Shown here one piece after another: positions 1 to 64,000 of a DNA stretch of 64,000 bases. The notes beneath the pieces were generated by a model that saw only the letters and a list, made by a program, of their open reading frames with translations, made no database searches and was not told the DNA's origin. A program made the position numbers and the translations under genes. The stretch is taken from the sequence record NC_103192.1. One strand, given 5' to 3'. The DNA is from a phage. How positions within the stretch are numbered: position 1 is the first letter of the stretch; each line of letters opens with the position of its first letter.

Positions 1-37
1 CACTATCTTCAACGAGCGAGAGTATCAACTTATTCTT

Positions 38-1351
38 ATGGCAGCATCTGTATACGCATCGCAGACGCTGTATGGGGCAGAAGGTATTTACCTGGATGAG
101 CTTCTTGGAAGACAGGGTATTTACCGAAGAGGCCGTTCTAAATCATCAGGTACCTGCCAGTTGACAATCAACACAACTGTGCCGTACAATATGATTTATG
201 ATTCCAAAACTTATACGCTGGACAGTGGCAACTTTGTTCTTAGCAACGATGTGCAAGTAGCAGGGAATCTTATTGCTCACAGAATAAATGCTCCAGACCT
301 AAGGATTGGGAAATACAACTTTCAAATTACCAACCAGACAGATGGAAGCATCAAAACAAAAAGTCTGGTTTTAACCGATAAGTCTCTGGACTCTTCTGAT
401 TTACCAAGCTTTTACGGCGAGATTAAGCAATTCATTGTAGATAATACAACCCTGTTGAACGACGATTTGATTCAGATCGATATGTTGACAGGAACGTTGT
501 GGATAGGATACAATTCGAATCTTGATCAAGTTGGGCTTAATAGCAGAGTAGATTTCAGAGTATCCCCGATTGTAGGTGAAAGAACTATCACCCTAGATGT
601 TATCGCTAACGAGGCTGGTGAGCTGTCAAGAGAGGCAGAAACCGTGACAACAATGTCGCCTACTCCCAGCGGATTTATCAAGCTTACCAACCGAGAAAGA
701 TTCAATGAGGGCAGGGATGTTGAGAAGGACTCAGAGTATCGCTTAAGAGCTTCCAGCACTAAACAGTTGACATCTAAAGCTACCCGTCCTGCAATCCTTA
801 GCGCTGTAAGCGAGGTGAAAGGTGTTGAGAAAGTAAGAGTGTTCTCTAACAACACCGATAAAACGGATGCGAAAGGTATACCACCTTATAAGTTTCAAGT
901 GGTGGTGTTTGGTGGTGCAACAGAGGATATCTGTCAGGCGCTGTATCAAACCATAGCTTGCACAAACAGAACTTATGGGAATATCTTCTACGATATTACC
1001 ACATCAGACGGTCAAACTGAAAGGATTTATTACTCCAAGGCAAATACCTACCGCCTAGATGTAAGAATTACCTACTCAGGTGCTGCGCTTTCCACAACCG
1101 AAAAAGATGCCATTACAGAGGCTCTTTTGCAGGTTGTTAACGGCTTGGATGTTGCCGATACGTTGTACAATATCCAATTGGTCGGTGCTGCATCAGCTGC
1201 TGTGTCAATAGGCAGATTTAACAGACTGGTAATTCAAGTTAAACCTGTTGGAGCCTCTGATGAAGCTTACACTACAAACGATATTGTTGCGAACATGACC
1301 GAGGTGTTTGACCTCGATGAAAGTAATATAACTTTCCAACAAACTATTTAA
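38..1351 (+). CDS. virion structural protein, putative baseplate component (may start upstream of window)
   Basis: 437-aa ORF heading a co-directional tail-fiber gene block; no stop in frame upstream to position 2, so N-terminus may be truncated by the window; product assigned by position only. Confidence 0.55.
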   Translation: MAASVYASQTLYGAEGIYLDELLGRQGIYRRGRSKSSGTCQLTINTTVPYNMIYDSKTYTLDSGNFVLSNDVQVAGNLIAHRINAPDLRIGKYNFQITNQTDGSIKTKSLVLTDKSLDSSDLPSFYGEIKQFIVDNTTLLNDDLIQIDMLTGTLWIGYNSNLDQVGLNSRVDFRVSPIVGERTITLDVIANEAGELSREAETVTTMSPTPSGFIKLTNRERFNEGRDVEKDSEYRLRASSTKQLTSKATRPAILSAVSEVKGVEKVRVFSNNTDKTDAKGIPPYKFQVVVFGGATEDICQALYQTIACTNRTYGNIFYDITTSDGQTERIYYSKANTYRLDVRITYSGAALSTTEKDAITEALLQVVNGLDVADTLYNIQLVGAASAAVSIGRFNRLVIQVKPVGASDEAYTTNDIVANMTEVFDLDESNITFQQTI

Positions 1352-1362
1352 GGCGGCGGGAT

Positions 1363-2049
1363 ATGGCAGAGATTAAGTCGGATGTTAACCACATCCACAC
1401 TCTGCCAGATTTTGTTCAGGGGGGTCTTGATTACCTCCCTGGGGATTTTCTGGCTGAGAAGGTTAATTTAGTCACATTCTTAACCGTATACCTTAAAAGG
1501 TTGGAGAATGTTGATAAAATGCTGGTAGGCTTGGCTGAAGGAAGATTGCTTAACAATGCCAGCGGGAGATACCTTGACGAAGTTGGTAATCAACTTGGTA
1601 TTCTTAGGAATGGTCTTTCAGACGCGGATTTTCGTGCTACGCTGATTATTCAGCAGGCAGCATCATCAAGAGGTGGTACTCGCGAAGATGTCATCTCCAC
1701 CTTGCGACAATTGTTCGGAAGAGACAATTTCGATACGTGGAAAGGTGACAACTTTAGATTTGACATAAATATTAGAAAAACTTGCTTCGACATATTACAG
1801 TCCATCGATCAGATCTTAGATATGCTGCCATTGCCTTGTCATTTGCGTCTTACAGAATCGCAAGGGCAAGCTTTTGGTTTTGAAGGAGACTCTACAGCTC
1901 TTGGCTTCGGATCAGTGTGGGAAGAAAACCAGTTCGGAGTTGGTGGGCTGGCTACTTTGCTGTATGTTCCTGACGTAAGACCTGATTGGGACACCACAAC
2001 TATTTATTGTGAAAGTATTACAGTAAACGCAACTAGACAGGAGGGTTAA
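1363..2049 (+). CDS. virion structural protein (baseplate/tail module)
   Basis: 228-aa ORF tightly packed between structural ORFs; no diagnostic motif. Confidence 0.5.
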   Translation: MAEIKSDVNHIHTLPDFVQGGLDYLPGDFLAEKVNLVTFLTVYLKRLENVDKMLVGLAEGRLLNNASGRYLDEVGNQLGILRNGLSDADFRATLIIQQAASSRGGTREDVISTLRQLFGRDNFDTWKGDNFRFDINIRKTCFDILQSIDQILDMLPLPCHLRLTESQGQAFGFEGDSTALGFGSVWEENQFGVGGLATLLYVPDVRPDWDTTTIYCESITVNATRQEG

Positions 2050-4121
2050 TGGCAACAGCTGTTTTTAAACCTTACCGTGATTACTCTACGATGGCTGCAC
2101 GGTTTCATTACCGCACAGTTCAGGATACTGCAGTTCCAGGTAGGGATTATGATCATGTTGAGGGAGATGTAACTATCCCGGTTGGAGCAACCAGTATTGA
2201 GATCCCTGTAGAAATTGTTGACAAATTGCCAAACAGGTTGCCAAGAAGCTTCTTTATGGAGTTTTCATCAAACTCCCAAGGGGTTATGATTGGAACACAA
2301 AGAGCGAAATGTACAATAGTTTCAGATGAGAATCTTGACAGAATATCTTGGGATACCGTTGAGGAGAGAATGTTTCACCCAAGATATTGGGTTACAACCA
2401 CACAGCAGACTGAAAGCACCTGCATTGTTGCGGATAATAACTGCTGTATTAACCGTTTAGTGTCAAGAACATATGGAGGCATGGCTGGGTGCATTTGGGA
2501 AACAGTTGACAAGTATGACCATTTCGGCATTGGATTTGATGATCACTACGAGATGAGAAACACCAAGCTTTGGTTCAGAATGTCAATAACCAATGCCAGC
2601 AACTTCTCCACCCCTGAAAAGATGATTATGACTGTAGACCTTGTTGACGGCACAATCATCTATGTTCCTTTAGCTCAATATGCTGTCAGCATCTCAGAGG
2701 ATAAGAATGTTGCAGAAATTCATATTGATTTCGAGGACTGCGTCGGGATGGACCAGAACAACAATATGATGGGTGTTGATCCTCGGCAGGTGAGAAAGAT
2801 TTTAATACCGCTTATGCCTAAAGATTGGGTAAGTAATAGCACAGACCCAAGAACGGAAAATGTAGAGTGCGAGTTGCGTCTAGATCTGCTTCAGCCGGAC
2901 ACAGGCTGGAAAATGATGCAACTTAACAATATCCAGGTGAAAGAGCACGACGTCGGGATCTGCACAGCATATGACGATATGTGGAACGTATCCCCTTTAA
3001 GGGTGTTGAGCAATATCAAGCGTCTGGGCTATACCGGAACCATAAATCATTATGTTGGTATGAGTCATTATTATGACTACACATGGTCAGGAACCCAATG
3101 GTCTATAAACAAAACAGGGGCTCTAAACGCTGCAGCTTATAAATGGCATGATGATTTTATGTACAATGCCAAACGACATGACTTCGACGTTATGCAGTCT
3201 GTAAGCTTCGAGCTTTATAGCGATGCCTGTCCGTTGGAATGGACCCAGAGAGACTGGAACGATAACTACGCTAAAACAGGATATACACCTTGTAGCTACC
3301 TCCTGTCTCCAACCATTGAAGAGGGTATGAATTTCCTTACTGCAGTATTTAAGAATTTTGCATCAGCCGCTATGAGAAACAACCTGCCAGTGATTATGCA
3401 GGTTGGTGAACCGTGGTGGTGGTACAATACCGATACTCGTAGACCTTGTATTTATGATTACCCTACAAAGCAGGCGTTTTATGATGAGACAGGTGAGTAT
3501 GCATTAGATATTGGGACTATTGACGATCCTAAAACTGGTGGTGTTTACGACAAGTATGTAGCATTTTGTCGTGGTAAGCTTGGCGCTCGTATTGCGGCTA
3601 TTTCAAAGGCAATAAAAGCACACGCTGCATCGGCTCAGATGACAGCTTTACTGTTTTTCCCCACTATTATGGAAACCGAGCTTACGCAAAAACTGAACCT
3701 TGCTGACCAATATAAAAAGGAAGCAGGCGCTCTTGATTTCTTCTGCACTGAGTGCTACGATTGGGTGATGCAGGGAGGTATTGAAAAGGCAAAAGAGTCT
3801 GTAAACATACCTATCGTTAAGTTAGGTTGGAAACCGTCTGAAATACAATACCTTGCAGGGTTCGTTCCTAGCAAAGAGCTTGCTCCGGTATATGGCTACG
3901 ACCCAACCAGGAATTACCAAGAATTTTTATGGAGATGTATTTGCGGAAACATGGCAACCATAGAGTATAGATACCCTGAGGTAAAACAGTATGTGTGGGC
4001 ATACCCGCAAGTAATGTCTGACAGCATCACTGTTACCGCCAGAGATTCTACCGTGCTTCATATGGGACAGGTTGCTCTGAAAGGGTATGTAGAAGATGTT
4101 GTCCCGCCAGACTTCTCATAA
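2049..4121 (+). CDS. virion structural protein, tail/baseplate associated
   Basis: 690-aa ORF, start overlaps previous stop (ATGA-type coupling), directly upstream of tail fiber gene. Confidence 0.6.
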   Translation: MATAVFKPYRDYSTMAARFHYRTVQDTAVPGRDYDHVEGDVTIPVGATSIEIPVEIVDKLPNRLPRSFFMEFSSNSQGVMIGTQRAKCTIVSDENLDRISWDTVEERMFHPRYWVTTTQQTESTCIVADNNCCINRLVSRTYGGMAGCIWETVDKYDHFGIGFDDHYEMRNTKLWFRMSITNASNFSTPEKMIMTVDLVDGTIIYVPLAQYAVSISEDKNVAEIHIDFEDCVGMDQNNNMMGVDPRQVRKILIPLMPKDWVSNSTDPRTENVECELRLDLLQPDTGWKMMQLNNIQVKEHDVGICTAYDDMWNVSPLRVLSNIKRLGYTGTINHYVGMSHYYDYTWSGTQWSINKTGALNAAAYKWHDDFMYNAKRHDFDVMQSVSFELYSDACPLEWTQRDWNDNYAKTGYTPCSYLLSPTIEEGMNFLTAVFKNFASAAMRNNLPVIMQVGEPWWWYNTDTRRPCIYDYPTKQAFYDETGEYALDIGTIDDPKTGGVYDKYVAFCRGKLGARIAAISKAIKAHAASAQMTALLFFPTIMETELTQKLNLADQYKKEAGALDFFCTECYDWVMQGGIEKAKESVNIPIVKLGWKPSEIQYLAGFVPSKELAPVYGYDPTRNYQEFLWRCICGNMATIEYRYPEVKQYVWAYPQVMSDSITVTARDSTVLHMGQVALKGYVEDVVPPDFS

Positions 4122-4133
4122 TCAGGAGATAAA

Positions 4134-5174
4134 ATGTCAAAACCTAGTTTTCCATTAGAGATTTGGGCAGAGGAGGATCAGGTTCTGCCTAACACCCACA
4201 GACAGAACAGGCTACGCCCGATTGATGATTTGTGGAGAAAAGGTTGGGATCTTGGTCAAAAGCCATCCTGTGAAGAACTTAACTATATTTTCAATATGCT
4301 CGGGACTTGGGCAAAATACATTGCTGACGAGCAGATCCCCGCTCAAGAAGGCCGTTATCTGGTACGTGATAATAACTTGAGTGATCTTTTGAACATCCCT
4401 GTTGCCCGTAGAAACCTTGGTATTATTACTAAGGAAGAGGCAGACGCCAGGTATGTGAAAGTTGCAGGTGATACAATGACAGGCCCATTGGGTTTGCAAC
4501 GTATCAACTTTAAAGCTGCCGATACAGATAAGGCTTGGATAGAGACAACTATTGGCCCAGATAAGACAACCCTTGACTTTGGGTTAAGTGATAATATTGG
4601 GGCGTTCGATGATGGTGGCACATCTACAGTAGATGCGTTCCGTTGGAGATTCCAGCCAACTCAGCCGGACATTAACCCAGAGTTCACTCTGATGTACCTG
4701 AACGCAATCACGGCTAATCGTGCGTTGTTGAAAGTGGTGGGCAATGTTGAAGTTGTTGATAACATGCGATGTAATAACCTCACCATTAGCAGCACAGCAA
4801 CATTCACCAACTGCAATGTAGCTAGTCAGTTGACGGCTGGGTCAGTATATGTCAATGGTGGTGCAAGTTGTGACAGTATGGTTGTAAGAAGCCAGCATTG
4901 TGTTGTCGGTAACAGAAATGTGGTGCGCTCTGTGAATGGAGTGACGGCTAACGGCAACGGAGATGTAACGATCACCATCCCGCAGACAGGTGTACAGGAT
5001 ATCAGAATCGGTGCAAGACTTGTTGACGGTGTTTCTGAATCTCCGGTTCGCAACGGTTATGTTGTCACAGGTTGGCATTTTGGTGATAAAAAAGAGATGC
5101 GTGGTTCAACCTACTGGGCAGGACCTTTACAAAAACTTGTAAATGGTCAATGGATCACTGTTAATTATGCGTAG
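4134..5174 (+). CDS. tail fiber protein (paralog A)
   Basis: 346 aa; N-terminus MSKPSFPLEIW..., GDTMTGPL collar-like motif, C-terminus QKLVNGQWITVNYA shared with ORF 6189-7232. Confidence 0.75.
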   Translation: MSKPSFPLEIWAEEDQVLPNTHRQNRLRPIDDLWRKGWDLGQKPSCEELNYIFNMLGTWAKYIADEQIPAQEGRYLVRDNNLSDLLNIPVARRNLGIITKEEADARYVKVAGDTMTGPLGLQRINFKAADTDKAWIETTIGPDKTTLDFGLSDNIGAFDDGGTSTVDAFRWRFQPTQPDINPEFTLMYLNAITANRALLKVVGNVEVVDNMRCNNLTISSTATFTNCNVASQLTAGSVYVNGGASCDSMVVRSQHCVVGNRNVVRSVNGVTANGNGDVTITIPQTGVQDIRIGARLVDGVSESPVRNGYVVTGWHFGDKKEMRGSTYWAGPLQKLVNGQWITVNYA

Positions 5175-5188
5175 ATCGGAGGACTAGC

Positions 5189-5773
5189 ATGAAAATACTT
5201 CAAGAGTTTAAACTTTACCAGCCGGGATCTGGCGAATACTACACCAACAAGGAGACCAAGGAGCTGACTCCTCAGGAGGTTGAGGATTACACAGCATACA
5301 CTGGATATTTTTTACGTAATGATGATGGCGATTGGTATGTGCAATCACGAACACTGCGACAAGAAAATCCAGGCTGTATCTTCCTACTTGTTGACGAGAA
5401 GGGTATTCTTAAGACATCTACAGAAGAACCTGATGCCTTGTGGCCTGCTCCAGGTCTTCGTGTGGTTATCGCCAAAAAAGAAGAGGTACCAGAAAACATT
5501 ATGCTCCACCACGACGCTTTGCGTTTAGTTGGTGATGAATTTGTCACAGACAATGAATTCTTTGTTCAACAGGCAGAGGGTGTCATAGAGACAGAACTTG
5601 CTTGGGCTACTGCTAGAATTGGTGCCTATCAAGACATGATTGACCTTGAATACGATCTTACTGATGACCAAAAACGCAACATCAGAGATTTGAAAATGTA
5701 CAGGGTAAAACTTCTTGAAATAGATACATCTAAAGCCCCTGACATTTTCTTCCCGGAACGACCTACCCTCTAA
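5189..5773 (+). CDS. hypothetical protein, possibly tail fiber assembly/chaperone
   Basis: 194-aa ORF immediately downstream of tail fiber gene; function by position only. Confidence 0.45.
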   Translation: MKILQEFKLYQPGSGEYYTNKETKELTPQEVEDYTAYTGYFLRNDDGDWYVQSRTLRQENPGCIFLLVDEKGILKTSTEEPDALWPAPGLRVVIAKKEEVPENIMLHHDALRLVGDEFVTDNEFFVQQAEGVIETELAWATARIGAYQDMIDLEYDLTDDQKRNIRDLKMYRVKLLEIDTSKAPDIFFPERPTL

Positions 5774-5784
5774 GAGGAGGTGTT

Positions 5785-6099
5785 GTGGAGTTGGATTTGG
5801 CGGCATTGTACGGTATCTGCATGGGTACCGTTGTCCCGATCTGTGTATGGGCTTTCAACCAGTGGCACACCAAATGGAAAGGCATTTCCAAGAGGTTGGA
5901 TGAACTGGAGAAAGACCTCATCTTAGTGAAAAACAGTATGGTTACAAAAGATAAACTTGATTCCGTTATAGAGACCCGGTTAAGCAAGCTAGAGGCCGAT
6001 ATTAACGACCTTAAGCAGGATGTCAGGACAGATGTCTCCGGTATCCGAGCCGATGTACAAAAGATTTTGCACATGCTCGTAGAGCATAGTAAAAGGTAA
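5785..6099 (+). CDS. small membrane-anchored coiled-coil protein
   Basis: GTG start 5 nt after AAGAGGAGG; hydrophobic N-terminal segment then heptad-like charged region. Confidence 0.5.
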   Translation: MELDLAALYGICMGTVVPICVWAFNQWHTKWKGISKRLDELEKDLILVKNSMVTKDKLDSVIETRLSKLEADINDLKQDVRTDVSGIRADVQKILHMLVEHSKR

Positions 6100-6188
6100 A
6101 CAAAGGTCAGAACGGAAAGGACTCCGTTCTTGCATTTTGTTCCCTAAAGTGTTAAAATAGTCCTAAGGAATTTTCTCAGGAGAACGTG

Positions 6189-7232
6189 ATGACTAAACCA
6201 GTTATCCCTCTTGATATTTGGGCCAATCAGGATGTTGTGCTTGAAAATACGGGAGAGTTGAATAAGTCTCAACCAAAAAAAGAAGAGAGATTGAAAGGTT
6301 GGGATATGACACAAAGAGTGGCATGTGAAGTTGTTAACTTTGAACTTCACATGCTTTCTGCGTGGTTAAAGCATTTAACAGAAGATGTTGTCCCAGGATG
6401 GGATAATAGATTCTTAAGGGTCACTAATAATCTAGCAGACGTTCCAGACAAAGCTGCTGCACGTCAAGTTCTCAATGTATACTCGCCTGAAGAAATGGAT
6501 GACCTTTATGTTGACAAGACTGGAGACACAATGATCCAGACTCAAACTTTAGGTCTTCAAAGAATTGAGTTTGCATCTGCGTCAACAGACAATGCGGCGA
6601 TATACACCACCATAACTCCAGACAAGACGATGATGGATTTCTGGATTATGGACAACATTGGTGGCGCTGACGGCACAGACCTTGATGATCCTTCTCACCA
6701 AATAGACGGTTTCCGTTGGAGATTTCAACCTTCTGGTGGGCAGCCTGTGTTTTCGGCTATGAAGCTCAATGCTATAACTGCCAACCGTGCAAGACTGGCT
6801 ATCCAAGGAAATCTTGAATGCAATGATGCAAAAAGCTCCTCTGCAAATGCCAATGCGGTAACGATACCAAGAGCCACTGTTAATGGACAACAATCCTGCG
6901 GCAGCGCTCAAATAGGTGGAAGAGTAGATTGTAACGATAAAACCGCCAGGGGTCAATATGCAACAGTTGGTGGAAGAAACGTGGTCCGCAGGGTAAATGG
7001 TAGTAGCGCAGATAGCAGTGGTAACCTTACCATCCCTATGCCTAGTAGAGGTGTTGAGGATGTAAGGATAGCAAACCGTTTCAGAACCACCTACAGAGAA
7101 TCGAGAGTATACCCTGGGCATGTAATGTGCTCCGGCAATTACGCCTATAAACACCCGTATCAGGGCGACTATTGGACTGGTGCTATTCAAAAATTTGTAA
7201 ACGGTCAATGGATCACTATATCTTATGCTTAA
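6189..7232 (+). CDS. tail fiber protein (paralog B)
   Basis: N-terminus MTKPVIPLDIW... parallels paralog A, GDTM motif, C-terminus QKFVNGQWITISYA; ATG at 6189 preferred over in-frame GTG at 6186. Confidence 0.75.
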   Translation: MTKPVIPLDIWANQDVVLENTGELNKSQPKKEERLKGWDMTQRVACEVVNFELHMLSAWLKHLTEDVVPGWDNRFLRVTNNLADVPDKAAARQVLNVYSPEEMDDLYVDKTGDTMIQTQTLGLQRIEFASASTDNAAIYTTITPDKTMMDFWIMDNIGGADGTDLDDPSHQIDGFRWRFQPSGGQPVFSAMKLNAITANRARLAIQGNLECNDAKSSSANANAVTIPRATVNGQQSCGSAQIGGRVDCNDKTARGQYATVGGRNVVRRVNGSSADSSGNLTIPMPSRGVEDVRIANRFRTTYRESRVYPGHVMCSGNYAYKHPYQGDYWTGAIQKFVNGQWITISYA

Positions 7233-7241
7233 AGAGGGTAA

Positions 7242-7508
7242 ATGAAATTAACTCAGTTTTTATGGGGACTGGTTGCAGCATCTGATGACCCTACAAAAGT
7301 GTCCCAATCTAAGCTATGGTCAAACATAGGCATGGCAGTGATGACTGGGGTGTTTATTCATATGGGGTATAATGATACGCTTCCTGAATGGTATGCGTGG
7401 ATATACGCACCTTCGGTAGCTTGCCCCCAGCTTATTAGCAAATTCATCTCGCTCCGGTGGGGTTGCCAACACCCTGACCACGTTAAAAACGAAGAGCAAA
7501 AAGCTTAA
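7242..7508 (+). CDS. hypothetical protein
   Basis: 88-aa ORF between tail fiber genes. Confidence 0.45.
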   Translation: MKLTQFLWGLVAASDDPTKVSQSKLWSNIGMAVMTGVFIHMGYNDTLPEWYAWIYAPSVACPQLISKFISLRWGCQHPDHVKNEEQKA

Positions 7509-7517
7509 GGAGAAATC

Positions 7518-9263
7518 ATGGCGCAAGACATGACAAGCTTCGAGCAGGCGGTAGATCAAGTAATTGTTGATTCTGAACGTTTGCACTTGATTGTCAACGG
7601 TAACGCTGTGGATGAAGTTGTCGTAGAGGATGGGACCACTATCCCTACGGTACGAAAAGCCATGCTTGACACCCTTTATTTTAAAACGCCGCCGATCCCT
7701 TGGGCGTATGGTGCATCCACAACAGTTTTTAACCAGTTGTATGAGTTTAAAGGAGATACGGGCACTCAGTGGTGGTACGCCCCAGCAGCATCAAAATCTA
7801 ACCCAGTTAGGATGCCAGCAGATCCTTCAGAATCTCCGAACTGGAGATTATATACCGATTCTGCAGTAATGGCAAAATACTACGCAAAACTTAACAGTCC
7901 AAGGTTCGAAGGTGACCCGAGAGTACCTACACCTCCAATGGACGATAAGTCCGAGTCTATAGCAAACACAGAGTTTGTTGTTGACTATGTGGATAGTATA
8001 TTCAAAGCCATGGAGGGGATGAAAGTAACTGTAGGGTCTTTGGTGGTAAAAGGTCTTACAGAACTTGCTAACACCATAGTTGGTGGCACCCTTACCTTGC
8101 ACGGGCCTGTTAATGGAGCGGATTCTACTGCACGCTTCAGGAACCTAATCCTTACTGCAAATACTTCTACATTGACTTTTGCGTGGAGCGATCCTAAGCA
8201 TGCAGACTGGAGAAGCACAGAGCTGCAACCTCATGAAGTATCCACCCACAGAGTTATAGCTGACACTATAACTTCTGGGAAACCAGTGGCTAATAACAAC
8301 GATGTGCATTTTGATGGTCTAGGTAATAACTTTTTTGACTACGTGTACATTCGTGGTAATGCCATGAAGGCAGCCACCGAACCGACATTGCAGGTTGATG
8401 GGACCACTAGGGTTAAGAACCTTGAGGTGACAGGCACCGTTACAGGGATAACCTACTCTGTAGATGGCACCATGATCTACCCTAGCTATATTGAAAGCAC
8501 GGGAGATGCACTGATCAATGGAGATTTAGAGGTTGGCGGGTCTGTAGTCATTCGTGGCACAGCATCTGTCCAGAACATATCTTTAAATACTCTGAGGGTG
8601 AATGAGCGTGCCACTTTTGAAGGAGAGGGGCTTACAGCCAACAAAGGTGTAATTACCGAGCTGACAACCACCACTCTAACTGCAACAACTGCAAACTCTG
8701 AAAACTGCAACGTTACCAGAAACTTGCAGGTAAATGGAGATGTTAGTTTAAACACAGCAGGGACGGGCACTACCCACCTTCACAACCTTGAAATATCAGG
8801 TACAGTGACTGGGTGGCTGCCAGACTTCTCTAATGTCAACTTTGTCTGTAATGGCATTAACTCCAGTGGCAAGATAACCACCTCTCAAGAAATTGAAGCT
8901 GGTAAAACTATTACTGCCCCTGCTTTCCATGCAGGGAAGGTGGAGTTTGACTTAGAGGAGGCTGACGCATCTAGTGGGACATGGACACCTAACGGGCAGG
9001 CCAATATGTATGTTGTCCACGCGAAAGGGGATTTTACAATAGGGCAATGGCCTGGAACATCGGCTGAAGATAAACCTTACCCGTTCACTGCAATCATCTA
9101 TGTCATTCAGGATGCTGTAGGCCACAACGTGACCTTACACGATAAATATGCCATACTGTCGGCTACTCCTGTTATTAACAACAAAGCCAACAGTGTCACC
9201 TTGCTACAATTGACATATTGTGGTGTTGGTGATATTGTGGATGTGGTTATTGCACAACGTTAA
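7518..9263 (+). CDS. tail fiber / tailspike-like protein
   Basis: 581 aa, repetitive T/G/N/V-rich segments (e.g. NLEVTGTVTG, NLEISGTVTG) typical of fibrous beta-structure proteins. Confidence 0.65.
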   Translation: MAQDMTSFEQAVDQVIVDSERLHLIVNGNAVDEVVVEDGTTIPTVRKAMLDTLYFKTPPIPWAYGASTTVFNQLYEFKGDTGTQWWYAPAASKSNPVRMPADPSESPNWRLYTDSAVMAKYYAKLNSPRFEGDPRVPTPPMDDKSESIANTEFVVDYVDSIFKAMEGMKVTVGSLVVKGLTELANTIVGGTLTLHGPVNGADSTARFRNLILTANTSTLTFAWSDPKHADWRSTELQPHEVSTHRVIADTITSGKPVANNNDVHFDGLGNNFFDYVYIRGNAMKAATEPTLQVDGTTRVKNLEVTGTVTGITYSVDGTMIYPSYIESTGDALINGDLEVGGSVVIRGTASVQNISLNTLRVNERATFEGEGLTANKGVITELTTTTLTATTANSENCNVTRNLQVNGDVSLNTAGTGTTHLHNLEISGTVTGWLPDFSNVNFVCNGINSSGKITTSQEIEAGKTITAPAFHAGKVEFDLEEADASSGTWTPNGQANMYVVHAKGDFTIGQWPGTSAEDKPYPFTAIIYVIQDAVGHNVTLHDKYAILSATPVINNKANSVTLLQLTYCGVGDIVDVVIAQR

Positions 9264-9270
9264 TATATCT

Positions 9271-9297
9271 GACCGCTCCTGACGGGGCGGTTTTCTT
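9271..9297 (+). terminator. stem-loop plus T-run (partial terminator/attenuator)
   Basis: accgctcctgacggggcggt followed by ttttctt right after the stop of 7518-9263. Confidence 0.5.
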
Positions 9298-9311
9298 ATC
9301 TGGAGAACACA

Positions 9312-12300
9312 ATGCTTCCAATCCCTTTGCTAAAACTTGGTCGTCATTTCCTCGATAAGAGGGGTGGAGTTAAGGAACTTGCTGTTCTGTCATACCCAAT
9401 AGACAACAGTGACGGTACAAGCACTACAGTAGCTTATGTAAATAGCTTAGCTATACTTTTTGACGACGGTCAGCTTAATATTACTGGCTATAACAAGTTC
9501 GGGGAGTGTCGCACTGGGGATCGTAACCCTATAAACTACCCGAGCGAGACGGCCTGGAATGTTGATCATGTGTGGAGAGCAGACCGTGCGTTTGTGATCC
9601 GGACTTTTGATAACCAGTTTTTCTACATCGGTTGCACTGCAGGTCTTATCGGATCCACTGCGGCAGGTGGTAACGATGTTTGCGTAAACGAGTGGACACC
9701 TCTTCCGGAACAGATTGTTCAAGGATTGCACCTTGACACCCACCCAGAGCGCCTTATCGAGGTAATGGGTGGTATTAACAACACTGTTTGGGTTATGGCA
9801 GAGGCTGAGGGTGACGGCATTTTACACCTGTACGGGTCTGGTAACAACACCTACGGATCTTTACATGTAGATAAGAACCAGCATGCAACTCCTGTAAAGA
9901 TTGGTGAAACATCAGAAAATCCTGAAACAGGCCCTTGGAAAAACCCAAGTATCAACTGCGAGGTGCATGACAACTCTGTTATTTTCGGTGGGCCTAGAGG
10001 TTTTTGGATTGCTGGATACGACTTTCTGAGAAACAACAGTAGAAACGACCTTGTTTGGCCCCCTGCTCAGATTACTCGCAACGATTTGAAAGGCATTCCT
10101 GCAGATGAGGAGTGGAAAGGATTCATGTGTGGTCCGAACGGGGCAGTGGTTGCAACACAAAGAATGCACAGACCTGATGACCAACAACTTGTTAACGTAT
10201 TTTATGGTCAAAACGTTTGGGGGGATGATACCTGGCGTGCTTTGAATATAACCTACACCCATGAGGTGATAATGGCTCGTGGGTACGGCACAAGTGGCAT
10301 TTTCTTCAACAATGGTACTAAGCAGTATCGTGGCTTCTCTCGAAACCTGTGCAACGATATTGGCGCACAATCTGCAAACAATAACCCCCGTGCCGATTTT
10401 GTTCATTACCAGGCCCTTGCTACGGCTAAATACGTTGAGCAACGCCTCCCAGTTAGCTGGACAGAGAGTGTTTATTTCCAAGGCATTCACAGAGAAGGTT
10501 TCTTAGGGACCTTTACTGTTGTTAATGGTAAACTTTGGTGGTCAGGCATCCCAAGGGGAAGTTTTGCAGGTTCTAATAACCTGTTTGGTGGCAGACTTAA
10601 TAGTCAAGGGTTCACAGAGGTTCCTGAGAATTGGTATAAAAATGTCCCAGTAGATAGTTGGGGTGTTGATGATATTTTTGACGTTAACGGTGTTAGCAGC
10701 GTTAGCAATATCTACATTGGTGACACGGTAAAGATGAAATTGAAGCCTCAGCCAGAGGGAGCTACGTTCATTATTGACAAGATTGAACTGGTAAATGCTG
10801 CAGGTACGGTTGTTACAGATGCAAATTACCAATTCTCCACCAACTGGAACCACGGCGGGGCCAACGAAGTTGTTGTTACTCAGTATAACAGGAATGTGAA
10901 CAGACGTGGCCTGTACTCTGTAAAAATAACCTATCATGACAAGCATGGCACAGGCAGAACGCACACGACAAGGAACTTGAACTGGAACACCATAGTTCCT
11001 GCGTATCCTTCTGACGGTAAGTGGCATACTGTCGGTAGAAACAAACAGTTCCATGTTAATGACACTGTATACTTCGGGCTGAATGGGACTCAGCCTGCGG
11101 TAGAAGGAGATACATCGTATATGGTCCGACTCCACAGAATGGATGGTGGATCAGTCACTTATGATGTTACCCAAGAGATTTATGATCAGAGACGAAATAC
11201 CTACAACAACTTAGTGCAGACACAGGCCGTATGGGAGTTCAACCCTAACGGCAGAGGTGGTAAAATGTTGCAGGTTAACGAGCAAAACGGAACGTCGTTG
11301 ACTGTCCACGAACACCCAGACCCTTGGCCTGATCCTGGAAAACCTCACCCAGGTGCTCGTACACTGAAAATTGTCAGCCATGATGCAGGATATTTCGGAA
11401 TACGCTGGGAAGCCACAGTAAGATATGCCGACGGGACAACAAACAACATAGGGATTACACTTGGGGGCACCAGTGAGGATAACTCACTGAAAATTGCCTA
11501 CACCCCTAGAGGCATCTCTATTGACAATATGGATGTTGTTCGCAACGGTTACGGAGATGTGAACATCAAAGTTACTCTTGGTGAACATCTTGGCGGGGAA
11601 AGGATCATCATGTACGCCTTTGATCACGACCCACGCACTGACGGAACCTATGCAGACCAAGCGTGGAGCTACCTGATAAGCGCACCTGAGCCAAATACCA
11701 AAGAATTCTACTACGGTATGAAACGGGATGTGTGCAAGAAAACAGGGACACATGACTGGATTGCAATCTGCGTTAAAGATGAACGTACCGCTTGGGACGA
11801 GCCTGTTAACAGATGGTTCATAGGAATTCCCACTCGAAGTGATAAATACGTTGAAGAATATATTGTATGCATGGGCGGCACCAACCTCAACATGTGTTGG
11901 AACGAGGATGCAAACAAATACTCTGATTACGATTATATGAGGGATTACTCTTGCAATCAATGGTTTAACCAAACCGGGTATGCTAATCGACAGTCAAGAG
12001 TAAACCCTGCAATCTTTACAGATACGCAGGTTTTCTTGACAAAACAGGCCAACGAGGTTCAGACCTTCAAGAACAAATACGACCCTAACAAGTGGTTTTA
12101 TAACTGTTATGGCGCATTTTTCTGGGGGCCAGGGGAACTGCCTAACGGGGGATCTTGCTTCGAGGCTGCAACTTACGCCAGTGACAGGTTCATGGGGCAG
12201 GTTAAGAAGTACAAGATAATCCCCGGGCCTGAAACTTTAGGCAACGCTGTTGACCCATATATCATCATGACAGCACTAAGATCGAACATGGACGGAACAT

Positions 12301-14945
12301 CCCTATCTATGCAAGTTCCAGTAACAAACGGGTACAAACGTGTTGTGATGATCATTAAGTGCGACTTAATAGGTAAGCAAGTTCTTGCAGAAAACGGAAC
12401 CTCAACACATCTATTCGAGACTGCTCTGCATTATCAGTTTGCTGATTCACCTTTTGCAGGGGATAAGAGAATATCTGATACAGACAATACTCGATGCAAG
12501 AAATTTATGCTTGGTGGTGGATGGTGGTGGTATGAATTTGATTTAACAGACAAATTCACTGACACGTCTAAAGTGGTGACAGGGCTTCGTCTAGATCTTG
12601 GCGAAAACATGCACAAAAGTGTTTGTGATGGCACCTACGGTGACCCAACAATCTACTTAAAGTATGTCTCTTTTGAGCATCCGGAAGATGTTGTTTACGG
12701 TCCAAAACTGAGATTGTTTGGCAGTTGGATTGCAAAAGACAGGGTAGGCATGGGTAAAAAGGTAAGAGGGTTCTTGGTTGATGCAGGAACAGAAGACATG
12801 CTGGTTAATGCAGTGTGGCCTGAATTACCTGGGACTCAGTGGGATAACTCAGCCAAGTCCATAAACTGGTTCAACATTCACAGAGCTATGTGGACAACTA
12901 ACTGCTACCTGTGGAAAGAGTTGAATGACGGCGCTTTCGGGTTTACAGGTGGCAGAAGAATGGCAATCATTTGCTGGACAACGCTGCAAAGATGTTATGA
13001 CCATGACTACGAGATTGGGGGTAGGGCATGGAAAAATATTAGGGATAGAATCATAACTAACTTCGCAGACCCTAATGGTGGTGGAGCGTATGGCTTCGAC
13101 TGCAGCAGGCTCATCCATTTGAACGGGTCCTCTGCATATAAGAAAGAGGGTTACTCTGGATCTATGATTGAGTGGGGCCTGGTGAAAGATGCTCGCGTAT
13201 TGATGGGTCAACAACTTGCTGCTGCAATAGGACCTAACGCAGTGCAGTCTGTTAAACCAGCGTGGTTCGATATCCCAATATGGTCATCTGGAACACCAGG
13301 AACTGCGGCAATCAACCCTACCACTGGGGATCTGGAAATCTCTTGGGAGGACTTGAAGCAGGTTGGTGGCTGGGATAAGACAGGCTACCAGGTACAATGG
13401 TGGAGATCTGACGGATCGTTAGCGGCTGATGAGTTTGTTAAGGACAATTTCTACACTATGTCCTCTGCAAAAGCACAGCAATTGTTTGGTCAGGCAACTC
13501 CGTCAACGATCACCATGTCCATGTGCTGTAAAGACAACAGGACTGGAGCCTTGGGACCGAGGGTTGCTAAAGTTTTCTCAGGTATTAAATGGAATCTCCC
13601 TGTTCAAAGTGTTTCATGGAAGCAAATAGGTGATAACAAGCTGCTGGTTACTCCTGCCTGTCAGTTCAACGCAACTCTTAACGTTGATCCTGCTGTTGCG
13701 GCAAACTCAGCTAAAGCTTCTGACTTCTCTGTGTCTAACACTGCTATGGCAGATGTGAGGAAGATTGACACACTGAACGCCAGAATTACCTGTAAAAACA
13801 CTTATGGCACATTCCAGATCATCAACAACTTCACAGATGCTGATTCTAAGGTAGTGAGGACAGCAAGCCAGACTATGCAGTTGGGCACTCTGGCATACTC
13901 TGCCCGGATCACTGAACAATCTCCTACTCTTCAGGGTGGGGGTGTTGGTAAGTTGATCACAACACCTGTGTGGAAGCCAAATGAGTGGGTTGTGTTTGAT
14001 TTGACTGTAGACTTCTCCAGTGACAATAACTGGACATGGGTAAGGAATTGCTTGTCACAGTTGATGGGTGGTCCAAGCTCTGTTAGTGATAGCCACGACT
14101 CTACTGACCCCAGCGTGTTCCAGGTTGGTAAAACTCACCCAGAGACGGGAGCAACGTTGCCTGACAGGAAGTATGCTTTGGTTTGCATCTCTTACGGAAA
14201 AGCAGATGTCACCTTCTCAGGGACGCACACTTATAACGGAACTTACAACTTCTCAAGGAAGTATAGTCTCAAGGCAGGTAACATTATAGATGAAGTTGGT
14301 GCGTTGTATAACCCAGGTAACGGCATAGGGATTGTGGGTGGTAAACTGCAGATGCAGGAACCTTCTATTACCCCTTCCAATGTGTCTGGGATTAGAAAGA
14401 CTTGGGAAAGCAGTAATACCAACATTGCAACAGTGGATGCCACCACAGGACTGGTAACATTTAAAGCTACTGGGAATGTCACCATAAAGTTTGTAGTTAC
14501 TGATGATGCAGGGCGCAAAACGTCTTCAACATCTTTTACTGTCAAACAGATGGCACCACAGTGGAGAATGTGGATAGGTACAGCAACAAACGGGGCATAC
14601 CCTAATCCGGCAGGTACTTCTGGTATGAAGACTTTCTCTACAAGCAAACCGATGGAGTACGGCAGCGGTCCTAAGGTAGGGCAGATGGTGTACTTTGGTG
14701 CGTATATTCCTGAAATTATAGGGCTTCCGAGAAGTCAGCTTCAGTTGCTGTTTGGGGCTGGTGTTGACGATCTTGCCACTTTCGGGTATAGCGACAACAT
14801 CGAGGCTGCAAGGAGTTCAGGATGGGTAGGGTTCAGAATGGAGTCTGGAAAGGAAGGCAGGATTCTAGGGACAGCCTCTATAGGTGTTATGTTCCCTGGT
14901 GACCAGCAGTATCGTCTGGGAGCCTACGCGACTTTCTCTCTTTAA
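9312..14945 (+). CDS. giant virion protein (putative long fiber/adhesin) with Ig-like Big_2 domain
   Basis: 1877-aa uninterrupted ORF; Big_2-like segment WESSNTNIATVDATTGLVTFKATGNVTIKFVVTDDAG near C-terminus; last gene of structural block. Confidence 0.75.
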   Translation: MLPIPLLKLGRHFLDKRGGVKELAVLSYPIDNSDGTSTTVAYVNSLAILFDDGQLNITGYNKFGECRTGDRNPINYPSETAWNVDHVWRADRAFVIRTFDNQFFYIGCTAGLIGSTAAGGNDVCVNEWTPLPEQIVQGLHLDTHPERLIEVMGGINNTVWVMAEAEGDGILHLYGSGNNTYGSLHVDKNQHATPVKIGETSENPETGPWKNPSINCEVHDNSVIFGGPRGFWIAGYDFLRNNSRNDLVWPPAQITRNDLKGIPADEEWKGFMCGPNGAVVATQRMHRPDDQQLVNVFYGQNVWGDDTWRALNITYTHEVIMARGYGTSGIFFNNGTKQYRGFSRNLCNDIGAQSANNNPRADFVHYQALATAKYVEQRLPVSWTESVYFQGIHREGFLGTFTVVNGKLWWSGIPRGSFAGSNNLFGGRLNSQGFTEVPENWYKNVPVDSWGVDDIFDVNGVSSVSNIYIGDTVKMKLKPQPEGATFIIDKIELVNAAGTVVTDANYQFSTNWNHGGANEVVVTQYNRNVNRRGLYSVKITYHDKHGTGRTHTTRNLNWNTIVPAYPSDGKWHTVGRNKQFHVNDTVYFGLNGTQPAVEGDTSYMVRLHRMDGGSVTYDVTQEIYDQRRNTYNNLVQTQAVWEFNPNGRGGKMLQVNEQNGTSLTVHEHPDPWPDPGKPHPGARTLKIVSHDAGYFGIRWEATVRYADGTTNNIGITLGGTSEDNSLKIAYTPRGISIDNMDVVRNGYGDVNIKVTLGEHLGGERIIMYAFDHDPRTDGTYADQAWSYLISAPEPNTKEFYYGMKRDVCKKTGTHDWIAICVKDERTAWDEPVNRWFIGIPTRSDKYVEEYIVCMGGTNLNMCWNEDANKYSDYDYMRDYSCNQWFNQTGYANRQSRVNPAIFTDTQVFLTKQANEVQTFKNKYDPNKWFYNCYGAFFWGPGELPNGGSCFEAATYASDRFMGQVKKYKIIPGPETLGNAVDPYIIMTALRSNMDGTSLSMQVPVTNGYKRVVMIIKCDLIGKQVLAENGTSTHLFETALHYQFADSPFAGDKRISDTDNTRCKKFMLGGGWWWYEFDLTDKFTDTSKVVTGLRLDLGENMHKSVCDGTYGDPTIYLKYVSFEHPEDVVYGPKLRLFGSWIAKDRVGMGKKVRGFLVDAGTEDMLVNAVWPELPGTQWDNSAKSINWFNIHRAMWTTNCYLWKELNDGAFGFTGGRRMAIICWTTLQRCYDHDYEIGGRAWKNIRDRIITNFADPNGGGAYGFDCSRLIHLNGSSAYKKEGYSGSMIEWGLVKDARVLMGQQLAAAIGPNAVQSVKPAWFDIPIWSSGTPGTAAINPTTGDLEISWEDLKQVGGWDKTGYQVQWWRSDGSLAADEFVKDNFYTMSSAKAQQLFGQATPSTITMSMCCKDNRTGALGPRVAKVFSGIKWNLPVQSVSWKQIGDNKLLVTPACQFNATLNVDPAVAANSAKASDFSVSNTAMADVRKIDTLNARITCKNTYGTFQIINNFTDADSKVVRTASQTMQLGTLAYSARITEQSPTLQGGGVGKLITTPVWKPNEWVVFDLTVDFSSDNNWTWVRNCLSQLMGGPSSVSDSHDSTDPSVFQVGKTHPETGATLPDRKYALVCISYGKADVTFSGTHTYNGTYNFSRKYSLKAGNIIDEVGALYNPGNGIGIVGGKLQMQEPSITPSNVSGIRKTWESSNTNIATVDATTGLVTFKATGNVTIKFVVTDDAGRKTSSTSFTVKQMAPQWRMWIGTATNGAYPNPAGTSGMKTFSTSKPMEYGSGPKVGQMVYFGAYIPEIIGLPRSQLQLLFGAGVDDLATFGYSDNIEAARSSGWVGFRMESGKEGRILGTASIGVMFPGDQQYRLGAYATFSL

Positions 14946-14957
14946 CAAGGGGTAAAT

Positions 14958-14987
14958 AAAAAGGGGCCAAACGGCCCCTTTCTTTTT
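14958..14987. terminator. bidirectional intrinsic terminator
   Basis: aaaaaggggccaaacggcccctttcttttt: GC stem flanked by A-run and T-run between convergent gene blocks. Confidence 0.7.
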
Positions 14988-14991
14988 ATAA

Positions 14992-15192
14992 TTAGTAGTA
15001 TTCCCAACACGACCCATCTTCAGACGGCTGGACACGCTTACCTTCATGATCGACATAGGTGTAACCACAGCCTTCACAAATAACAGGTGCTGCATAGCCT
15101 TCCTTCCACTGATCCTCAGTGATCAATCCTTTCAGATCTCCGCAGTCACTACCAAACAACTCTTCAGAACAGTCTTTACAAAAATCAGCCAT
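14992..15192 (-). CDS. small Cys-rich protein
   Basis: 66-aa ORF with paired CxxC-like cysteines (CKDC...CEGCG). Confidence 0.5.
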   Translation of the reverse strand: MADFCKDCSEELFGSDCGDLKGLITEDQWKEGYAAPVICEGCGYTYVDHEGKRVQPSEDGSCWEYY

Positions 15193-15261
15193 CTCTATCA
15201 GTCTCCATATTTAACCAATCTATATTACATATTGCCGAAGAAACAGTATTTCATTTCATCA

Positions 15262-15480
15262 TCACAGATCTCCAACAACTTCCCAAATACCCCAGTGAGC
15301 ATCTATATCCTTGATAAAGTATCTTTCTCCACGGTTTGTCCACACACCTATCCCAACTTTACCATCTATCCCATTGTATACATCTGCCTCATACTCTTTG
15401 CCCGGTGTAAAGTGTACACCCATCATAAGGGCTGTTATTCCATTAGGATTTTTAAATTTAACAAATTTTACTTTGCTCAT
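15262..15480 (-). CDS. hypothetical protein
   Basis: 72-aa ORF in minus-strand gene array. Confidence 0.5.
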   Translation of the reverse strand: MSKVKFVKFKNPNGITALMMGVHFTPGKEYEADVYNGIDGKVGIGVWTNRGERYFIKDIDAHWGIWEVVGDL

Positions 15481-15481
15481 A

Positions 15482-15811
15482 TTACTTAATCCTTGCAGTT
15501 ACAGTAGCGCTATACCCTATGTAGTTATGAGACATAAAGAATGTAAGCCCTTTAAGTTCAGGATTCTTTCTAAGAAATCGTTTCAATTTTCGAATGCAAT
15601 TAACACCATGATCATAATTTGAGAAATTAAATTTAATACCCTGCTCCATCATAGTACACACTTCTTCATGGGTATGCCATTGTCTATCGTGGTCACAAAA
15701 CCAGTAACCAATACCTTCTTTTTCTTGGATATGCAATCCCCAAAATACTTTATGCATTGGATATTTTGGTTTTCTACCATGATAATGTAGTTTAATATTC
15801 ACATGTGCCAT
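15482..15811 (-). CDS. hypothetical protein
   Basis: 109-aa ORF, His/Cys-containing, no assignable motif. Confidence 0.5.
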   Translation of the reverse strand: MAHVNIKLHYHGRKPKYPMHKVFWGLHIQEKEGIGYWFCDHDRQWHTHEEVCTMMEQGIKFNFSNYDHGVNCIRKLKRFLRKNPELKGLTFFMSHNYIGYSATVTARIK

Positions 15812-15979
15812 TTTTTGTTACTCCGTTCTGTATCTGTGATAATGAGAATAGCAAACTGGGGTGTGTGCTGTCAACAACATTTTTAAGCGTTTTGGGGAAG
15901 TTTTTTGAAAGGTGGGTGTAATCACAAGAGAGGGTGGAGTTGTTGAAGGCACAGGCCTCTTTTGAGGCCTTAAAATCGA

Positions 15980-16360
15980 TTATGACACTTTGACGTAGCG
16001 CTCTGACAGAGCTGGAAAGCCAAAAGCAGTACCTATACTACCGTATGCTACCCACCATTGAAGTTCATCGTGACACCATTTTCCGATCAGGAAGGTGCTG
16101 GGGTAGCGGGTCAGTATTTTGGCATAAGCTTTAGGATCTGCATCCTCTGGGATAATGATACTTGGAACATCTTTGTTATGACCACAGCAGCAGTTTAGAG
16201 TTTTCAATCCTGCCGCCCATAGACTCATGATAGGCTTAGCCATGCACTTATCAAGGCACACACGTTTTTTGCCGTCACGGAGCTTTTTAGGCACATCAAC
16301 GATAACATTTTGATGCTTGGCACCTTTCACTTTCCAATTATAGGATTTACACTTGCACAT
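15980..16360 (-). CDS. hypothetical Cys-rich protein
   Basis: 126-aa ORF with CCCGHN cluster; function unknown. Confidence 0.5.
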   Translation of the reverse strand: MCKCKSYNWKVKGAKHQNVIVDVPKKLRDGKKRVCLDKCMAKPIMSLWAAGLKTLNCCCGHNKDVPSIIIPEDADPKAYAKILTRYPSTFLIGKWCHDELQWWVAYGSIGTAFGFPALSERYVKVS

Positions 16361-16390
16361 TTAATCAGTCTCCATCTAGAAAGCAATACT

Positions 16391-16561
16391 TTACTTAAAG
16401 TCTTTATCACCTGCCACGATTGCATGAATCCACTCATTGTGATGCTCAATAGCGGTGAGATGTAACATGATGTAGTGATCGTCATTGCCAAACATGATAT
16501 GATAGGCTTTGGCAGCATTTTGATATAACTTCCACATCAGGTAATGATATCTTCGCCTCAT
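16391..16561 (-). CDS. small hypothetical protein (56 aa, below ORF-track cutoff)
   Basis: ATG 5 nt downstream of stop of 16567-17037 with GGAG upstream; translation MRRRYHYLMWKLYQNAAKAYHIMFGNDDHYIMLHLTAIEHHNEWIHAIVAGDKDFK. Confidence 0.4.
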   Translation of the reverse strand: MRRRYHYLMWKLYQNAAKAYHIMFGNDDHYIMLHLTAIEHHNEWIHAIVAGDKDFK

Positions 16562-16566
16562 GGCTC

Positions 16567-17037
16567 TTACTCCGGTTCAGGATCTGGGTAATCTTCGATA
16601 ATAAAGGGCCATCCGTTCCGCTTAGCCGCAGACTTATACTCGATCTCCTTCATTGCAAACTCTAACTGATTCTTAGCCGGAATACATGCCGGAGAATCAT
16701 CAATCCAGATATCTGGGTAGATATCAAACTGCGCCAGATAGGCTGCCTTCTGGACACCACCAGTATAAAACACACCAACATCGAGATCCTTACGCCAATA
16801 CTCAATGTCTACATTATCTTGAGTAATGAATCGGAAAGTCACAAGGTATACTGTCCACCCTTCCTTTTTCAAGTCCCTAATCAGGCGGGAGAAGATGAAA
16901 GGACTCGCATTAAATGTTCCATCAAAGTCAATGGCAATGATGTGTGTGCCGTGGCGTGTCTCATATGGATTGCTTGTGGTAAGATTGCTGTAGTTAAAAG
17001 GAACTTCTTCCCCGCAGTAGCTGTAGTCCATATTCAC
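16567..17037 (-). CDS. HAD-superfamily phosphatase (5'-nucleotidase-like)
   Basis: motif I IIAIDFDGT (DxDGT) near N-terminus. Confidence 0.6.
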   Translation of the reverse strand: MNMDYSYCGEEVPFNYSNLTTSNPYETRHGTHIIAIDFDGTFNASPFIFSRLIRDLKKEGWTVYLVTFRFITQDNVDIEYWRKDLDVGVFYTGGVQKAAYLAQFDIYPDIWIDDSPACIPAKNQLEFAMKEIEYKSAAKRNGWPFIIEDYPDPEPE

Positions 17038-17309
17038 ACCTTCTCGTTGATAAATTTACGGGCGGTTTGGTGAGTTGTTTCTGCTGTCTTCAGAATGATA
17101 TTAATCTTATTGTCAAGATCATTCATCTCTGCAGTTAATTCAGGAATCTCTCCGGCATGCATAGTGAAATCATACATAGACATGCCCAGAATCTCATTGA
17201 TTCGGCGGTTGCATTCTGCAGCACGCTGGTTCATTTTCCAAGCTAACACCAGAGCCTCTTGCGTAGCCTCCAGTGCAAAGTCTAATACGTCAGCTTCTTC
17301 TTTCGTCAT
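17034..17309 (-). CDS. hypothetical protein
   Basis: 91-aa ORF, stop/start overlap with next gene. Confidence 0.5.
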   Translation of the reverse strand: MTKEEADVLDFALEATQEALVLAWKMNQRAAECNRRINEILGMSMYDFTMHAGEIPELTAEMNDLDNKINIILKTAETTHQTARKFINEKV

Positions 17310-17364
17310 CTCAGTCTCTCTTGTTGTATTGTTGGTAGGTGCATGAACACCTTATATCTCACTT

Positions 17365-17931
17365 TTATTCAAACTGCAATAGCAAGTCCACCACCGCACT
17401 AGGCCTGTCAACAAATTCCCCAGGCCCACATGCCCATAGAGGGTATCCATCAACATACCGCCATATCCAACCTGCAGTGTGAAGCTCAAGCAGGGCAGTG
17501 CCGTCCTTACTGTCAACCACCCTTTCCCACAGTGTTGGGCAGCGAAGCTTGAGAATCGGGTCCCCGCCCTTATACCCGTCCATGTAGATACCCATTGCAA
17601 AGTTCAGCATCATCTTTTTGTGCACTGATCTTTTACTGAGGGTGCTCATCACTTCCTCTTTGTGAATGTTTGTAAGCTTCTCTTTGGCTACCCGCAGATC
17701 ATTGCAACCATTGTTCAGCAGATCTTCCAGACACTTGATCCGAAGGTCGTGAATGTCTTTGTCGTGTACCGTTGGCACAGGGTCGTAGCGGTATAGCACT
17801 GTTGATACAAGGTTGCTCGGGTGTGGGTCTGACAGCAACCCATAACCCCAATACTCCTCTGTATCTGAAAGGACAAGACACCCAATGTCTCTGTCAAGCT
17901 TTCCTGTGTTGTAAGCCACATTGACCGCCAT
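17365..17931 (-). CDS. hypothetical protein
   Basis: 188-aa ORF. Confidence 0.55.
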   Translation of the reverse strand: MAVNVAYNTGKLDRDIGCLVLSDTEEYWGYGLLSDPHPSNLVSTVLYRYDPVPTVHDKDIHDLRIKCLEDLLNNGCNDLRVAKEKLTNIHKEEVMSTLSKRSVHKKMMLNFAMGIYMDGYKGGDPILKLRCPTLWERVVDSKDGTALLELHTAGWIWRYVDGYPLWACGPGEFVDRPSAVVDLLLQFE

Positions 17932-17933
17932 GA

Positions 17934-18179
17934 CTATAGCTCCACTAGCAAAGTGCTTTCAAAGTGCCGTTCATGCAAACCATTGTAAGGGACCACTTCT
18001 ACAACGCCATCACGGACATATGGGGCCATCATAGTGGTATAATCTCCAAACGGGTTGGTATTGTCACTAACCACAACCACCTTCTGCCCTTCCTTGGCAG
18101 AGTGCCAAATAGATCTGCACTTCATCAGGTGTTCGAGAGCTCCAGGTAAAATTTTGTTACGTTCTTTACGAGTCTTCAT
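17934..18179 (-). CDS. hypothetical protein
   Basis: 81-aa ORF. Confidence 0.5.
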   Translation of the reverse strand: MKTRKERNKILPGALEHLMKCRSIWHSAKEGQKVVVVSDNTNPFGDYTTMMAPYVRDGVVEVVPYNGLHERHFESTLLVEL

Positions 18180-18625
18180 AACAGGTATAGCTCCTTATGA
18201 AAGTGATCTTTTAATTTCTCACTGAGAAACTTCTTGATACCTTCCTCTAAAGTGTTTTCGATGTAGTCCAGCTTAACTGCTTCGATGGACATATCATAGA
18301 TCGCCAGCTCTAAGCTGTCAAGTCCCATCATAGCATGAACCATAAGATTTTCATCTTCAGATACATTCAGGGGGCTTCCTATAACATCTGGAGGCAGAAT
18401 AGTTTCCCAATTATTCTGGGTGGTAGTTCTCCCTCCCTCTACTTTACGGCGCAGTTCGAATGTGTTCTTAGTGTAGAACACTTCATAAGAAACGATACGA
18501 CTGTCGCTCTCATAATAAACGAAGTTCAGGTAGGAGCCTAGCCGCAGTCGGCAAACTTCCACCCCAAACCATTGTTTCTTATAAGAATTCAGGCTAATGC
18601 TGTCGCATTCACGTTTGCTCAACAC
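18176..18625 (-). CDS. hypothetical protein
   Basis: 149-aa ORF overlapping the neighbouring gene by 4 nt. Confidence 0.55.
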   Translation of the reverse strand: MLSKRECDSISLNSYKKQWFGVEVCRLRLGSYLNFVYYESDSRIVSYEVFYTKNTFELRRKVEGGRTTTQNNWETILPPDVIGSPLNVSEDENLMVHAMMGLDSLELAIYDMSIEAVKLDYIENTLEEGIKKFLSEKLKDHFHKELYLL

Positions 18626-18641
18626 GGCTCTCTCCTTCTTG

Positions 18642-18875
18642 TTAATCTTCGTAAATAATGATTTCTGCTTTAGGTTTTCGTGCTTTCAGGTCCAGCTCTA
18701 TCCAGTGCACCATCGCTGTTTCAAGAAAAACAGCCTGGATGCATCCGTCTTCAGCGTGCCCTACCAGCATAACAAGATCTTCACATTCATCATCTGCATC
18801 ACGGACATACAAGATCTCTCCAGATTCAAAGTCTTTCACAACCTGATTGCTGGATAATTTACGAATTTTTGCCAT
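18642..18875 (-). CDS. hypothetical protein
   Basis: 77-aa ORF. Confidence 0.5.
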   Translation of the reverse strand: MAKIRKLSSNQVVKDFESGEILYVRDADDECEDLVMLVGHAEDGCIQAVFLETAMVHWIELDLKARKPKAEIIIYED

Positions 18876-18876
18876 A

Positions 18877-19140
18877 TCAGAAACCCTCTAAAAAGCTCTT
18901 GTAGAAAATAATCTCAGTATCCACACCAGTCACGATCTTGTCGTTCCAGATTTCATCTGTAAGATAGGTGTCAAAACGCAGCACCTGTGTGGTATTGTCA
19001 CACATCCACTCGGCTGTGACCATGGCAAAAATCTTGGCATCTTCATTATCTGGTGTGAATGTTACCACCTCGCCGCACTTAAACTTTTCGATAGGTTGAG
19101 TGTTAGCTTTCGGTTCTGCGATAGTGATTTTCGTGGTCAT
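18877..19140 (-). CDS. hypothetical protein
   Basis: 87-aa ORF. Confidence 0.5.
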   Translation of the reverse strand: MTTKITIAEPKANTQPIEKFKCGEVVTFTPDNEDAKIFAMVTAEWMCDNTTQVLRFDTYLTDEIWNDKIVTGVDTEIIFYKSFLEGF

Positions 19141-19406
19141 TACTCTTCCTCCATAGTTTCACCAAATACTTCGATACGAGCATCGAGCTCGGTTGCTTTC
19201 AGCTCACCAACAAAATCTTTTAGTTCTTTCTCGTCCAGATCGTAAGCCCACACACAAGAAGAACATGCAGATTTCACAATCAGCAGCGTAGATACACGAC
19301 CTGACTCCGTGATCATGCTCACAATGGTTCCTACAGGGAACGTGTTGATAGCTTTTTTAACTGGGCGTTCAGCTTTGATTACTACCTCTGTTGCCATAAA
19401 TAACAT
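19140..19406 (-). CDS. hypothetical protein
   Basis: 88-aa ORF. Confidence 0.5.
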   Translation of the reverse strand: MLFMATEVVIKAERPVKKAINTFPVGTIVSMITESGRVSTLLIVKSACSSCVWAYDLDEKELKDFVGELKATELDARIEVFGETMEEE

Positions 19407-19412
19407 CCTCTC

Positions 19413-20894
19413 TTATTTAGCGTACCCGATCAATTCTACAGTTTTCCCAAAGCTTGGGATATAATTTTTATTATACCCTTCGGTGAGAACCCATAAAGTA
19501 TCGTACTTTTTCCACTTGTTGTCAACAACCTTTTGTTCAAAGTTGTGCTCAAAGTAGAGGTCGGTCAGGACGATGACATCTTTTGCATTTGGTATGTTAG
19601 CGTCCAGATACTCGAACACGCAAGCGGCTGTTGTGCCCCATGTTGAGTGGACCTCGTAGTTGATCATCTCGTCGATGTTCCCGCGAGTGTATACTTTAAC
19701 CTCTCCAACCTCAGTTGACCAACAGAACATCGTAACCTTGAACTCTTTATACAGATTGCACAACCCAGTGATCTCATTGAACATTTTCTTTAAAGTTCTT
19801 TGTGAGATCGATCCAGAAACGTCTAAAGCCACCACAATATCTATAGTGTTTTCCGGATTACGACCAGGAACAACAACGTGCTGATTCTTGTTTATAGCTC
19901 CAACTTTTCGCATTGTGCTGGTCAAAGACCCAGATCGGCGACCAGGTTTTCTGTAGGTTAGTTCAGCCTTTCGTTTAGACAGCATACGTTGCTTAATGAT
20001 GTCTATATAATTGATTACAGGCTTGCCTCTGTTTTTGACAAACTCGCGCACAGCCTCAGGGCAACGACCTCCGGAAGCTTGCATTGCTGCTTCCAACATG
20101 TCACCAGAGTCCTGCATGGCCTGATCTTTATCAGATTGACTGATCACGGGTTGTGGCTGATCATACCCCATAGCCTTTCCAAGATCGTCACTTGTGCCAC
20201 CGTTCCCACTCATGTGATCATCGGTTTGTCGTTTATCTCCTTGAGAGTTCTCGCCTTTACCGTTCTTACTTTTACCACTATTCTGATCTCTTTGCTTATC
20301 AAGAACTGCATAGACGTTCTCAGCAATCCATCCATGGAACCTCATGTCACAGTAGCAACTAGCTAAGAAGCCAAAAGGCTTACCTTTTACGAACGTAGTG
20401 CTTTTCCCCTTCGGAAAGAAAACACAAGGGGGCTTGCTAAAGTCAACCACAAGACCTGTGTTGATAACATGATCACAGGCAATATTGAACAGTTCCGGCT
20501 CAAAGCTTTTACCACGGACCAGATGATCGCAGATAATATGCCCCACTTCATGCGATAGAAGAAAGGCCACCTCTTTCACAGATTTGGGGGAATAGAAAAC
20601 CTCAGCCATCTCAAACTGCTCGTCAGTCAGAGATGCTTTAAGAATGGTTTTGCGCTCATCAGCCAGTCCCATAATGAACTCGGGACTGTAATAAATGCGT
20701 TTATGGTCTGTTGCCATGGTGGAGCACCATGTGTGGTTTTCTACGAACTGCAGCCCTGACAATAGTGTGCCATAAAACGGCAGTTTTTCAAGAAGATACA
20801 TGCGTGCTGCCTGCAGCATTCGCAAGGCGTCATCTTTTTGTGCGGCAATGATTTCTGAACTTCTGCTATCCATTAAAACTCCAGAAGGGGCCAA
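19413..20894 (-). CDS. metallopeptidase-like / von Willebrand factor A domain protein (CobT-like)
   Basis: HEVGHIICDH (HExxH) in N-terminal half; vWA MIDAS-type start IVVALDVSGSIS in C-terminal half. Confidence 0.75.
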   Translation of the reverse strand: MAPSGVLMDSRSSEIIAAQKDDALRMLQAARMYLLEKLPFYGTLLSGLQFVENHTWCSTMATDHKRIYYSPEFIMGLADERKTILKASLTDEQFEMAEVFYSPKSVKEVAFLLSHEVGHIICDHLVRGKSFEPELFNIACDHVINTGLVVDFSKPPCVFFPKGKSTTFVKGKPFGFLASCYCDMRFHGWIAENVYAVLDKQRDQNSGKSKNGKGENSQGDKRQTDDHMSGNGGTSDDLGKAMGYDQPQPVISQSDKDQAMQDSGDMLEAAMQASGGRCPEAVREFVKNRGKPVINYIDIIKQRMLSKRKAELTYRKPGRRSGSLTSTMRKVGAINKNQHVVVPGRNPENTIDIVVALDVSGSISQRTLKKMFNEITGLCNLYKEFKVTMFCWSTEVGEVKVYTRGNIDEMINYEVHSTWGTTAACVFEYLDANIPNAKDVIVLTDLYFEHNFEQKVVDNKWKKYDTLWVLTEGYNKNYIPSFGKTVELIGYAK

Positions 20895-20902
20895 CGGCCC
20901 CT
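20886..20902. other. GC stem-loop between two minus-strand genes
   Basis: aggggccaacggcccct; no T-run on the minus strand, so more likely a processing/stability hairpin than a terminator. Confidence 0.4.
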
Positions 20903-20906
20903 GTCA

Positions 20907-21962
20907 TTATTTAACGTGCTTGAAAATACCAGCCAACTCGGTCATTGTCATGCGAGTGGTCTTCATAAGGTCTGTCATAGCCTTCTCCATAATTGGAGAT
21001 ACTACCATAAAGTTACCTTTGGTGAAACCTTTATTCCAGTCGGTCACTAATAACGGTTTAAGTCCTGCCCCGAAACGCTCACCAGTTAAAGCACAGCATT
21101 TTCGAATGTACGTGCTCTTAAATTGGCTGAATGACAGATCAACTTTCATACCTGCATCGTAGAACGTCTGGCAATAGAAAGTGTAGGCTTTAGCAATCTC
21201 AACATCGTCAGGCAGTGCAGGAACCTCTTCTGTAAGCCCTTCTTCGACCTTTTGAGGCTCTTTTTCCTCTTCGTGAGCCTGTTGCGTCATTTCTTCAATC
21301 TCTTCTGTTACAGGCTCATTTACGATGTCAGAAATGTGCTTGTTGGCTTCACGATTAGCCATGAAGTTTTTAAAATCCTGCATTGGTGACATATCTTCCT
21401 CCCATTCTTCGTCAAAGAGTGCCAGTTTATCCTCTTCCGTTCCATATTGCAAGATGAAATCTTCAAAAGTGTAATCACCTTTCAATTTCTCCATGCGCTC
21501 TTCGCTCAGGTGAAGCATCATCTGCTGGACAATTTTTCGATCAGTTTTGTCTTTAATCAAGACTGCGGTCTTTTTATCTACCAGACAGTCCTTCAGGGAG
21601 TTGCACCTTAACCCAACCACACAACAGTTATCAATTGCGTAAGGACCTTCATCATCTATCCGCTCTAAGGATGGATAGAAAGGATTGCCCAACCCGTTTT
21701 CATCTGTGTGCATGTCAAAAGGTATAAGGGTATAGTCGCACACCCCCTCTCCTAAAAGTTTTTTACCAAATAGGAGGTATTCTTCCCATGACAGGTTGAA
21801 CTCTATATCTCGTTTCCGTGCATTATTTTGTTTGCGTCTGTATTTTTTGAGCAGGCGCTCTAACTCTTCTGGTGTATAATATTTTTCAAGATTCATAAGT
21901 CGTCTCTTGTGCTTTGTAGGTGAAGAAATCTTATCAAGTGCCTCAACAGATGTCAACCTCAA
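20907..21962 (-). CDS. hypothetical protein with two HNH_3-like repeats
   Basis: SLERIDDEGPYAIDNCCVV resembles HNH_3 core, second degenerate copy near C-terminus; product tentative. Confidence 0.45.
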   Translation of the reverse strand: MRLTSVEALDKISSPTKHKRRLMNLEKYYTPEELERLLKKYRRKQNNARKRDIEFNLSWEEYLLFGKKLLGEGVCDYTLIPFDMHTDENGLGNPFYPSLERIDDEGPYAIDNCCVVGLRCNSLKDCLVDKKTAVLIKDKTDRKIVQQMMLHLSEERMEKLKGDYTFEDFILQYGTEEDKLALFDEEWEEDMSPMQDFKNFMANREANKHISDIVNEPVTEEIEEMTQQAHEEEKEPQKVEEGLTEEVPALPDDVEIAKAYTFYCQTFYDAGMKVDLSFSQFKSTYIRKCCALTGERFGAGLKPLLVTDWNKGFTKGNFMVVSPIMEKAMTDLMKTTRMTMTELAGIFKHVK

Positions 21963-22038
21963 AAACGTGTTGACTTTACTCTAAATCCACGATATAGTGC
22001 ACCCATTCTAAAGAAAACGAACACAGGATCACTTAATC

Positions 22039-22938
22039 ATGTCAAATCTTAACAGCTTTAGCACTCGGTGGAAACAAGATATCACAACCAATCTCTCAGC
22101 AGGGGATATCCTTTCTGCAATTTACGAGGCCTTGGATGATAAAGCTACTTCAAAATCGGTCTGTACCAACCCGCTAATTCCTATAGTAATGAAGGTGATT
22201 GAACGTAGGTTGGTATCCGGATCTGATAAGTGGACATATCTGGATAATGGAGGCCACACTTACTCCAACGGATATGTTGATATAAAAGTGGAATACGCAG
22301 TATCATATCGCCGGAGCGGCTCTGTAACTTTCAACTTCTCTGGTGGTTTCCGATCTCTGGCAACTTCACCTTTTGTTTCCTCAGAGGAGAAGTTTGAACT
22401 TCCGTTCCTTTGGATGATGGCTAACGCGACAGGCAAAACCCCTGTAAGCATTCGCGTAAAATACAACTACAACGGATCTAGTAAGATCTATGCCGAGAGT
22501 GTCTCAGCAAGTTTTTATTTTGTGATGGGAGATGGAATCCTCAAACATATAAAGATGTGTGATATGCATGATGTTATAAATGAAGTAACTGATAAGAATG
22601 TTCTAGTAAAAGACCTCAACAATTTTTATACACCTGGAGACTATTACGTCAACCGTCCACTGTGCATCTTTAATGCCGCACACCCTTTAGGTGAGTATTT
22701 GATCGCCAATAGCGATATTGCCAATAACCGCTTCGAGGTAGCAAGAGTACAGAATGAGGTGTTGACATCTTGCAAGAGTGGTGATAAGTTTACCGAAGAA
22801 GAGATGAGTGTTTTAGAAATGATGGGATATAAGTGTAGCCTTTGGGTAGATGAGGTGTTTAATGACGGCATCTATGGACAGGATATTTACCCGTTAAAGA
22901 AGTATACTGATTCCAGTTTAATTTACGCGGAGATTTGA
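22039..22938 (+). CDS. hypothetical protein
   Basis: 299-aa ORF, first gene of plus-strand block after divergent intergenic region. Confidence 0.6.
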   Translation: MSNLNSFSTRWKQDITTNLSAGDILSAIYEALDDKATSKSVCTNPLIPIVMKVIERRLVSGSDKWTYLDNGGHTYSNGYVDIKVEYAVSYRRSGSVTFNFSGGFRSLATSPFVSSEEKFELPFLWMMANATGKTPVSIRVKYNYNGSSKIYAESVSASFYFVMGDGILKHIKMCDMHDVINEVTDKNVLVKDLNNFYTPGDYYVNRPLCIFNAAHPLGEYLIANSDIANNRFEVARVQNEVLTSCKSGDKFTEEEMSVLEMMGYKCSLWVDEVFNDGIYGQDIYPLKKYTDSSLIYAEI

Positions 22939-23213
22939 CTATGATGAAGTCATGTGGTAGTGTATATTATGTTGGTGAGGATGTTCAGGCAGATAGTGTG
23001 TGGAAATCCATTAAGTCCACCACCGACGATGCCTTCTTGAGCGGGTTATGTTTCCCCAATCCAGGAGACATTCTCCCTCACCCTGGAGATTTTGTTGTCA
23101 ACAAGACGGACGGTTATACCGTGTGCCTGATGGTTGAAAAAATCTTTTTAGACACTAGACACAATCACCGTCTTGTGCTAAAATTTCAAGAATGTAAAAT
23201 GACAGTTGCCTAA
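22935..23213 (+). CDS. hypothetical protein
   Basis: 92-aa ORF. Confidence 0.45.
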   Translation: MTMMKSCGSVYYVGEDVQADSVWKSIKSTTDDAFLSGLCFPNPGDILPHPGDFVVNKTDGYTVCLMVEKIFLDTRHNHRLVLKFQECKMTVA

Positions 23214-23226
23214 GGAGGCCTTACCG

Positions 23227-23583
23227 ATGTCCAAAGTTACTTATCGTGCAGCTATTTACTGCAATGAACAACCAATCAATAATGACGGTCACTGCCTTTT
23301 TAAAGAAAATCAGTTGGGCTGTATTGTCCTCCCTGATGAAGGGGAAGGTTATCTGATTGCATTGACAGGGTTTGAGCCTGAAGCCTTGGAAGCCAATCTG
23401 GACTACCTGGTAGAGAAGGGTGCTGCAGACCTGGTTGCCAATGGCCTCTCCATAAGCCTTGAAGAAGTGGAGCGCTTCATGGGCAATTACCGTGTAGTGC
23501 GTGAGTTTACTGTCGAGGTGGAAACTCCAGAGTGGGGTAGCACTGAAACTAATGCTGAAGAAAAAGAAGAGGAGGTAGAATAA
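23227..23583 (+). CDS. hypothetical protein, acidic C-terminus
   Basis: ATG 8 nt after AAGGAGG; C-terminal EEKEEEVE. Confidence 0.5.
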   Translation: MSKVTYRAAIYCNEQPINNDGHCLFKENQLGCIVLPDEGEGYLIALTGFEPEALEANLDYLVEKGAADLVANGLSISLEEVERFMGNYRVVREFTVEVETPEWGSTETNAEEKEEEVE

Positions 23584-23840
23584 TGAAAGTGCAAATCTTG
23601 ACTAATGCCGAGAAGATGTTTATCGAAGATACGCCTTTTGAAACTGGTGAGCTACAGTTTGTATATTTTGTTGACTTAGATAAGGTTTTTCCTGCGCTGA
23701 ATCTGGGTTTGGAGAAAGTACCTTATAAAACTCTATGCCAGGTTGTCCGTGCCTTAGCGGCAGATGGGGAGTTCCGCACCCTTGAAGATATCCAGACCTG
23801 TGGGTATCTTGAACTGCAACGAGAAGAAGAGGTGGACTGA
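23583..23840 (+). CDS. hypothetical protein
   Basis: 85-aa ORF, ATGA overlap with upstream gene. Confidence 0.5.
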   Translation: MKVQILTNAEKMFIEDTPFETGELQFVYFVDLDKVFPALNLGLEKVPYKTLCQVVRALAADGEFRTLEDIQTCGYLELQREEEVD

Positions 23841-23842
23841 TA

Positions 23843-24223
23843 ATGGCCCAGTGGAAGACAACAGTTGACCTTCATGATCAGTGGTTAGGACGCATCACCG
23901 AAGACGGGAAACTAGTGGAGTGGGACAACAAGCATGTTAGCGAGTTGGCAAGCATTGTGGCTGGTAAATTACGCTCCAAGTTCCCTGAACAACTGGATCC
24001 TGATAGTTCAAAGTTCGATCCTGAGTTGGAGGATGTTGTATACTACTTCGACACCGTTGATGACTACGACGCGTGGTTTGCAGCACGGGAGCTTTACCCA
24101 CAAGGCTCTGCTATGCGCCAGATGGAAGAAGATTATCCTCCGTGTGAGCAATTCAATAGTGCAATGACTTGCCTCTATGATTGGGCAGATAAGAACCTTG
24201 TCTGGATTCGGACTGCATTTTAG
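23843..24223 (+). CDS. hypothetical protein
   Basis: 126-aa ORF. Confidence 0.5.
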   Translation: MAQWKTTVDLHDQWLGRITEDGKLVEWDNKHVSELASIVAGKLRSKFPEQLDPDSSKFDPELEDVVYYFDTVDDYDAWFAARELYPQGSAMRQMEEDYPPCEQFNSAMTCLYDWADKNLVWIRTAF

Positions 24224-24267
24224 TGGGCAGGAATGGCGGCAAGGATGCTGCTTAAGGAGTAGTAGAG

Positions 24268-24537
24268 ATGTTATACCAGCAATATGAACTTCGTGCAGAA
24301 AAAGAGTTAAATTTTGACAAAGATATTCACAGATATTATTATGGGAAAGTTAGAGGGCAAGCAAGAAAGTGTACTCCAACACTCTTTTATGCCAGCAGAC
24401 GACTAGCGCCAGAAGAGGCAACAGCAGAAAGGGTTGCATATGGCTGGAGAGTTGCGTATGATATTGACAGATCCGATGTGATGTCTGTTTTGGAAAACTT
24501 TGAAAACACTTACACACAAGTAGAGGACTTTTACTAA
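24268..24537 (+). CDS. hypothetical protein
   Basis: 89-aa ORF directly coupled to the ATPase gene. Confidence 0.5.
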   Translation: MLYQQYELRAEKELNFDKDIHRYYYGKVRGQARKCTPTLFYASRRLAPEEATAERVAYGWRVAYDIDRSDVMSVLENFENTYTQVEDFY

Positions 24538-25721
24538 TGTCAAGAAACGTATTCGAAAGTGGTCAAATCACTGTCCGCGAGTTGCCAGCTATTATTCAAT
24601 TTGCCCAGCGTCATAACCGATCTGTCCTGATTTTAGGACCGATGGGTGTGGGGAAGAGCCAGGTGATGAAGCAGATTGCTGATAATATGTTCGGTGAGCG
24701 AGATGACAACCTGGTTGACGTGCGGCTGTCAGATAAAGATCCTGCTGACTTGTCTGGACTACCTATCCCTGTAGAGGCAGATGGAACTACACGCACAGTG
24801 TTTGCAATTCCAGAATTTTGGCCTGCAGACTCGGACTGGAGCGGAATTATCTTTCTGGATGAGCTTACTCATGCAGATAACTACCTGCAGAAGGTTGCAA
24901 TGCAAATTATGCTCGACCACAAGTGCGGCACCTATGCATTTCCTAAGGGCTCTGTTTTTGTAGCTGCAGGTAACCGTTCTACAGATGGTACGGTTCTTTC
25001 GGCGCTCGAAGCTCCTCTGGCTAACCGCTTTATCATTGTAGAAGTTACAAGCAATGCAGAGGTGTTTATTGAGGACTATGCATTCCTTAATGGGGTGCAC
25101 TCCTCTGTAATTGGATATTTGAAAAGAGTTCCATCAGCTATTGATAATTATGAGGCTATGGCTGAGATTAATTGTCCATCTTTTGCCACACCGCGATCTT
25201 GGGTTGCTGCATCTGATATCTTGCACGATTTTGACAGCGGTATTATTTCTGACGCTATGGCCCGTGTTCTTCTGCAAGGTGCTATTGGTCACACTGCAGC
25301 GGTAGAGATCTGGACTTACCACACCAAGAAACGCAATTTACCGGAAATCGGTCGGATTATGGCAGGTGGCTGCAAAGAATACGTAGGTCCTAAGCAGCCA
25401 GACATTTTGTGGATTCTTGGATCTGAAGGTTGTATCGCTATTCGTAATATGATGGAAAATGCAAGTATCTCAGACGAAGATCTTGTCAGCTGCGTGGCAA
25501 ACTTCCTCGATTTCCTTTGGGAAAACTTCAAGGACGAGAACCGAGATTTTGTATTCTCAGTCTTTATGGCGATGATGAAACCTAATGCCTTAGGAAATGC
25601 CTTGCTTATCGGTAAAGGGCGTGACAAGATTGTTGCTCAGCTGATCAAAGCATACCCAAACCTGATGAAGATTGTAAAAGAGTTTGGTGAAGAGTTTAGC
25701 GCCATTTTGGCTAAAGCTTAA
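24537..25721 (+). CDS. AAA+ ATPase, MoxR/CobS-like
   Basis: Walker A GPMGVGKS, Walker B IIFLDELTHA, sensor-like AAGN. Confidence 0.8.
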   Translation: MSRNVFESGQITVRELPAIIQFAQRHNRSVLILGPMGVGKSQVMKQIADNMFGERDDNLVDVRLSDKDPADLSGLPIPVEADGTTRTVFAIPEFWPADSDWSGIIFLDELTHADNYLQKVAMQIMLDHKCGTYAFPKGSVFVAAGNRSTDGTVLSALEAPLANRFIIVEVTSNAEVFIEDYAFLNGVHSSVIGYLKRVPSAIDNYEAMAEINCPSFATPRSWVAASDILHDFDSGIISDAMARVLLQGAIGHTAAVEIWTYHTKKRNLPEIGRIMAGGCKEYVGPKQPDILWILGSEGCIAIRNMMENASISDEDLVSCVANFLDFLWENFKDENRDFVFSVFMAMMKPNALGNALLIGKGRDKIVAQLIKAYPNLMKIVKEFGEEFSAILAKA

Positions 25722-25730
25722 GGGGGTTGT

Positions 25731-26111
25731 ATGGCTAAAGTAGGTAAGCGGGGAAACTACCTGGTGGTATTGACCGAGGAGCCGGAGAAGGAGTACGAAT
25801 GCAGCTCCACTTGCGTGATCGATATCCGAGAAAAAGATGTAGATGAAATCTGGTTTAAAATATTGGACGCTTGCGATAGCAGTGATTATTTCTTCATCTA
25901 TGTCAACGATAAGGCTGGGTTCTTCCATGACGACGGAGAGTTGCCGTATGAAATCTATGAACTTGTAGAGGCTTGCCATCGTGGAGATGCGGAGTTATTT
26001 GGCTTACGGCTGAAAAGCGGTAAATTCTTCTACCAAGACGAGTGCATGAATCTTCACAACTTCGTAGAGGGAACTTGCAACGATGGAGAGATTTTGGCAC
26101 ACTACGACTAA
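25731..26111 (+). CDS. hypothetical protein
   Basis: 126-aa ORF. Confidence 0.55.
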   Translation: MAKVGKRGNYLVVLTEEPEKEYECSSTCVIDIREKDVDEIWFKILDACDSSDYFFIYVNDKAGFFHDDGELPYEIYELVEACHRGDAELFGLRLKSGKFFYQDECMNLHNFVEGTCNDGEILAHYD

Positions 26112-26123
26112 TTTCTAAGACCA

Positions 26124-26150
26124 CCCCCGCTTCGGCGGGGATTTTCTATT
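26124..26150 (+). terminator. intrinsic terminator
   Basis: cccccgcttcggcgggg (UUCG loop) followed by attttctattt. Confidence 0.6.
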
Positions 26151-26160
26151 TGGAGCTATT

Positions 26161-26661
26161 GTGAAAATTAAAATCTTTGCTATTATTTTGAGCGCATTTT
26201 TATCGCTGCCTGTTGTTGCAGCACCCAAACAAAAAGTATATCACACCTGCAAGCCATCGGATACTAAGGAGAACATTCTGGCATGCAATATCTACAGGGA
26301 AGCCAGAGGAGATGGCACGATGGGTATGCTGGCATCAGGGTTTGCCACACTAAACAGGAAATCTCACCCCAAATACCCGGACACCATAAGAAAGATTGTC
26401 TACCAACCTAACCAGTTTTCGTGGACAAACCACGGCAAAACTTTTAAGGTGACAGAAAAAGATTCATGGGATCACGCTAAAAGTCTTGCAAAGATGCTTC
26501 TAAAGGTCTATAATAACAACCATGTTGCATACATGGCTATGGATATAACAGGTGGAGCAACGCACTATCATACAACAAAAGTACGACCGAAATGGGCAAA
26601 AAAGATGCAGAGGACAGCTCAATTCGGGAGTCATATCTACTACAAGGAGCGCAATAAATGA
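26161..26661 (+). CDS. SleB-type cell wall hydrolase with signal peptide (candidate endolysin)
   Basis: N-terminal MKIKIFAIILSAFLSLPVVAAP signal-like segment; NIYREARG motif of the Hydrolase_2 family; GTG start after GGAG. Confidence 0.7.
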   Translation: MKIKIFAIILSAFLSLPVVAAPKQKVYHTCKPSDTKENILACNIYREARGDGTMGMLASGFATLNRKSHPKYPDTIRKIVYQPNQFSWTNHGKTFKVTEKDSWDHAKSLAKMLLKVYNNNHVAYMAMDITGGATHYHTTKVRPKWAKKMQRTAQFGSHIYYKERNK

Positions 26662-28640
26662 TTGTAAACAGTAATGAAACTAAAGCAGTACTAACCGGAA
26701 ATATGGAGGTCACCAGGGGCTCAATTTCTCTGAACAAAGAGACTTTTGGGCTAATCATTAAAGGGATTTACGAAGATAAGGTGCTGGCAAGCTGCCGTGA
26801 ACCAATCTTCAATGCCGTGGACTCCCATGTTGAGTCTGGACGAGGTGATGTACCGATCATTATTCACTCTCCTACAGACCTTGAACCATACTTCTTTGTG
26901 CAGGACGTTGGATTGGGCATGTCAGAAGAGATGGTCCGCAACACTTTCATGAACCTCGGGGAGTCAACCAAGCGCAACAGCAACGCTCTGGTAGGTAATA
27001 AAGGTGTAGGTTCAAAGGCCCCGTTCAGCATGGTGGACACTTTCGATGTGATCAGTGTGCACAACGGTGTTGAAAGCACATATCTGTTGTTCTTGGATCA
27101 GGGTATCCCAAACGTTACCAAGATCCGCGAGCGGAAGACTGAAGAGCACAACGGGGTAAAAGTTCAGTTCCATGTTAAGAAAGAGCATGTCCTGAAATAT
27201 CGCACTGCTATTGCATCGTGCTTACGCTATGCGAAGTTTCCGTTCACCGTCACCGACCCTATGACCAGTAAAATGCTGGAAGGTGACAAGGTTGAGGCGC
27301 AGTATCACTACGAGAAAGATGGTTGGAAAATGACTATCCTAAAGGGCTATACCAGCTCTGACGAGAGTCGTGTGGTAATGGGGCACCAACCTTACCGATC
27401 TAAATTTCTGGAAACATTGACAGACTACCCTGCAATCTGTGTAGAGATCCCTATCGGGGATTGCAATATTAACCCAGGGCGTGAATGGACTATAGAGGGT
27501 CACGACGATGGTGGATTCCAAGAGCGTCTGGAGGCTTTTGTCAAAGAGGGTATCCGCCTACGTGGGGCAGAAGTTGTTGCGGAATTAGAGACAGCAAAAA
27601 CATCCTCAGAAGCACGCGAGATGATGAAGAACAGTGGAGTGTTCGGGCACATCTTCGGTAAAAATTTTATGTGGGAACGATGGGAAGAGACAGGACTAGG
27701 AAGCTTGGGAGATTGCGAGATCTTCGCTGGCGGCTTAAATAAAGGCCGTATAGGTTACGCCTGCTACGGAAAGGTAGAATTCTTACGGGGAGTCTATTTA
27801 GTATTTAACGACGGAGACGGCAAATATAACCGAAATAAGTGTAACTACTTAAGCGAGATCACCGGACGCAACGTTTTCTATTGCCGAAACACGGATCTGG
27901 TGAAAGAGTTTAAAGAGGCGGCACACCATCCTTTCTTTGCAGATACGGTCAAATTGTTATCAGAGCTCCCTCGCCGACCTGCGAAGAAAGGTGAAACAAA
28001 AACTCATTATGAGCCAGGCTATTGGGTTAAAAAACTTGAGAAGGATGGTTACTTCCGTCGTGAGCGTATTACTAAGGCAGAGTTCAAGAAGATTAAGCAC
28101 TGCATTCCTTATGAGGGTGATATCCAACGTGGAAGTTGTTGGCTGGGACAGCTAAGTAACATCTACCAGCAAAATTATGACCGTGTGCGTGCGGCACTCC
28201 AGATTCCTGAAGGGGAAGATCTGTACCTGGTATCAGAATCTCGTCTGCTTTGGACTGATCCTGATTGCCAGTATGTTACAGAGAAAAATGTGGAACATTT
28301 GTTGAAAGAGGACGCCTGGAAATTCTTACTGACTCGCGCAGCAAATGAAACTTCATATGACAGCCTGTATAGACAATTAGGGAAAATTATCCCCATGCAA
28401 GATTTTGGAAATTATCGGCCACATTTTCACAAGTGGGAAGGTAACACCGCGTGGAAGCACAGTGAGCTAAATCATCGTGCCAAAATCTTAATCGCCAACC
28501 GAGTCAAGTGCGGGAAGGCCTATATTGCAAGATTGGAAAAGAAATATCCACTTTTGAAGCATGTGGGCTTGAAATATTGGGACACTCCTGCTATGATTGA
28601 ATACCGTGAACTGATCGACGCAAAGAATAACACCAAATAA
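26658..28640 (+). CDS. rIIA: rIIA-like protein (GHKL ATPase fold)
   Basis: DVGLGMSEEMV and GNKGVGSKAPFS match the T4 rIIA ATPase motifs; immediately followed by rIIB. Confidence 0.75.
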   Translation: MIVNSNETKAVLTGNMEVTRGSISLNKETFGLIIKGIYEDKVLASCREPIFNAVDSHVESGRGDVPIIIHSPTDLEPYFFVQDVGLGMSEEMVRNTFMNLGESTKRNSNALVGNKGVGSKAPFSMVDTFDVISVHNGVESTYLLFLDQGIPNVTKIRERKTEEHNGVKVQFHVKKEHVLKYRTAIASCLRYAKFPFTVTDPMTSKMLEGDKVEAQYHYEKDGWKMTILKGYTSSDESRVVMGHQPYRSKFLETLTDYPAICVEIPIGDCNINPGREWTIEGHDDGGFQERLEAFVKEGIRLRGAEVVAELETAKTSSEAREMMKNSGVFGHIFGKNFMWERWEETGLGSLGDCEIFAGGLNKGRIGYACYGKVEFLRGVYLVFNDGDGKYNRNKCNYLSEITGRNVFYCRNTDLVKEFKEAAHHPFFADTVKLLSELPRRPAKKGETKTHYEPGYWVKKLEKDGYFRRERITKAEFKKIKHCIPYEGDIQRGSCWLGQLSNIYQQNYDRVRAALQIPEGEDLYLVSESRLLWTDPDCQYVTEKNVEHLLKEDAWKFLLTRAANETSYDSLYRQLGKIIPMQDFGNYRPHFHKWEGNTAWKHSELNHRAKILIANRVKCGKAYIARLEKKYPLLKHVGLKYWDTPAMIEYRELIDAKNNTK

Positions 28641-28650
28641 GGAGACAGCT

Positions 28651-29856
28651 ATGATTTTCATCTACGAACATTTCAAAACTCGTAAAGAAGCACGTGACCG
28701 CCGTGCAGAGCTTGAGAAGAAGGGTTTCACATGCGCTATTGAGAAAGGTAACACAACCTGGACACTGGCAGTGGGTGCCCCAGAGTTGTTCGATCCTGAC
28801 CGTGACAGCGTCTGCTACACCCGTGAGGATTTTGAAACCCGTGAAGAGGCCCGTTTATTTCGATATGGGCTGGAAGATAACGGTAAGTACGCCATGATCT
28901 TAGACTTAGGAGAAGGTTCCGTTAAACGTTGGGGCGTGGTATATCCGCTGTGTGTTGTTCACGGTGTAGGGTTCACTGGGGTAGCAATCAAGTCAGAAGA
29001 ACCTTTAGTAGAAGTAAAAGACCCGGTGCTGGAGGTGGTGAGCAGTGTGTCTCAGCAACAGACCCGAAGCATCGAGCCTTTGGTGGTTATTTGCGGAGAA
29101 CTCCTCCAGATCACCTGTAACGAAGGCATTTTTGAAATTCGCCGCAGTGAAAGTGAGGAAGTTTACCAGAAAGTTTTCGACCATATCTCTGTTCAGGAAT
29201 ATGATGAGGCAATTGGTGAAATCCTTGTCTGGCTGGAACGCAAGAATGAGTTCACCACACTTGCAGACAACCTGATCATGAAAGATGGCAAGCTCTACTA
29301 CTACGGTGTAGAGATGCGATCCACCATTGCAAAGAAAATTGAGAAAGATTATGCAGATGGAACACTGGATGACCGCTATGTGAAATTCCTCGTTCGCCTG
29401 CTACGCAATCCTTCTGCAAAATCTGTAAACATGCTCTACGATTTTATGCAGGCCAACGATATCCAGATTGCAGAAGATGGTCGAATCATTTGCTACAAAG
29501 GGGTTCAGTTTAACGGCAGCAAATGGGTGGATTGGCACAGTGGTAAAGTTCCACAATACCAGGGTGCTTTTGTATCCATGCCTCGTAACTTTGTAGAGGA
29601 TGATCCGGAAGCTGCGTGCTCCTATGGCTTACACTGCGCCAGCAAAGAGTATGCAAAGAGCTACGGCACTGTAATGATGGTTATGGTTGATCCTGCAGAT
29701 GTGGTTAGTGTGCCATACCAACACAATAGCGCTAAGTGCCGTGCATGCCGCTATGAGATTGTGGTAGCTCCGGAAGCACGCAAAGATGGAGACCCTATCG
29801 AATATGTAGTTGATCGTGACGGTAACACTATCGACATTCTTTACGAGGAGGCGTAA
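28651..29856 (+). CDS. rIIB: rIIB-like protein
   Basis: C-terminal half (YDFMQANDIQIAEDG...SYGLHCASKEYAKSYG...VDPADVVSVPYQHNSAKCRACRYEIVV) is collinear with the T4 rIIB C-terminal region as recalled. Confidence 0.75.
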   Translation: MIFIYEHFKTRKEARDRRAELEKKGFTCAIEKGNTTWTLAVGAPELFDPDRDSVCYTREDFETREEARLFRYGLEDNGKYAMILDLGEGSVKRWGVVYPLCVVHGVGFTGVAIKSEEPLVEVKDPVLEVVSSVSQQQTRSIEPLVVICGELLQITCNEGIFEIRRSESEEVYQKVFDHISVQEYDEAIGEILVWLERKNEFTTLADNLIMKDGKLYYYGVEMRSTIAKKIEKDYADGTLDDRYVKFLVRLLRNPSAKSVNMLYDFMQANDIQIAEDGRIICYKGVQFNGSKWVDWHSGKVPQYQGAFVSMPRNFVEDDPEAACSYGLHCASKEYAKSYGTVMMVMVDPADVVSVPYQHNSAKCRACRYEIVVAPEARKDGDPIEYVVDRDGNTIDILYEEA

Positions 29857-31226
29857 TGGAAAAAGGGCAGTATGATGTAGGCACAGATGCTGCCCTCGTT
29901 GCAATCATGAGTGGTGAGAATGTCTTCGTTTCAGGACCTGCAGGTTGTGGGAAGACGTATCTCATCAACATGATCCAGTCAATGTATGGAGACTCTTGCA
30001 TAACGGTTGCCCCGACAGGGGTAGCCGCTTTAAACGTTAATGGAGCAACAGCACACCGAACATTCGATCTTGCAGCAGGTGTGAGCATGGAGTCGGACTG
30101 GACCGCAATAAGGGCAAAAACAGCAAAGCCTTTGAAAAGCAAGGCATTTACCATCCTAATTATCGATGAAATCTCTATGATCCGTGCTGATAAGTTTATA
30201 GAGATGGATAGGAAACTCCGCTTCCTTCGAAAAAATGACAAACCTTTCGGAGGCATACAGGTCATATTGTTTGGCGATTTTTACCAGGCACCTCCTGTTG
30301 TCTCTTCTATGGAGAAGGAAGCCTACTTCAACTTCTACCATACGGACCTGTGTTGCTATACCGAATCTTGGAAAGAGCTTGACCTCCACAACATAGCCCT
30401 AGTAGATCAGTTCCGACAGGAGTCTATTCGATTTGCCACAATGCTCAACTGTGTTCGTGAGGGTCGTCGCATAAAAGAGGTTGTAGCAGAACTTAATGCT
30501 CGCTGTTACAAAGGCGGTGTACCAACAGACGCTCTCACAATTTGCGCTACCAACAAACAAGCGGAGGAAGTGAACAGAAGGTTCTATGATGCCATCAACG
30601 CCCCAGAGAAGGTATACACTGGTGAAATGAAAGGTAAGTTTCCCTCCACCCTGCCAGTTGAGCAGGAGATGAAGTTGAAAATTGGCATGAAGGTCATGAT
30701 AACCGCTAACGATGTTGACCCGACTCACAAAGTACCTTATTATGTTAACGGAACACGTGCCACAATTGTTAAATTTAAGAACAAGGCGGTGGTGGTAGAG
30801 CTTGAAGATGGAACACAGGTTGACATAGAGCAGAGGTTGTGGGAGAATAACGAGTATAAGCCATCTCAGAGATACAACATTGCAGAAAGGAAGATGGAGA
30901 AGTTTATAGAGAGGGTAGTGATTGGGTCATACAAGCAACTTCCTCTGAAATCTGGGTACGCCGTAACATCTCATAAAAGTCAAGGACTTACGCTAGATTG
31001 TTACAACCTAGACCTTGGAAAGAACGGGGCTTTCTCTCCTGGGATGACGTATGTTGCTTTGAGTCGAGTTAAGACAATACAAGGAATAAACTTGTTGCGT
31101 CCACTAAGAGAAGTTGACATTATTGTTGACCCGCGAGTCGTAGAGTTTTACAATACAACATTCCCTGACTTAGACAAAATTGTCAGGAAAGATTTTGAAA
31201 CCAGAACTGAAGAGGGGGACGTATGA
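29856..31226 (+). CDS. SF1B DNA helicase, Dda/RecD-like
   Basis: Walker A GPAGCGKT, Walker B IIDEISM, GDFYQAPPV, C-terminal TSHKSQGLTLD. Confidence 0.8.
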   Translation: MEKGQYDVGTDAALVAIMSGENVFVSGPAGCGKTYLINMIQSMYGDSCITVAPTGVAALNVNGATAHRTFDLAAGVSMESDWTAIRAKTAKPLKSKAFTILIIDEISMIRADKFIEMDRKLRFLRKNDKPFGGIQVILFGDFYQAPPVVSSMEKEAYFNFYHTDLCCYTESWKELDLHNIALVDQFRQESIRFATMLNCVREGRRIKEVVAELNARCYKGGVPTDALTICATNKQAEEVNRRFYDAINAPEKVYTGEMKGKFPSTLPVEQEMKLKIGMKVMITANDVDPTHKVPYYVNGTRATIVKFKNKAVVVELEDGTQVDIEQRLWENNEYKPSQRYNIAERKMEKFIERVVIGSYKQLPLKSGYAVTSHKSQGLTLDCYNLDLGKNGAFSPGMTYVALSRVKTIQGINLLRPLREVDIIVDPRVVEFYNTTFPDLDKIVRKDFETRTEEGDV

Positions 31227-31564
31227 GTTTGTGGAGAAATATAGTTAACTACGTGTGCGGCAATCCAACTCCTGAAGAGAAGGATGTTGTGATTCACGAT
31301 TTTACTAAAAGATCTCGTGAAAAAGATCTACTGCTAACAAAGGTGACTGATAAAGATCCTGCAGTAGGGGACTGGGCAGGTTTTGCGTTCACATCGGACA
31401 AATACACCTTTAACAAAGGTGACTATCTTGTTGTGGATTTTAACGAGGACATCGAGGGTGCTGAACCTTACTATCAGACCCTTATCGTTGCAGGGTGTGT
31501 TAATCTCTCTGCAGGTATGCACAGTTTGATTCTTTTTGAGCTTGACTCTGAAGACCTCCAGTAG
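31223..31564 (+). CDS. hypothetical protein
   Basis: 113-aa ORF. Confidence 0.5.
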   Translation: MSLWRNIVNYVCGNPTPEEKDVVIHDFTKRSREKDLLLTKVTDKDPAVGDWAGFAFTSDKYTFNKGDYLVVDFNEDIEGAEPYYQTLIVAGCVNLSAGMHSLILFELDSEDLQ

Positions 31565-31625
31565 TAAGATGTGAGTATAAAGGGGAGGCACTCCTCCCCA
31601 CAAAAACTAAGGAGAGCACCAAACG

Positions 31626-32951
31626 ATGAGTAAAACCAAATTAGAACTTACCTGGATAGGTAAAAACGAGCGCAAAAAGTTAGAGCCGCACATTTTGTTA
31701 GAAGATTCTAGCAAGTCTTACCACAGCCAGAAAGTGACCGAAAACGATATTTTTGATAATAAACTGATTTTTGGAGATAACTTATTAGCATTGAAGGCGC
31801 TAGAGCAAGAGTATGCAGGCAAAGTGAAGTGTGTTTACATAGACCCACCATTCAATACTGGAAGGGCTTTTGAGCACTACGATGATAGCCTTGAGCATTC
31901 CATTTGGCTGGGCTTAATGAGGGATAGGTTAGAAATAATTCGTAATCTTCTAAGTGATGATGGGGTAATATTCGTTCACTTAGATGATTGCGAGATGGCG
32001 TATTTAAAAGTTTTGATGGACGAGATTTTTGGTCGTGCAAATCAGTTAAATACCATATCGATGACCACAAATTCCCCTTCGGGATTTAAGGCAACAGGAG
32101 CCACAGTTTTCTCCACAGCAAACTTTTTGCTAGTATATGCAAAAGATCGCACCCAGAAACCGCTTAACAAAATCTATATACCTAAAGGGTATGATACAGG
32201 ATATAACAAATACCTATTAAACCCGGATGACCATTATAAAAATTGGACGTGGTGCGGTATTGCCGATGCGTTTGCAAAGGCCAATGGCTATAAAGATGCA
32301 AAAGAAGCCAAGAAAAAACTGCCTGATACATTCGATGATGAATTAGCACAATTCGCAATTGATAATGCAGAACGTGTATTTCAATCTGTTGCAATTGGCG
32401 GTGGTGCTAAAATAAAGAGAAAAGAAACTATCGAGAAGTCAAAGAAAGACAGGGATAAGGTTTATGTACATCCAAATGAAGATGTTGAAGGATTTTATAT
32501 CGCAAATGGTAGGCAAATGGTCTTTTACTCCAACAGGCTTTTGGAAATTGACGGTGAGATGCAACCTGCGGAACTAATAACTGATGTTTGGACAGACATT
32601 AGTTGGAATGGGATAGCAAATGAAGGTGGCGTTAGTTTCAAAAATGGGAAAAAACCAGAAGCGCTTTTGAAGCGAATTTTCGAAATGTGTACGCGAGAAG
32701 GTGATTTGGTATTGGATTCATTCGGTGGTTCGGGAACTACTGCTGCTGTAGCTCACAAGATGAAAAGACGTTGGATCTCAATCGAGCTAGGTGATCATTG
32801 TCATACCCATATTATTCCGCGCTTGGAAAAAGTGATCGATGGTGAAGATCAAGGTGGTATTTCTAAGTCTGTAAACTGGCAAGGTGGTGGTGGCTTCCGT
32901 TATTACAAACTTGCCCCGACCTTAATTGCGAAAGATAAGTCTGACCAATAA
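31626..32951 (+). CDS. DNA N6-adenine (or N4-cytosine) methyltransferase, beta-class
   Basis: catalytic motif IV DPPF (VYIDPPFNTG) precedes AdoMet motif I DSFGGSGTTAAVA. Confidence 0.8.
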   Translation: MSKTKLELTWIGKNERKKLEPHILLEDSSKSYHSQKVTENDIFDNKLIFGDNLLALKALEQEYAGKVKCVYIDPPFNTGRAFEHYDDSLEHSIWLGLMRDRLEIIRNLLSDDGVIFVHLDDCEMAYLKVLMDEIFGRANQLNTISMTTNSPSGFKATGATVFSTANFLLVYAKDRTQKPLNKIYIPKGYDTGYNKYLLNPDDHYKNWTWCGIADAFAKANGYKDAKEAKKKLPDTFDDELAQFAIDNAERVFQSVAIGGGAKIKRKETIEKSKKDRDKVYVHPNEDVEGFYIANGRQMVFYSNRLLEIDGEMQPAELITDVWTDISWNGIANEGGVSFKNGKKPEALLKRIFEMCTREGDLVLDSFGGSGTTAAVAHKMKRRWISIELGDHCHTHIIPRLEKVIDGEDQGGISKSVNWQGGGGFRYYKLAPTLIAKDKSDQ

Positions 32952-33270
32952 AGAGTACAATCAAATGATGAAACGTTATAAACCATACACTTTTGAAATC
33001 GATTTCGAACTTGACGATATGTTCACTGTGGAAGCTCAGGCAGTTGTCCAGTTGCCAGACCCAGAGTGCCGTGATTCTGATGTTGACTATTACGGATTTA
33101 GACAAATTACCGATGTGCATGTTTACCACAACGGTGAAGAGGTTGACTTTCACCAACTGCCAAACGATATGCGCCACTCAATTTACAAACGTGCAGCCCG
33201 TGAACTAGAGTCCTATCTGGATGCAGCGACGACAGCAGCTGCATTTGCTGAAGAAGTGGGAGGTTTCTGA
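32926..33270 (+). CDS. hypothetical protein (start uncertain)
   Basis: 114-aa ORF; alternative ATG at about 32965. Confidence 0.45.
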   Translation: MRKISLTNKEYNQMMKRYKPYTFEIDFELDDMFTVEAQAVVQLPDPECRDSDVDYYGFRQITDVHVYHNGEEVDFHQLPNDMRHSIYKRAARELESYLDAATTAAAFAEEVGGF

Positions 33271-33668
33271 TGATTACAGGTGTGAAGATTATCCAATACC
33301 ACTTAACCAAATTGGAAGATGCTGAAAAAGAGCTTGCAGAAGTTCTGAATAGTGGATATACTTTACTATCATGCGCCTGCTCAGACACCTACGTTGTGTG
33401 GACACTTATCCGGAAGGAAGAGCCTGCAGGGATCTTGGTGCCAAACCCTAAGATTATTAGTGAGGTGGATGACTATTCCCAGGACGGCCTGCCAGAAGGC
33501 TGGGAAGTATGGGAAGGTGGTGAAAACCCTGCACCAGGTAAGTGGGTAAAATATAAACTACGTAGTGGTGCACAGTACGCTGACTACTCTGATGACCTAG
33601 ACTGGAGTCATTCTTCACCAGGATCGTCTGCAAGTTCATATGATATCGTTGCTTTTCAGGAAGAATAA
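33270..33668 (+). CDS. hypothetical protein
   Basis: 132-aa ORF. Confidence 0.5.
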   Translation: MITGVKIIQYHLTKLEDAEKELAEVLNSGYTLLSCACSDTYVVWTLIRKEEPAGILVPNPKIISEVDDYSQDGLPEGWEVWEGGENPAPGKWVKYKLRSGAQYADYSDDLDWSHSSPGSSASSYDIVAFQEE

Positions 33669-33680
33669 GGAGATAGTGTT

Positions 33681-34163
33681 ATGTCAGATTTTATGTGGAA
33701 AGTAGGTTACGCAGCTCCTGAAATGTGTGAGGCTTGCTTTGTGAAAATAGGCCGCGAGGATATCGACAAAGTGATCCTTAAGTTTCGTGATGTGGCTGTG
33801 ATCGGCAACCGAGTGCTTAAGCACTTAAAGAATCTGAAGCTCACCAAAAAGAAGTTCTTCGGACTTTTCGAAGAGAAAGTCGATGCTTGGACCCATTGCA
33901 TTCAGGAAGCTAAATCTCACTACAGTGCTATCGTTACCCCAGAACGGGTAGCCAAGATGGAAGGATTTATCAACAGCACAGAGTTTGAGTGCTTAAAGGC
34001 GGCTCTTGATAGTTATCCAAAGTGCCTCAAACACCTTGACAAGTATGTGGAAAAGGATGGGGAAATGTATCTCACCCTGGACGCATACTATGAGATGCAA
34101 GAAATTTTAAATTTAGATTTGACATTGGTATCCACCGAGTATACAATAGGTATCCGGGTTTAA
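33681..34163 (+). CDS. hypothetical protein
   Basis: 160-aa ORF. Confidence 0.55.
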   Translation: MSDFMWKVGYAAPEMCEACFVKIGREDIDKVILKFRDVAVIGNRVLKHLKNLKLTKKKFFGLFEEKVDAWTHCIQEAKSHYSAIVTPERVAKMEGFINSTEFECLKAALDSYPKCLKHLDKYVEKDGEMYLTLDAYYEMQEILNLDLTLVSTEYTIGIRV

Positions 34164-34169
34164 CACTAG

Positions 34170-34196
34170 GCCCTGCCCGAAAGGGTGGGGCTTTTT
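34170..34196 (+). terminator. intrinsic terminator (repeated hairpin, copy 1)
   Basis: ccctgcccgaaagggtgggg (GAAA loop) followed by cttttt; near-identical copy at 46250-46277. Confidence 0.6.
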
Positions 34197-34214
34197 GCAT
34201 TAGGAGACAGCAAA

Positions 34215-34979
34215 TTGAAATTTATCTACAAAGAACACCACCACAAAGGTGTTGTGTGGAGTCTATTTGACGGGTCTGGTGGTGCAGTCATTGACTGGGC
34301 TAAAGCTGGGTATCTGTGCCTGTGCTTTAACGCAGAAGGTGCTGACCATGGTAGTTATGCAGAGGTGATAACCGATCATCCTAACATTCACTACGTTGAT
34401 TATTGGATTGACCCGTGGTTCCCTCAAGAAACTTTTTGCATGTACCCAGCTCCAGACTTTATTCTTGCATTTCCTCCGTGCACGCATTTAGCAGTATCAG
34501 GTGCTGCACATTTTAAGAAAAAGCTGGCTAAGGACCCTCTGATTCAAATTAATGCTGTAAAAGATGCTCGGGTTGCAGAAGAGTTGGGAGAGATTTACGA
34601 TTGCCCGTGGCATGTAGAGAACCCTGTAGGGGTTATGTCCACACTGTGGCGAAAACCTGATTACCGTTTTCATCCTTCTGATTATGGCGGGTATTTACCA
34701 GAAGATGATGTAAACCCGTGGTTTCCTGAATTTATAGCTCCACGTGATGCCTACCCAAAAATAACTTGCGGTTGGATAGGCAATGGATTTATAATCCCAG
34801 CCACAAAACCTGTCCCGCAAATAGTGGATGCGGTTAGTGGTTATTCTATGCAACACGCTAAGCTAGGTGGAAAGAGTGCAAGGACGAAGATGATTCGAAG
34901 CCTTACACCACGTGGCTGGGCAAGAGCTGTATTCTTAGCAAACGAGACTGTAGTAAGGAGCAGAATTAATGGGCAGTAA
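34215..34979 (+). CDS. DNA (cytosine-5)-methyltransferase-like protein
   Basis: motif I LFDGSGG, PC motif AFPPCTHLAVSG, ENV-like HVENPVG; TTG start 7 nt after AGGAGA, because the upstream in-frame GTG lies inside the terminator stem. Confidence 0.5.
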   Translation: MKFIYKEHHHKGVVWSLFDGSGGAVIDWAKAGYLCLCFNAEGADHGSYAEVITDHPNIHYVDYWIDPWFPQETFCMYPAPDFILAFPPCTHLAVSGAAHFKKKLAKDPLIQINAVKDARVAEELGEIYDCPWHVENPVGVMSTLWRKPDYRFHPSDYGGYLPEDDVNPWFPEFIAPRDAYPKITCGWIGNGFIIPATKPVPQIVDAVSGYSMQHAKLGGKSARTKMIRSLTPRGWARAVFLANETVVRSRINGQ

Positions 34980-37047
34980 ATTCATGGCATCTGCATATAA
35001 CCGCTATGGAGAGCCTAACCCAGTTGCAACAAGATACAAAAGCGGAGGCAGTATGAAACGAGACTATCGTGATGAAAAAGAGGTCGAAACTGTAGAAGCT
35101 GTTTTAGAAAATACTAAAATTGTCCCTGTTCCACAACAAAATATCGGACTGATGGCTGCACAATATTTTGGGGTGCGATCAGCATTGTCTCAAGAAGACG
35201 GGGTAACGGTCACTGCAACATATTTCCCATATTACGACCGCTACGGTAATCTATCCGGTTTCAAAAAGCGCGATTGGTCTAAGCCGAAAGAGCAGAAAGG
35301 GCACTGGTCTGTAGTAGGGATCGTGAAGGCCAGCTCCCAGATGTTCGGTCAAAAGCTGTGTGCATCCTCCAACAACCGTAAACAGATTAACGTTTGCGAG
35401 GGGGAGGGTGATGTTATTGCAGCATGGCAGGCTGCATATCAGATACAAGTAAAAGGGATTCTCACCAATGCTAAAGCCCCAGCGAAGGTGAAGCAGTGGG
35501 CTAAAGAAGTCCAGGATGGGATCGATGCAGTTATCAACGGCGGCGATCTGGCAGGAAAACCCTGCCTGCCTTTTGTTGGAATTAACTGCGGGTGTGCAAA
35601 CGCCGTAGACACTTTTGCGAACAATGAGAAATTTATCCGTAGCTACGGAACAGTGGTCCTTGCAATGGACAACGATGCAGCTAACGAGGTAGAGAAGCAA
35701 AAACACGTTATCAAAGGTGTTGAAGCCACACATAATATCGCAGCATTTTTGATGGCTGATAACGTTTACCACGTGGAATACCCAGGTGAGGTAAACGACC
35801 CTGATGGTGTAAAAGATATCCGTGACATGCTGAAGGCTAAAAAGCTGGAAGATATTGTCAACATGTTCCGTCACCCAGTCAAATATGTGCCTGATGCTGT
35901 ATCTGATTTAGAAGACTTCTCCATTGAATCTCTTCGTAAGAAGACTTCTAATGGCGTAGATATCAGTGCGGAGTTCCCTAAATTGCAGAAGATGCTGAAA
36001 GGACTCCACAAAGGCACCTTGATGATGCTGACAGGACCATCTGGTGGCGGTAAAACAACTGTAGCCAAGAAGCTGGAACACTGTATTGCAAGATACTTGA
36101 TGGATCCAACATGCCCTAAAGCTGATGATTATGAAGAGGATGATCGCCTGTGCCTGATTCACCTTGAAGAGGATCCAGAGGAAGCAATCAACTCTCTATA
36201 TGCTAACCAGTTAGGGTTTGATGTTAAAGAGTTTGTTGAAGACCCCAGTCAGTTCCTGACCGATCAGGAGCATGCTGAGATTCATCAATCTTGGGCCAAG
36301 GCCGGAAAAATCAAAGTGTTCAAACATTTCGGTTCTATCCCTGTAGATGAACTGATTACCAAGCTTAAACAAATGGTATGTCTGTATCATTGCCGTTACA
36401 TTGTGCTGGATCACCTGTCCATGGTGATTTCAGGGCTTAATGTTAAGGATGAGCGCAAAGAACTTGACATGGCTATGACTCAACTAGCCGCGTTCTGTAA
36501 GCAGTTTAATGTGTTTATCCTGGTGATTGCTCACCTGAAGCGCACAGAGATTGTACCTCCGAAGGATAAGGATGGAAATCCGTTACCTTTCTGGTACCCT
36601 GTACGAAAAGAGAACCTTCGCGGTAGTGCCGGATTGGAGCAACTTAGCTGGGTGGTTGTCGGGGTAGAGGCAGAGGAGATGGTGGATCGTTCCCGTGGAC
36701 GTGTCCGACTGGTAGGTCTTAAAAACCGCCCAGCAAAAACCTTAGGTATTGCAGACACTCTAGTTATGGATCCCCACACAGGCAAGTTCCATGATGCCAG
36801 CAACTGGTACTGGGACAAAGAAATGCAGATGTTTACAGACGGGGAAGGTGGGGAGGTTGTTTGGAGACCTCAGGCTATGTTTGAGGATCAGGAGCATGCA
36901 GTTGTAGAAACACCTGTGGGCAAGGTTGTGGCTGATAAGGTTATAACTCCTGCTGTTAACCCTGTTGACACACAGGAAGATCTTCAGTACGATGATCCAT
37001 CCTCTGACCCGGTCCCTGGTTTTGAGGATGATGAAACGCCTTTTTAA
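34969..37047 (+). CDS. bifunctional primase-helicase (Toprim + DnaB-like)
   Basis: Toprim-like CEGEGD, Walker A GPSGGGKTT, DnaB-type VLDHLSMV. Confidence 0.8.
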   Translation: MGSKFMASAYNRYGEPNPVATRYKSGGSMKRDYRDEKEVETVEAVLENTKIVPVPQQNIGLMAAQYFGVRSALSQEDGVTVTATYFPYYDRYGNLSGFKKRDWSKPKEQKGHWSVVGIVKASSQMFGQKLCASSNNRKQINVCEGEGDVIAAWQAAYQIQVKGILTNAKAPAKVKQWAKEVQDGIDAVINGGDLAGKPCLPFVGINCGCANAVDTFANNEKFIRSYGTVVLAMDNDAANEVEKQKHVIKGVEATHNIAAFLMADNVYHVEYPGEVNDPDGVKDIRDMLKAKKLEDIVNMFRHPVKYVPDAVSDLEDFSIESLRKKTSNGVDISAEFPKLQKMLKGLHKGTLMMLTGPSGGGKTTVAKKLEHCIARYLMDPTCPKADDYEEDDRLCLIHLEEDPEEAINSLYANQLGFDVKEFVEDPSQFLTDQEHAEIHQSWAKAGKIKVFKHFGSIPVDELITKLKQMVCLYHCRYIVLDHLSMVISGLNVKDERKELDMAMTQLAAFCKQFNVFILVIAHLKRTEIVPPKDKDGNPLPFWYPVRKENLRGSAGLEQLSWVVVGVEAEEMVDRSRGRVRLVGLKNRPAKTLGIADTLVMDPHTGKFHDASNWYWDKEMQMFTDGEGGEVVWRPQAMFEDQEHAVVETPVGKVVADKVITPAVNPVDTQEDLQYDDPSSDPVPGFEDDETPF

Positions 37048-37105
37048 TGTTTAACAAAGAGTGGGAGGGGTAGTACAACCGCCTCCCCTTTAAGGAGAAC
37101 TGTAT

Positions 37106-40100
37106 ATGAGCATGTATAGCTTCGATTTTGAGGCCTCCGGGCTTTTGGAAGATCCAGATCTTTATTATCACTGCGGCCTGTTTAAAGAGCTGAATAAGAA
37201 CCGTTTTATGCTGTTCCTCCCTCTAAATGACCGCACACACTACTCCGAGGAGGATATAGAGAAGGCTAAGAACTTTATTCTGGCAAAGAAAACTCTTTAT
37301 AAAGATTTTGAAGTTCGCATAGCAGATTTTTCAGAGTTGGAAGGTTGGCTTACAGGCAATTCTGACTGGTCACCAACAGCTTTGAACTGCCATAACTGCT
37401 ACAGTTATGACTTTATGCTGATGGAGAGATTATCCGGTATTCATTTTGATATGTTCCGTGATCCTAAATGCATGGGTACTATCAACGATCACCAGGTTAA
37501 CCTGTTTGATACGTTGGCGATGAGCCGAATCTTGTGGCCTGATCGCCCTTTACCAAAAGGTTGCCCGGACGCTGTATTCAACCCGGTTACTAAGAAAATG
37601 CAGCCTGTTGGTCCTCACGGCCTTATGGCATGGGGCTACGCTCTTGGTAACCAGAAAGTTCAAATTGATGACTGGCGCGATCTTCCGCTGTGGAAGTATG
37701 TGGATCGTGTATTTGAGGACGTTATCATCCAGGAGCTGCTCTGGAAAGAGCTAGTAGCGGAATCAAAAGGTGTATTCTACGGCAAATCTGACATGCAGAA
37801 CTTCATGTATGACCCTGCCAAAGAGAAGCCTAAAGGATTCAAGAAGATTACCTGGAAGAATGCATTACGCCGAGGCATGCTGCAGCACTTCCTGATGGAG
37901 CTGCAGGCCCGTCAGGGTGTGTATTTCGACATAGATGGGGCTATTGCTTTACGTGACCGTTGCGATGCGTGGATGAAAGAGATCGCTGATCGTGTTGAAC
38001 CTCAACTCCCTTTAAAAGAGTTGTCAATATCTCAGCGGCCCAAGTTCCCTGAAAAGCCGTTTAACCAAGATGGGACAATCTCCAATAATGGTTGGAAATG
38101 GTTAAAAGATAAGCTTGGCTACCCTGTGGACATGAGCGCTTTAGATTTCAAAGCCCCACCTAAGCGAGCATTTACCTCCACAGGAGATGTCAGTAAGATG
38201 GGGATAAAATGGTGTGAAGAGATGGGCTGCAAAGACCCCGATAAGATGGCTGCTTTCTTGAGAGGCTATATTAAGGGCACTTCCACACCACAACCTTTAC
38301 CTAAAGAGCTGATGGATCAGGCAATAAGTGATCTACAGCAGAAGCGAATGCCTGACTGCAAGATACCTATGAAAATCAGCAATCAGGACGACATTAAGCG
38401 ATACCTGATCAGTGCTGGTTGGCTTCCGACAATGTGGAGAACTAAGGATGTAACTAAAGACAGCAAGAAGAAAGCTCTACCTGATGCAGATGTTGATGCA
38501 CGAGTATATGCATATATGGACGAGCTTTTAGAGTCAGAGTATTGTGACCTAATTATCAACTTCTGGAACAAAACTGATGCTAAGTTTCAGACAACAGTGC
38601 ACAAGTTCCGAAGCTTTCCTAACTCCGAAAGGATTAAAAAGGAAGTATTCGGGAAAATACGCAGAAAAGCTAGGGCACTTATTACTTCCCCGCAACTGAA
38701 AGATACGTTTGGACACCTATGCCCGAATCTTGAAAGATTGAACGGAGAGATGGCTAAAGATATCGTCTTGTGGTTATCATTGCGAAACCGCAGATCGGTA
38801 CTTGATCCAATCAAGGAGGATAAGGTTGATACTGGTCTTCTTAATCACCCACGTTTGAAGATTGACCATAAGCTTCCTGCTAAAAGCTCTGGATTAACAA
38901 ACACTTCCCGACAGAAACACAGTATTTGTGCAAACATGCCTAAACCATCTCCTAAAGTGGTTATGGGTAAAGAGATGCGTAGTCTGTGGGGTGTTCCTCC
39001 AGGATACTTTGAGATCGGTATTGACGGGTCTAACTTGGAGCAGCTTATCGGGGCTTGGGGTGCCTTTGAGTTCGACAACGGCCTGTATTACGATGTTGTA
39101 AGTAACGGCGATGCACACTGTTATTCAGGAGATACACAAATTCTCACGGAGAAAGGGTGGGTGAGGTTTGAAGATCTTGATCCGGGAACACAAGTGTTCC
39201 AGTACGATCACAACACCTCGTCGATGAACCTTGTTACTCCATTAAATTACGTTAAGCGTAGTTATTGTGGGGATATGTATCATTTCCACAACAGCGGTGT
39301 GGATTTTATGGTTACAGATCAACACAGGATGCTGACCGTGGATCACAGAAGCAATAAATTGTTTGAAGATTTGGCAAAAGACCTGAAAGCAGGTAAAGGG
39401 TCTAATTCAGGAAGAAGGTTTATCCATGCGGCAGAGTTTTATGGGAATACAACCTTATCTCCTGCCCAGGTTAATTTGCTTATTGCTATTCACGATGATG
39501 GGCACTTGCATACAAATAAGGACGGCAGCATCGTGTGCAGGATTCAGGTCGGGAAGGGCAGAAAAGTTGCAACGCTTTTAGATACTTTTTCTGCTCTAAG
39601 CCTTAGTTATGTAGAGCAGAGCGGGAAAACCACAAAAGGGGGCTTACTGGCGAGAAGGTTCCAATTCCACGTTCCGTCCTGGGTATTTGAGTTTTTGGAC
39701 AGCAATAAGGATTTCACCTACAACCTGATGGACCTTGATAAAGAATCTAAAAACCTGTTTATAGCTTCTTTATCTAACTGGGACGGGTGGGTATCTTCCG
39801 AAGGTGGAAAAGTTGCCTACTACTCTCAGGCCGAGTGCAGGAAGAAATCTGTAGAGGTTGTGTCTGCGCTGGCTACTCAGTGTGGTTTACGGAATAATAC
39901 GGTAGCGATTCACAAAAAAGGTCGTTCCGTACAGCACAGAATCACGATTGGTAGCAAACAGAGAGCAGGGTTGCTGACACTATCTAAAGAGTCTGTCGAG
40001 GTGAGCGGTTCTTTGGTTTATTGCGTTACCGTCCCTTCTGGAGCAATCATTGTGAGAAGGAATGGTAAAGTGGCAGTGTGCGGTAACTGTAATAACGCCA

Positions 40101-41180
40101 AAGCTTACTCTTCTGTAGCAGGCAAGGAGATTTCCCGTAACGATGGTAAGCCTGTCACGTACGGTGTTATGTACGGGGCACAAAAAGATAAAGTTGCAGA
40201 TATGCTGGACATCTCTCCAGAGTTGGGACAAAGGGTAATCGATGCGCTTTGGGATGCCAACCCCGGTCTTAAGGGGCGTAAAGAGGATCTGGAGAAATTC
40301 TGGGAAGCAACTGGTAAGAAGTTTATCTACTCTTTTGATGGTCATGCCATCTGGACCCGATCTAAACACTCTTTACTTAATGCATACCAACAAAATGGTG
40401 GTGCATCGTTGTGTGACTTAGTTGGGATACTCATGCACCACCAAATGGTGAAGCGTGGGTGGTACGATGAAGGTGTTCGCCGTATTATCTATTACCATAA
40501 ATAACATTGTGGCTTCGTGCAGTGATGCACGTCGAAAACCTCTTTAATTGACGGGAAGGCTAAGTTGACTTTTACACCTAAACATGGTAAAAGCTCGATA
40601 TGCTAATCCGCAGCGAAGCATCCGAGAGGATGAACGTTCAGAGACTATCGAAAGCATAGCTCCAGCATAGTTTGGTGTGAAGAAGCGAGTAGAGTAGGCC
40701 AGCAAGTGCGGTCGAAATGAGAGGTGCCTTGGTAACAAGGCAGTGAGATAGTCCGATCCATACGGGAAACTGTATGGCTATGCACGTAATGGTGCGGGGT
40801 AGCTTAACGACCTACCTGAACTATTGGATGAGTACCAACTTCAAGTACCTGACACACCGAAGTATAAGACTGTGTACACCTTCGACACAATCGAAGAACT
40901 GGAAGCATTTAAGGCAGAGCAGGAGGCCAAACTTCATGTGTTCGACGGTCATAAGTACAAAAAGGCACGCAAGGATGAGGACGGAAACGAAGTGGTTGAC
41001 AGAGACGGAAACACGGTGTACGATCCTATCCTGAACGATGACGGAAAGCTTGAACTTATCTGGAGCCCTGTGGGTGAAATGGTGGTGCATTGCTTCTGGC
41101 AAGCTTCTAAAATGATGGGCGTCCCATTCCAGATCACAGGTGAATACTTGTGTGGGGCTAATTGGGGTAGTTGTCACTAA
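37106..41180 (+). CDS. family A DNA polymerase, exons 37106-40498 and 40827-41180, containing an intein
   Basis: N-terminal exo motif FDFEASGL; motif A IDGSNLEQL; KPVTYGVMYGAQ (motif B region); HDE motif split across the intron (YYH | DEYQL); C-terminus GANWGSCH. Confidence 0.85.
39119..40087 (+). mobile_element. intein (323 aa) with LAGLIDADG-like homing endonuclease domain
   Basis: begins CYSGDTQILTEKGW (block A), block B TDQH, LAGLIDADG-like LLIAIHDDGHL and LFIASLSNWDGW, ends ...VCGN followed by Cys +1; extein flanks GDAH/CNNAK fit the family A pol O-helix region. Confidence 0.7.
40499..40826 (+). ncRNA. group I self-splicing intron (ORF-less)
   Basis: core elements P aattgacgggaagg (40546-40559), Q aatccgcagc (40605-40614), R gttcagagacta (40636-40647), S agatagtcc (40746-40754); 5' exon ends in U, intron ends in G; restores the HDE motif in frame. 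Confidence 0.8.
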
Positions 41181-41229
41181 TGTAAACTATCAACACATGG
41201 AAGTGTTGTTGAGCAAAGAGGAGACTTTT

Positions 41230-41514
41230 ATGGTAGTAGAACCAACAAAAACATTTACATCCATGACTATCCCTGTTATTATGCAGGTGGAGTGTGTTCA
41301 GGTATCTCAAGTGTGGCCTGGCACTAAAATCCCAACAGGGCCTGATTTCTTTCAGGTTGGGAAAGTGTATAATGTCTGGAAGGCACCAGATTGTTACCCT
41401 TTCATTAAAGATGACCGTGGGATGCTGTGGTATCTTGGAAATGATTTGACACTGCACCTTGGGAATGCTATTATTGCAGTATTCAGACTTAACAAGAAGG
41501 AGACCGATCAATGA
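41230..41514 (+). CDS. hypothetical protein (small paralog family)
   Basis: ATG 6 nt after AGAGGAG; shares a KDD.G..W(Y/F)L motif with the next two ORFs. Confidence 0.5.
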   Translation: MVVEPTKTFTSMTIPVIMQVECVQVSQVWPGTKIPTGPDFFQVGKVYNVWKAPDCYPFIKDDRGMLWYLGNDLTLHLGNAIIAVFRLNKKETDQ

Positions 41515-41738
41515 CAACTTTGGTTAAAGCTACTTTTGTAGAAGAAAAGATGACAGACCTGTCCTTCTTTAAAGAAGGAAAGACCTACGAGGTTTATTAC
41601 GATAAAAATCGTGCAAACAAGATGATTAAAGACGAGGAAGGGATTGCCTGGTTTATCTCCCATCTGGCAAACGGTGAGTATCATATCTACGGAACCACCC
41701 TGCTTGCCAAGTTTGTAGCTGTTGAAGAGGATCTATGA
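41511..41738 (+). CDS. hypothetical protein (small paralog family)
   Basis: 75 aa, motif IKDEEGIAWFISH. Confidence 0.5.
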   Translation: MTTLVKATFVEEKMTDLSFFKEGKTYEVYYDKNRANKMIKDEEGIAWFISHLANGEYHIYGTTLLAKFVAVEEDL

Positions 41739-41929
41739 AAGTAAAGTATCTGGCTGAAGGTATGAGTAGGTATTTTACCCTCGGAGAGGAGTATTGGCCC
41801 TTTACGGAAAATGGAGATGTATACGTGAAGGATGACCAAGGTGTGCCGTGGTTTCTGCACCATAATGGGTTGGGGTATTCCATCTACTGTGGTGCAGTGA
41901 ACAATACAACCCTTGCAGAGTTTGTCTAG
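41735..41929 (+). CDS. hypothetical protein (small paralog family)
   Basis: 64 aa, motif VKDDQGVPWFLHH. Confidence 0.5.
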   Translation: MKVKYLAEGMSRYFTLGEEYWPFTENGDVYVKDDQGVPWFLHHNGLGYSIYCGAVNNTTLAEFV

Positions 41930-41939
41930 AGGAGGCAGA

Positions 41940-42311
41940 ATGTTAGTAAAAGGTACCCACACAGTCAAGCAACGTATTGAAGTTGAGATCGATGATTGTG
42001 AGCTGAAGCATATTTTGCGGTCATGCTCCAACGTTTTGCTCCTTAGTGTTCTCCAGGAGCGAGCGGAGAACGAGTTCTTAAATGCACTGGCAGGCCGTCC
42101 TGGTGACTTCTGTGTACGTAAACGTGGAAATAACAAACCGTGGCTATGGGAAATCGATGCCAGCTGGGATTACCACAAAAATGAGGGTATAGATGAGCCT
42201 ATTCGCGAACTGACTGAAAACGAAGTTCAGATGTACGAAGATGTTTGCCAGTGGGCAAAAAGTCAACAAACCTACCTTGATCCTTGGTGGATGATTGAAA
42301 ATAGTCGTTGA
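41940..42311 (+). CDS. hypothetical protein
   Basis: ATG after AGAGGAGG. Confidence 0.5.
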   Translation: MLVKGTHTVKQRIEVEIDDCELKHILRSCSNVLLLSVLQERAENEFLNALAGRPGDFCVRKRGNNKPWLWEIDASWDYHKNEGIDEPIRELTENEVQMYEDVCQWAKSQQTYLDPWWMIENSR

Positions 42312-42387
42312 CAACAGGTCGGGGTAGATGTAAGATACCCCACACAAACAGAGCGTTGATTTTTAAATAACTAAGGAGACTGCCAAG

Positions 42388-42642
42388 ATGAAAATTACTT
42401 TGAAGCCAGAATGCGTTGCAAATGACCTAGCTTTTAAGGATTGCACAGTCGGTGCAATTTATGAAGCAGAGTTTTGTGAGAACCCTCTGGTAAAAGCCCT
42501 TCTGGAAGAAGGGGCCCCTTTATCACAAGAAGAGATTGATGAGCTGGAAAACTCAGCCCAGTGCCTTACCTTTAAAGATGATGAAGGAGACTCTGTCTGG
42601 TGCACTGTTAATGAAGTAGTTTTTGTAAAACCTGAGCATTAA
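42388..42642 (+). CDS. hypothetical protein (paralog of 42673-42966)
   Basis: 84 aa; KPECVANDLAFKDCTVGAIY parallels KPDYLEKDSAFRDCTADKVY in the next ORF. Confidence 0.5.
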   Translation: MKITLKPECVANDLAFKDCTVGAIYEAEFCENPLVKALLEEGAPLSQEEIDELENSAQCLTFKDDEGDSVWCTVNEVVFVKPEH

Positions 42643-42672
42643 TACTTGACAACATCGATAGGGCCTAATACA

Positions 42673-42966
42673 ATGGCTCTATCAAAACGGAAGGGGACCA
42701 CAGCAATGACCAAACAATATCAACGAATTAAAGCCAAGGTTAAGCCAGACTACTTGGAGAAGGACTCTGCTTTTCGGGACTGCACCGCAGACAAAGTTTA
42801 CACAGGTGCTGTTCTGTTAAACGATGAATTTGAAGTGGATGTTCTTGGCAAAGAGGCCGTTATCGAAGATGACAACGGGGACTGTGTTTTCTGCACCACC
42901 CGTGAGCTGGAAGTCTTAGAATACTTCGGTGAAATCTTCAACTCATTAGATGACGAGGAAGTGTGA
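42673..42966 (+). CDS. hypothetical protein (paralog of 42388-42642; start uncertain)
   Basis: conserved motif as above; ATG at 42673 or 42706. Confidence 0.4.
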   Translation: MALSKRKGTTAMTKQYQRIKAKVKPDYLEKDSAFRDCTADKVYTGAVLLNDEFEVDVLGKEAVIEDDNGDCVFCTTRELEVLEYFGEIFNSLDDEEV

Positions 42967-43367
42967 TGAAAAACATTTGGGATATTAGTATCTTTGAAGC
43001 CTCTGAGCTTGACGGTGCCGATGGGGTTATTATAGTTTCTGATGGAAAGGCAACATTGACCTCTGGACTGACCTATGAGGACACTACCTACGCATTGGGC
43101 GATCTTGCCTTGTTGAAATCAACAGGTGACTCTCTGGAAGAACGTCTGCAAGGATTTGCCTTTAAAGAAGGCACAAGCACCACACTGATGTGCACTACAC
43201 GCACTGTTCAGTTGGGCAACGGGGTCTATATGGTCATTGCTGTGTGCCCCAAATTCAGCAACATTAATAAAGATGATGCTGACGCTGTCAACGACGTGGT
43301 TGTCCTCTTCGTTGGTGACGCTATGGCAGATCTGATGAATGCAGGAGAAGCAGCAAATGAAGACTGA
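42966..43367 (+). CDS. hypothetical protein
   Basis: 133-aa ORF. Confidence 0.5.
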   Translation: MKNIWDISIFEASELDGADGVIIVSDGKATLTSGLTYEDTTYALGDLALLKSTGDSLEERLQGFAFKEGTSTTLMCTTRTVQLGNGVYMVIAVCPKFSNINKDDADAVNDVVVLFVGDAMADLMNAGEAANED

Positions 43368-43659
43368 AAACATCAACCCAACAGGATTCTTGAAAGTATA
43401 CCGTGAACTGCTATATACTACAGAGGACAGTGTTCTAGAGTACCCAGAATACCTTTTGCTGTATAAGTATCTACAGGAAGCTGGTGAAAATCTACCAGTT
43501 AGTGCAGAAGGCGGTCCAAACTGGGTCTACAGCGCATGGAGAAAGGTTGACATTCTCCCAGATCCAGGAAAAGATATGGTAGTTTGGCAGCTTATCAACA
43601 ACATCGGGATTCCAATCTTCGACGAAGCTGTTAAAATCTATTTTGAACTTGACGATTAA
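43357..43659 (+). CDS. hypothetical protein
   Basis: ATG after AGGAGA. Confidence 0.5.
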   Translation: MKTENINPTGFLKVYRELLYTTEDSVLEYPEYLLLYKYLQEAGENLPVSAEGGPNWVYSAWRKVDILPDPGKDMVVWQLINNIGIPIFDEAVKIYFELDD

Positions 43660-43676
43660 TATCAGGAGACCTTAAG

Positions 43677-43922
43677 ATGACTGAAGTAGTTGCTCGCGCA
43701 GGACAGAAAGTACGTTGTGTTGAAGTGGGTTTTGGTGGCAAAGGGTGTCAAAACTTGACTCAAGGTAAGGAATACACTGTTGTTTCTGGCGGTGGTGACA
43801 AAAGTATTGTGTTCGATGACCATATTCTGGATGTTGAAAACTTTGAAATAATTGATGATGATGGTGATCCGATCACCTGCCTGCTGGACGGGAATTGGGG
43901 AACTTTTGAAGTGATTGGCTAA
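43677..43922 (+). CDS. hypothetical protein
   Basis: 81-aa Gly-rich ORF. Confidence 0.5.
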   Translation: MTEVVARAGQKVRCVEVGFGGKGCQNLTQGKEYTVVSGGGDKSIVFDDHILDVENFEIIDDDGDPITCLLDGNWGTFEVIG

Positions 43923-44005
43923 CAAATACCTATTGTAATTTGCAGAAGGGGATGCTAAAATAGTGTCTCCTTCTATGTTGTTCAAATAAAATCGGAGATT
44001 CCATA

Positions 44006-44371
44006 ATGGAACAAATGAACGATCAAACGTCGGTTGCGATGAACGAGCAAGAACAACCTCAAGAATTTTTCTTAGGGTTAAGTAAAGATCAAGTGTCTCT
44101 TCTGCTAGTGCTTTCTTCTTTCATGGGAAGACTTCAGGAGCTTACACAACAGCCAGAGGCTGAACAATTATTCCAGGCGCTGCGTGAAGAAGAAAAATAT
44201 CGTCGTTTGGACTATGCCTTAGGTTGGGTAGCTCAACAACGAGATATGCTGATGGCCCTCTCTGGGACCACAAGTTTTGCAATGGGCCTGTTGGCTCAAG
44301 TTCAGGACAAATTAATTCAAGCAGGGTTTGCACACACAGCAAACACCAACGAAGAACAAGGAGACAAATAA
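44006..44371 (+). CDS. hypothetical protein
   Basis: 121-aa ORF, TAATG overlap with the next gene. Confidence 0.5.
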   Translation: MEQMNDQTSVAMNEQEQPQEFFLGLSKDQVSLLLVLSSFMGRLQELTQQPEAEQLFQALREEEKYRRLDYALGWVAQQRDMLMALSGTTSFAMGLLAQVQDKLIQAGFAHTANTNEEQGDK

Positions 44372-45639
44372 TGAGTGTTATTCAACAATTTGCCAACCCG
44401 ATGAATCCGCGTGAGACTGTTTTACTGGCTCACGGCATGATTAAACGTGTTAGCATCAAGCCTATCAAAGGTGCTGATCCTACAACAGGTATTAAAACCA
44501 CTGTGTGGCAAGGTAAGAAAATTGAATCCAGCCACACCATTTCTTTACTGATTTCTGAACTGGATTCCTCTGATAACCTGCTTCAAGGTGGTGAAGAAGT
44601 CTGGATCAGCATGGGTGATAAGCTGCTTAAGCCTGGTCATCAAGACTCCGTCTCTGTTAAAATTGATGACAAGTGGGAAACAGTAACGCCAGGATGGATC
44701 GTAAATATCCCTTTAAAGGCAAATGAGCATAACGGTAAGACCTACTACAAAGGCTCACTGGCTAAAATGGTTAAGTTGGGGGCAGGAGAGGCTCCAGCAG
44801 CGACTCAGCAGCAAAAACAGCAACAAGGTGCACAATCACAAGGTCAGAAGCAGAAACCTCAGCAGAATGCCAATCAGGACGTTTTACGCATCTATGGCGA
44901 TGTGACTCAGATTGTTGGCAACGTGGTTACTGTTAATGACCACAAGATTGGCGAAGGTGCCATGGTTGTCACTGATGAGCAGCTTAAAGATCTGGTGGTA
45001 GGTGGTCGTGTTGCAGCCATTGTTGACAAAGACACCGGAAACATTATCAGTGGTTTCAAAGCCTATCCACCTAAGGCAGAGAACGGCACTCAAGGCTCTG
45101 GTGGCAAGCGTAAATCCTCTTACGACCCTATTGGTGTAGAGACGGGGCACAGCATTAATGCGTTGCAGATCATCTTGGATCGCGGGTTTAAGGTAGACAA
45201 TCCTTTAGACGTAGCTAAAACACTACACGTGGTCACCATTGAGCTTAAGAAAGAGTACGCTCAAGCCACCAACCGAACCGAAGATGAAGTGGGTGCCAGT
45301 GTCGGTAATGCGGTGTTGAACGCTTGTCGCCGTATTGACAAGAAAACGAAAGTTGATGATTTTGCAGCGGCAATTACTGCAGAAGCAAAAGATGTCTTGA
45401 CTAATCTGGCTGAGCCGTTGTACGATTGGATCAAGAACGGTGCTGGAGCCACTGACCATCAAGAGCCTCAAGCTGCCAAACAGGAAGCCACCCCACAGCA
45501 AAACACTGTAGACGCTCCTCCTGTAGATGATGCGGAAGACGACCCGATGGATCAGAATCCGGCACAGTATGAGTTCGATGACATACCTTTCGCTCCGGTG
45601 GGTTTGCAATATGGCAAAAGTAGAATCCACGCATTGTAA
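44371..45639 (+). CDS. putative single-stranded DNA-binding protein (acidic DDIPF tail)
   Basis: ATG after AAGGAGA; Q-rich linker, acidic C-terminal region ...[22 protein letters not shown] resembling bacterial SSB tips; assignment tentative. Confidence 0.5.
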
Positions 45640-46234
45640 GAGGTGCATCAAGTGTGGAGAGGTGAAAAACCTCTCCGAGTTCTACAAACATCCAAAGATG
45701 TCTGACGGTCATCTTAATAAGTGCAAAGAGTGTTGCAAGAAGGCCAGCAGGGAGGCTGACCAATTTTCCCACGACTCTTCAGAAAAAGGTGTGATCCGCG
45801 TGTTGTACAAGACTCAAAAGTGCAACAGTAAGAAGAGAGGTCACCCACCTCCGACTTACACCAAAAAAGAGTTTAAGGAGTGGCTATACCTAAACGGTTA
45901 CAAAGAGTTGTATGACCAATGGGTAGCCAGCGGATACGACAAAAGGAAAAAGCCTTCTTGTGACAGGATAGATGATTTCAAAGGGTACTCTTTTGATAAT
46001 ATCCGTTTAACGACTTGGGGAGAAAATAAAGACAAGCAGACAGAGGATATTCTGTTACATAGAAGCACCAGCGGTAGACGGTGTAAAAATGTAAGGAGGC
46101 TGGACATGAATGGCAACGTTCTTAAAGAATGGGTATCCCACAATTCTTGTAGAAGAGAAACCGGAATATGTGTTGATTACTACATTCATGAAAAAATTCC
46201 AGCCCCAGATGGATACCTCTACGAATACTTTTAG
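45611..46234 (+). CDS. HNH homing endonuclease
   Basis: zinc-binding cysteines [10 protein letters not shown]...KCKECC and HNH_3-type [18 protein letters not shown]; start overlaps the 3' end of the SSB-like gene. Confidence 0.7.
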
Positions 46235-46249
46235 CACCTAACTAACATA

Positions 46250-46277
46250 GCCCTGCCCGAAAGGGTGGGGCATTTTT
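46250..46277 (+). terminator. intrinsic terminator (repeated hairpin, copy 2)
   Basis: ccctgcccgaaagggtgggg followed by catttttg. Confidence 0.6.
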
Positions 46278-46296
46278 GTATAAGGAGATCTGAAAA

Positions 46297-46713
46297 ATGA
46301 CATTAGAAGATATCATTGTTAAACCTGAGAACTATGACCAATACAACCTGTCAACTCAATCTGTAGACCTCGGATGCGCCACAGTCAGTGCATGGCTGGT
46401 TAACGGAAAAGAGCTTGACGAGTGCCTGGAAGCTCACATGTCTATTAACAAGTTTCTGGATGAAAATACTCACTGGCTTGAGGGTGCAGGAGTATATGCT
46501 TCATGGTTGGAAAGTATGGGATTCGACTACCAATCTGAAGAAGGGTGGTGGAGCTATTTAGCTATCTGCCCAGAGACGCTGCAATGCTTCATGAAATATT
46601 CTGAAGATTTGGAGTACCGGGCGGTGGTTGATAGTGCTATTGCCCGTTATAGCCGTAAACCTTTTTCCCACGACATTAAAACTGTGGAAGAATTTGTTGA
46701 AGTTTTCTGTTGA
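46297..46713 (+). CDS. hypothetical protein
   Basis: 138-aa ORF after AAGGAGA. Confidence 0.55.
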   Translation: MTLEDIIVKPENYDQYNLSTQSVDLGCATVSAWLVNGKELDECLEAHMSINKFLDENTHWLEGAGVYASWLESMGFDYQSEEGWWSYLAICPETLQCFMKYSEDLEYRAVVDSAIARYSRKPFSHDIKTVEEFVEVFC

Positions 46714-46809
46714 CACAGGTTGGAAGGTGTGTAATTATAACCTTGTAGAGCTGGAGGACGTGATGAACGAAGAAAACTGGGATGTATAACTAACAGGAGG
46801 CCACTGCCC

Positions 46810-47007
46810 ATGATTTATCGAATCCGTGTAAGAGAAGATGCACCAGGCTGTTACTTTGACTGGCGTGGGTGGTGGTTTCTCCACCCAATGGATGGACTCA
46901 CAGATAGAATGCTAGATGCTGCCCTTTACACAGATACTGACATAGAGTATAATCTTTACTTGAAGGATGGTATCGATAACGGCCTGTTTGAAGCAATTCC
47001 TGCGTAA
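46810..47007 (+). CDS. hypothetical protein
   Basis: 65-aa ORF after AGGAGG. Confidence 0.45.
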   Translation: MIYRIRVREDAPGCYFDWRGWWFLHPMDGLTDRMLDAALYTDTDIEYNLYLKDGIDNGLFEAIPA

Positions 47008-47075
47008 GAGAATGTGATCGCCATGTTTTATGATCTCCCTGTAGCACCACCACCTGTTGAACCTGGAGAACCAAG

Positions 47076-47501
47076 ATGATTTATGAAATGCCAAAACTGA
47101 TTCGTGACGATGCACGAAACGCCCACACCTTTATTATGGGCAAGCGCATGGATATTATTTGCCACAAAGATTTCTGGGAAGGGAGCTACTTCACAGAATA
47201 TTTTGGAAAAATGGATGATGGCCTACTGATCCAGTTCTACACCGATGCGGAAAACAACATTAATTGGGAGTTCGAGACCGAAGATATCCATAAACTTTTC
47301 ACCTTCCTCAATATTAAGGTTAAGGCCAAGTTTGAAGAGGGTGAGTGCGACGATTGTGGATTTTATGAGGTAACAGATTTCTATCTTCCTAGTGGTAAAA
47401 ACCTTTACTATGAAAGCCACTTCGGTAACTCCAATATGCCACAGTGCTGGACTGAGTTTTTTGAAGTTGTGGAAGAGGAGCTGGAATATCGTGATTATTG
47501 A
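47076..47501 (+). CDS. hypothetical protein
   Basis: 141-aa ORF. Confidence 0.55.
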   Translation: MIYEMPKLIRDDARNAHTFIMGKRMDIICHKDFWEGSYFTEYFGKMDDGLLIQFYTDAENNINWEFETEDIHKLFTFLNIKVKAKFEEGECDDCGFYEVTDFYLPSGKNLYYESHFGNSNMPQCWTEFFEVVEEELEYRDY

Positions 47502-47949
47502 TACTGTAGAGGGAGATTTAATCTCCCTTTTTAAGAGCGGTGCTGGTCACCTGATCCACGGTTGTAACTGCTTCCACACAATGGGTAAGGGGATAGCAAA
47601 ACAGATTGCCCGTGAGTTCCCTCAAGCATTGGCAGCTGACAAAGAGACCAGATATGGTTGCCTAAGTAAACTGGGTGCGTTCTCCCGCTGGGAGCACTTA
47701 TCTCCGAGAGGTATTGTCTACGGAATCAATCTGTATACTCAGTTCTACCCAGGACCTAATGCTGAATATTTCTCAATCCTGAAAGGCTTTGAGCTAGTCA
47801 ATAAGGTATTCAGTGGATCGACTTTACCATTCTACATCCCTAAGATCGGGTGCGGCATAGGCGGTTTGAAGTGGGAGCACGTAGAGGACGTTATTAACCT
47901 TGCCACTTTTGATATAGATATTATCGTGGTGGAGTACAAAGAGTGTTGA
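47491..47949 (+). CDS. macro domain protein, TARG1/DarG (Macro_2) type ADP-ribosyl hydrolase-like
   Basis: GDLISLF...AGHLIHGCNCFHTMGKGIAKQIAREFP and PKIGCGIGGLKWEHVEDVI align with the TARG1 motifs (GDLF...AHCIS.DCRMGAGIA; PRIGCGLDRLQWENV) as recalled; GTG start inferred. Confidence 0.7.
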   Translation: MIIDTVEGDLISLFKSGAGHLIHGCNCFHTMGKGIAKQIAREFPQALAADKETRYGCLSKLGAFSRWEHLSPRGIVYGINLYTQFYPGPNAEYFSILKGFELVNKVFSGSTLPFYIPKIGCGIGGLKWEHVEDVINLATFDIDIIVVEYKEC

Positions 47950-48003
47950 CAGATATATTTTAAGGTGGTATAGTCACCACAACGATTAAGACAGAGGAGC
48001 ACT

Positions 48004-48198
48004 ATGGAGACTAAAATCTTAATTCTAGCTGTGATAGATACAACAGAAGGAGCCATGTTTGAATCTGCAGGAGGGTATTTCTACCTGCCCTACGGAAAAA
48101 GAACTTCCGAGCCGAGTAAAGATTCAATCCTCAAAGTGTTCCCGTGTGCTTTCTGGCTGGAGATTCTGGTAGAAGATTGCAGAGGACTAGGGAGATAA
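48004..48198 (+). CDS. hypothetical protein
   Basis: 64-aa ORF after AGAGGAG. Confidence 0.4.
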   Translation: METKILILAVIDTTEGAMFESAGGYFYLPYGKRTSEPSKDSILKVFPCAFWLEILVEDCRGLGR

Positions 48199-48200
48199 TT

Positions 48201-48395
48201 ATGAGAAACAAGAAAGAGCTTTACTCTGGTGAGTGGATAAACGATCAACAGGTAGGAGAGGTAACCTGCTTCCGGTGCTTTACTCGGTACAATCTTAAAA
48301 CTGCACCAAAAAGTGTTCCAAAGACTGATGGTTATTACATAAAAGAACCTCATTGCCCAAAATGTAAATGCCGATTGTACTGGAGCAATCTGTAA
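48201..48395 (+). CDS. small zinc-ribbon protein
   Basis: CFRC...CPKCKC cysteine pairs; ATG after GGGAGA. Confidence 0.5.
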   Translation: MRNKKELYSGEWINDQQVGEVTCFRCFTRYNLKTAPKSVPKTDGYYIKEPHCPKCKCRLYWSNL

Positions 48396-48458
48396 GAGGT
48401 TGACATCTGAAAACTGTAGTGTATAATATACGCATAAACTAACAGAGAGTGATGTATT

Positions 48459-48650
48459 ATGGTAATTTTTAACCGAGATGGTATCATAGTTAGACAGCAC
48501 CCGTTCCTTGAATACTATCAAATTGAGCAATGGTGTTATGGTGATTGCAGCCATTCTTATGGGCAAAGTTGGGGATATCGTACAGTTTTTGAATCAACAG
48601 ACATTGATAAGGTAAGACAGAAAGTTTTAGAACTTATTAACAACAAGTGA
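48459..48650 (+). CDS. hypothetical protein
   Basis: 63-aa ORF downstream of a TTGACA/TATAAT promoter at 48400-48427. Confidence 0.45.
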   Translation: MVIFNRDGIIVRQHPFLEYYQIEQWCYGDCSHSYGQSWGYRTVFESTDIDKVRQKVLELINNK

Positions 48651-48657
48651 GTATGAT

Positions 48658-48990
48658 ATGGTAACATTAGAAAGACGTAAAGCTATCGCCGCCACACTGG
48701 CAGACATCTTTTGGGATTGCAACTTAAAAGATACCCGAAATTGTGGCGCATCTGTAGATGTATTATTCCCACGGCCCACCATTGTTGCAATGGGAAACCT
48801 GTTAAACGTGGTGTACGGAGCATGGGACAAAGAAGGTGGATTCTATATCTGGCAACCTGACTACGGGGCCTGGAAAGAGGTAAGGGGTGCGGATGACTTT
48901 GGGCCTACAGTTGCTAAGATGGATGGCTGGGAAATTTATGTTGGAAATGACATGAAGCTGAAAGGCGAGATTGTTTACTGGCTACCTTAA
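48658..48990 (+). CDS. hypothetical protein
   Basis: 110-aa ORF. Confidence 0.5.
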   Translation: MVTLERRKAIAATLADIFWDCNLKDTRNCGASVDVLFPRPTIVAMGNLLNVVYGAWDKEGGFYIWQPDYGAWKEVRGADDFGPTVAKMDGWEIYVGNDMKLKGEIVYWLP

Positions 48991-48999
48991 GGGTAAAGT

Positions 49000-49245
49000 A
49001 TGAACACAGAGTGGACATTTGTAGACGGCGTTAAAAACATGCCTCTTGGAAAGTATATCGTAGCCATGGCTGATAAGGATGGCAATGTGGATTTCGGAGC
49101 TTGCGAGGTTGTTCTTGCAGGATCTGGTAACTATGTGGACAAAACCGGGATAATTAACGGTCAGTTCTACTTTGATCACAACCCTGTTGTAGCGTATATG
49201 GCTATGCCAGAGTTTAAGTTCCCAAAGGAGGGTGCTGATGTTTAA
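49000..49245 (+). CDS. hypothetical protein
   Basis: 81-aa ORF. Confidence 0.5.
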   Translation: MNTEWTFVDGVKNMPLGKYIVAMADKDGNVDFGACEVVLAGSGNYVDKTGIINGQFYFDHNPVVAYMAMPEFKFPKEGADV

Positions 49246-49435
49246 GCTTAAATCCGCATGGAACATTGCTGTGGGTGATGAGATCCGTATCCCAGGGGGA
49301 AAGACCATTATGAAGATATCTCGTATCGAGTACGAAGGTGATCGTGTATTTCATATCTTTGCAGAAGATGGTCGAGAAATTTATATACAGGCAGGCTCTC
49401 ACATCTATATTCGTAAGAAAGGGGACGACAAATGA
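49238..49435 (+). CDS. hypothetical protein
   Basis: ATG 5 nt after AAAGGAGG. Confidence 0.45.
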   Translation: MFKLKSAWNIAVGDEIRIPGGKTIMKISRIEYEGDRVFHIFAEDGREIYIQAGSHIYIRKKGDDK

Positions 49436-49761
49436 CAGAGATCATCGTTTCAACTGCAGGGTATGTATTCCTGACAATCATTGCACTGACTATTTTGGTG
49501 ACAGTGTATGGGTTTGTTATCCTTCCTATCCTTGAGACATTTAGTTTGTGTCGGTGTTGGAGAAAAGCTTACGGTCCACAACCATGGAAGGACTGGCCCC
49601 ACCTGGTGCGCTTAGCGTTCTCTTATGCTTACGATCACTCCAGCAGTGCATGCATAACCGGATACCACGCCCACAACTGGAGCTGGGAAGGGTTGAGGAA
49701 ATGGAATGTTACAAAGACCATACCTCTGCGCATGTACAAACCTAAAAACAAAGACAGCTGA
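49432..49761 (+). CDS. hypothetical membrane protein
   Basis: N-terminal hydrophobic stretch VFLTIIALTILVTVYGFVILPIL. Confidence 0.5.
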   Translation: MTEIIVSTAGYVFLTIIALTILVTVYGFVILPILETFSLCRCWRKAYGPQPWKDWPHLVRLAFSYAYDHSSSACITGYHAHNWSWEGLRKWNVTKTIPLRMYKPKNKDS

Positions 49762-49799
49762 TACTTGAAAATTCCTGGCATATCAAGTATAAGGGGGAT

Positions 49800-50265
49800 T
49801 TCTAAAATGGATTTCCTCCTTTTGATATTTCACCAGGCTGGATATTTTAAAATCCTTAGAAAATCAGAAAATGGATCGAAAACTAAAATGGATTTTTTCA
49901 AGACAGGCACGATAAGCTGCGCTGCTCATTCTATCATTCGCACCGTACTTCAAATCACAGTTCCAGATTTTCCACACACACTCTCGCCCATCTAACAGGA
50001 CTTTCCCAACTTACCTTCGACCTTTTATGACAATAAGTTAATTATTATCAGTAAGTTTTGATACATCTCTCTCAGTACTCGATCTGTTTTTCATTTCAAA
50101 GATTGGATTTTCTGAAAATTTTTCTCGATAAATTTCTCAGTACTCGATCTGTTTTTCGTTTTCTGAATTGGATTTTCTGGAAATCGTTCCAGCTCTCGAC
50201 CTGAAATTTTTGGGGACGAAATCGATTTTTCGTTTTCAGAAATGGATTTTTAAAATTTCTATATG
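49800..50265. repeat. iteron-like AT-rich repeat array
   Basis: about 6 copies of (a)aatggattt(t); three imperfect tandem copies of a ~65-bp unit from 50071 containing ctcagtactcgatctgtttttc and ttggattttctg(a/g)aaat. Confidence 0.6.
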
Positions 50266-50365
50266 GGAATATTTTAGTGGATACTATTTTATAGGAAATT
50301 GTTACGGAGGGTAATTAGCATGCTAACTAAATTTATTAAATGCGAAAAGTTCTCATTTAGAATTT

Positions 50366-50690
50366 TGAATGATAATCATTCTCGTTTGCAGAATAACGGG
50401 CACCCCCGGTGATTGTCTCCCGGCCCCTGTTGCCCCGGCTTGTTATTATAGTATCACACAGGACAAAGAAAGCAAAGACTTTTTGCATAAATTTTTAAAT
50501 GATAATGATAACCGTTCTCATTTTATGCAGCGCCCATCCCCGGTGGTTGTCTCCCCCGTCACCGGTGCCTGCCGTCCTTTCGATAGGTATATTGTGCCAC
50601 CTGGCGGGGCCGCTGTCAACACTTTTCAAAAAAAAAAAATTCTAACCTGATGCGCTAACCGTTGCAACCTGGCGGGGCCAGCCTGGCAGG
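50366..50690. repeat. GC-rich repeat family (copies A1, A2 plus acctggcgggg motifs)
   Basis: aatgataat...gttctc...cccccggtg(a/g)ttgtctccc repeated at about 50366 and 50495; acctggcgggg at 50598, 50667, 50863; inverted copy at 59727-59767. Confidence 0.5.
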
Positions 50691-50986
50691 TCCGCGCTAT
50701 AAAGTAAGCAGCTACAGAAGAGGTACAAAAATGAAAAGTAATATAATCCCCTGGAAAATGTAGCGATCAATGCCGCTGAAGTTATCGCCCTGGTTGAAAA
50801 GGCTATGGCGGGAGCGTTGGAACATAAAGAAGAGTACGAAAAAATGGTGGTTAACCTGGCGGGGGGCGGCAGGTGGATTCTATCATAAAAATAATTTAAA
50901 ATAGTCGTTGACAACAAGGTTAATCATGGTATTATTACCCTACAAGGTGAACAACACCACACTAATTAACAGAGAGGATAAAAATC

Positions 50987-51184
50987 ATGAACGCCTACGG
51001 AATTAAAGTACGTCGCAACACTCGCCAGGTGGTCACCGATCAAATGGTTTGCCGGGTGGATGTAACCATCAACAACGGGCAAGGCCTTTATAAATTCTGT
51101 CGCGGTCAGAGCTATACCCTGCAACAGCTTAATCGTTGCGCCCTGACAAAAGGTCAGATCAACCACTGGTTTAATAAAAAATAA
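50987..51184 (+). CDS. hypothetical protein
   Basis: 65-aa ORF with GAGAGGA upstream and a TTGACA-type promoter at about 50907. Confidence 0.5.
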   Translation: MNAYGIKVRRNTRQVVTDQMVCRVDVTINNGQGLYKFCRGQSYTLQQLNRCALTKGQINHWFNKK

Positions 51185-51248
51185 ATATTGACATGTAGTC
51201 TGAAACAAAACATACTGAAAGCACAAAAGGCACTAAGAGGATAAAATC

Positions 51249-51647
51249 ATGAAAACCACAACCTTTAATTTTGACAATGCTGACTTCTCTTTTTCTGATG
51301 TTAAAAGCTGCCGCCGTGATCGCGGATTCTACAAGGCCTATAATCTGGTTGGCCTGGACGATGATAATAATTTGCACGAAGTAGCGGAGATCCGGTACTA
51401 TGCCGCCGCCAGCGGTAACACTCACTACTGCGTTTTTTGGATACACGACAACAAGAACAATAAGTACGGTTATACTGGCGGCAAGGCGAGCGGTCACGGT
51501 TATGATAAAGCTAACGCAGCACTTGAGAGCGCATTAAATGCTATGGGGATCACTGCCGACGGCTGGATCTACGAAGAAGGGTTTTTGTCGGCACTTGCTG
51601 ACCACCTAGGCTATAAAAAGCACATTGTAACATGTGCCCACGAATAA
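51249..51647 (+). CDS. hypothetical protein
   Basis: 132-aa ORF after AGAGGA. Confidence 0.55.
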   Translation: MKTTTFNFDNADFSFSDVKSCRRDRGFYKAYNLVGLDDDNNLHEVAEIRYYAAASGNTHYCVFWIHDNKNNKYGYTGGKASGHGYDKANAALESALNAMGITADGWIYEEGFLSALADHLGYKKHIVTCAHE

Positions 51648-51735
51648 AAAAAAAAATTATTGACACGCTGCAAAATTCAAGTAAACTATGCACAAAAGGC
51701 GGGAATGTTTCCCGCCAACACAAAGGAAAAAGATC

Positions 51736-52131
51736 ATGAATAAGAACGTACGCCGCATCATGAACGAACTGGCAAACGATGAAAAAATTATTGACATGCA
51801 TTTAGTCAACATTTGCCGCCGTTGTGTAACATATAACAACCGCGCCGCAAAAGCGCGTGAGATGAACGCAAAAGGCACCTTAAAGCCCTTTCAGGTGGTT
51901 GTAAAATCTATAACTAATGCAGCAGGCCAGGCGCATGACCACAACAACGAGAGCGCTAATATTGATCCGTCTTACGTAATGAAACGGATCCGGACTTGCA
52001 AGAATAAAGAGCAGGTGTATAACGTCATAGATTGGCTGGACTCCCTGGGCGATGTGGTTTACAATAGGTTTTCTGCAGCTATCGAGATCCAGCTTGACAG
52101 ATTGGACGGGAAAGTACTAAAAACTTATTGA
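51736..52131 (+). CDS. hypothetical protein
   Basis: ATG after AAGGAAAAAG; preceded by promoter and hairpin ggcgggaatgtttcccgcc. Confidence 0.55.
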   Translation: MNKNVRRIMNELANDEKIIDMHLVNICRRCVTYNNRAAKAREMNAKGTLKPFQVVVKSITNAAGQAHDHNNESANIDPSYVMKRIRTCKNKEQVYNVIDWLDSLGDVVYNRFSAAIEIQLDRLDGKVLKTY

Positions 52132-52178
52132 GTTTATTTTTAGATGGCCTTGACACCAGGGCCATCAATAAAGTAAAC
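52132..52178 (+). promoter_or_regulatory. repeated promoter/operator cassette, copy 1
   Basis: tttatttttagATGGCCttgacaccagGGCCATcaataaagtaaac: -35 TTGACA inside a 6-bp-arm inverted repeat. Confidence 0.5.
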
Positions 52179-52210
52179 TAATCTCAGTTAGGCTAAAAGG
52201 AGGCTTGAAG

Positions 52211-52330
52211 ATGAGCACTACACGCCAGCACACAAAGGTAACCATCATCGTTTGCATCATTGGTTACATCCTGGCGCAAATGTTGATGGGTAGCGCCAAT
52301 GATTTCGCAAAATTTTTCTTAAACTTCTAA
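52211..52330 (+). CDS. small hydrophobic peptide (39 aa, below ORF-track cutoff)
   Basis: ATG after AAAAGGAGG; MSTTRQHTKVTIIVCIIGYILAQMLMGSANDFAKFFLNF. Confidence 0.4.
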   Translation: MSTTRQHTKVTIIVCIIGYILAQMLMGSANDFAKFFLNF

Positions 52331-52358
52331 TTGACAAGCTAACTTAAATCAGTATAAT
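52331..52358 (+). promoter_or_regulatory. sigma70-type promoter
   Basis: TTGACA (52331-52336), 16-nt spacer, TATAAT (52353-52358); followed by leader hairpin and the gene at 52411. Confidence 0.6.
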
Positions 52359-52410
52359 ACTAAGCACATAAACGGGAAAACTTCCCAGAACACCAAAAGG
52401 AGAAAACATT

Positions 52411-52761
52411 ATGAATACTTCCATCACTATGACCGCCGAAGAAAAAGCCCTGCAGATCGCCGCTCTGAAAAAACAGATTGCAGAACTTGAAGACAAGATC
52501 GACAATTTTGAAATCGACGAAGACAAACACGACGATAAATATGATGAATGGTTAGACGAGATCTACGGCGAAATCATGATCGGAAACATTTCTTTTCTTC
52601 CGTCGCGTATCCTCAAGGAGCTAGATCCTATCGCTTACCGCTGCGGATTTAGCGACTACATCGACAGCCTAGATATTGAGGACGATGAAGAATACCAGGA
52701 ATTGCAGACAGAGCTCGAAGAAGTGAAAGAGGAGCTTTCAGAGCTGGAAGAAAACGAGTAA
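52411..52761 (+). CDS. highly acidic coiled-coil protein (candidate DNA mimic)
   Basis: 116 aa, rich in D/E (IEDDEEYQELQTELEEVKEELSELEENE). Confidence 0.6.
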   Translation: MNTSITMTAEEKALQIAALKKQIAELEDKIDNFEIDEDKHDDKYDEWLDEIYGEIMIGNISFLPSRILKELDPIAYRCGFSDYIDSLDIEDDEEYQELQTELEEVKEELSELEENE

Positions 52762-52808
52762 ATTTATTTTTAGATGGCCTTGACACCAGGGCCATCAATA
52801 AAGTAAAC
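52762..52808 (+). promoter_or_regulatory. repeated promoter/operator cassette, copy 2
   Basis: identical to copy 1 over about 47 nt; immediately follows a stop codon. Confidence 0.5.
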
Positions 52809-52850
52809 TTTATACTGTTAACACTTAACCAATACAGAGGAGTTAAAACC

Positions 52851-53096
52851 ATGGCCGCACTAATTACCAAATATTATGCCCCTACCAACACCAAAAGCGC
52901 CCGTATCATGGTAAAAGGCTTCGGACGTAAAAAGGTGTACACCTGGGATTATTCCCTAGACATGGAAGACAACTACACCAACGCGATGACAGATTTTATT
53001 AATGAGCTGAACACGCGGATCTTGACAAATTATAAAATTACCGATATTGCCTATGTAGGGGAAGGCGGGATCTGTTTTGTCGGTATCGTCAAATAA
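52851..53096 (+). CDS. hypothetical protein
   Basis: 81-aa ORF after AGAGGAG. Confidence 0.5.
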   Translation: MAALITKYYAPTNTKSARIMVKGFGRKKVYTWDYSLDMEDNYTNAMTDFINELNTRILTNYKITDIAYVGEGGICFVGIVK

Positions 53097-53172
53097 ACTG
53101 TTTTTTCGGTGGTCCTGGTAGCAGGGCCATCTATAAAGATAGTTTATCAACACAATGAAAGGAGAAAGTAAC

Positions 53173-53520
53173 ATGATCAGCGGGGCAAGTTTTATTATTG
53201 GCGCTATTGCTACGGCTTTAATTGTAAACAAGATCCAGGATAAAAAGGAAAGTACCGCCCTTGCAGAATATCCATTTTGGACATTCAACGATAATGAAGA
53301 TTATATTGTAAAGTATAAAAATAAAGAAGGTGACCAAGTAACACCGCGACCGATCCCGGCTTACAAAATGCAGGAAACACTGTACCGCCTGGAAGCGGGG
53401 GGCGCAAAAATTGTAGACTTTTGGGGATACGATCACACAGATCAGGAAGTTATAAAGCGCCGTATCCGGGCTATTCAGGCCAATATCGAAGTTAGTAAGG
53501 GGGGAATATATGAAGATTAA
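53173..53520 (+). CDS. hypothetical membrane protein
   Basis: ATG after AAAGGAGAAAG; N-terminal hydrophobic segment. Confidence 0.5.
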   Translation: MISGASFIIGAIATALIVNKIQDKKESTALAEYPFWTFNDNEDYIVKYKNKEGDQVTPRPIPAYKMQETLYRLEAGGAKIVDFWGYDHTDQEVIKRRIRAIQANIEVSKGGIYED

Positions 53521-53707
53521 TTTTGAAAAGATTGTAAAGCGATCTCATGATTCCGAAGAGCTGCCGGAACGCCGCCAGCGTAACAATAAACTGAATAAGC
53601 CAAAAAGATTTGGGAAGATCTGGCGGAATCATTATGATCGCAAATTACCGGGCCTGCTTTTGGAACGTGAACGACAGGCGGAACGATACCGCCACAAAGG
53701 CAAATAA
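53510..53707 (+). CDS. small basic protein
   Basis: 65-aa Arg/Lys-rich ORF. Confidence 0.45.
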   Translation: MKINFEKIVKRSHDSEELPERRQRNNKLNKPKRFGKIWRNHYDRKLPGLLLERERQAERYRHKGK

Positions 53708-53715
53708 CAACCAAC

Positions 53716-53741
53716 GCCCCGCCATTGTGCGGGGCTTTTTA
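53716..53741 (+). terminator. intrinsic terminator
   Basis: gccccgccattgtgcggggc followed by tttttatttc. Confidence 0.65.
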
Positions 53742-53952
53742 TTTCTATCCTACGAATAGCGCCCCTGGTTGGCCCCACAAACGCCACAAAAGCCCCTACC
53801 TATGCAATCCCCTTTCTTAATCTGAAAACATCACCCAGGGCCGTTTTATGGCGTTAAAAATATTATTGACAGTTATTTTATTTAAAGCTTGACACCTTGG
53901 AATAGTCCGGATATACTAGCCACATCAAAGCAAGAAGGAAGGAGTAAACGCC

Positions 53953-54213
53953 ATGCGTAAATTGAAAAATTTTGATAAGGTCGATGCAGTACTAAATAAT
54001 TTTTACTACTGCAATAATAAAGCCGTTTGGTGGCGTGATAGTTCCACCGATAAAGTTAAAGCGCGCTTTCTCCAGGGGCACTGGCAAGGCCGCCCAGTGA
54101 TTAAAATCTTGGGGCAATTGGTAGCGTTTAAAAATTGCCGCCGTGTTGATGACGTTGAAGAGATTTTAAACATTTTGCGCCACAATAATTTAAAAAATAG
54201 TGTTGACAAGTAA
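53953..54213 (+). CDS. hypothetical protein
   Basis: 86-aa ORF after GGAAGGAG. Confidence 0.5.
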   Translation: MRKLKNFDKVDAVLNNFYYCNNKAVWWRDSSTDKVKARFLQGHWQGRPVIKILGQLVAFKNCRRVDDVEEILNILRHNNLKNSVDK

Positions 54214-54285
54214 GTATCAATAAGTATACTTAAACACAGGCGGGAAAACTTCCCGCCACTAACAAAGAAAATAGGAGAAAATATC

Positions 54286-54909
54286 ATGACCACCGTTAAC
54301 ATTACCACAGGTTACAATTTAGCTTTCGACGTGCTGACCGACGAACAAAAAGAAAAAGCCGTTGAAATGGTCCGAGAAAGAGAAGAACACAGCGGGGATA
54401 ACTTTTTTGCAGAAAGTGTAATTGAAGACTATAAAGAATATGTCTTTCCAGAGTATGGCCTTGAAGATACCAAGGTACATTGGTCCGGCTTTTGGTGTCA
54501 GGGTGACGGCGCGTCAATCAGTGCGGAAAACGTGGATTTAGAAAAATTCTTGCGTAAAGTCAAGTCTCTGACTAAATTTCGCTCAATTCGTCACTTGTTC
54601 GGCACAATGCACGATGGCGAACTATCCGCAAGTGTTGAGCGTGATCCATATAGCCGCTATAGCCACGAAAACACTGTAAACGGGTACATCGATACTACAT
54701 GGCTAGACCTGACCGCCAAACAAGAAGATAAAGTGGAAGATTTGGAAGAACTGATCACCGAGACGGTACGGGAGCTATCCCGCAAGGTTTACGTAGACTT
54801 GGAAGCGGCCTATTTGGAGCAATTCACATCTGAAAACCTGATCAACCTTATTAAGGACAATGATTGGCGGTTTGATGTAGATGAACATGGCGAGATGACT
54901 TTTTCATAA
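54286..54909 (+). CDS. hypothetical protein
   Basis: 207-aa ORF after ATAGGAGA; preceded by promoter and hairpin ggcgggaaaacttcccgcc. Confidence 0.55.
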   Translation: MTTVNITTGYNLAFDVLTDEQKEKAVEMVREREEHSGDNFFAESVIEDYKEYVFPEYGLEDTKVHWSGFWCQGDGASISAENVDLEKFLRKVKSLTKFRSIRHLFGTMHDGELSASVERDPYSRYSHENTVNGYIDTTWLDLTAKQEDKVEDLEELITETVRELSRKVYVDLEAAYLEQFTSENLINLIKDNDWRFDVDEHGEMTFS

Positions 54910-54998
54910 ATAAAGTGTTGCAATAACCTAAAAACCTGCTATATTAAAACTCAAGGGGGCAAGACGTTTGCCCCACACAAAACAAAGAGGAAAACATT

Positions 54999-55379
54999 AT
55001 GAAAAACACTACTAAAGCTATTGACACCGTTATGTTTAACCTGGTTACCTTTCGCGAGGATATGAAAGATCTTCCACGTGAAACAGTGTGCGATCACATT
55101 GAAAACTATCGCAAACTAATCAAAGAGTTGCCTTTAAAACGTGACCAGTATGCGGCTAACGCTATGCTCAACGCCATGATCAAAAAGATGATTCAGTGTG
55201 ATTTAACCCTGGCCTATGATTATGCAGGTGGTCGTTTTGCAGTATATAATCAGCCCGTGCCTGGTATGGGCACCACCGAAGAATTGCACGCGCTCAATCT
55301 AAAACAAGACGTGTGGGATAGTATGCCTCGCGTGGTGGTGTGGGCAGAAAGCGGAAAGATTTACGGCGATAATTTTTAA
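54999..55379 (+). CDS. hypothetical protein
   Basis: 126-aa ORF after AAAGAGGA. Confidence 0.55.
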   Translation: MKNTTKAIDTVMFNLVTFREDMKDLPRETVCDHIENYRKLIKELPLKRDQYAANAMLNAMIKKMIQCDLTLAYDYAGGRFAVYNQPVPGMGTTEELHALNLKQDVWDSMPRVVVWAESGKIYGDNF

Positions 55380-55445
55380 TCAAGAACAGACGGCGGCATA
55401 TTTGCCGCCTTATTGTTAAACAGAACTGCAAAAGAGGTACATAGA

Positions 55446-55817
55446 ATGGAATTTATTATTTTGGCTGTATTAGTTGCCTTGTTTAACGCCTGGATCGCTG
55501 GCAAGATGGGTAGATCCGCCTTTTTATGGTTTATTATATCTATTTTCCTGGGGGTGGTTGCAACTATTGTATTAGTTATCCTTGCAATTGTTGACAAGGG
55601 CGATAATAGAAAGGGTAAAGTATTTTCAGACCTGTACGACGCTCAAACGTTTGTCAACGCATATTATAGTGATCTTCCAGTCTCCCTACGCTGCAGCCTG
55701 GCACAACAAGTTTTCGATGAGGCTAAAACCAGAGATCAAGCCCATGAGATATGTTTAACTGAGGCGGATCGCCTATTTGAGAGGAATAGAAAATATGTGG
55801 GCCAACCGTTTAAATAA
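55446..55817 (+). CDS. hypothetical membrane protein
   Basis: two hydrophobic segments at N-terminus; ATG after AGAGG. Confidence 0.5.
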   Translation: MEFIILAVLVALFNAWIAGKMGRSAFLWFIISIFLGVVATIVLVILAIVDKGDNRKGKVFSDLYDAQTFVNAYYSDLPVSLRCSLAQQVFDEAKTRDQAHEICLTEADRLFERNRKYVGQPFK

Positions 55818-56040
55818 TGCCACGTTAATTAATCCCTTTAGTGAAGATTTGAAGCCAGCCGCCTGGCGTGATGGATTCAATACCGAACGCTTTATTTTCA
55901 GGCCTGATCTTGAGGAATTTTATAACAATGGATCGAACAACGACAGAGATAATTTTTCTTGTGATGTGCGTAGTGATGGTACTCCTGGGGGCCATTGTAA
56001 ACCACGTCACTACTACCAGGAGGAAAGGGGGAGACGATGA
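55795..56040 (+). CDS. hypothetical protein
   Basis: ATG after GAGAGGAA. Confidence 0.45.
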   Translation: MWANRLNNATLINPFSEDLKPAAWRDGFNTERFIFRPDLEEFYNNGSNNDRDNFSCDVRSDGTPGGHCKPRHYYQEERGRR

Positions 56041-56156
56041 CACCCAAGGATAAGCCACGCACCGATAAGGCGCGCCGTGTTATGGTGTGGCTGGAGATCA
56101 TCGCCCTTGAAATATTGTTAGGCGTAGGGATGTACTTTATCGCTATAAGTAACTAA
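56037..56156 (+). CDS. small membrane peptide (39 aa, below ORF-track cutoff)
   Basis: ATG overlaps upstream stop (ATGA) after GGAGG; hydrophobic C-terminal half; followed by a hairpin plus T-run at 56161-56190. Confidence 0.35.
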   Translation: MTPKDKPRTDKARRVMVWLEIIALEILLGVGMYFIAISN

Positions 56157-56295
56157 GAACGGCCCCCGATCATGGGGCTTATCTTTTTAAAAAATTTTTC
56201 TTCTAGGGTGTTGCAATCCGGTCCGAGATGTGGATAATGACAATCAACGGGGAGCCAATCCCCACCAACACAAAAAACCAGAAAGGAGAAACAAA

Positions 56296-56496
56296 ATGAG
56301 CAACAATATCCGCGTTATTAACTTCAAAAAAGAAGAAAAAATTGCCGTGCTGATTGACGGTCAAGAAATCTTCAAGGGCGATTATGAAGATCATCAAACG
56401 GCGATTAGTATCACTCGCGTGATCGGTTACCATAATTTCTACCCCCAAGGCGCTGAGGCAGCAGTTAAACGAATCAAAGAGATTGTAGGCCTGTAA
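56296..56496 (+). CDS. hypothetical protein
   Basis: ATG after AAAGGAGAAA. Confidence 0.5.
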   Translation: MSNNIRVINFKKEEKIAVLIDGQEIFKGDYEDHQTAISITRVIGYHNFYPQGAEAAVKRIKEIVGL

Positions 56497-56545
56497 AATT
56501 TATTTTTAGATGGCCTTGACATCAGGGCCATCAATAAAGTAAATT
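56497..56545 (+). promoter_or_regulatory. repeated promoter/operator cassette, copy 3
   Basis: aatttatttttagATGGCCttgacatcagGGCCATcaataaagtaaat; one substitution in the spacer. Confidence 0.5.
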
Positions 56546-56581
56546 TAAACCCTGTTAAAATAATCAGTGCAAAAAGGAGTA

Positions 56582-56887
56582 ATGATCATGTTTATACCCG
56601 CCAATAATCTTTATTTCTTTGATGGTCAGATCGTAGACGGTGTGGAAGTCGAGATCACTGGATGTCAAGGCGGTCAGGCAATGATCTTTCGCAATAGTGC
56701 CTTTAACGATCAATTCATTACAATGACCATGGAAGTTAAAAAGCTGGACGATAAGAAAACGCTCATTGACTATTCCGTGAAAGATCATCCAGACTACCAC
56801 ATGATCTATGGTGATTTGTGCATTGTTGACCGTGACAAGGTGGGCGGCATTGTGATCGCTATTGTGAACGATGTTTTCTCAAACTAA
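56582..56887 (+). CDS. hypothetical protein
   Basis: ORF after AAAAAGGAG; start 56582 or 56588. Confidence 0.5.
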   Translation: MIMFIPANNLYFFDGQIVDGVEVEITGCQGGQAMIFRNSAFNDQFITMTMEVKKLDDKKTLIDYSVKDHPDYHMIYGDLCIVDRDKVGGIVIAIVNDVFSN

Positions 56888-56904
56888 TTTCAGCAGGTGA
56901 TTTT

Positions 56905-57255
56905 ATGAAAGTAAAACTATATTACCTTAATGAGCTTAACCCCCTTGCCCAGGTCCGCGCCCTGGCTAATACCTTGATTTGTGAGAAATCTGCATATTGT
57001 GTTGAGCTTAACGCCATGCGTGAACGTCTTAAAGGGGGTTACTTTGACATCCATGCTGCAATCAACGGCCTGAATATGGGATTTATACGCTTACGTAACA
57101 GCCGCCGGAATCTGGCAAGAATGGAACAAGATCCGGCCCACCTTCGTAAGCTGGTTATTGAAAACCATCTGATGTTTAATGCCGAGGGTGATTATTACCA
57201 TTTTCACCGCAAACGCTGGTACCGTGGCGGCAATACAGGCAAGAGTGCAAAATAA
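56905..57255 (+). CDS. hypothetical protein
   Basis: 116-aa ORF. Confidence 0.5.
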   Translation: MKVKLYYLNELNPLAQVRALANTLICEKSAYCVELNAMRERLKGGYFDIHAAINGLNMGFIRLRNSRRNLARMEQDPAHLRKLVIENHLMFNAEGDYYHFHRKRWYRGGNTGKSAK

Positions 57256-57290
57256 GGCCCCAGGCAGGGCCTGCAGCGATATAATCACAT

Positions 57291-57324
57291 AAAGGCTATG
57301 CGGTTGCATGGCCTTTATTATTTT
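57291..57324 (+). terminator. intrinsic terminator
   Basis: aaaggctatgcggttgcatggccttt followed by attatttt. Confidence 0.55.
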
Positions 57325-57456
57325 AGCGTTACAGCGGCCTCCAAGGCGCTTAAAAATTTTTAAAGAAGTACTTGCATCAAGCCCTACAATATGGATAATA
57401 GGACGTGTCAGGGGGGCGGCCCCCAATCATTAACCAGATAGATAGGAGTTAAAACC

Positions 57457-57741
57457 ATGGCTATTGTTACCGCTGGCGATGTAGTAGAAATGGAAGCAAA
57501 ATACTTAAAAGCTGGTATGCATATCATCCGCAATGATCTTGATCTGGTCCTCACTATGGTTGATTATAACCCTGGTCAAGATTATCCAAGCGTTGACTAC
57601 TTTTTCCAGTATGTTGATGAAGAATTAAAAGAGGATGAGGCTTATCGGGGTGAATTTTGTAATTTCTTTTGCCCTGATGAGGTTGTAAAAGTTATTTATC
57701 AACCTGGCGTACCTTTCCCGTTGCACGCTATCAATAAATAA
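57457..57741 (+). CDS. hypothetical protein
   Basis: 94-aa ORF after ATAGGAG. Confidence 0.5.
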   Translation: MAIVTAGDVVEMEAKYLKAGMHIIRNDLDLVLTMVDYNPGQDYPSVDYFFQYVDEELKEDEAYRGEFCNFFCPDEVVKVIYQPGVPFPLHAINK

Positions 57742-57807
57742 ACCTGGAGGGGCCGATAAGGCCCCCACCCAACCTGAGATTATGAAAATAAAGAGAGACA
57801 AATCATC

Positions 57808-58041
57808 ATGATGGAACAAATTAAACGCGCTGAGGCTATTAATGGCAATGTGATCTATTTTGTCAGCAAAAACGAAAAAGGCGTACCATATGCGGCGGTA
57901 ATAGTACAGCCTGACGGCAATTATTGGTTTACTGTATACGGATCTTATTCTTTCGGGCGTCCGGTGCATGATAGAATTTTGAAAGTAGCGAACCCCACCG
58001 GGAAGAATATCACGGCAGAAAAATTTTTTGAAAATAATTGA
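57808..58041 (+). CDS. hypothetical protein
   Basis: 77-aa ORF. Confidence 0.5.
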   Translation: MMEQIKRAEAINGNVIYFVSKNEKGVPYAAVIVQPDGNYWFTVYGSYSFGRPVHDRILKVANPTGKNITAEKFFENN

Positions 58042-58119
58042 CAACGTTTTAAATTAGTTTAAGATGTATCACGTAGGGGCAAGCGCCCTATTAAACGCAA
58101 CAAGAAGAGGATAAACACC

Positions 58120-58359
58120 ATGAAAAGCAGTAAAGGTTATAACGGTTGGAAAAACTTTAATCAGTGGAACGTTGTTCTGTGGATCAATAATGACGAAAGT
58201 ATGTACTTTTTCGCCCTGGGCCTGATTAATGAGTGTGGTAATAAAGGTGCGGCGGCTGATTTGATGTGCTACCGTTTGAAACAGGAAGGGATCACCCATA
58301 CCCCTGACGGTGTGCCTTATACTAAAACCAATATCCGCGCCGCTATGGTTGGAATGTGA
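58120..58359 (+). CDS. hypothetical protein
   Basis: 79-aa ORF after AGAAGAGGA. Confidence 0.5.
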   Translation: MKSSKGYNGWKNFNQWNVVLWINNDESMYFFALGLINECGNKGAAADLMCYRLKQEGITHTPDGVPYTKTNIRAAMVGM

Positions 58360-58448
58360 TAAAATAGCTTGACACTGTTTTTTATTCTGGTATAGTTTAT
58401 CACATAGGGCGGCAATAGTGCCGCTCACAACTAAAAAGGGAAATCATC

Positions 58449-58643
58449 ATGGCGCTTAAAAAACTAACAAGCAATACTCGTTGGGATGAAATCGACGGGG
58501 AAGTTTACATTTTTGCCCGTAAACCAGGGGATCAAAAATGGTCAAAGGCTTTTACTTGCCACCCTGCAACAATAGATCTAATAAAAAGTAAAGGTTTACG
58601 TGAAGCAGTAGCGAGAAGTTTACTGATCCCTTATAAAAAATAG
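58449..58643 (+). CDS. hypothetical protein
   Basis: 64-aa ORF after AAAAAGGGAAA. Confidence 0.45.
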   Translation: MALKKLTSNTRWDEIDGEVYIFARKPGDQKWSKAFTCHPATIDLIKSKGLREAVARSLLIPYKK

Positions 58644-58703
58644 TTTGACAATATCGCACTAACCTTTAAAATGTTCTCTGTTACGTATCTTTAAAGGTGT
58701 AAC

Positions 58704-58883
58704 ATGTTCCAATCAATCATTGATGTTCTATCAGTCGCTAACAACGTGATGAACGTCATTACAATGATTAAACTTGTTGCGTGGTTTGTTTCTGGGGATT
58801 ATCGCTATACTAAGTGGCGCAAGCCAACCATAAAAGACGTAGCAAAGATCTTGTTTGAAGCAATGACAGAATATTATCTATAA
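58704..58883 (+). CDS. small hypothetical protein (59 aa, below ORF-track cutoff)
   Basis: ATG after AAAGGTG; promoter-like TTGACA at about 58644. Confidence 0.35.
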   Translation: MFQSIIDVLSVANNVMNVITMIKLVAWFVSGDYRYTKWRKPTIKDVAKILFEAMTEYYL

Positions 58884-58979
58884 CGATTATTTTTTGTTGA
58901 CATCTTGGGATTGCTCTTTTACTATTAACGTGACTCGAAGGCCGTAACTGGTACGGCCTGATTCGAAAGGTGAATTAAT

Positions 58980-59180
58980 ATGAAACGTTTTACTTATGGC
59001 GTTGTTGGTGGGTATGTATCTAACCGTTTTTACAATACCGAGCGTGGTGCTAAAAATGCCGCTACCCGTGAACATGGCAATAGTGTGAATTTACAAATTG
59101 GTTATATTAGCAACATTAGTGGTATGTTTATTCCGGTTGCTCAACGCGGCATGTATTGCATAAACTGGATGCCAATGTAA
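58980..59180 (+). CDS. hypothetical protein
   Basis: 66-aa ORF. Confidence 0.45.
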   Translation: MKRFTYGVVGGYVSNRFYNTERGAKNAATREHGNSVNLQIGYISNISGMFIPVAQRGMYCINWMPM

Positions 59181-59195
59181 AAAGGAGTAATAAAA

Positions 59196-59387
59196 ATGAA
59201 TGCCGAACAAGTTAGAAAGGTATTGGCGGTACTGCGTTATCATAATCATAGAAAGGTCATAGACGATCCTGATTATGTTGATTCAAGCCTGGAAGAAGGC
59301 ACATTGCAAGCTATAAGCCATATGCAAGAATTGCTTAAGCGTATGACAGAGAAAAACAGATCTGATTATATAGGTGACGAGATCTAA
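59196..59387 (+). CDS. hypothetical protein
   Basis: 63-aa ORF after AAAAGGAG. Confidence 0.45.
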   Translation: MNAEQVRKVLAVLRYHNHRKVIDDPDYVDSSLEEGTLQAISHMQELLKRMTEKNRSDYIGDEI

Positions 59388-59471
59388 AATAGCTTGCACA
59401 ATGTATCTGATAGTGTAAGATGTATCACGTAGGGCGGCAATGGTGCCGCTCACAACTGGAAGGAAAACACC

Positions 59472-59675
59472 ATGACTACAGCTAACCGCCTGATCGCCGT
59501 CCTGAACAAAGCAAAGGCTAACCGCCTGGATGTTCAAATCAAAGATCAAGCAAATGGCGAGATCCTTGCTACGGTGTCCGATGGCGGTTATGTATCGGAA
59601 TCATTTTTATCAGGGAGCTTAGATCATCTTGTTTGGAAATTAGAAATTATCGTGGAGGATATGCAGATCATCTAA
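59472..59675 (+). CDS. hypothetical protein
   Basis: 67-aa ORF. Confidence 0.5.
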   Translation: MTTANRLIAVLNKAKANRLDVQIKDQANGEILATVSDGGYVSESFLSGSLDHLVWKLEIIVEDMQII

Positions 59676-59684
59676 TCTTTACAA

Positions 59685-59712
59685 AACAGGGCTTGCAATG
59701 GTCCTGTTTTTT
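59685..59712 (+). terminator. intrinsic terminator
   Basis: acagggcttgcaatggtcctgt followed by tttttt. Confidence 0.65.
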
Positions 59713-59726
59713 GTTATACTTATTCT

Positions 59727-59767
59727 ACGGCAGGCACCTGGCGACGGGGGGAGACAATCACCGGGCC
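59727..59767. repeat. inverted copy (A3) of the GC-rich repeat seen at 50533-50576
   Basis: cggcaggcacctggcgacggggggagacaatcaccgggcctgcc is approximately the reverse complement of ccccggtggttgtctcccccgtcaccggtgcctgccg. Confidence 0.5.
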
Positions 59768-59879
59768 TGCCTGTCATATAAGAACTATAAAAACCGTTGA
59801 CATCTGCCATGGGGTGGGGTAACATTTATCTTGAAGGGGCAAAAGTGCCCACACAACAACCAGGAGAGAGGAAAACATT

Positions 59880-60152
59880 ATGTCAAGCTGGATTAATCAA
59901 GAAGTCGAATCACGTTTTAACGCTATTTGGGATCTCATCGAAAAAGAAGACGGAACATCAAGCCCCTACCTCAACAATTTGGAATTCCATTTTGTGGAAG
60001 CGATGAACGCAGAACATGATCACGAAGGTGGTGCGGATGAGTTCGCTAAAGGTTATGGCTTCAACAGCGCCAACGAAATGATCGAGGCGGTTGTACTCCA
60101 GGCTGAGGAAGATTATCAATTAAAAACGCTTGAATTTTGCCGCCGTAAGTAA
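59880..60152 (+). CDS. hypothetical protein
   Basis: 90-aa ORF after AGGAGAGAGGAAAA. Confidence 0.5.
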   Translation: MSSWINQEVESRFNAIWDLIEKEDGTSSPYLNNLEFHFVEAMNAEHDHEGGADEFAKGYGFNSANEMIEAVVLQAEEDYQLKTLEFCRRK

Positions 60153-60211
60153 TAAGATAATGACACGGGCCAAAAGGCCCACCAAACCAGAACCGCATAG
60201 AGGTAAACATC

Positions 60212-60475
60212 ATGAAACGTCTTGACCAGCTCAAACTAGTTCAATATATGGCTTATCGTGTTCTTGAAGTACAGAAAGGTAGCAAAAAAGAGGTTTGCGA
60301 AAAAGCGTACAAGATCTTTACTCGTAAAAAAGATGATTGGATGTTACGCCAGACCAAAAAAGCCGATATCCTGGGGTACCTGGAAGAAGAGATCCGACTT
60401 GAAGAGCAAGAAGAGATCCGCCGTAGTGAGGCAGATTATCAGGCAGCTTGGGAAAACTGGATGAGCAACAAATAA
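60212..60475 (+). CDS. hypothetical protein
   Basis: 87-aa Lys/Glu-rich ORF. Confidence 0.5.
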   Translation: MKRLDQLKLVQYMAYRVLEVQKGSKKEVCEKAYKIFTRKKDDWMLRQTKKADILGYLEEEIRLEEQEEIRRSEADYQAAWENWMSNK

Positions 60476-60618
60476 TACAACAAGTTACGGTCAGGGGGTA
60501 ATAAAGCCCCTTGATCACATAAAAATTATGCTATCCCTGGTTGACAGGGATCGGCAGTTTTGCTATATTCTTTTTTGAAGGGAAGTTGTAAGAAAATTAA
60601 CTAAGAGGTAAAAACACC

Positions 60619-61038
60619 ATGAACATTAAATCTAATAATCCGGCATATAGCTTTGATAACGCTTTTTGTCACGGTCCGGCGGCGAAAGGATTCGAAATCG
60701 ATGGTAAACTAATTATTGTCAATGTTGACGGGGAAGAGGTTGCAGTATATCCGGTGGCAGACGTTAAAAGCCGTTTGCAATGCCGCATGGATGTTACCGC
60801 CTACCAGCTTGATCCGGTCCGCATAGTTGCCCTGGTCCTGGAGGAAGAGATCAAAGCAATGCACCACAGCAACAAGTTTATTGGTGACGCTCAAGATAAT
60901 ATGAAGGTGTGCCGCCATAAAGTTAATGAAGTGCTTAAAGAATATGGCTTTAAAGATCTGATGATCAAACGTGAGGAAAAATTCCGCTACCGTAACGACC
61001 TGGCAAATCGGATTTTTGAAATATACGAATCATTATAA
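60619..61038 (+). CDS. hypothetical protein
   Basis: 139-aa ORF after AAGAGG. Confidence 0.55.
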   Translation: MNIKSNNPAYSFDNAFCHGPAAKGFEIDGKLIIVNVDGEEVAVYPVADVKSRLQCRMDVTAYQLDPVRIVALVLEEEIKAMHHSNKFIGDAQDNMKVCRHKVNEVLKEYGFKDLMIKREEKFRYRNDLANRIFEIYESL

Positions 61039-61057
61039 TTTCTTAACTGAATTATCA

Positions 61058-61083
61058 AGGGGCTTAAAGGCCCCTTTCTTTTT
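61058..61083 (+). terminator. intrinsic terminator closing the small-gene module
   Basis: aggggcttaaaggcccct followed by ttcttttt. Confidence 0.65.
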
Positions 61084-61099
61084 GTCTGCTCTTCTCCTA

Positions 61100-63600
61100 C
61101 CATAAACGGCCCCACCCGGCAAGTGGAATAATTGACTAGCCAGCAATTGCCTGCACTGTACAAACATACAGGTAAAATAGTTATTGCATAACCTTTCATT
61201 GTGTGGTAGCAGTGCCATTTTTACACGTTTTTCCTTCCAAAATTGCACGTAATGCCGCTATTGCATAAATTTTAACCTGATGCATATCTTCAATATCTTG
61301 TCAACAACTAAAAATCTTTATAAGTCATACACTTACACCACCACAAAAGCGTGTTCTACGTGAAAAATCGGGTGTAACTATAGCCGCCAGATCTCAGAAT
61401 TTACGTACGCTCACCAGTCTATAGCCTGCTAAGTATTTATTCCAACCATAGAATAACGGAATAGTCAATACCTGCATAAAATAATTATTCGTGTAAACTG
61501 CATAACATAAATCAGCCAGGGTGTCAACATTTTTCGTAAACATCTCGAAATTATCACGATGAGTTATCATAAACAGAGAAATCTTTAGTCGTCTAATGTT
61601 TACTGTACATTACTATACTGGCTGGAATCATTAGATGACTAAGAGAAAGATAAGAAATAGTTAACAATGTAATTGTTTTACCTGTAACAATAAGGCAACT
61701 ATGCAAACGAATGGCATGGCGCGACGGAGTCGCGACATAATATAAAAGCAGTAACCATCACCCCCGTGATAGTTTGTCTGCAAACTATTAATCAGATCAT
61801 AGTTGCCTTGTAGTTAGTTAATCATGACACAATAAGCAAGGCAACTATAGATCTGCTAATAGTTGCCCTGCTTTTATATTATGTCATAGAAACACCCGAA
61901 GGGGTGACCGAAGGTCACCTGGCCTAGCCAGTGAAAGATTATTAACTTGTTAATTGTTAACTTGCTAATTGTTTTCATGCAAACGAATGTCATGGCTTAT
62001 CATATCTGCGTGAACAGTGAAACATGGAAATGATAAATATGTGAACAGTTATCCATGTAAACTATTAGACATGCAAACAATCAGGTGTGCAAAAGTGACA
62101 TAGTATGTCACCAGTATGTCATAGTATGTCAGACAAGTTTTTCTCCTCTTTGTCAAGTGCTGCATGGAAAATTTACAAACTGGTATGGTAGCATTTTTGC
62201 GGCCCTGTTTACATTCAGGAGTGTATGTATAATCCTTGTTGTGTGGGCGTTTAGACGTCTGGACGGTCAGAAGTCCGCAGGTTAATATCTAATCTATTGG
62301 TTGCTAACTATATCCCACACAAATAGTAAGAAATATAATTGTTATATGCGTAAACAGTAACTCATGTTATCAATCCATGTATGGATCGCCAGTGGTGCGC
62401 ATAATGGGTATTATGTTAAATTGCCCGTAATGATAACCATTCCCACAATGATAGGTATTCTCATTCACCCCCACAAGATAGGTTGCAAATGTTGTGCCAC
62501 TGTGTGAACGGCCTCACCTATTAATTTGCCCCACTGCCTCGATATTTGAGAATTGTTATAAGAATGAGAAGTATTCCCATTCCGTCCGCCTGGCAGCACT
62601 CCAGTCGCTAACGCTCTCGGGCTGAGAGCTATGCTCGATGCTACCGGCTCCTGACAGGGAGGCACTCCTGTAGGACAGGTCAAAATCGGGGCATAACTGG
62701 ACCCCCCTTCAGATATTTCTGGCTGACTCTTCAGGTCTGTGTGGGAAAAGCCAACCTCTCCGGCAGAGGGGAGGGGGTCAATTAAAAAATTTACGTGGTG
62801 TATGAAGCGCTCTTCAGGCAAGGTGTGTATTATGGGAGGAATCACTCTTCAGGTGATGATATTTGTGGGTGTGATATTTGCTGGAAAGCCAGATATGACG
62901 GGACTCCCGGCGGGGCAGGGGTAGTACAGACAGGGAAAATGTGGAGAATGTGGTGGGTAAATTGATCAGGCAGGTAGAGTATGAAATATGTTACAGGTAT
63001 GTTAAATATGGAGGGTGAATATCTGTAAGATTTGTGTGTAAAATCAAAGACTTAAGTGGTGTTGTGGTATTTTCTATAAATAATTCAAGTTTAATAGGTA
63101 ATATTTGTCTCTATCCACTTTGTGTGGTAACCAGATTCAGATGAAATTGGTTTACAAGTGTATACATAATATACAAATTAAAGATACAAGAAACCCCCCT
63201 CCCCCTTCGGCTACCATTCACCTTTTCCTCTGACTGGTACTTAAACACTTATTCAGACTCTTCAGGTTATCACCCATATATCATATGGCAGTGACTGGTG
63301 TCCTCCGGCCCCTCTTTCGTCACCCGTCCGCTTCGCCATGCTAATGCCATAGCCAAAGGTTCGGTTGTTCACCCTGTTCACTCAGGTGTATCTCCATACC
63401 CCTTCAAACCGAAGAGAACAGAAAACCCGAATTACTCGGTAAAAGAAAAGAGAAGAACTTAATTTTATCAGGATAGGCAAGAATGTCAAGGCATGACTGC
63501 TCACTAAACAAGCAAACAGTCATGTGTGGGAGGTAAGTGATTGTGGTGGTAGGAAATTTAGTTGAAAGATGTGTTATAGGTGCTTCCAGCACTTTAGCCG
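61100..63600. repeat. 2.5-kb non-coding, repeat-dense region
   Basis: no convincing ORF; ggcaactat/atagttgcc x4 in alternating orientation (61691-61879); 18-bp inverted repeat gacataatataaaagcag / ctgcttttatattatgtc; agtatgtca x3 (62098-62135); ctcttcagg x4; attgcataa x3. Confidence 0.5.
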
Positions 63601-63616
63601 GGCAGCTAATTGTGTG

Positions 63617-63832
63617 TCAGTCCAGCGGTTCATCTACTACTTCACTGAAATCAATGTTCAGAGTCTCTTCCCAACCATCGATCTCAGCACAAGAGTGGAG
63701 TTCTTTAGGGTTTACTCCCAAAGCCTCAGCAACAGAGTCTATATTTAACACCTCTGGCAGGTATGATTCATCGAATTCAAGGTAAATCAGGCCACGAGTG
63801 TTGTCAGCTCCACCAAATATTTCTATCTTCAT
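63617..63832 (-). CDS. hypothetical acidic protein
   Basis: 71-aa ORF with AGAGGAG 5 nt upstream of ATG on the minus strand. Confidence 0.5.
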   Translation of the reverse strand: MKIEIFGGADNTRGLIYLEFDESYLPEVLNIDSVAEALGVNPKELHSCAEIDGWEETLNIDFSEVVDEPLD

Positions 63833-64000
63833 AAAATCTCCTCTGGAAATGAGAGTGTGAACAGGGTTATACGTTCCAATGCACTGGAATTTATATACGT
63901 TTGCCTCTTCAGGCCATGCTTTAGCATGATAAACTTGTGTGGGCTCGGTACTTCATAGTCTGCCACCTCTGAACTCTTCGTTCTCAGGCATGATAGAGAA

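Follow-up and report, generated by a model that had tools for sequence, protein, structure and literature searches.

An orphan Type III Mod-like methyltransferase without the Res-contacting domain and a miniature C5-cytosine methyltransferase predicted in the replication module of an rV5-like Vequintavirus

Introduction

Orphan methylases carried by phages are a classic means of counter-defence. The sites recognised by known Type III systems are short, asymmetric and methylated on one strand. In the case of EcoP15I, which has such a short asymmetric site with one-strand methylation, Mod dimerises via its N-terminal and methyltransferase domains, and its C-terminal domain (aa 539-644) makes extensive contacts with Res (PMC4490356). 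On the side of the C5-cytosine methyltransferases, Dcm of phage K42 has been reported to raise 5-methylcytosine (5mC) on msDNA as determined by LC-MS, an effect lost in a C82A/E128A/K175A/K176A mutant, and to trigger retron Ec86 (Eco1); in that study the CCWGG site was assumed rather than determined, and only 5mC was looked for. A third described enzyme, CmoX of Synechococcus phage S-B43 (PDB 8yf3), is a Cx-SAM-dependent C5-carboxymethyltransferase of DNA cytosine, usually encoded with cmoA or cmoY nearby.

Adenine methylation of virion DNA has been described in Bas51, a sister phage of the one analysed here. Published nanopore data place N6-methyladenine (m6A) at 509-511 of its 516 GTAC adenines and at around 350 other sites, and the GTAC signal survives a knockout of the GATC methylase. 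GATC m6A is due to bas51_0176 (177 aa), which triggers retrons Asa1 and Squ1 and in which the escape mutations D69G, D79G and T83P are located, rather than in the Bas51 orthologue of the adenine methyltransferase gene described below. The Vequintavirinae have also been found to be 'exceptionally susceptible' to all six restriction-modification (R-M) systems tested, two Type III systems included (Maffei et al., 2021, PMC8594841).

Results and Discussion

Two methyltransferase genes in the replication module

The stretch of DNA analysed, referred to here as the window, consists of 64,000 nucleotides of sequence record NC_103192.1 and comes from an rV5-like Vequintavirus with around 94% identity to Escherichia coli phage V5. 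An earlier note on this DNA had placed two DNA methyltransferase genes in the replication module, next to helicase and primase genes, and this arrangement holds: ORF1 occupies positions 31626..32951 and ORF2 positions 34215..34979 (all features given in this work are on the + strand), and the pair is flanked by genes for a PIF1/Dda-like helicase (29856..31226; PF05970 at 9.2e-33; phrog_325) and a primase/DnaB-like helicase (34969..37047; phrog_239 at 3e-158; PF03796), the start of the latter overlapping the end of ORF2 by 11 nt, with a DNA polymerase gene beginning at 37106. In the GenBank records of related phages both genes are already labelled as methyltransferases. Three small genes lie between them (32968-33270, 33270-33668 and 33681-34163), belonging to phrog_4240, phrog_11995 and phrog_12900, all three without assigned function, and a Pfam search with their products returned no match; they appear as hypothetical proteins in the annotation of the BASEL phages.

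The E-values of the profile matches for the neighbourhood and for both ORFs are far beyond chance. From the evidence detailed below (sequence comparison, fold, intact motifs, the point of truncation and, for ORF1, purifying selection) we infer activity, target sequences and protective role, and we consider it likely that ORF1 and ORF2 are functional AdoMet-dependent orphan DNA methyltransferases acting on phage DNA after its replication. Taken together, there is little unusual about the two genes apart from one twist, a trimmed Mod derived from the host.

ORF1 is closely related to a host Type III Mod

ORF1 has an ATG start codon and its 441-aa product has the traits of a Type III Mod-like N6-adenine DNA methyltransferase. 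It matches Pfam PF01555 (N6_N4_Mtase) at 3.9e-42 and the curated PADLOC profile PDLC03636 (MTase_III) at 8.7e-206, over profile positions 2-444 of 575, and its best matches in a comparison with the PDB were Type III Mods (6k0w at 1.4e-28; EcoP15I, 4zcf, at 1.5e-24). The catalytic motif IV, DPPF (aa 73-76; 31842..31853), is found ahead of the AdoMet-binding motif I, FGGSGTT (aa 366-372; 32721..32741), which aligns to motif I of the EcoP15I and 6k0w Mods; this is the beta-class order, so that these motifs and PF01555 bear out the beta-class amino-methyltransferase proposed before. All catalytic and AdoMet motifs are intact and the target-recognition domain inserted between them is whole, as in Type III Mod cores; the beta-class core, DPPF, FxGxG and the inserted domain are common to ORF1, EcoP15I Mod and the E. 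coli Mod WP_024226319 (P0123).

With the latter protein (567 aa) ORF1 shares 425 of 439 residues over residues 1-439 (97% at the protein level). At the nucleotide level, homology to the mod gene on the E. coli chromosome extends from 13 nt 5' of the ATG to approximately host codon 450 (31613..32960; 93.8% by blastn of the window against L008), and megablast against complete E. coli genomes gave 94.9% over query positions 1-1318. The P0123 gene is located immediately 5' of a gene encoding a Res of 910-912 aa, which matches PADLOC REase_III at 8.8e-191, and of the 5426 complete E. coli genomes searched, 24-29 (about 0.5%) carry this host Type III system. Homology to the host ends around 10 nt beyond the stop codon of ORF1, which arose by a small deletion. 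Codon differences between ORF1 and the host gene amount to 49 synonymous and 14 non-synonymous, indicating purifying selection on ORF1. Judging from these comparisons, ORF1 is most likely a recent capture of the methylase of a host restriction system and, having retained its catalytic core together with its target-recognition domain, it would methylate the site of the host Mod.

ORF1 stops at a position corresponding to residue 439 of the host Mod and to residue 522, approximately, of EcoP15I Mod, that is, at the boundary of the Res-contacting C-terminal domain. It is distinguished from these Type III Mods by the absence of the C-terminal domain (around 128 aa), the one that contacts Res in EcoP15I. 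Furthermore, while the host Mod has a partner Res, the phage gene is part of a lytic replication module and not of a defence island, and no res gene (REase_III) was found among its neighbours, which are the PIF1-like helicase gene and small hypothetical genes. ORF1 can therefore be regarded as an orphan derivative and not as an R-M subunit. In an alignment of ORF1 with its 120 closest homologues (121 sequences in all), 16 are without the C-terminal domain, including one 85% identical to ORF1 that is encoded on another phage contig, at a different locus.

The most likely reading of this sequence evidence is that ORF1 is unable to bind Res and shields phage DNA from the cognate Type III system. 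Mod dimers made by the phage would methylate progeny DNA at the site of the host system, rendering it immune, and these dimers would not be drawn into the restriction complex, the Res-docking domain being missing. We also lean towards the more specific view that ORF1 is a purpose-trimmed, Res-free Mod dedicated to counter-defence and the source of one of the m6A motif classes of Vequintaviruses. The anti-restriction role suggested in the earlier note is thus supported by inference for ORF1, as a 97% copy of a Mod minus its Res-contacting domain, but not in the sense of broad protection, which is excluded by the susceptibility of Vequintavirinae to the six R-M systems (PMC8594841); any protection would be narrow and directed at cognate systems only.

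ORF2 belongs to a family of miniature C5-methyltransferases

ORF2 encodes a predicted miniature C5-cytosine DNA methyltransferase with a TTG start. A sigma-70-like promoter match (TTGACA-17-TACAAT, 11/12; a consensus match only) is located just upstream (34119..34147), followed by a G+C-rich hairpin and a T-run resembling a terminator, between the preceding gene and ORF2 (34168..34193). A longer version of the ORF, beginning at a GTG at position 34185, was rejected because this codon is inside the hairpin and the AGGAG Shine-Dalgarno sequence (34202-34206), 8 nt 5' of the TTG at 34215, serves the latter. The coordinates and start proposed previously are therefore right, although the length is 254 aa and not 255, a figure in which the stop codon had been counted.

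The motifs reported earlier, LFDGSGG, PPC and ENP, could all be located. The first is motif I (FxGxG AdoMet loop; aa 17-23; 34263..34283), which aligns with motif I of M.HaeIII and DNMT3B; the second is part of motif IV, FPPCTH (aa 86-91; 34470..34487), with the catalytic Cys C89 (254-aa numbering) equivalent to C82 of K42 Dcm; and the third is part of motif VI, ENPVG (aa 135-139; 34617..34631), whose Glu is equivalent to E128 of K42 Dcm. Near the end of the protein, the segment RSLTPRGWARAV (34896..34931) was matched by eye to what we take to be a motif IX-like element, following the canonical consensus R.LT.RE.AR. After this segment no motif X (GNxV) is recognisable in the sequence or the alignment, and in the place of motif VIII there is only RDAYPK(I/K)T and no clear QxRxR. 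Around 35 residues, in the place of the target-recognition region, precede the motif IX-like RSLTPRG-ARAV, and many family members end 5-20 residues after it. With respect to the canonical enzymes (M.HhaI, M.HaeIII, DNMT3A/3B), ORF2 also has PPCTH and ENP instead of GxPCQ and ENV, and is around 100 residues shorter. Its AlphaFold model (pLDDT 88) predicts a C5-methyltransferase fold, with DNMT3B/3A, CmoX, 3g7u and M.HhaI as best structural matches, which agrees with the previous description of a C5-type enzyme lacking a long target-recognition domain.

Searches of Pfam and NCBIfam with ORF2 gave no match, the PF00145 threshold not being reached, and PF00145 matched 16 of 29 relatives weakly (best, 1.3e-6). 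On the other hand, ORF2 aligns over residues 10-261 with phrog_757 ('DNA methyltransferase'), at 4.9e-87. It has more than 4000 homologues of around 225-260 aa, with the Cys, the Glu and other residues invariant, and conserves each of the 47 columns that are invariant in alignment A1, as well as the phrog_757 blocks CFN..DHG.Y, PPCT, ENPV, WRKP, YGGYLP.DD.P.FP, RDAYPK and KLGGKS.RTK.IRSLTPRG. The family comprises 934 clusters (50% identity) matching at E <= 1e-10 and was found in 1503 of 50,697 phage records, often beside helicase genes. In one relative, a fusion with a D12 Dam methylase is seen.

ORF2 is 54% identical, over its full length, to Dcm of phage KarlJaspers (Bas06), which is near-identical to K42 Dcm. 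They share membership in phrog_757, the catalytic Cys, the Glu, the first Lys, a similar size and the lack of a large target-recognition domain; they differ in the residue after PPCT (D in K42/KarlJaspers Dcm, H in ORF2), in K176 (Ile in ORF2), in around 10 extra residues at each end of ORF2, and in the type of phage, a 137-kb myovirus for ORF2 versus a 51-kb siphovirus for the KarlJaspers/K42-type Dcm. The PCTH sequence had been seen in the earlier note as a hint of a different base modification. We discard this idea, since the family consensus is PPCTD, with H replacing D only in the rV5 clade and the Cys invariant, mammalian DNMT3 enzymes have PCND at motif IV, and K42 Dcm makes 5mC; PCTH can be regarded simply as the form that the family motif takes locally. 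By analogy with K42 Dcm, and as part of the joint reading of the two genes, ORF2 is thus likely to make 5mC. As a member of this large, phage-specific family of C5-methyltransferases of around 230 aa, it would do so at a short site, presumably blocking cognate 5mC-sensitive nucleases, and the modification could expose the phage to sensors of the retron Eco1/Ec86 type.

Alternative explanations

The persistence of m6A in Bas51 without the GATC methylase implies the activity of one or more additional phage adenine methylases. There are two remaining candidates, bas51_0070, which is the orthologue of ORF1, and bas51_0200, a gamma-class-like protein of 272 aa with a GNPPF motif. Both bas51_0176 and bas51_0200 are, like ORF1, orphan adenine methylases from genomes of this type, but they are unrelated to ORF1 and ORF2 and encoded outside the window; they show that Vequintaviruses do methylate their own DNA. 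It is conceivable, if unlikely, that ORF1 is the enzyme behind the complete GTAC methylation of Bas51 virion DNA, being one of only two candidates for a signal that does not depend on the GATC methylase; we know of no GTAC methylase in E. coli K-12, which would count in its favour. However, a palindromic 4-mer would be an atypical site for a protein derived from a Res-linked Type III Mod, a single asymmetric 5-mer should occur around 275 times in 140 kb, which is close to the 350 or so other m6A sites, and bas51_0200 is an equally good candidate for GTAC.

A role internal to the phage, such as marking replicated DNA, timing of transcription or packaging, or mismatch and recombination functions, comparable to that of Dam in P1 packaging, could also be envisaged as the main one. 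This would be in line with the presence of both genes in the replication module, the overlap of ORF2 with the primase/helicase gene and the frequent proximity of its relatives to helicases, as well as with ORF2 being core to the genus and with the lack of protection of Vequintavirinae against the R-M systems tested (PMC8594841). We find it rather improbable, given that ORF1 is near-identical to a restriction Mod and is accessory, being present in 87 phage records versus around 115 for ORF2. It is also dispensable, as deduced from its frameshift in phage EmilHeitz and from the N-terminal truncation called in some metagenomic relatives, all of which fits a host-range gene and not an essential regulator. 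In addition, K42 escapers with Dcm deleted are viable, and nothing in this sequence analysis pointed to a regulatory site.

The EmilHeitz frameshift could be taken, along with ORF1 being shorter than all Res-linked homologues and with the homology break so close to the deletion-made stop, as a sign of decay, ORF1 then being an inactive piece of a host mod gene carried as a passenger after illegitimate recombination. This seems highly unlikely, since the motifs and target-recognition domain are intact, synonymous differences predominate, and the full 441-aa ORF1 is kept in 85 phage records at 97-99%. Moreover, the truncation coincides with a domain boundary that in EcoP15I leaves a self-sufficient Mod dimer (PMC4490356), and the form without the C-terminal domain recurs in another phage and locus.

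The proposal that ORF2 transfers a non-methyl group, for example carboxymethyl from the Cx-SAM made by host CmoA, as does phage CmoX, is the least probable of all: the similarity of FPPC in ORF2 to SPPC in CmoX, the restriction of the K42 study to 5mC, and a motif X that is unrecognisable in ORF2, so that the position of M.HhaI Asn-304, replaced in CmoX by the cofactor-selecting Arg, cannot be located and the cofactor cannot be read from the sequence, would allow for it, but the 5mC signal of K42 Dcm, the closest characterised relative of ORF2, depends on catalytic residues, CmoX has 17% identity to ORF2 and is not retrieved by a PDB profile search with it, the ORF2 model is as similar to ordinary methylases as to CmoX, and there is no cmoA or cmoY-like ligase gene among the neighbours of ORF2. 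The lack of motif X and of a target-recognition domain in the mini-Dcms leads to a broader idea, that phrog_757 members including ORF2 have relaxed sequence or structure specificity (hairpins, single-stranded replication intermediates) or accept an alternative cofactor, for instance the Cx-SAM made by the host. We regard it as very doubtful, and the counter-defence reading of ORF1 as more probable and less radical. If true, the use of Cx-SAM by ORF2 would mean a cytosine modification so far unrecognised in E. coli phages.

Concluding remarks

The capture of ORF1 is a dated event that pairs one phage gene with one E. coli defence system and can be directly tested. ORF1 is one of two candidate genes for the m6A of Vequintavirus DNA, which is complete at GTAC and extends to several hundred more sites. 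Since both kinds of methylase have relatives that trigger retrons, their benefit is accompanied by a cost, and this may help to explain the host-range patterns of therapeutic rV5-like phages.

Genomic setting of the two methyltransferase genes

Examination of the reading frames and their motifs, together with a Pfam match for the first, confirmed the presence on the plus strand of the two putative DNA methyltransferase genes that the earlier note had described. The product of ORF1 (31626-32951, 441 aa) presents DPPF (aa 73-76) before FGGSGTT (aa 366-372) and matches PF01555 (3.9e-42), and ORF2 (34215-34979) starts with TTG and encodes the motifs LFDGSGG, FPPCTH and ENPVG. A longer version of ORF2, starting at GTG 34185, appeared in a mechanical list of reading frames and was rejected: this GTG is part of a hairpin rich in G+C that is followed by a T-run (34168-34193), and it lacks a Shine-Dalgarno sequence, whereas AGGAG precedes the TTG at 34215 by 8 nt and the annotations of BASEL phages also place the start at this TTG, so that the product is considered to be of 254 aa. 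A sigma-70 promoter candidate (TTGACA-17-TACAAT, 11/12) is located in the interval 34119-34214, at most some 20 nt upstream of a strong terminator-like hairpin and T-run; a transcript from it would start just before the hairpin, and the Shine-Dalgarno sequence and TTG of ORF2 come after it. Termination of the upstream genes, attenuation or 5' stabilization are roles that the 34168-34193 hairpin might have.

The 6.1 kb around both genes show 94-95% identity to Escherichia phage V5 (rV5) and around 120 other Vequintavirus records. Both genes belong to known kinds, and annotations already exist for them in the genomes of relatives, those of BASEL phages listing ORF1 as 'putative N6 adenine methyltransferase' and ORF2 as 'Dcm-like C5 cytosine methyltransferase', in the order rIIA, rIIB, DNA helicase, both methyltransferases, primase/helicase and DNA polymerase, which is identical here. 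The rIIA-like (HATPase_c_3) and rIIB-like genes (26658-29856) immediately precede the helicase gene, an arrangement shared with other Vequintavirinae. Compared with its counterpart in phage RudolfGeigy, the DNA polymerase reading frame (37106-40504) contains an in-frame insertion of around 1 kb (39119-40115) with the ends ...H|CYSGDTQILT and ...VAVCGN|C; the insertion resembles an intein that includes a homing-endonuclease core. The whole frame gave no Pfam match at E <= 0.001, and its stop at 40504 is near the junction of the two CDS pieces that are joined in BASEL records. In addition, 13-16 GenBank records labelled 'Campylobacter phage' (MG065635-MG065682, host C. jejuni) share 94-99% identity with this coliphage region, and are probably mislabelled or contaminating coliphages.

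ORF1 is probably a trimmed copy of an E. coli Type III Mod

The nearest relatives of ORF1 with solved structures are Type III Mods (6k0w, 1.4e-28; EcoP15I Mod, 1.5e-24), and among PADLOC models 'Type III methyltransferase' ranks first (8.7e-206), aligned only over profile positions 2-444 of 575. In a set of 5.8 billion proteins, the close homologues, which share 60-77% identity and come from many phyla of bacteria, were almost all 560-600 aa long, and an E. coli Mod of 567 aa (P0123) was 97% identical to ORF1. Comparison with the E. coli gene by tblastn gave 425 identities out of 439 over residues 1-439, after which the phage protein stops (...KDKSDQ*) and the host protein runs on for another 128 residues. 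At the DNA level, homology to the host mod gene (93.8%) extends from 13 nt 5' of the ATG to position 32960, and the phage copy owes its stop codon to a small deletion. Codon differences between both genes are synonymous in 49 cases and non-synonymous in only 14, which indicates that ORF1 has been kept under purifying selection.

EcoP15I Mod consists of an N-terminal domain, a methyltransferase core (aa 62-262 and 390-516), a target-recognition domain (263-384) and a C-terminal domain (539-644); the dimer formed through the N-terminal and methyltransferase domains is a stand-alone methylase, and the extensive contacts with Res, the helicase-nuclease subunit, are made by the C-terminal domain of ModA (PMC4490356). 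Since the alignment of ORF1 to EcoP15I Mod reaches approximately residue 522, the phage protein retains all that methylation and recognition of the site require, the Res-docking domain being the only part that is missing. The product of the gene that follows ORF1 (32968-33270), which matches phrog_4240 (unknown function) and, weakly (1.9e-5), phrog_1573 'DNA methyltransferase', showed no similarity to the C-terminal domain that the host Mod has and ORF1 lacks.

Ends at the same boundary were found in 16 of 121 aligned sequences (ORF1 and its 120 closest homologues). One of these, a Mod devoid of the C-terminal domain and 85% identical to ORF1, is encoded in another large-phage contig (L019, 8001-9335; Logan SRR16894903), between phoH and clpP and beside a D12 Dam methylase, a location which indicates that the trimmed gene moves between loci or phages. 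ORF1 is present in 87 phage records, compared to around 115 for ORF2 (>95% identity), and in EmilHeitz (Bas49; MZ501062; L004, ~747-755) an additional T within a T-run near codon 43 causes a +1 frameshift, the orthologue being annotated as a 345-aa fragment. ORF1 thus behaves as an accessory, recently acquired gene. Several metagenomic relatives, among a set including P0127, P0129 and P0140, were called as N-terminally truncated; these and the EmilHeitz frameshift could be natural knock-outs of ORF1, or sequencing errors.

The host Type III system and the possible role of ORF1

The full-length E. coli mod gene, which 24-29 of 5426 complete genomes of this species carry, encodes a protein matching the Type III methylase profile (6e-284) and is directly upstream of the gene for a ResIII helicase-nuclease of 910-912 aa (PADLOC 'Type III restriction enzyme', 8.8e-191); in strain SMN152SH1 the two products are WP_024226319 and WP_024226320. 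The mod-res pair is part of a defence island at tRNA-Sec (L008, 3919-14464; also L014), along with a MADS-type HTH gene (mad1), a DrmD-like SNF2 helicase (9e-209), AbiD and AbiU/AIPR; AlpA, integrase remnants and IS66 border the island. Classification as MADS, MANTIS or DISARM, considered because of the HTH gene (NCBI 'mads1') and the adjacent DrmD-like SNF2, AbiD and AbiU genes, was discarded given the matches of both proteins to Type III profiles (6e-284 and 9e-191), and the pair was treated as a Type III system within a defence island.

Without its C-terminal domain, the phage Mod would be unable to recruit the host Res. Dimers produced by the phage probably methylate the adenine of the host recognition site on replicating phage DNA, and progeny DNA would then be immune to that one Type III system. 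The descent of phage orphan methylases from restriction-modification systems is established, as reportedly reviewed by Murphy et al. in 2013; in a non-exhaustive literature search we found no description of a phage methylase nearly identical to one particular E. coli Type III Mod, nor of trimming at the Res-docking domain. Protection from host restriction, as proposed in the earlier note, can be maintained for ORF1 with respect to the cognate Type III system, based on its derivation from a Mod, but not as a broad effect: Vequintavirinae have been reported to be 'exceptionally susceptible' to six out of six restriction-modification systems, including two Type III systems of other specificities (Maffei et al.; PMC8594841), so that protection would only be expected against cognate systems.

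Adenine methylation in the sister phage Bas51

A nanopore study from 2025 located m6A in virion DNA of Bas51 (WalterGehring; L007, MZ501111) at 1405 GATC, 509 GTAC and 576 other positions (PMC12548924). The genome of this phage, whose ORF1 orthologue is 99.5% identical at the protein level, has 703 GATC and 258 GTAC sites, which means that both motifs are essentially fully methylated on both strands. Three adenine methylases are annotated in Bas51; Vequintaviruses carry two adenine-methylase-like genes besides ORF1, the loci of which in Bas51 are 8091-8624 and 24069-24887. The ORF1 orthologue was rejected as the GATC methylase and trigger of retrons Asa1 and Squ1 (PMC12548924), because the mutated residues D69, D79 and T83 exist only in bas51_0176, the corresponding positions in the orthologue being C, G and E. 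The published GATC methylase and retron trigger is bas51_0176, a 177-aa protein with TNPPY, encoded outside the window and unrelated to ORF1. Also outside the window, bas51_0200 encodes an adenine-methylase-like protein of 272 aa with GNPPF, for which searches against Pfam and PDB gave no match.

Either the ORF1 orthologue or bas51_0200 must account for the methylation of GTAC, and perhaps for that of an asymmetric motif within the 'other' class. Given the origin of ORF1 from a Type III Mod that is linked to a Res, its site is probably asymmetric, and GTAC is an unlikely target. Observed/expected ratios of motifs in Bas51 (GTAC 0.49, GATC 1.32, CCWGG 1.1-1.45) point to the site of neither ORF1 nor ORF2.

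ORF2 belongs to a family of mini C5-cytosine methyltransferases

Direct searches with ORF2 against Pfam, NCBIfam, PADLOC and PDB, using the single sequence and a profile, gave nothing significant, and its identification required structure prediction and the literature. ORF2 strongly matches phrog_757 and has over 4000 homologues at 90% clustering, nearly all of 225-260 aa; when clustered at 50%, the matches (E <= 1e-10) amount to 934 clusters. The family was detected in 1503 of 50,697 phage records (Drexlerviridae, Dhillonvirus, Jerseyvirus, Vequintavirinae and others), often beside a helicase, and weak PF00145 matches were obtained for 16 of 29 members. A natural fusion, P0380 (563 aa), combines an N-terminal mini-C5 methylase with a C-terminal D12-class Dam methylase. 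The family alignment has 47 invariant positions, including the Cys of motif IV and the Glu of motif VI, and the specific blocks CFN..DHG.Y, WRKP, YGGYLP.DD.P.FP, RDAYPK and KLGGKS.RTK.IRSLTPRG. Only around 35 residues occupy the position of the target-recognition domain. By eye, RSLTPRGWARAV in ORF2 matches motif IX, the canonical consensus of which is R.LT.RE.AR, and nothing like motif X (GNxV) was seen C-terminal to it.

KarlJaspers (Bas06) encodes a full-length relative of ORF2, bas06_0055 (54% identity, 5e-87), whose numbering (C82, E128, K175, K176) matches exactly that of the 711-bp Dcm of the closely related phage K42. This Dcm was identified as the trigger of retron Ec86, a role cited by later work on retron Eco1, and its expression raised 5mC in msDNA as determined by LC-MS, an effect not seen with a quadruple active-site mutant; 5mC methyltransferase activity has thus been demonstrated for one member of the family. 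The CCWGG site of K42 Dcm was assumed by analogy with E. coli Dcm, the only probe being mutation of the two C's of one CCTGG in msDNA. A literature search for a 5mC methylome of a Vequintavirus found none.

The suggestion that PCTH in place of the canonical motif reflects a different base modification is not borne out. The family consensus in motif IV is PPCTD, with PPCTH found only in the rV5 clade, and DNMT3B has PCND, making PCTH a minor local variant. A precedent for such a modification is CmoX, a phage protein homologous to C5-methyltransferases that has the motif SPPC and Arg replacing Asn-304 of M.HhaI; it forms 5-carboxymethylcytosine with Cx-SAM, a cofactor that E. coli CmoA can supply. 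ORF2 carries FPPC, and among structural matches CmoX ranks second for it; however, ORF2 was not retrieved together with CmoX in sequence searches, there is no cmoA or cmoY among its neighbours and its characterized relative makes 5mC, so that a cytosine modification other than 5mC appears very improbable.

Overall, the interpretation advanced in the earlier note is partly supported. What the present analysis adds is the precise origin of ORF1 and its trimming, along with a possible link to m6A motifs other than GATC in Vequintavirus DNA.

Follow-up and report, generated by a model that had tools for sequence, protein, structure and literature searches.

A predicted splicing-competent intein with a LAGLIDADG-type homing endonuclease in the family A DNA polymerase gene of an rV5-like phage

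The family A DNA polymerase (PolA) gene of an rV5-like E. coli phage (Vequintavirus) holds a 323-aa segment just ahead of the O-helix, and this raises the question of whether the segment belongs to the working enzyme or removes itself from it, and whether it can still move between phages. We addressed this question in the window, the whole 64,000-nt stretch of record NC_103192.1 that was analysed, where a program-made ORF list gives a 1132-aa frame at 37106-40504 that holds positions 39119-40087 in frame. Translation of these positions yields the 323 aa CYSGDTQILTEKGW ... TDQH ... LLIAIHDDG ... SLSNWDG ... VCGN, followed by Cys; every sequence feature listed in the original prediction of an insertion is thereby recovered, and its boundaries are exact. 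Aligned with T7 DNA polymerase, the flanks NGDAH/CNNAK correspond to NGDIH506/T507KNQ, placing the insertion point between the equivalents of His506 and Thr507, with the R/K/Y residues of the O-helix 16-24 residues downstream of it. The location claimed for the insertion, near the O-helix of a family A polymerase, can accordingly be narrowed to just upstream of that helix. In six GenBank Vequintavirus records the annotated product of the gene is a 1132-aa protein, ordinary or hypothetical; the intein goes unmentioned and exon 2 is given as a separate gene. The features of the locus are listed below with the evidence that defines each.

37106..39118, plus strand: PolA exon 1, N-extein, 671 aa, ending ...NGDAH (ORF list; alignments to the intein-free allele and to T7)
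39109..39112, plus strand: short upstream co-conversion mark (GGC GAT here, GGG GAC in empty alleles)
39119..40087, plus strand: intein, 323 aa, Cys1 to Asn323 (969 nt, exactly the stretch that I29 and JLBYU08 lack)
39119..39418, plus strand: N-terminal splicing (HINT) half, residues 1-100 (Pfam Hint_2; 6zgq alignment, residues 6-99)
within 39119..39418, plus strand: block A, CYSGDTQILTEKGW (start of the intein translation)
39314-39331, plus strand: block B, TDQHRM (Thr66-Asp-Gln-His69, Arg70, Met71)
39419..39970, plus strand: predicted LAGLIDADG homing endonuclease domain, residues ~101-284 (AF2 model, Foldseek, conserved Asp, dN/dS)
39461-39502, plus strand: LAGLIDADG motif 1 helix, PAQVNLLIAIHDDG, with Asp127 (LLIAIHDD127G)
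39740-39787, plus strand: LAGLIDADG motif 2 helix, KESKNLFIASLSNWDG, with Asp222 (IASLSNWD222G)
39971..40087, plus strand: C-terminal splicing half, residues 285-323 (block F VYCVTVPSG, block G VCGN)
40022-40024, plus strand: Cys302 codon, block F:4 (Cys in 135/135 relatives)
40088..40090, plus strand: Cys+1 codon, TGT (Gln, CAA, in the empty allele)
40088..40174, plus strand: downstream co-conversion tract, foreign C-extein DNA (comparison with the intein-free allele)
40088..40498, plus strand: C-extein part of exon 1, with the O-helix RNDGKPVTYG inside and ending ...IIYYH (alignments to the intein-free allele and to T7)
40499..40826, plus strand: group I intron, 328 nt, lacking an internal ORF in the present phage (Rfam RF00028; intron-less allele)
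40827..41180, plus strand: PolA exon 2, DEYQLQ..., 117 aa plus stop (ORF list, NHEP1 allele, T7 alignment)

We consider it very probable that 39119-40087 is a genuine intein, predicted to be splicing-competent and to carry a LAGLIDADG homing endonuclease that is, or very recently was, active, lodged in the dNTP-binding region of PolA. The polymerase alleles of I29 and JLBYU08 lack exactly this segment (969 nt, 323 codons), and the polymerases of the empty close relatives are otherwise 98% identical. Alignment to intein-free polymerases, a check proposed along with the prediction, thus finds the segment precisely absent, and its distribution is sporadic: 115 of 121 related phage records are empty and six carry the intein (~5% occupancy). 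At the junction the empty allele reads ...GGGGACGCACAC/CAAAACAATGCT..., and the I29-type empty site is GTAACGGGGACGCACACCAAAACAATGCTGAGGCATATAC.

The element is also readily recognized by homology. Searching 1.84 billion representative proteins with HMMER returned 7652 matches at E<=1e-3, and the element recurs, at a length of 300-330 aa and with full-length alignments of 21-33% identity, in at least 10 unrelated phage host proteins, including NAMPT, RNR alpha and beta, PhoH, ThyX, RtcB and a primase/helicase, among others. A profile built for the intein family matched the AceL NrdHF intein structure (6zgq) at E=4.8e-11, and the single sequence did so at E=1.7e-5; in a word-indexed search of proteins the latter had no match, whereas exhaustive HMMER and the family profile found many. 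Using proteins retrieved with this profile as the alignment, an AF2 model of the intein reached a pLDDT of 85.8 (91-96 across most splicing blocks). Foldseek matched the predicted structure to known inteins, the mini-intein 6zgq among them, consistent with a HINT fold, with the TliVMA intein 7qsu as the best PDB match (E=9e-15), followed by PI-SceI and PI-PfuI. The 7652 homologs, the profile match and the Foldseek match together put the intein assignment far beyond chance, and the claim that the insertion is an intein now rests on the residues at its two ends, on an allele that lacks it, on its HINT fold and on its homologs inside many unrelated host proteins. The Pfam searches suggested with the original prediction gave a more divided answer: the intein's own sequence returned only Hint_2, below threshold (23 bits; cut-off 28.4), and reached neither the LAGLIDADG nor the Intein_splicing threshold, while LAGLIDADG_3 (PF14528) was matched by 5 of 14 full-length homologs (best E=6.5e-11). 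An Adeno_Penton_B match to the intein sequence was discarded as spurious. The PolA element does not stand out within its family of phage inteins, which is very large and has been studied before; literature searches returned no description of a polymerase intein for rV5 or Vequintavirus, nor of a "PolA intein".

The residues on which splicing depends are in place. Cys1, the position-1 nucleophile, is Cys in 130 of 135 relatives. Block B carries Thr-x-x-His as T66-D-Q-H69 (Thr B:7 in 126/135, His B:10 in 135/135), followed by Arg70 (Arg B:11 in 82/135) and by Met71 at B:12, where the relatives have Met, Cys, Leu, Ile or Val, with Trp absent among the residues listed. At the C-terminal end, Cys302 occupies F:4, which is invariant Cys in all 135 relatives, Cys321 occupies G:5 (Thr in 56/135), and Asn323 (Asn G:7 in 116/135, Gln in 12/135) is followed by Cys+1, a position held by Cys, Ser or Thr in 134 of the 135. 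The invariant block F Cys and the change from Gln to Cys at +1 are two features on which the original prediction was silent.

At the penultimate position (G:6) the intein has Gly322 instead of the usual His, which had been flagged as uncommon and as possibly affecting splicing chemistry. The residue is indeed rare among inteins generally; the suspicion of impaired chemistry does not hold, as Gly is the rule within this family (121/135) and is compatible with splicing in two relatives. The Bethlehem RDF intein splices completely with a penultimate Gly and is slowed when Gly is changed to His (PMC5050341). In the AceL NrdHF intein the penultimate Gly is required and G145H abolishes activity, with Arg B:11 compensating: it touches the scissile carbonyl at the C-terminal junction, a contact usually made by His (PMC7891396). 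Since Gly is the family norm and works in both of these inteins, it is no sign of a splicing defect, and we rejected that interpretation. All six occupied records are named phages with host and source stated; propagated phages would require a working polymerase, which would favour splicing, and we infer that the polymerase is spliced.

In the route that we propose, the group I intron would first be removed from the polA transcript, and a 1248-aa precursor would then be translated. This precursor length, already given in the original prediction, is what the NHEP1 polymerase gene, with intein and without intron, encodes. The HINT domain would excise itself by the standard class 1 pathway: an N-S acyl shift of Cys1 at His671-Cys672, attack of Cys+1 on the resulting thioester, cyclisation of Asn323 and, last, an S-N shift, with the penultimate Gly probably co-adapted to Arg70 at block B:11. 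If intein and intron are both removed, the mature polymerase would in reality be 925 aa long, with Cys where intein-free relatives have Gln. During co-infection, the endonuclease would presumably cut the empty allele at ...GGGGACGCACAC/CAAAACAATGCT..., and repair off the occupied allele would copy in the intein together with flanking donor sequence. Since splicing is not possible with Gln at +1, this codon would necessarily be part of the donor flank.

The predicted LAGLIDADG-like endonuclease is upheld by its fold, its conserved catalytic Asp residues and the LAGLIDADG_3 matches among homologs. AF2 secondary structure gives two alpha-beta-beta-alpha-beta-beta half-domains: the first comprises helix 115-127, strands 128-132 and 138-144, helix 147-159 and strands 164-171 and 177-184, and the second helix 208-221, strands 223-225 and 231-236, helix 239-254 and strands 258-264 and 272-278. 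Foldseek relates this central domain to I-DmoI (E ~1e-5). Each of the two LAGLIDADG helices has an acidic end followed by Gly (LLIAIHDD127G and IASLSNWD222G); Asp127 and Asp222 are kept in 130/135 and 132/135 relatives, respectively, and the conserved Lys149 and Lys197 are intact. The intein is under purifying selection: against the divergent VB-EcoM-WM copy, dN/dS is 0.083 for the whole element and 0.076 for the endonuclease domain. The five nearly identical copies differ by few substitutions, and their dN/dS values, 0.2 to 0.85, are too noisy to prove current constraint on the endonuclease.

The DNA flanking the intein bears the marks expected of homing. Over its 87 nt, the downstream tract has 27 mismatches to the intein-free allele, leading to seven amino-acid changes, the Gln-to-Cys change at +1 included; it is strictly linked to the intein, being found in 6/6 occupied and 0/109 empty records, and its right end varies between intein-bearing phages. 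On the upstream side, two silent changes are common to all intein-bearing alleles. A sharply bounded, intein-adjacent tract with varied right ends is the classic homing footprint. The intein and its host gene also differ in age: among five phages dS is 0.005-0.019 in the intein versus 0.13-0.37 in flanking polA, 10-40 times lower, and the acquisition of the intein looks recent.

These same data bear on the alternative that the intein splices with an inactive or decaying endonuclease and has spread by ordinary homologous recombination in co-infecting phages, which we regard as unlikely. Occupancy of only ~5% among sequenced relatives would fit such a history, and could also mean that the endonuclease homes inefficiently; the EPFV3 copy, with six amino-acid changes including H129Y beside motif 1, and the failure of the window's endonuclease domain to reach Pfam thresholds point the same way. 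The alternative is countered by the integrity of both catalytic Asp and both conserved Lys, by the dN/dS of 0.076 in the endonuclease domain against the WM copy, by a co-conversion tract whose edges are sharp and whose right ends differ among phages, and by an intein dS so far below that of its flanks. We favour an endonuclease that is active, or was until very recently, and that would cleave the empty allele.

A second alternative accepts the intein and concerns its chemistry: Cys302 of block F would be the obligatory nucleophile, acting through a class 3 branched thioester or through a relay from Cys1 to Cys302 to Cys+1. We judge this quite improbable, even though Cys F:4 (135/135) is more conserved than Cys1 (130/135). 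Tori and Perler in 2011 are said to have described class 3-like inteins that retain a position-1 nucleophile. Among solved structures, the nearest by sequence is that of AceL NrdHF (6zgq), for which class 3 splicing has been proven by experiment; it has HRM in block B and a Pro-Gly kink past Cys F:4, as here, and ends in Thr-Gly-Asn (PMC7891396). Inteins in which the class 3 motif Trp-Cys-Thr (WCT) occurs together with Ser1 or Cys1 had earlier been noted as unresolved (PMC2807308). Against an obligatory Cys302, 96% of relatives have kept Cys1, unexpectedly for a residue that could be dispensed with; the TxxH motif of class 1 N-terminal activation (Thr B:7, His B:10) is retained; Trp B:12 is missing; the homologous Bethlehem RDF intein was put in class 1 by Kelley et al. 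(PMC5050341); and across inteins generally only one residue is commoner than Cys at F:4 (PMC4031507). Among the class 3 hallmarks, the intein thus has Cys F:4, together with a nucleophile at position 1 and with neither Trp B:12 nor Thr G:5, and a class 3 classification was rejected because Cys1 is present and Trp B:12 absent.

Initiation by Cys1 is accordingly the reading we retain for the polymerase intein, with some uncertainty as to the initiating nucleophile because Cys F:4 is invariant and the closest solved relative is class 3. The combination of Cys1 with an invariant Cys F:4, Arg B:11 and Gly G:6, and the existence of a class 3 member with Ala1 (AceL NrdHF), allow the speculation, to which we give little credence, that the family is a redundant two-nucleophile intermediate on the way from class 1 to class 3; splicing of the polymerase could then use a thioester relay or disulfide (redox) gating, since four cysteines (Cys1, Cys302, Cys321 and Cys+1) are predicted around the active site. 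Beyer et al. (2020) argued that such a path from class 1 to class 3 is implausible (PMC7664689). That the segment is instead a native accessory domain, or a dead insertion staying in the mature polymerase, is hardly credible and was rejected because exact empty alleles exist: it is missing from 115/121 close relatives with otherwise 98% identical polymerases, homologous elements are embedded in unrelated enzymes, every splicing residue is intact, and 36 kDa would have to fit in at the equivalent of the His506-Thr507 junction, 16 residues ahead of the O-helix Arg.

Comparison with known systems places the intein further. PI-SceI, PI-PfuI and TliVMA, archaeal and yeast inteins of solved structure which have a penultimate His, share with it a HINT domain into which a double-motif LAGLIDADG endonuclease is inserted (Foldseek E 9e-15 to 1e-10; TM 0.55-0.68 normalised to the query), but are only 11-15% identical and 100-130 aa longer, with extra DNA-recognition regions. 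The mycobacteriophage Bethlehem RDF (metallophosphoesterase) intein aligns end to end (BLASTP E=3e-11; 317 aa versus 323 aa) and has in common with it Cys1, T-x-x-H-R, Cys F:4 (VWCLRVPNG versus VYCVTVPSG here), the Gly-Asn terminus and the embedded LAGLIDADG domain, although identity is only 21%, the host protein is another one and the phage is an actinobacteriophage. Toxicity related to the endonuclease meant that the Bethlehem RDF intein could be cloned only with an endonuclease-inactivating mutation (Kelley et al. 2016, PMC5050341). The AceL NrdHF split intein (6zgq; Hoffmann et al. 2020, PMC7891396) resembles the window intein in block B, xPNHRM, where B:11 is Arg and B:12 Met, in Cys F:4 followed by a Pro-Gly kink, and in an x-Gly-Asn end. 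It differs in having Ala1, the class 3 route, a naturally split form and, instead of a LAGLIDADG domain, a free-standing GIY-YIG gene, whereas the window intein is contiguous, with Cys at position 1 and Cys, not Thr, at G:5.

Closer counterparts occur in other PolAs, where metagenome inteins of the same family (P0007, P0009, P0018, P0059 and P0130) lie at the same site, directly after the His of D-x-H and before Thr, Ser or Cys. The +1 residue of the same-site PolA inteins is mostly Thr or Ser, the type native to T7 (Thr507); it is Cys here and in P0002, a more distant relative of the present polymerase (extein ~77% identical) whose intein is 88% identical to the one described here and whose C-extein has the same CNNAKAY start. 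These findings leave the current understanding of inteins unchanged. Occurring naturally in an E. coli phage that can be cultured, the locus is convenient and would make intein homing directly measurable, with its forced Gln-to-Cys change at the splice junction and its clear co-conversion tracts; it would also suit study of the block F cysteine and of two selfish elements competing in one essential gene.

The second of these elements, the group I intron, is real, as the original prediction of another self-splicing element in the gene had it. It scores 73.7 bits with RF00028 against a gathering score of 50, and the NHEP1 allele lacks exactly 40499-40826. Its junctions read CAT/AAAT...ATTG/GAT, with T before the 5' splice site and G as the final intron base, and it splits His from Asp-Glu in motif C, at the equivalent of T7 H653/D654. 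A scan of the 64-kb window for further inteins of the same family and for Rfam elements found none besides the intein and this intron. The two elements assort independently, their occupied and empty alleles occurring in nearly all combinations.

The window derives from an rV5-like phage; its region 38000–41500 matches 121 phage records, nearly all of them Escherichia Vequintavirus, with phage Mangalyan as the top match (97.7% identity). Downstream of the primase/helicase gene lies the family A polymerase gene (polA), annotated as DNA polymerase in relatives, with the following features:

37106–40504: polA ORF, 1132 aa
39119–40087: intein, 323 residues (Cys1–Asn323)
40489–40776: Rfam match to a group I intron, the only one in the window
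40499–40826: interval of that intron
40827–41180: polA exon 2, starting DEYQLQ
40824–41180: separate TTG-initiated ORF of 118 aa, representing exon 2 in the ORF list

Translation of 39119–40087 reproduced exactly the 323 residues originally predicted, which start CYSGDTQILTEKGW, contain TDQH, LLIAIHDDG and SLSNWDG, and end in VCGN followed by Cys. Alignment to intein-free relatives fixed the boundaries of the insertion exactly: phages I29 and JLBYU08 have polymerases 323 aa shorter than that of the window, at 98% identity, and their DNA shows a gap of precisely 39119–40087. Only 6 of the 121 records carry the intein (Mangalyan, NHEP1, YP-6, 241Ecol014PP, EPFV3-03/2025 and VB-EcoM-WM, hereafter EPFV3 and WM for the last two), and none of the six annotates it as an intein. 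We found no description of this intein in the literature; it is an unannotated and apparently undescribed example of a familiar type of element, whose family includes experimentally characterised members. The original prediction was real and its interpretation essentially right; the interest is modest, with the main value lying in annotation correction and in a tractable system for studying homing and what the block F cysteine does. Separately, E. coli rV5-like phages share ~96% identity over polA with 16 or 17 records labelled 'Campylobacter phage' (host C. jejuni); this suggests mis-assigned hosts or coliphage contamination.

Using tblastn, we recovered end-to-end homologs in phage genomes (coverage 100%, identity 25–31%, E down to 2e-24), embedded in unrelated host proteins: nicotinamide phosphoribosyltransferase in Staphylococcus Kayvirus, the large RNR subunit in T5-like Salmonella phages, the small RNR subunit, PhoH, ThyX, RtcB, primase/helicase, and a mycobacteriophage nucleotidyltransferase. 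Across 1.84 billion representative proteins, an exhaustive HMMER search returned 7652 matches at E ≤ 1e-3, and in nearly all of the best 150 of these the full 323 residues lay inside larger proteins at varied positions. The element is an intein, and the phage family to which it belongs is very large. Some metagenomic host proteins (P0011, P0012 and P0038) have the +1 residue of one family intein followed directly by block A of another, with junctions such as ...SGN/CLSSDTEL and ...TGN/CYSEDTEI; these are apparently pairs of inteins, tandem or nested, that lack any extein between them.

Conservation of splicing residues among 135 aligned relatives of the intein
A:1: Cys, 130/135
B:7: Thr, 126/135
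B:10: His, 135/135
F:4: Cys, 135/135
G:6: Gly, 121/135
G:7: Asn, 116/135; Gln, 12/135
+1: Cys, 84/135; Ser, 39/135; Thr, 11/135

Among solved structures, the AceL NrdHF intein is nearest in sequence (E = 1.7e-5 for a single-sequence query and 4.8e-11 for a profile of 14 members). An AlphaFold2 model based on a 22-row alignment (mean pLDDT 85.8, pTM 0.79) displays a beta-rich splicing domain (residues 1 to ~100 and ~285 to 323) split by two alpha-beta-beta-alpha-beta-beta units, whose first helices (115–127 and 208–221) terminate at Asp127-Gly128 and Asp222-Gly223. Foldseek returned intein homing endonucleases as the top PDB matches (TliVMA, 9e-15, TM 0.66; PI-SceI, 1e-12; PI-PfuI, 6e-12, TM 0.68), the central domain resembling I-DmoI and the splicing domain 6zgq. 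The LAGLIDADG Asp pair is kept in 130 and 132 of the 135 relatives, Lys149 in 132 and Lys197 in 131. Against Pfam LAGLIDADG, the window's own intein falls below every threshold, and 5 of 14 full-length homologs match LAGLIDADG_3 (best E = 6.5e-11); the predicted LAGLIDADG assignment is supported by the fold and the conserved Asp pair.

The penultimate Gly had been flagged as unusual, which does not hold within the family, where Gly is the norm. End-to-end alignment pairs the Bethlehem RDF intein with the window intein (E = 3e-11); the two share Cys1 and T..HR, with VWC..VPNG and TGN also aligned. The Bethlehem RDF intein splices completely, and a Gly-to-His change at its penultimate position leads to precursor build-up (PMC5050341). 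In AceL NrdHF, G145H abolishes activity through a clash with Arg69 (B:11), which forms a hydrogen bond with the C-terminal scissile carbonyl and substitutes in part for the missing His (PMC7891396). His69-Arg70-Met71 of the window intein is the same as in AceL NrdHF.

The invariant F:4 cysteine, Cys302 in the window intein, went unremarked in the original prediction. At F:4, class 1 inteins mostly have Asp, with Cys second commonest, and in class 3 inteins this Cys is the branch-point nucleophile (PMC4031507, PMC2807308); AceL NrdHF, which has Ala1 and a Met-Cys-Thr triplet, has been proven to belong to class 3 (PMC7891396). Under the published definitions, the class 3 label is ruled out for the window intein by Cys1, by a B:12 residue that is Met instead of Trp and by a G:5 residue that is Cys instead of Thr, and its signature predicts class 1. 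Beyer et al. argued that evolution from class 1 to class 3 is not readily possible (PMC7664689), an argument to which a family retaining both nucleophiles and including a class 3 member is relevant; on that basis the family could be a two-nucleophile intermediate on such a path, a reading that is unlikely.

With the intein removed and exon 2 joined, the spliced polymerase aligned to T7 DNA polymerase (E = 2.7e-13), pairing GIDGSNLE with the T7 motif containing Asp475, NGDAH/C with NGDIH506/T507, R1011, K1015 and Y1019 with O-helix R518, K522 and Y526, and YYH/DE with VH653/D654E. The intein therefore lies directly after the equivalent of His506, in agreement with its predicted location in the O-helix region of a family A polymerase; we take T7 His506 to touch the incoming nucleotide in the ternary complex. 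In the same alignment, the intron interrupts catalytic motif C. Family inteins also occupy this same D-x-H site in several unrelated metagenomic PolAs (P0007, P0009, P0018, P0059 and P0130). The conserved motif RLSSxxPN/(L to C/S)QNIPR is a second PolA site, more often occupied (e.g. P0036, P0046 and P0093), and helicase DE/xH and primase EGE/xD are further recurrent sites.

Relative to the empty I29 allele, the intein flanks bear a homing footprint: mismatches amount to ~2–4% over polA, but there are 27 within 40088–40174, directly 3' of the intein; upstream, all occupied alleles have in common two silent changes, at 39109 and 39112. The downstream tract alters seven residues, QNNAEAYTKVAGREVSRNDGKPI to CNNAKAYSSVAGKEISRNDGKPV, with Gln to Cys at +1. 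Because Gln provides no +1 nucleophile, invasion of an rV5-type allele would need co-conversion of at least the +1 codon. Linkage between tract and intein is strict: the tract is present in 6 of 6 occupied records, and 0 of 109 empty records align to it upstream of 40115. Its right end varies, with 241Ecol014PP, WM and NHEP1 back to resident sequence by 40162 and the window, EPFV3 and YP-6 not. The same site is also occupied in P0002, a more distant, intron-less metagenomic polymerase (extein identity ~77%), by an intein of 88% identity that is again followed by CNNAKAY, so the element circulates outside the genus-level group of the window phage.

Compared with five occupied phages, the window has 2–8 changes in the 969 nt of the intein (dS 0.005–0.019), and the N-extein flank has dS 0.13–0.37; on these divergences, the intein is far younger than the split of its hosts, as expected from recent lateral spread. 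The WM intein is a second lineage (116 differences; dS 0.55 vs 0.17 in the WM flanks). Against this copy, dN/dS is 0.083 for the whole intein and 0.067, 0.076 and 0.119 for the N-terminal splicing part, endonuclease domain and C-terminal part, respectively, values that indicate purifying selection on both predicted activities, splicing and endonuclease.

A second self-splicing element had been predicted in the same gene, and both an Rfam group I match (73.7 bits vs a gathering score of 50) and an intron-less allele confirm it: NHEP1 has the intein, lacks 40499–40826 and encodes an uninterrupted polymerase of 1248 aa. In agreement with group I rules, T precedes the 5' splice site and the last intron base is G. 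The apparent 1132-aa ORF arises because the frame continues two codons into the intron (CAT AAA TAA). GenBank relatives list exon 2 as a separate gene, 'DNA polymerase A' or 'hypothetical protein', an artefact that the intron causes in annotation. The intron is polymorphic among relatives (4006–4839 in phage locus L001, 3037–3869 in L002, and also L020): in Mangalyan, WM and I29 it holds a 507-nt HNH homing endonuclease ORF, in the window and JLBYU08 it has no ORF, and it is shorter in EPFV3, YP-6 and 241Ecol014PP (deletions of 15, 11 and 36 nt and a 9-nt insertion). Among the alleles examined, none lacks both intein and intron and all other combinations were found, so the two are independent mobile elements. 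241Ecol014PP has an additional 678-nt insertion, absent in the window, at the far end of exon 2, with a free-standing HNH endonuclease (4231–4878 of its locus, L018) corresponding to window position ~41167.

Follow-up and report, generated by a model that had tools for sequence, protein, structure and literature searches.

A group I intron without an endonuclease gene at catalytic motif C of the family-A DNA polymerase gene of a vequintavirus

Locus, reading frame and splice junction

The phage of NC_103192.1 is a Vequintavirus (rV5-like coliphage). In the window, by which the whole 64-kb stretch of DNA analysed here is meant, positions 40499-40826 of the plus strand are very probably occupied by a group I intron of 328 nt that lacks an endonuclease ORF and lies inside the gene of a family-A DNA polymerase. 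The gene is laid out as follows.

37106..40498 (+): exon 1 of the family-A DNA polymerase, 1131 codons with last residues ...RRIIYYH (ORF list)
39119..40087 (+): intein of 323 aa (CYSGDTQIL...VAVCGN, then +1 Cys), in the exon 1 frame, with LAGLIDADG-like motifs
40499..40826 (+): group I intron, 328 nt (Rfam RF00028), with boundaries set by the intron-less phage slur12
40502..40504 (+): in-frame UAA in loop L1, codon 2 of the intron (sequence)
40826 (+): terminal G (omega-G), the 3' splice site following directly (sequence)
40827..41180 (+): exon 2, DEYQLQVPD...GANWGSCH*, of 117 codons and a stop; in intron-less phages it continues exon 1 colinearly

The insertion point is found after the His codon CAT, which ends at 40498, and before the Asp-Glu codons GAT GAG, which start at 40827, where exon 2 opens with GAT GAG TAC CAA (DEYQ); the stop of the frame ...GANWGSCH* is at 41180. 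As the initial annotation had proposed, the polymerase frame stops at 40502-40504 after ...RRIIYYH (ORF 37106..40504 ends ...RRIIYYHK*) and resumes at 40827 with DEYQLQVPD to reach the C-terminus ...GANWGSCH, both being read in the sequence. The proposed insert length of 328 nt and the terminal G, at 40826, were likewise confirmed, and the term ORF-less is true as to an endonuclease gene, none being present. ORF 37106..40504 includes one codon beyond His (AAA, Lys) before TAA 40502-40504, and the short ORFs overlapping the intron (40774..41034 on the plus strand, 40544..40738 and 40645..40785 on the minus strand) are mechanical.

The predicted joined exons read ...TATTACCAT|GATGAGTAC..., and intron-less sister phages read ...TATTACCAT|GACGAATAT... 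without interruption. In slur12 the junction is TATTACCAT|GACGAATATCAG, colinear to the nucleotide, and at least five intron-less phages match the spliced protein over a single colinear piece of 648 nt with 97-99% identity. The exact junction, for which a comparison with intron-less homologues had been advised, is thus confirmed by the colinear alleles of the sister phages. The same ...Y-H|D-E... boundary is interrupted in all 13 related introns (that of the window and 12 others, from seven host genera), every one of which ends in ...UG, and an in-frame stop is found at intron codon 2 in 12 of the 13.

Regarding the identity of the polymerase, the spliced protein can be aligned with T7 DNA polymerase (iiyyHDEyql against mawvHDEiqv, 653-658; E 2e-13), the GIDGSNLE of exon 1 being aligned with GIDASGLE of T7. 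The idea that splicing rebuilds an HDE motif finds support here, since the joined HDE falls on H653-D654-E655 of T7 DNA polymerase and the sister alleles are colinear. The H of HDE corresponds to His881 of E. coli Pol I. The last 99 aa of exon 1 are 100% identical to vequintavirus polymerases. Because the polymerase is divergent, Pfam DNA_pol_A reaches only 21.4 bits on the spliced protein, under its gathering score of 34.3, and the family assignment rests on the T7 alignment and not on Pfam. From unspliced RNA, only the truncated ...YYHK* protein would be made, devoid of the motif C carboxylates.

The intein in exon 1 directly follows the residues NGDAH, in the stretch from polymerase motif A to motif B; the intein-less slur12 reads NGDAH|QNNAE at this point. 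Its profile matches are Hint_2 (E 1e-4, under the Pfam cut-off) and the AceL NrdHF intein (E 1.7e-5), and 6 of 115 related records contain it.

Covariance-model match and secondary structure

The covariance-model search advised in the initial annotation returned Rfam RF00028 at 40489-40776 with 73.7 bits, well over the gathering score of 50 (E 8e-17); the match spans the full model, positions 1-253. This is the sole Rfam match in the 64 kb, even at E<=0.1, and no second intron was found in the window by Rfam at that threshold. The elements P (40546-40559), Q (40605-40614), R (40636-40647) and S (40746-40754) stand in the canonical order that had been claimed for them, and both their order and their roles agree with the Rfam group I model. 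This match ends within P9, at 40776, and the final 50 nt before the 3' splice site consist of the hairpins P9.1 and P9.2. The structural elements are listed below.

40495..40512 (+): P1, exon CCAU plus intron AA (40495-40500) with guide UUGUGG (40507-40512) (Rfam alignment)
40505..40508 (+): guide half of P10, CAUU, pairing with the exon-2 start GAUG (40827-40830)
40516..40531 (+): P2 hairpin CGUGCA-GUGA-UGCACG; double-sided compensatory changes in 6/6 pairs, 100% of cells paired
40538..40544 (+): P3 5' strand ACCUCUU, partner 40719-40725; double-sided changes in 3/7 pairs
40549-50 and 40552-55 with 40607-12 (+): P4, of the P and Q elements (Rfam alignment, fold)
40558-60 with 40602-04 (+): P5 (Rfam alignment, fold)
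40564-75 with 40587-99 (+): P5a extended arm, variable; deleted in the 276-nt allele
40613-15 with 40635-37 (+): P6, covarying
40619-40632 (+): P6a hairpin CAUCC-GAGA-GGAUG, covarying; position of the HNH ORF in sister alleles
40641..40647 (+): P7 5' strand (R element: G40641, bulged A40642, GACUA), partner 40749-40754
40648-40693 (+): P7.1 peripheral domain, long in the window, with a predicted fold; a mini-hairpin in the 276-nt allele
40694-40696 (+): GUA linker, invariant; G-U-A-G in 12/12 introns
40697-40713 (+): P7.2 hairpin, covarying
40719..40725 (+): P3 3' strand GAGAGGU, partner 40538-40544 (alignment of 12 introns)
40726..40741 (+): P8 hairpin GCCUUG-GUAA-CAAGGC; double-sided changes in 5/6 pairs
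40749..40754 (+): P7 3' strand (S element, UAGUCC) (Rfam and 12-intron alignment)
40758..40777 (+): P9 hairpin with GAAA loop; double-sided changes in 4/8 pairs, 98.9% of cells paired
40782-85 with 40792-95 (+): P9.1, covarying; past the end of the Rfam match
40797-802 with 40812-17 (+): P9.2, covarying; past the end of the Rfam match

This structure was derived by hand and tested on a MAFFT alignment of 12 ORF-trimmed introns from phages of Escherichia, Klebsiella, Cronobacter, Pectobacterium, Aeromonas, Pseudomonas, and Vibrio. Across the 12 introns, 91.2% of the cells are paired, against 34.7-41.2% in slid controls, and 42 pairs exhibit double-sided changes, against 7-18 in the same kind of control; in 500 shuffles, the observed values of four of the five measures were never attained, and the covariation score was attained by 0/500. 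All the proposed pairs in the window are standard pairs, and double-sided changes are present in each of P3, P6, P7, and P8. Support from covariation extends to the whole structure and takes in the P3/P7 pseudoknot. The P7 helix of this pseudoknot is 100% paired with two double-sided pairs (GACUA/UAGUC to GGCCA/UGGUC), and the pairing of R with S had been correctly anticipated, GACUA (40643-47) being paired with UAGUC (40749-53). In P4, the pair G40553-C40609 is seen by eye to become U-A in seven relatives. A real structural conflict in P4, P5, and P5a was considered and rejected, the apparent mismatches arising where the alignment slips near a bulged A and near the variable arm. Folding energy by itself gives a modest signal (z = -1.95; 4 of 100 shuffled sequences fold equally well).

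The 6-bp P1 contains a U40498·G40509 wobble, the 5' splice site following U40498, as expected from the earlier proposal that intron GUGG (40509-40512) pairs with the exon-terminal U. P1 is paired in 12/12 introns but is near-invariant, with a single G·U variant at the innermost pair, and therefore contributes no covariation support. P10 is 4 bp long in the window and nine other relatives and 2-3 bp long in the Aeromonas, Pseudomonas, and Vibrio copies; together, P1 and P10 would form eight contiguous pairs across the ligated exons. With regard to classification, subgroup IA2 is recognized by two additional helices, P7.1 and P7.2, that lie between P7 and P3' and are linked through G-U-A (PMC3428280). 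Both domains are held in the 71 nt that separate P7 from P3' in the window and, the fold of P7.1 being a predicted one, the intron can be assigned putatively to IA2.

A splicing pathway can be proposed on this basis. The pre-mRNA would fold into a P1-P10 ribozyme, in which the guide CAUUGUGG (40505-40512) would hold the exon 1 end CCAU through the U40498·G40509 wobble, allowing attack by an external guanosine after U40498. The guide would then align exon 2 GAUG by P10, the 3'-OH of exon 1 would attack after G40826, and the joining of CAT|GAT would restore the His-Asp-Glu motif C and the ...NWxxxH C-terminus. On unspliced RNA, ribosomes would be stopped by UAA 40502-40504.

The data support reading the insert as an ORF-less group I intron whose splicing rebuilds motif C, and efficient splicing of the 328-nt copy in vivo is presumed. 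Two other explanations were weighed. Were the ribozyme a dead relic, the polymerase would consist of two separately translated polypeptides assembling afterwards, like the mobE-split NrdA reported from Aeromonas phage Aeh1. Exon 2 is indeed annotated as a CDS of its own by gene callers in JLBYU08, SYGMH1, rV5, and FV3, and the TTG at 40824 lies in its frame; moreover, an intron-like appearance is no guarantee of activity, since one HNH-bearing intron of Pectobacterium phage CB7, CB7_245, failed to splice in a published assay (PMC7344957). However, the CB7 intron at the same site as that of the window does splice (PMC7344957), all the core helices of the window are intact in a family that covaries, and the guide sequence fits both exons. 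Upstream of 40827 there is neither a Shine-Dalgarno sequence at the right spacing nor an in-frame ATG: the nearest start, TTG 40824, is made of the last three nucleotides of the intron, and the closest G-rich run (40796-99) lies about 25 nt from it, within P9.2. Because start signals are absent, independent translation of exon 2 was ruled out, and such a split would also part the His from the Asp-Glu of one catalytic motif, which together make a dead relic very unlikely. The probability that the insert is an assembly or sequencing artefact, or comes from a chimeric contig, is close to nil, nothing having been found in its favour, and near-identical inserts with the same boundaries are found in many independently sequenced phages.

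Alleles in Vequintavirus and origin of the 328-nt form

At this site, the genus has four alleles: one has no intron, and the others have introns of 276 nt, of 328/329 nt, or of 842 nt, the last with an HNH gene placed in P6a. Among the best 60 of 116 matching records, 24 are intron-less, 17 carry the 276-nt ORF-less form, 18 the 842-nt HNH-bearing form, and one a form of 329 nt. The intron copy of SYGMH1 is 98.8% identical to that of the window. The HNH ORF of the sister alleles encodes 168 aa, and the sole difference between the intron of the window and the 842-nt form is the 14-nt P6a hairpin, replaced by a 528-nt cassette.

No homing endonuclease gene is present in the 328-nt intron, whose length leaves no room for one and whose P6a hairpin stands in the place of the HNH ORF, and no HNH paralog was found in the whole 64-kb window (E<0.01). 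As to how the intron moves, without a homing endonuclease it would therefore be inherited vertically by itself, and its spread is probably only passive, by recombination or co-conversion with an endonuclease from a co-infecting relative.

It can be hypothesized, as a tentative reading, that an HNH-bearing 842-nt allele gave rise to the 328-nt form recently by losing its endonuclease, which would make the latter an immobile remnant on its way to disappearing in the homing cycle and not an old 'empty' ribozyme lineage. Such a loss is favored by the 98-99% identity to the HNH alleles of HeinrichReichert and FV3 outside P6a, by the rarity of the 328/329-nt allele (1 of the 60 tallied, besides SYGMH1 and HMD-6), and by the absence of the intron from about 40% of the tallied records. 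It was not a simple deletion, however, the 14-nt hairpin CAUCCGAGAGGAUG being unlike either end of the cassette (ACUAAAGGGG...CCUGGUAGU), and a closely similar short P6a, CAUCCCUACGGGAUG, is found in the distant Avunavirus-like introns of TH18 and 19-1-2, which are about 76% identical overall. Because the hairpin is unlike the cassette ends and a similar P6a occurs in TH18 and 19-1-2, the sequences point to an old ORF-less P6a that may have been moved between alleles by recombination; the change could have gone in either direction. On balance unlikely is a proposal in which the ribozyme and the endonuclease gene are separate mobile units, the HNH cassette being swapped at P6a and ORF-less alleles spreading in trans. 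Candidate trans endonucleases are the intron-borne HNH or a homologous free-standing HNH; a homologous free-standing HNH gene is found directly after the polymerase gene in phita32, 241Ecol014PP, K54_rec2, and CB7, and the HNH-annotated gene after the polymerase of Vibrio K460 shows no similarity. If true, the separate mobility of ribozyme and endonuclease gene would make this a coliphage case of 'collaborative homing', with empty, ORF-less, and HNH-bearing stages coexisting at roughly 40/30/30%. With the four-allele series at one site and a rare intein elsewhere in the gene, the genus offers a handy natural system for studying how coliphages acquire and lose selfish elements.

Known relatives and annotation

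Phage DNA polymerase genes have been known to carry group I introns since the SPO1 case of 1990. The td, nrdB, and sunY introns of T4, an E. coli myophage, belong to subgroup IA2 and have an in-frame stop soon after the 5' splice site, that of nrdB being naturally ORF-less or degenerate; their host genes are other than the polymerase gene occupied in the window.

Because sister phages are already annotated with the same intron at the same site, the finding is not novel; it is correct but ordinary. In the BASEL GenBank records, the polymerase is given as a two-piece join around the 842-nt and the 276-nt forms alike. MaxTheCat (MZ501094, 276-nt ORF-less) and HeinrichReichert (MZ501073, 842 nt with a homing endonuclease) share the genus, gene, CAT|GAT site, and guide with the window; the 276-nt form of the former is about 85% identical to the window over the shared parts but lacks its long P5a and P7.1 arms, and the 842-nt form of the latter has the HNH cassette where the window has the short P6a hairpin. 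The intron boundaries are said to be annotated, the polymerase intron itself not being described (Maffei et al., 2021; PMC8594841). Pectobacterium phage CB7 (Certrevirus), one of the Vequintavirinae like the phage of the window, has the identical ...RRIIYYH|DEYQ site and the same guide sequence. The 5' end of its intron is AAGUAACAUUGUGG, the 3' core is about 75% identical to the window, and the splicing of this intron, which bears the HNH gene CB7_50, was demonstrated by RT-PCR and Sanger sequencing (Buttimer et al., 2020; PMC7344957). The CB7 intron is 687 nt long, with an ORF (MGNQQ...) that has its start in L5 and extends across the Q element, and CB7 carries a second, upstream polymerase intron that is lacking in the window.

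Farther afield, the ΦI and W31 introns, from T7-like coliphages, are described in the part of the literature consulted as IA2 introns of family-A polymerase genes at 'site 881' (E. coli Pol I numbering) with an HNH in P6a (Bonocora and Shub, 2004, J Bacteriol 186:8153, through PMC3428280; accessions AY769989 and AY769990). By this account, they would share site and subgroup with the intron of the window, and the place of the HNH gene with its sister alleles; the ΦI and W31 introns have an HNH ORF that the window's lacks, and their hosts are podoviruses whereas the phage of the window is a myovirus. The introns of SPO1, SP82, Bastille, and Pf-WMP3 (I-HmuI, I-HmuII, I-BasI, and I-PfoP3I) are self-splicing group IA2 introns of phage family-A polymerase genes (PMC3428280, PMC11878797). 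Unlike the intron of the window, they sit not in motif C but at site 674 (E. coli numbering, finger subdomain), and each of them carries a gene for a nicking HNH endonuclease. The motif C site itself has been known since 2004 and 2020-2021.

A tblastn search with the intron HNH protein returned 526 records from many phage groups, among which no informative T7-like polymerase case was found. Two candidate T7-like copies were rejected, namely Salmonella phage S.Kent 1-2-1 (~43 kb), which shares the P9-P9.2 end only and whose intron (L019 1846-2532) is in another gene without T7-polymerase similarity, and Salmonella phage SI5, which is P22-like and has a free-standing HNH.

While nothing biologically unexpected is added, annotation is concerned: many vequintavirus records, including that of the type phage rV5, show a truncated polymerase and a small ORF named 'DNA polymerase' or 'hypothetical'. 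In the rV5 genome paper, a 775-aa polymerase is given and the intron goes unmentioned. The correct product would be one spliced polymerase, which in the phage of NC_103192.1 would additionally be intein-processed. Spurious ORFs are called within the intron in some public vequintavirus records.

Reading frame and boundaries of the intron

The plus-strand ORF at 37106..40504 in the window's ORF list terminates in ...GVRRIIYYHK*, a single Lys codon separating the His from the TAA stop at 40502-40504, and the same frame runs from 40827 to 41180 as DEYQLQVPD...GANWGSCH*. The initial annotation, in which the polymerase frame stops after ...RRIIYYH and resumes at DEYQLQVPD, is borne out by these translations, and the P (40546-59), Q (40605-14), R (40636-47) and S (40746-54) elements that it had proposed are found within the 328-nt insert, which ends in the predicted G (G40826). 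A covariance-model search, which had been suggested as a check, gave a plus-strand hit to RF00028 (group I catalytic intron) spanning 40489-40776, with the whole model covered and 73.7 bits against a gathering score of 50 (E 8e-17). This match is far beyond chance and is the sole Rfam match in the 64-kb window, in which a laxer scan (E<=0.1) returned no further ones.

Vequintavirus genomes, including rV5, FV3 and the BASEL phages HeinrichReichert and MaxTheCat, match the region at 94-98% identity and share its gene order primase/helicase, polymerase, small ORFs; the best-matching records are about 97% identical and none is identical. Once exon 1 (37106..40498) and exon 2 (40827..41180) are joined, the C-terminal 216 aa align colinearly, as a single stretch of 648 nt with 97-99% identity, to several vequintaviruses (A6-1, slur12, JES2013, MiataMamis, ECP2303). 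The slur12 polymerase is a single CDS of 2778 nt whose DNA at the junction reads ...ATCTATTACCAT|GACGAATATCAG..., and because this intron-less homologue is colinear across the junction, the insert is fixed exactly as 40499-40826. Compared with solved structures, GIDGSNLE of the spliced protein aligns with GIDASGLE of T7 DNA polymerase and iiyyHDEyql with mawvHDEiqv at residues 653-658 (E 2e-13), so the intron splits motif C between its His and Asp codons. In family-A polymerases the two catalytic carboxylates that bind metal include this Asp, so the earlier view that without splicing the product would be inactive is sound. The observation is confirmed and its interpretation as a group I intron is supported.

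Ordinary group I self-splicing, the best-supported reading, would rebuild a single polymerase mRNA, and translation of unspliced RNA would end at the UAA that forms the second intron codon. A stop in frame at this codon is conserved in 12 of the 13 related introns. Independent translation of exon 2 appears unlikely, since neither an in-frame ATG nor a suitably placed Shine-Dalgarno sequence precedes 40827. In public records exon 2 has an entry of its own, as a 'DNA polymerase' or hypothetical CDS, and short 'hypothetical protein' ORFs are annotated within or overlapping the intron (rV5 ORFs 226 and 227, FV3_00207); both look like gene-caller artefacts.

Annotated intron and exon 2 ORFs
rV5 polymerase locus (L005), 4328-4781
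FV3 polymerase locus (L003), 5489-5749
Window, 40774-41034

Intron structure and covariation

Helices were derived from the Rfam alignment and local folds.

Structural elements of the window intron
40495-500 with 40507-12 (+), P1, including the U40498·G40509 wobble
40827-30 with 40505-08 (+), P10
40516-21 with 40526-31 (+), P2
40538-44 with 40719-25 (+), P3
40549-50 and 40552-55 with 40607-12 (+), P4
40558-60 with 40602-04; 40564-75 with 40587-99 (+), P5 and P5a arm
40613-15 with 40635-37 (+), P6
40619-23 with 40628-32 (+), P6a
40641 and 40643-47 with 40749-54 (+), P7, A40642 bulged
40648-93 (+), P7.1 region
40694-96 (+), GUA linker
40697-713 (+), P7.2
40726-31 with 40736-41 (+), P8
40758-65 with 40770-77 (+), P9
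40782-85 with 40792-95 (+), P9.1
40797-802 with 40812-17 (+), P9.2
40826 (+), terminal G

All proposed pairs are standard in the window, and the guide CAUUGUGG forms eight contiguous pairs with the ligated CCAU|GAUG. The pairing proposed initially between the exon-end U and GUGG is part of a six-pair P1, and the proposed P7 recurs as 40643-47 paired with the 40749-54 region, covarying among relatives. The P7.1 region and P7.2 are joined by G-U-A, the feature by which PMC3428280 recognizes subgroup IA2. The folding energy has a z of -1.95, and thermodynamics alone is only mildly supportive.

Besides the window, 12 same-site introns were collected, from Vequintavirus (JLBYU08, rV5, HeinrichReichert), other Vequintavirinae (the Avunavirus-like TH18, Klebsiella K54_rec2, Salmonella SSE121 of Seunavirus, Escherichia A5-4, and Cronobacter PBES02 and Pectobacterium CB7 of Certrevirus) and outside this subfamily (Aeromonas TS9 of Plateaulakevirus, Pseudomonas SPA01 of Pakpunavirus, Vibrio K460). 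All 12 are inserted at ...Y-H|D-E..., start with A(A/G)(A/G)U...UUGUGGC and end in ...UG. When the window structure was mapped onto an alignment of 12 sequences (endonuclease ORFs trimmed, SSE121 excluded), 91.2% of 935 pair cells held standard pairs, against 34.7-41.2% with 3' partners slid by 1-3 columns; double-sided changes were present at 42 of 84 pairs (7-18 in the slid controls) and the covariation score was 0.374 (0.06-0.09). None of 500 shuffles reached the observed percentage paired, double-sided pairs, double-sided cells or covariation score. All six pairs of P2 have changed, and double-sided changes are present in P3, P6, P6a, P7, P7.2, P8, P9, P9.1 and P9.2. P1 is almost invariant, as expected because the guide must match a conserved target, and the mismatches scored in P4, P5 and P5a arise because the alignment slips around the bulged A40551 of the window and the hypervariable arm.

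In long-P7.1 introns (window 40648-40693, TH18, Aeromonas TS9, Pseudomonas SPA01), P7.1 has at its base two conserved strands, UCGAAA opposite GAGUAGA, that resemble the loop-E/sarcin-ricin motif (AGUA/GAA); the pairs beside them covary (GC/GC, GC/GU, GG/CU, CC/GG).

Alleles, endonucleases and mobility

Four allele states are found at the Vequintavirus site: intron-less (slur12), 276 nt (rV5, phita32, MaxTheCat), 328/329 nt (the window, SYGMH1, which is 98.8% identical, JLBYU08, and HMD-6, whose match covers the whole region in one piece) and 842 nt (HeinrichReichert, FV3 and many others). Missing from the 276-nt allele are the P5a arm and the greater part of P7.1. The 842-nt allele is the window form with a 528-nt cassette in place of the 14-nt P6a hairpin CAUCCGAGAGGAUG, swapped exactly between ...GCGAAG and AACGUUCAG...; a stem of its own bounds the cassette, whose product is a 168-aa HNH protein with a sub-threshold match to HNH_3 (E 0.002). 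Among the 60 best-scoring of 116 matching records, the site is empty in 24 and holds 276 nt in 17, 842/843 nt in 18 and 329 nt in one, so the window's form is the rare one. The window allele may have lost the HNH cassette or may never have had it; the distant TH18 intron has a short P6a hairpin closely like the window's, which suggests that the ORF-less P6a state is old.

Records rV5_ev158 and rV5_ev168 are intron-less and rV5_ev146 has the 842-nt HNH allele (LR694610, LR694611, LR699804), whereas in rV5 itself (NC_011041) the intron is 276 nt long. Should these phages be laboratory derivatives of rV5, recombination would have exchanged the site. About 16 'Campylobacter phage' records (C12, A147, A135 among them; 128-143 kb) match E. 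coli vequintaviruses here at 92-96% identity and carry the same alleles, an odd result if their host is Campylobacter jejuni as stated.

The first 12 nt of exon 2 (window 40827-40838; related-phage loci L002 and L006) show four synonymous differences, GAC GAA TAT CAG in intron-less versus GAT GAG TAC CAA in intron-bearing alleles, a pattern that would be expected of homing with co-conversion. The U at +3 is the base P10 requires. JLBYU08 has a hybrid start (GAT GAA TAT CAG) and a different intron 3' end (AACAGAUG versus AACUAUUG), which suggests that recombination or co-conversion broke off within a few bases of the splice site.

Intron HNH proteins of Escherichia, Klebsiella, Cronobacter and Pseudomonas phages are 50-76% identical. 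A second endonuclease ORF type (MGNQQ...) is found in CB7 (L013, 2450-3136) and Aeromonas TS9 (L014, 960-1698), where it begins in the P5 loop and runs through the conserved Q element, so that AAUCAGCAG is at once P4 strand and Asn-Gln-Gln codons. The window's intron encodes no endonuclease, as initially noted, and no homologue of the intron HNH proteins is encoded in the 64-kb window; for the intron to spread horizontally, co-infecting relatives would thus have to supply either the cleavage or a partner for recombination. Homing introns are known to end up in such an ORF-less state.

The window has no free-standing HNH gene 3' of the polymerase; several relatives have one annotated directly there, which in phita32, 241Ecol014PP and Vibrio K460 accompanies an ORF-less intron, an arrangement reminiscent of 'collaborative homing'. 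Compared with the intron-borne HNH, the phita32 protein is 33% identical and the K460 one shows no similarity. A second group I intron, roughly at motif B judging by position, lies further upstream in the polymerase gene of Seunavirus, Certrevirus and Avunavirus-like phages and is absent from Vequintavirus and the window.

Other elements in related polymerase loci
Free-standing HNH-annotated genes: L004 (phita32), 4948-5595; L007, 5407-6069; L013 (CB7), 3438-3923; L016, 1994-2641
Second upstream intron: L007, ~3254-3967; L013, 1395-2065; L017, 476-1117; L012, 914-1117

Known introns and a co-resident intein

The rV5 genome paper reported introns in the terminase gene only and gave the polymerase as 775 aa (PMC3606486). 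The BASEL authors annotated intron boundaries via comparative genomics (PMC8594841), and the polymerase is joined around an 842-nt intron in the HeinrichReichert record and around a 276-nt ORF-less one in that of MaxTheCat, where the 3054-nt CDS span less 276 gives 2778, the intron-less gene length. For the Certrevirus CB7 polymerase introns, including the one with HNH CB7_50, splicing was shown by RT-PCR and Sanger sequencing (PMC7344957); by sequence comparison, the CB7_50 intron has the same YYH|DE boundary and guide as the window. Bonocora & Shub (2004), as summarized in PMC3428280, described for the T7-like ΦI and W31 polymerase introns of subgroup IA2 that are inserted at 'site 881' (E. 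coli numbering) and bear an HNH gene in P6a. The introns of SPO1, SP82, Bastille and Pf-WMP3 also interrupt genes of this kind, with insertion at site 674 instead. Site 881 corresponds to the His of HDE, and the comparison of the ΦI and W31 introns with the window's is by published description. The window's intron is a further copy of a lineage already annotated in Vequintavirus, at an insertion site already documented in the literature.

The same polymerase gene holds a 323-aa in-frame intein and thus carries both intein and intron; this co-residence and the allele series are convenient and not surprising.

Intein
39119-40087 (+), CYSGDTQIL...VAVCGN, +1 Cys

It has a TDQH block B, two LAGLIDADG-like motifs and Gly, not His, as penultimate residue. 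Intein-less slur12 reads NGDAH|QNNAE, with Gln at +1 in the empty allele versus Cys in the window, and of 115 related phage records only 6 have the intein.
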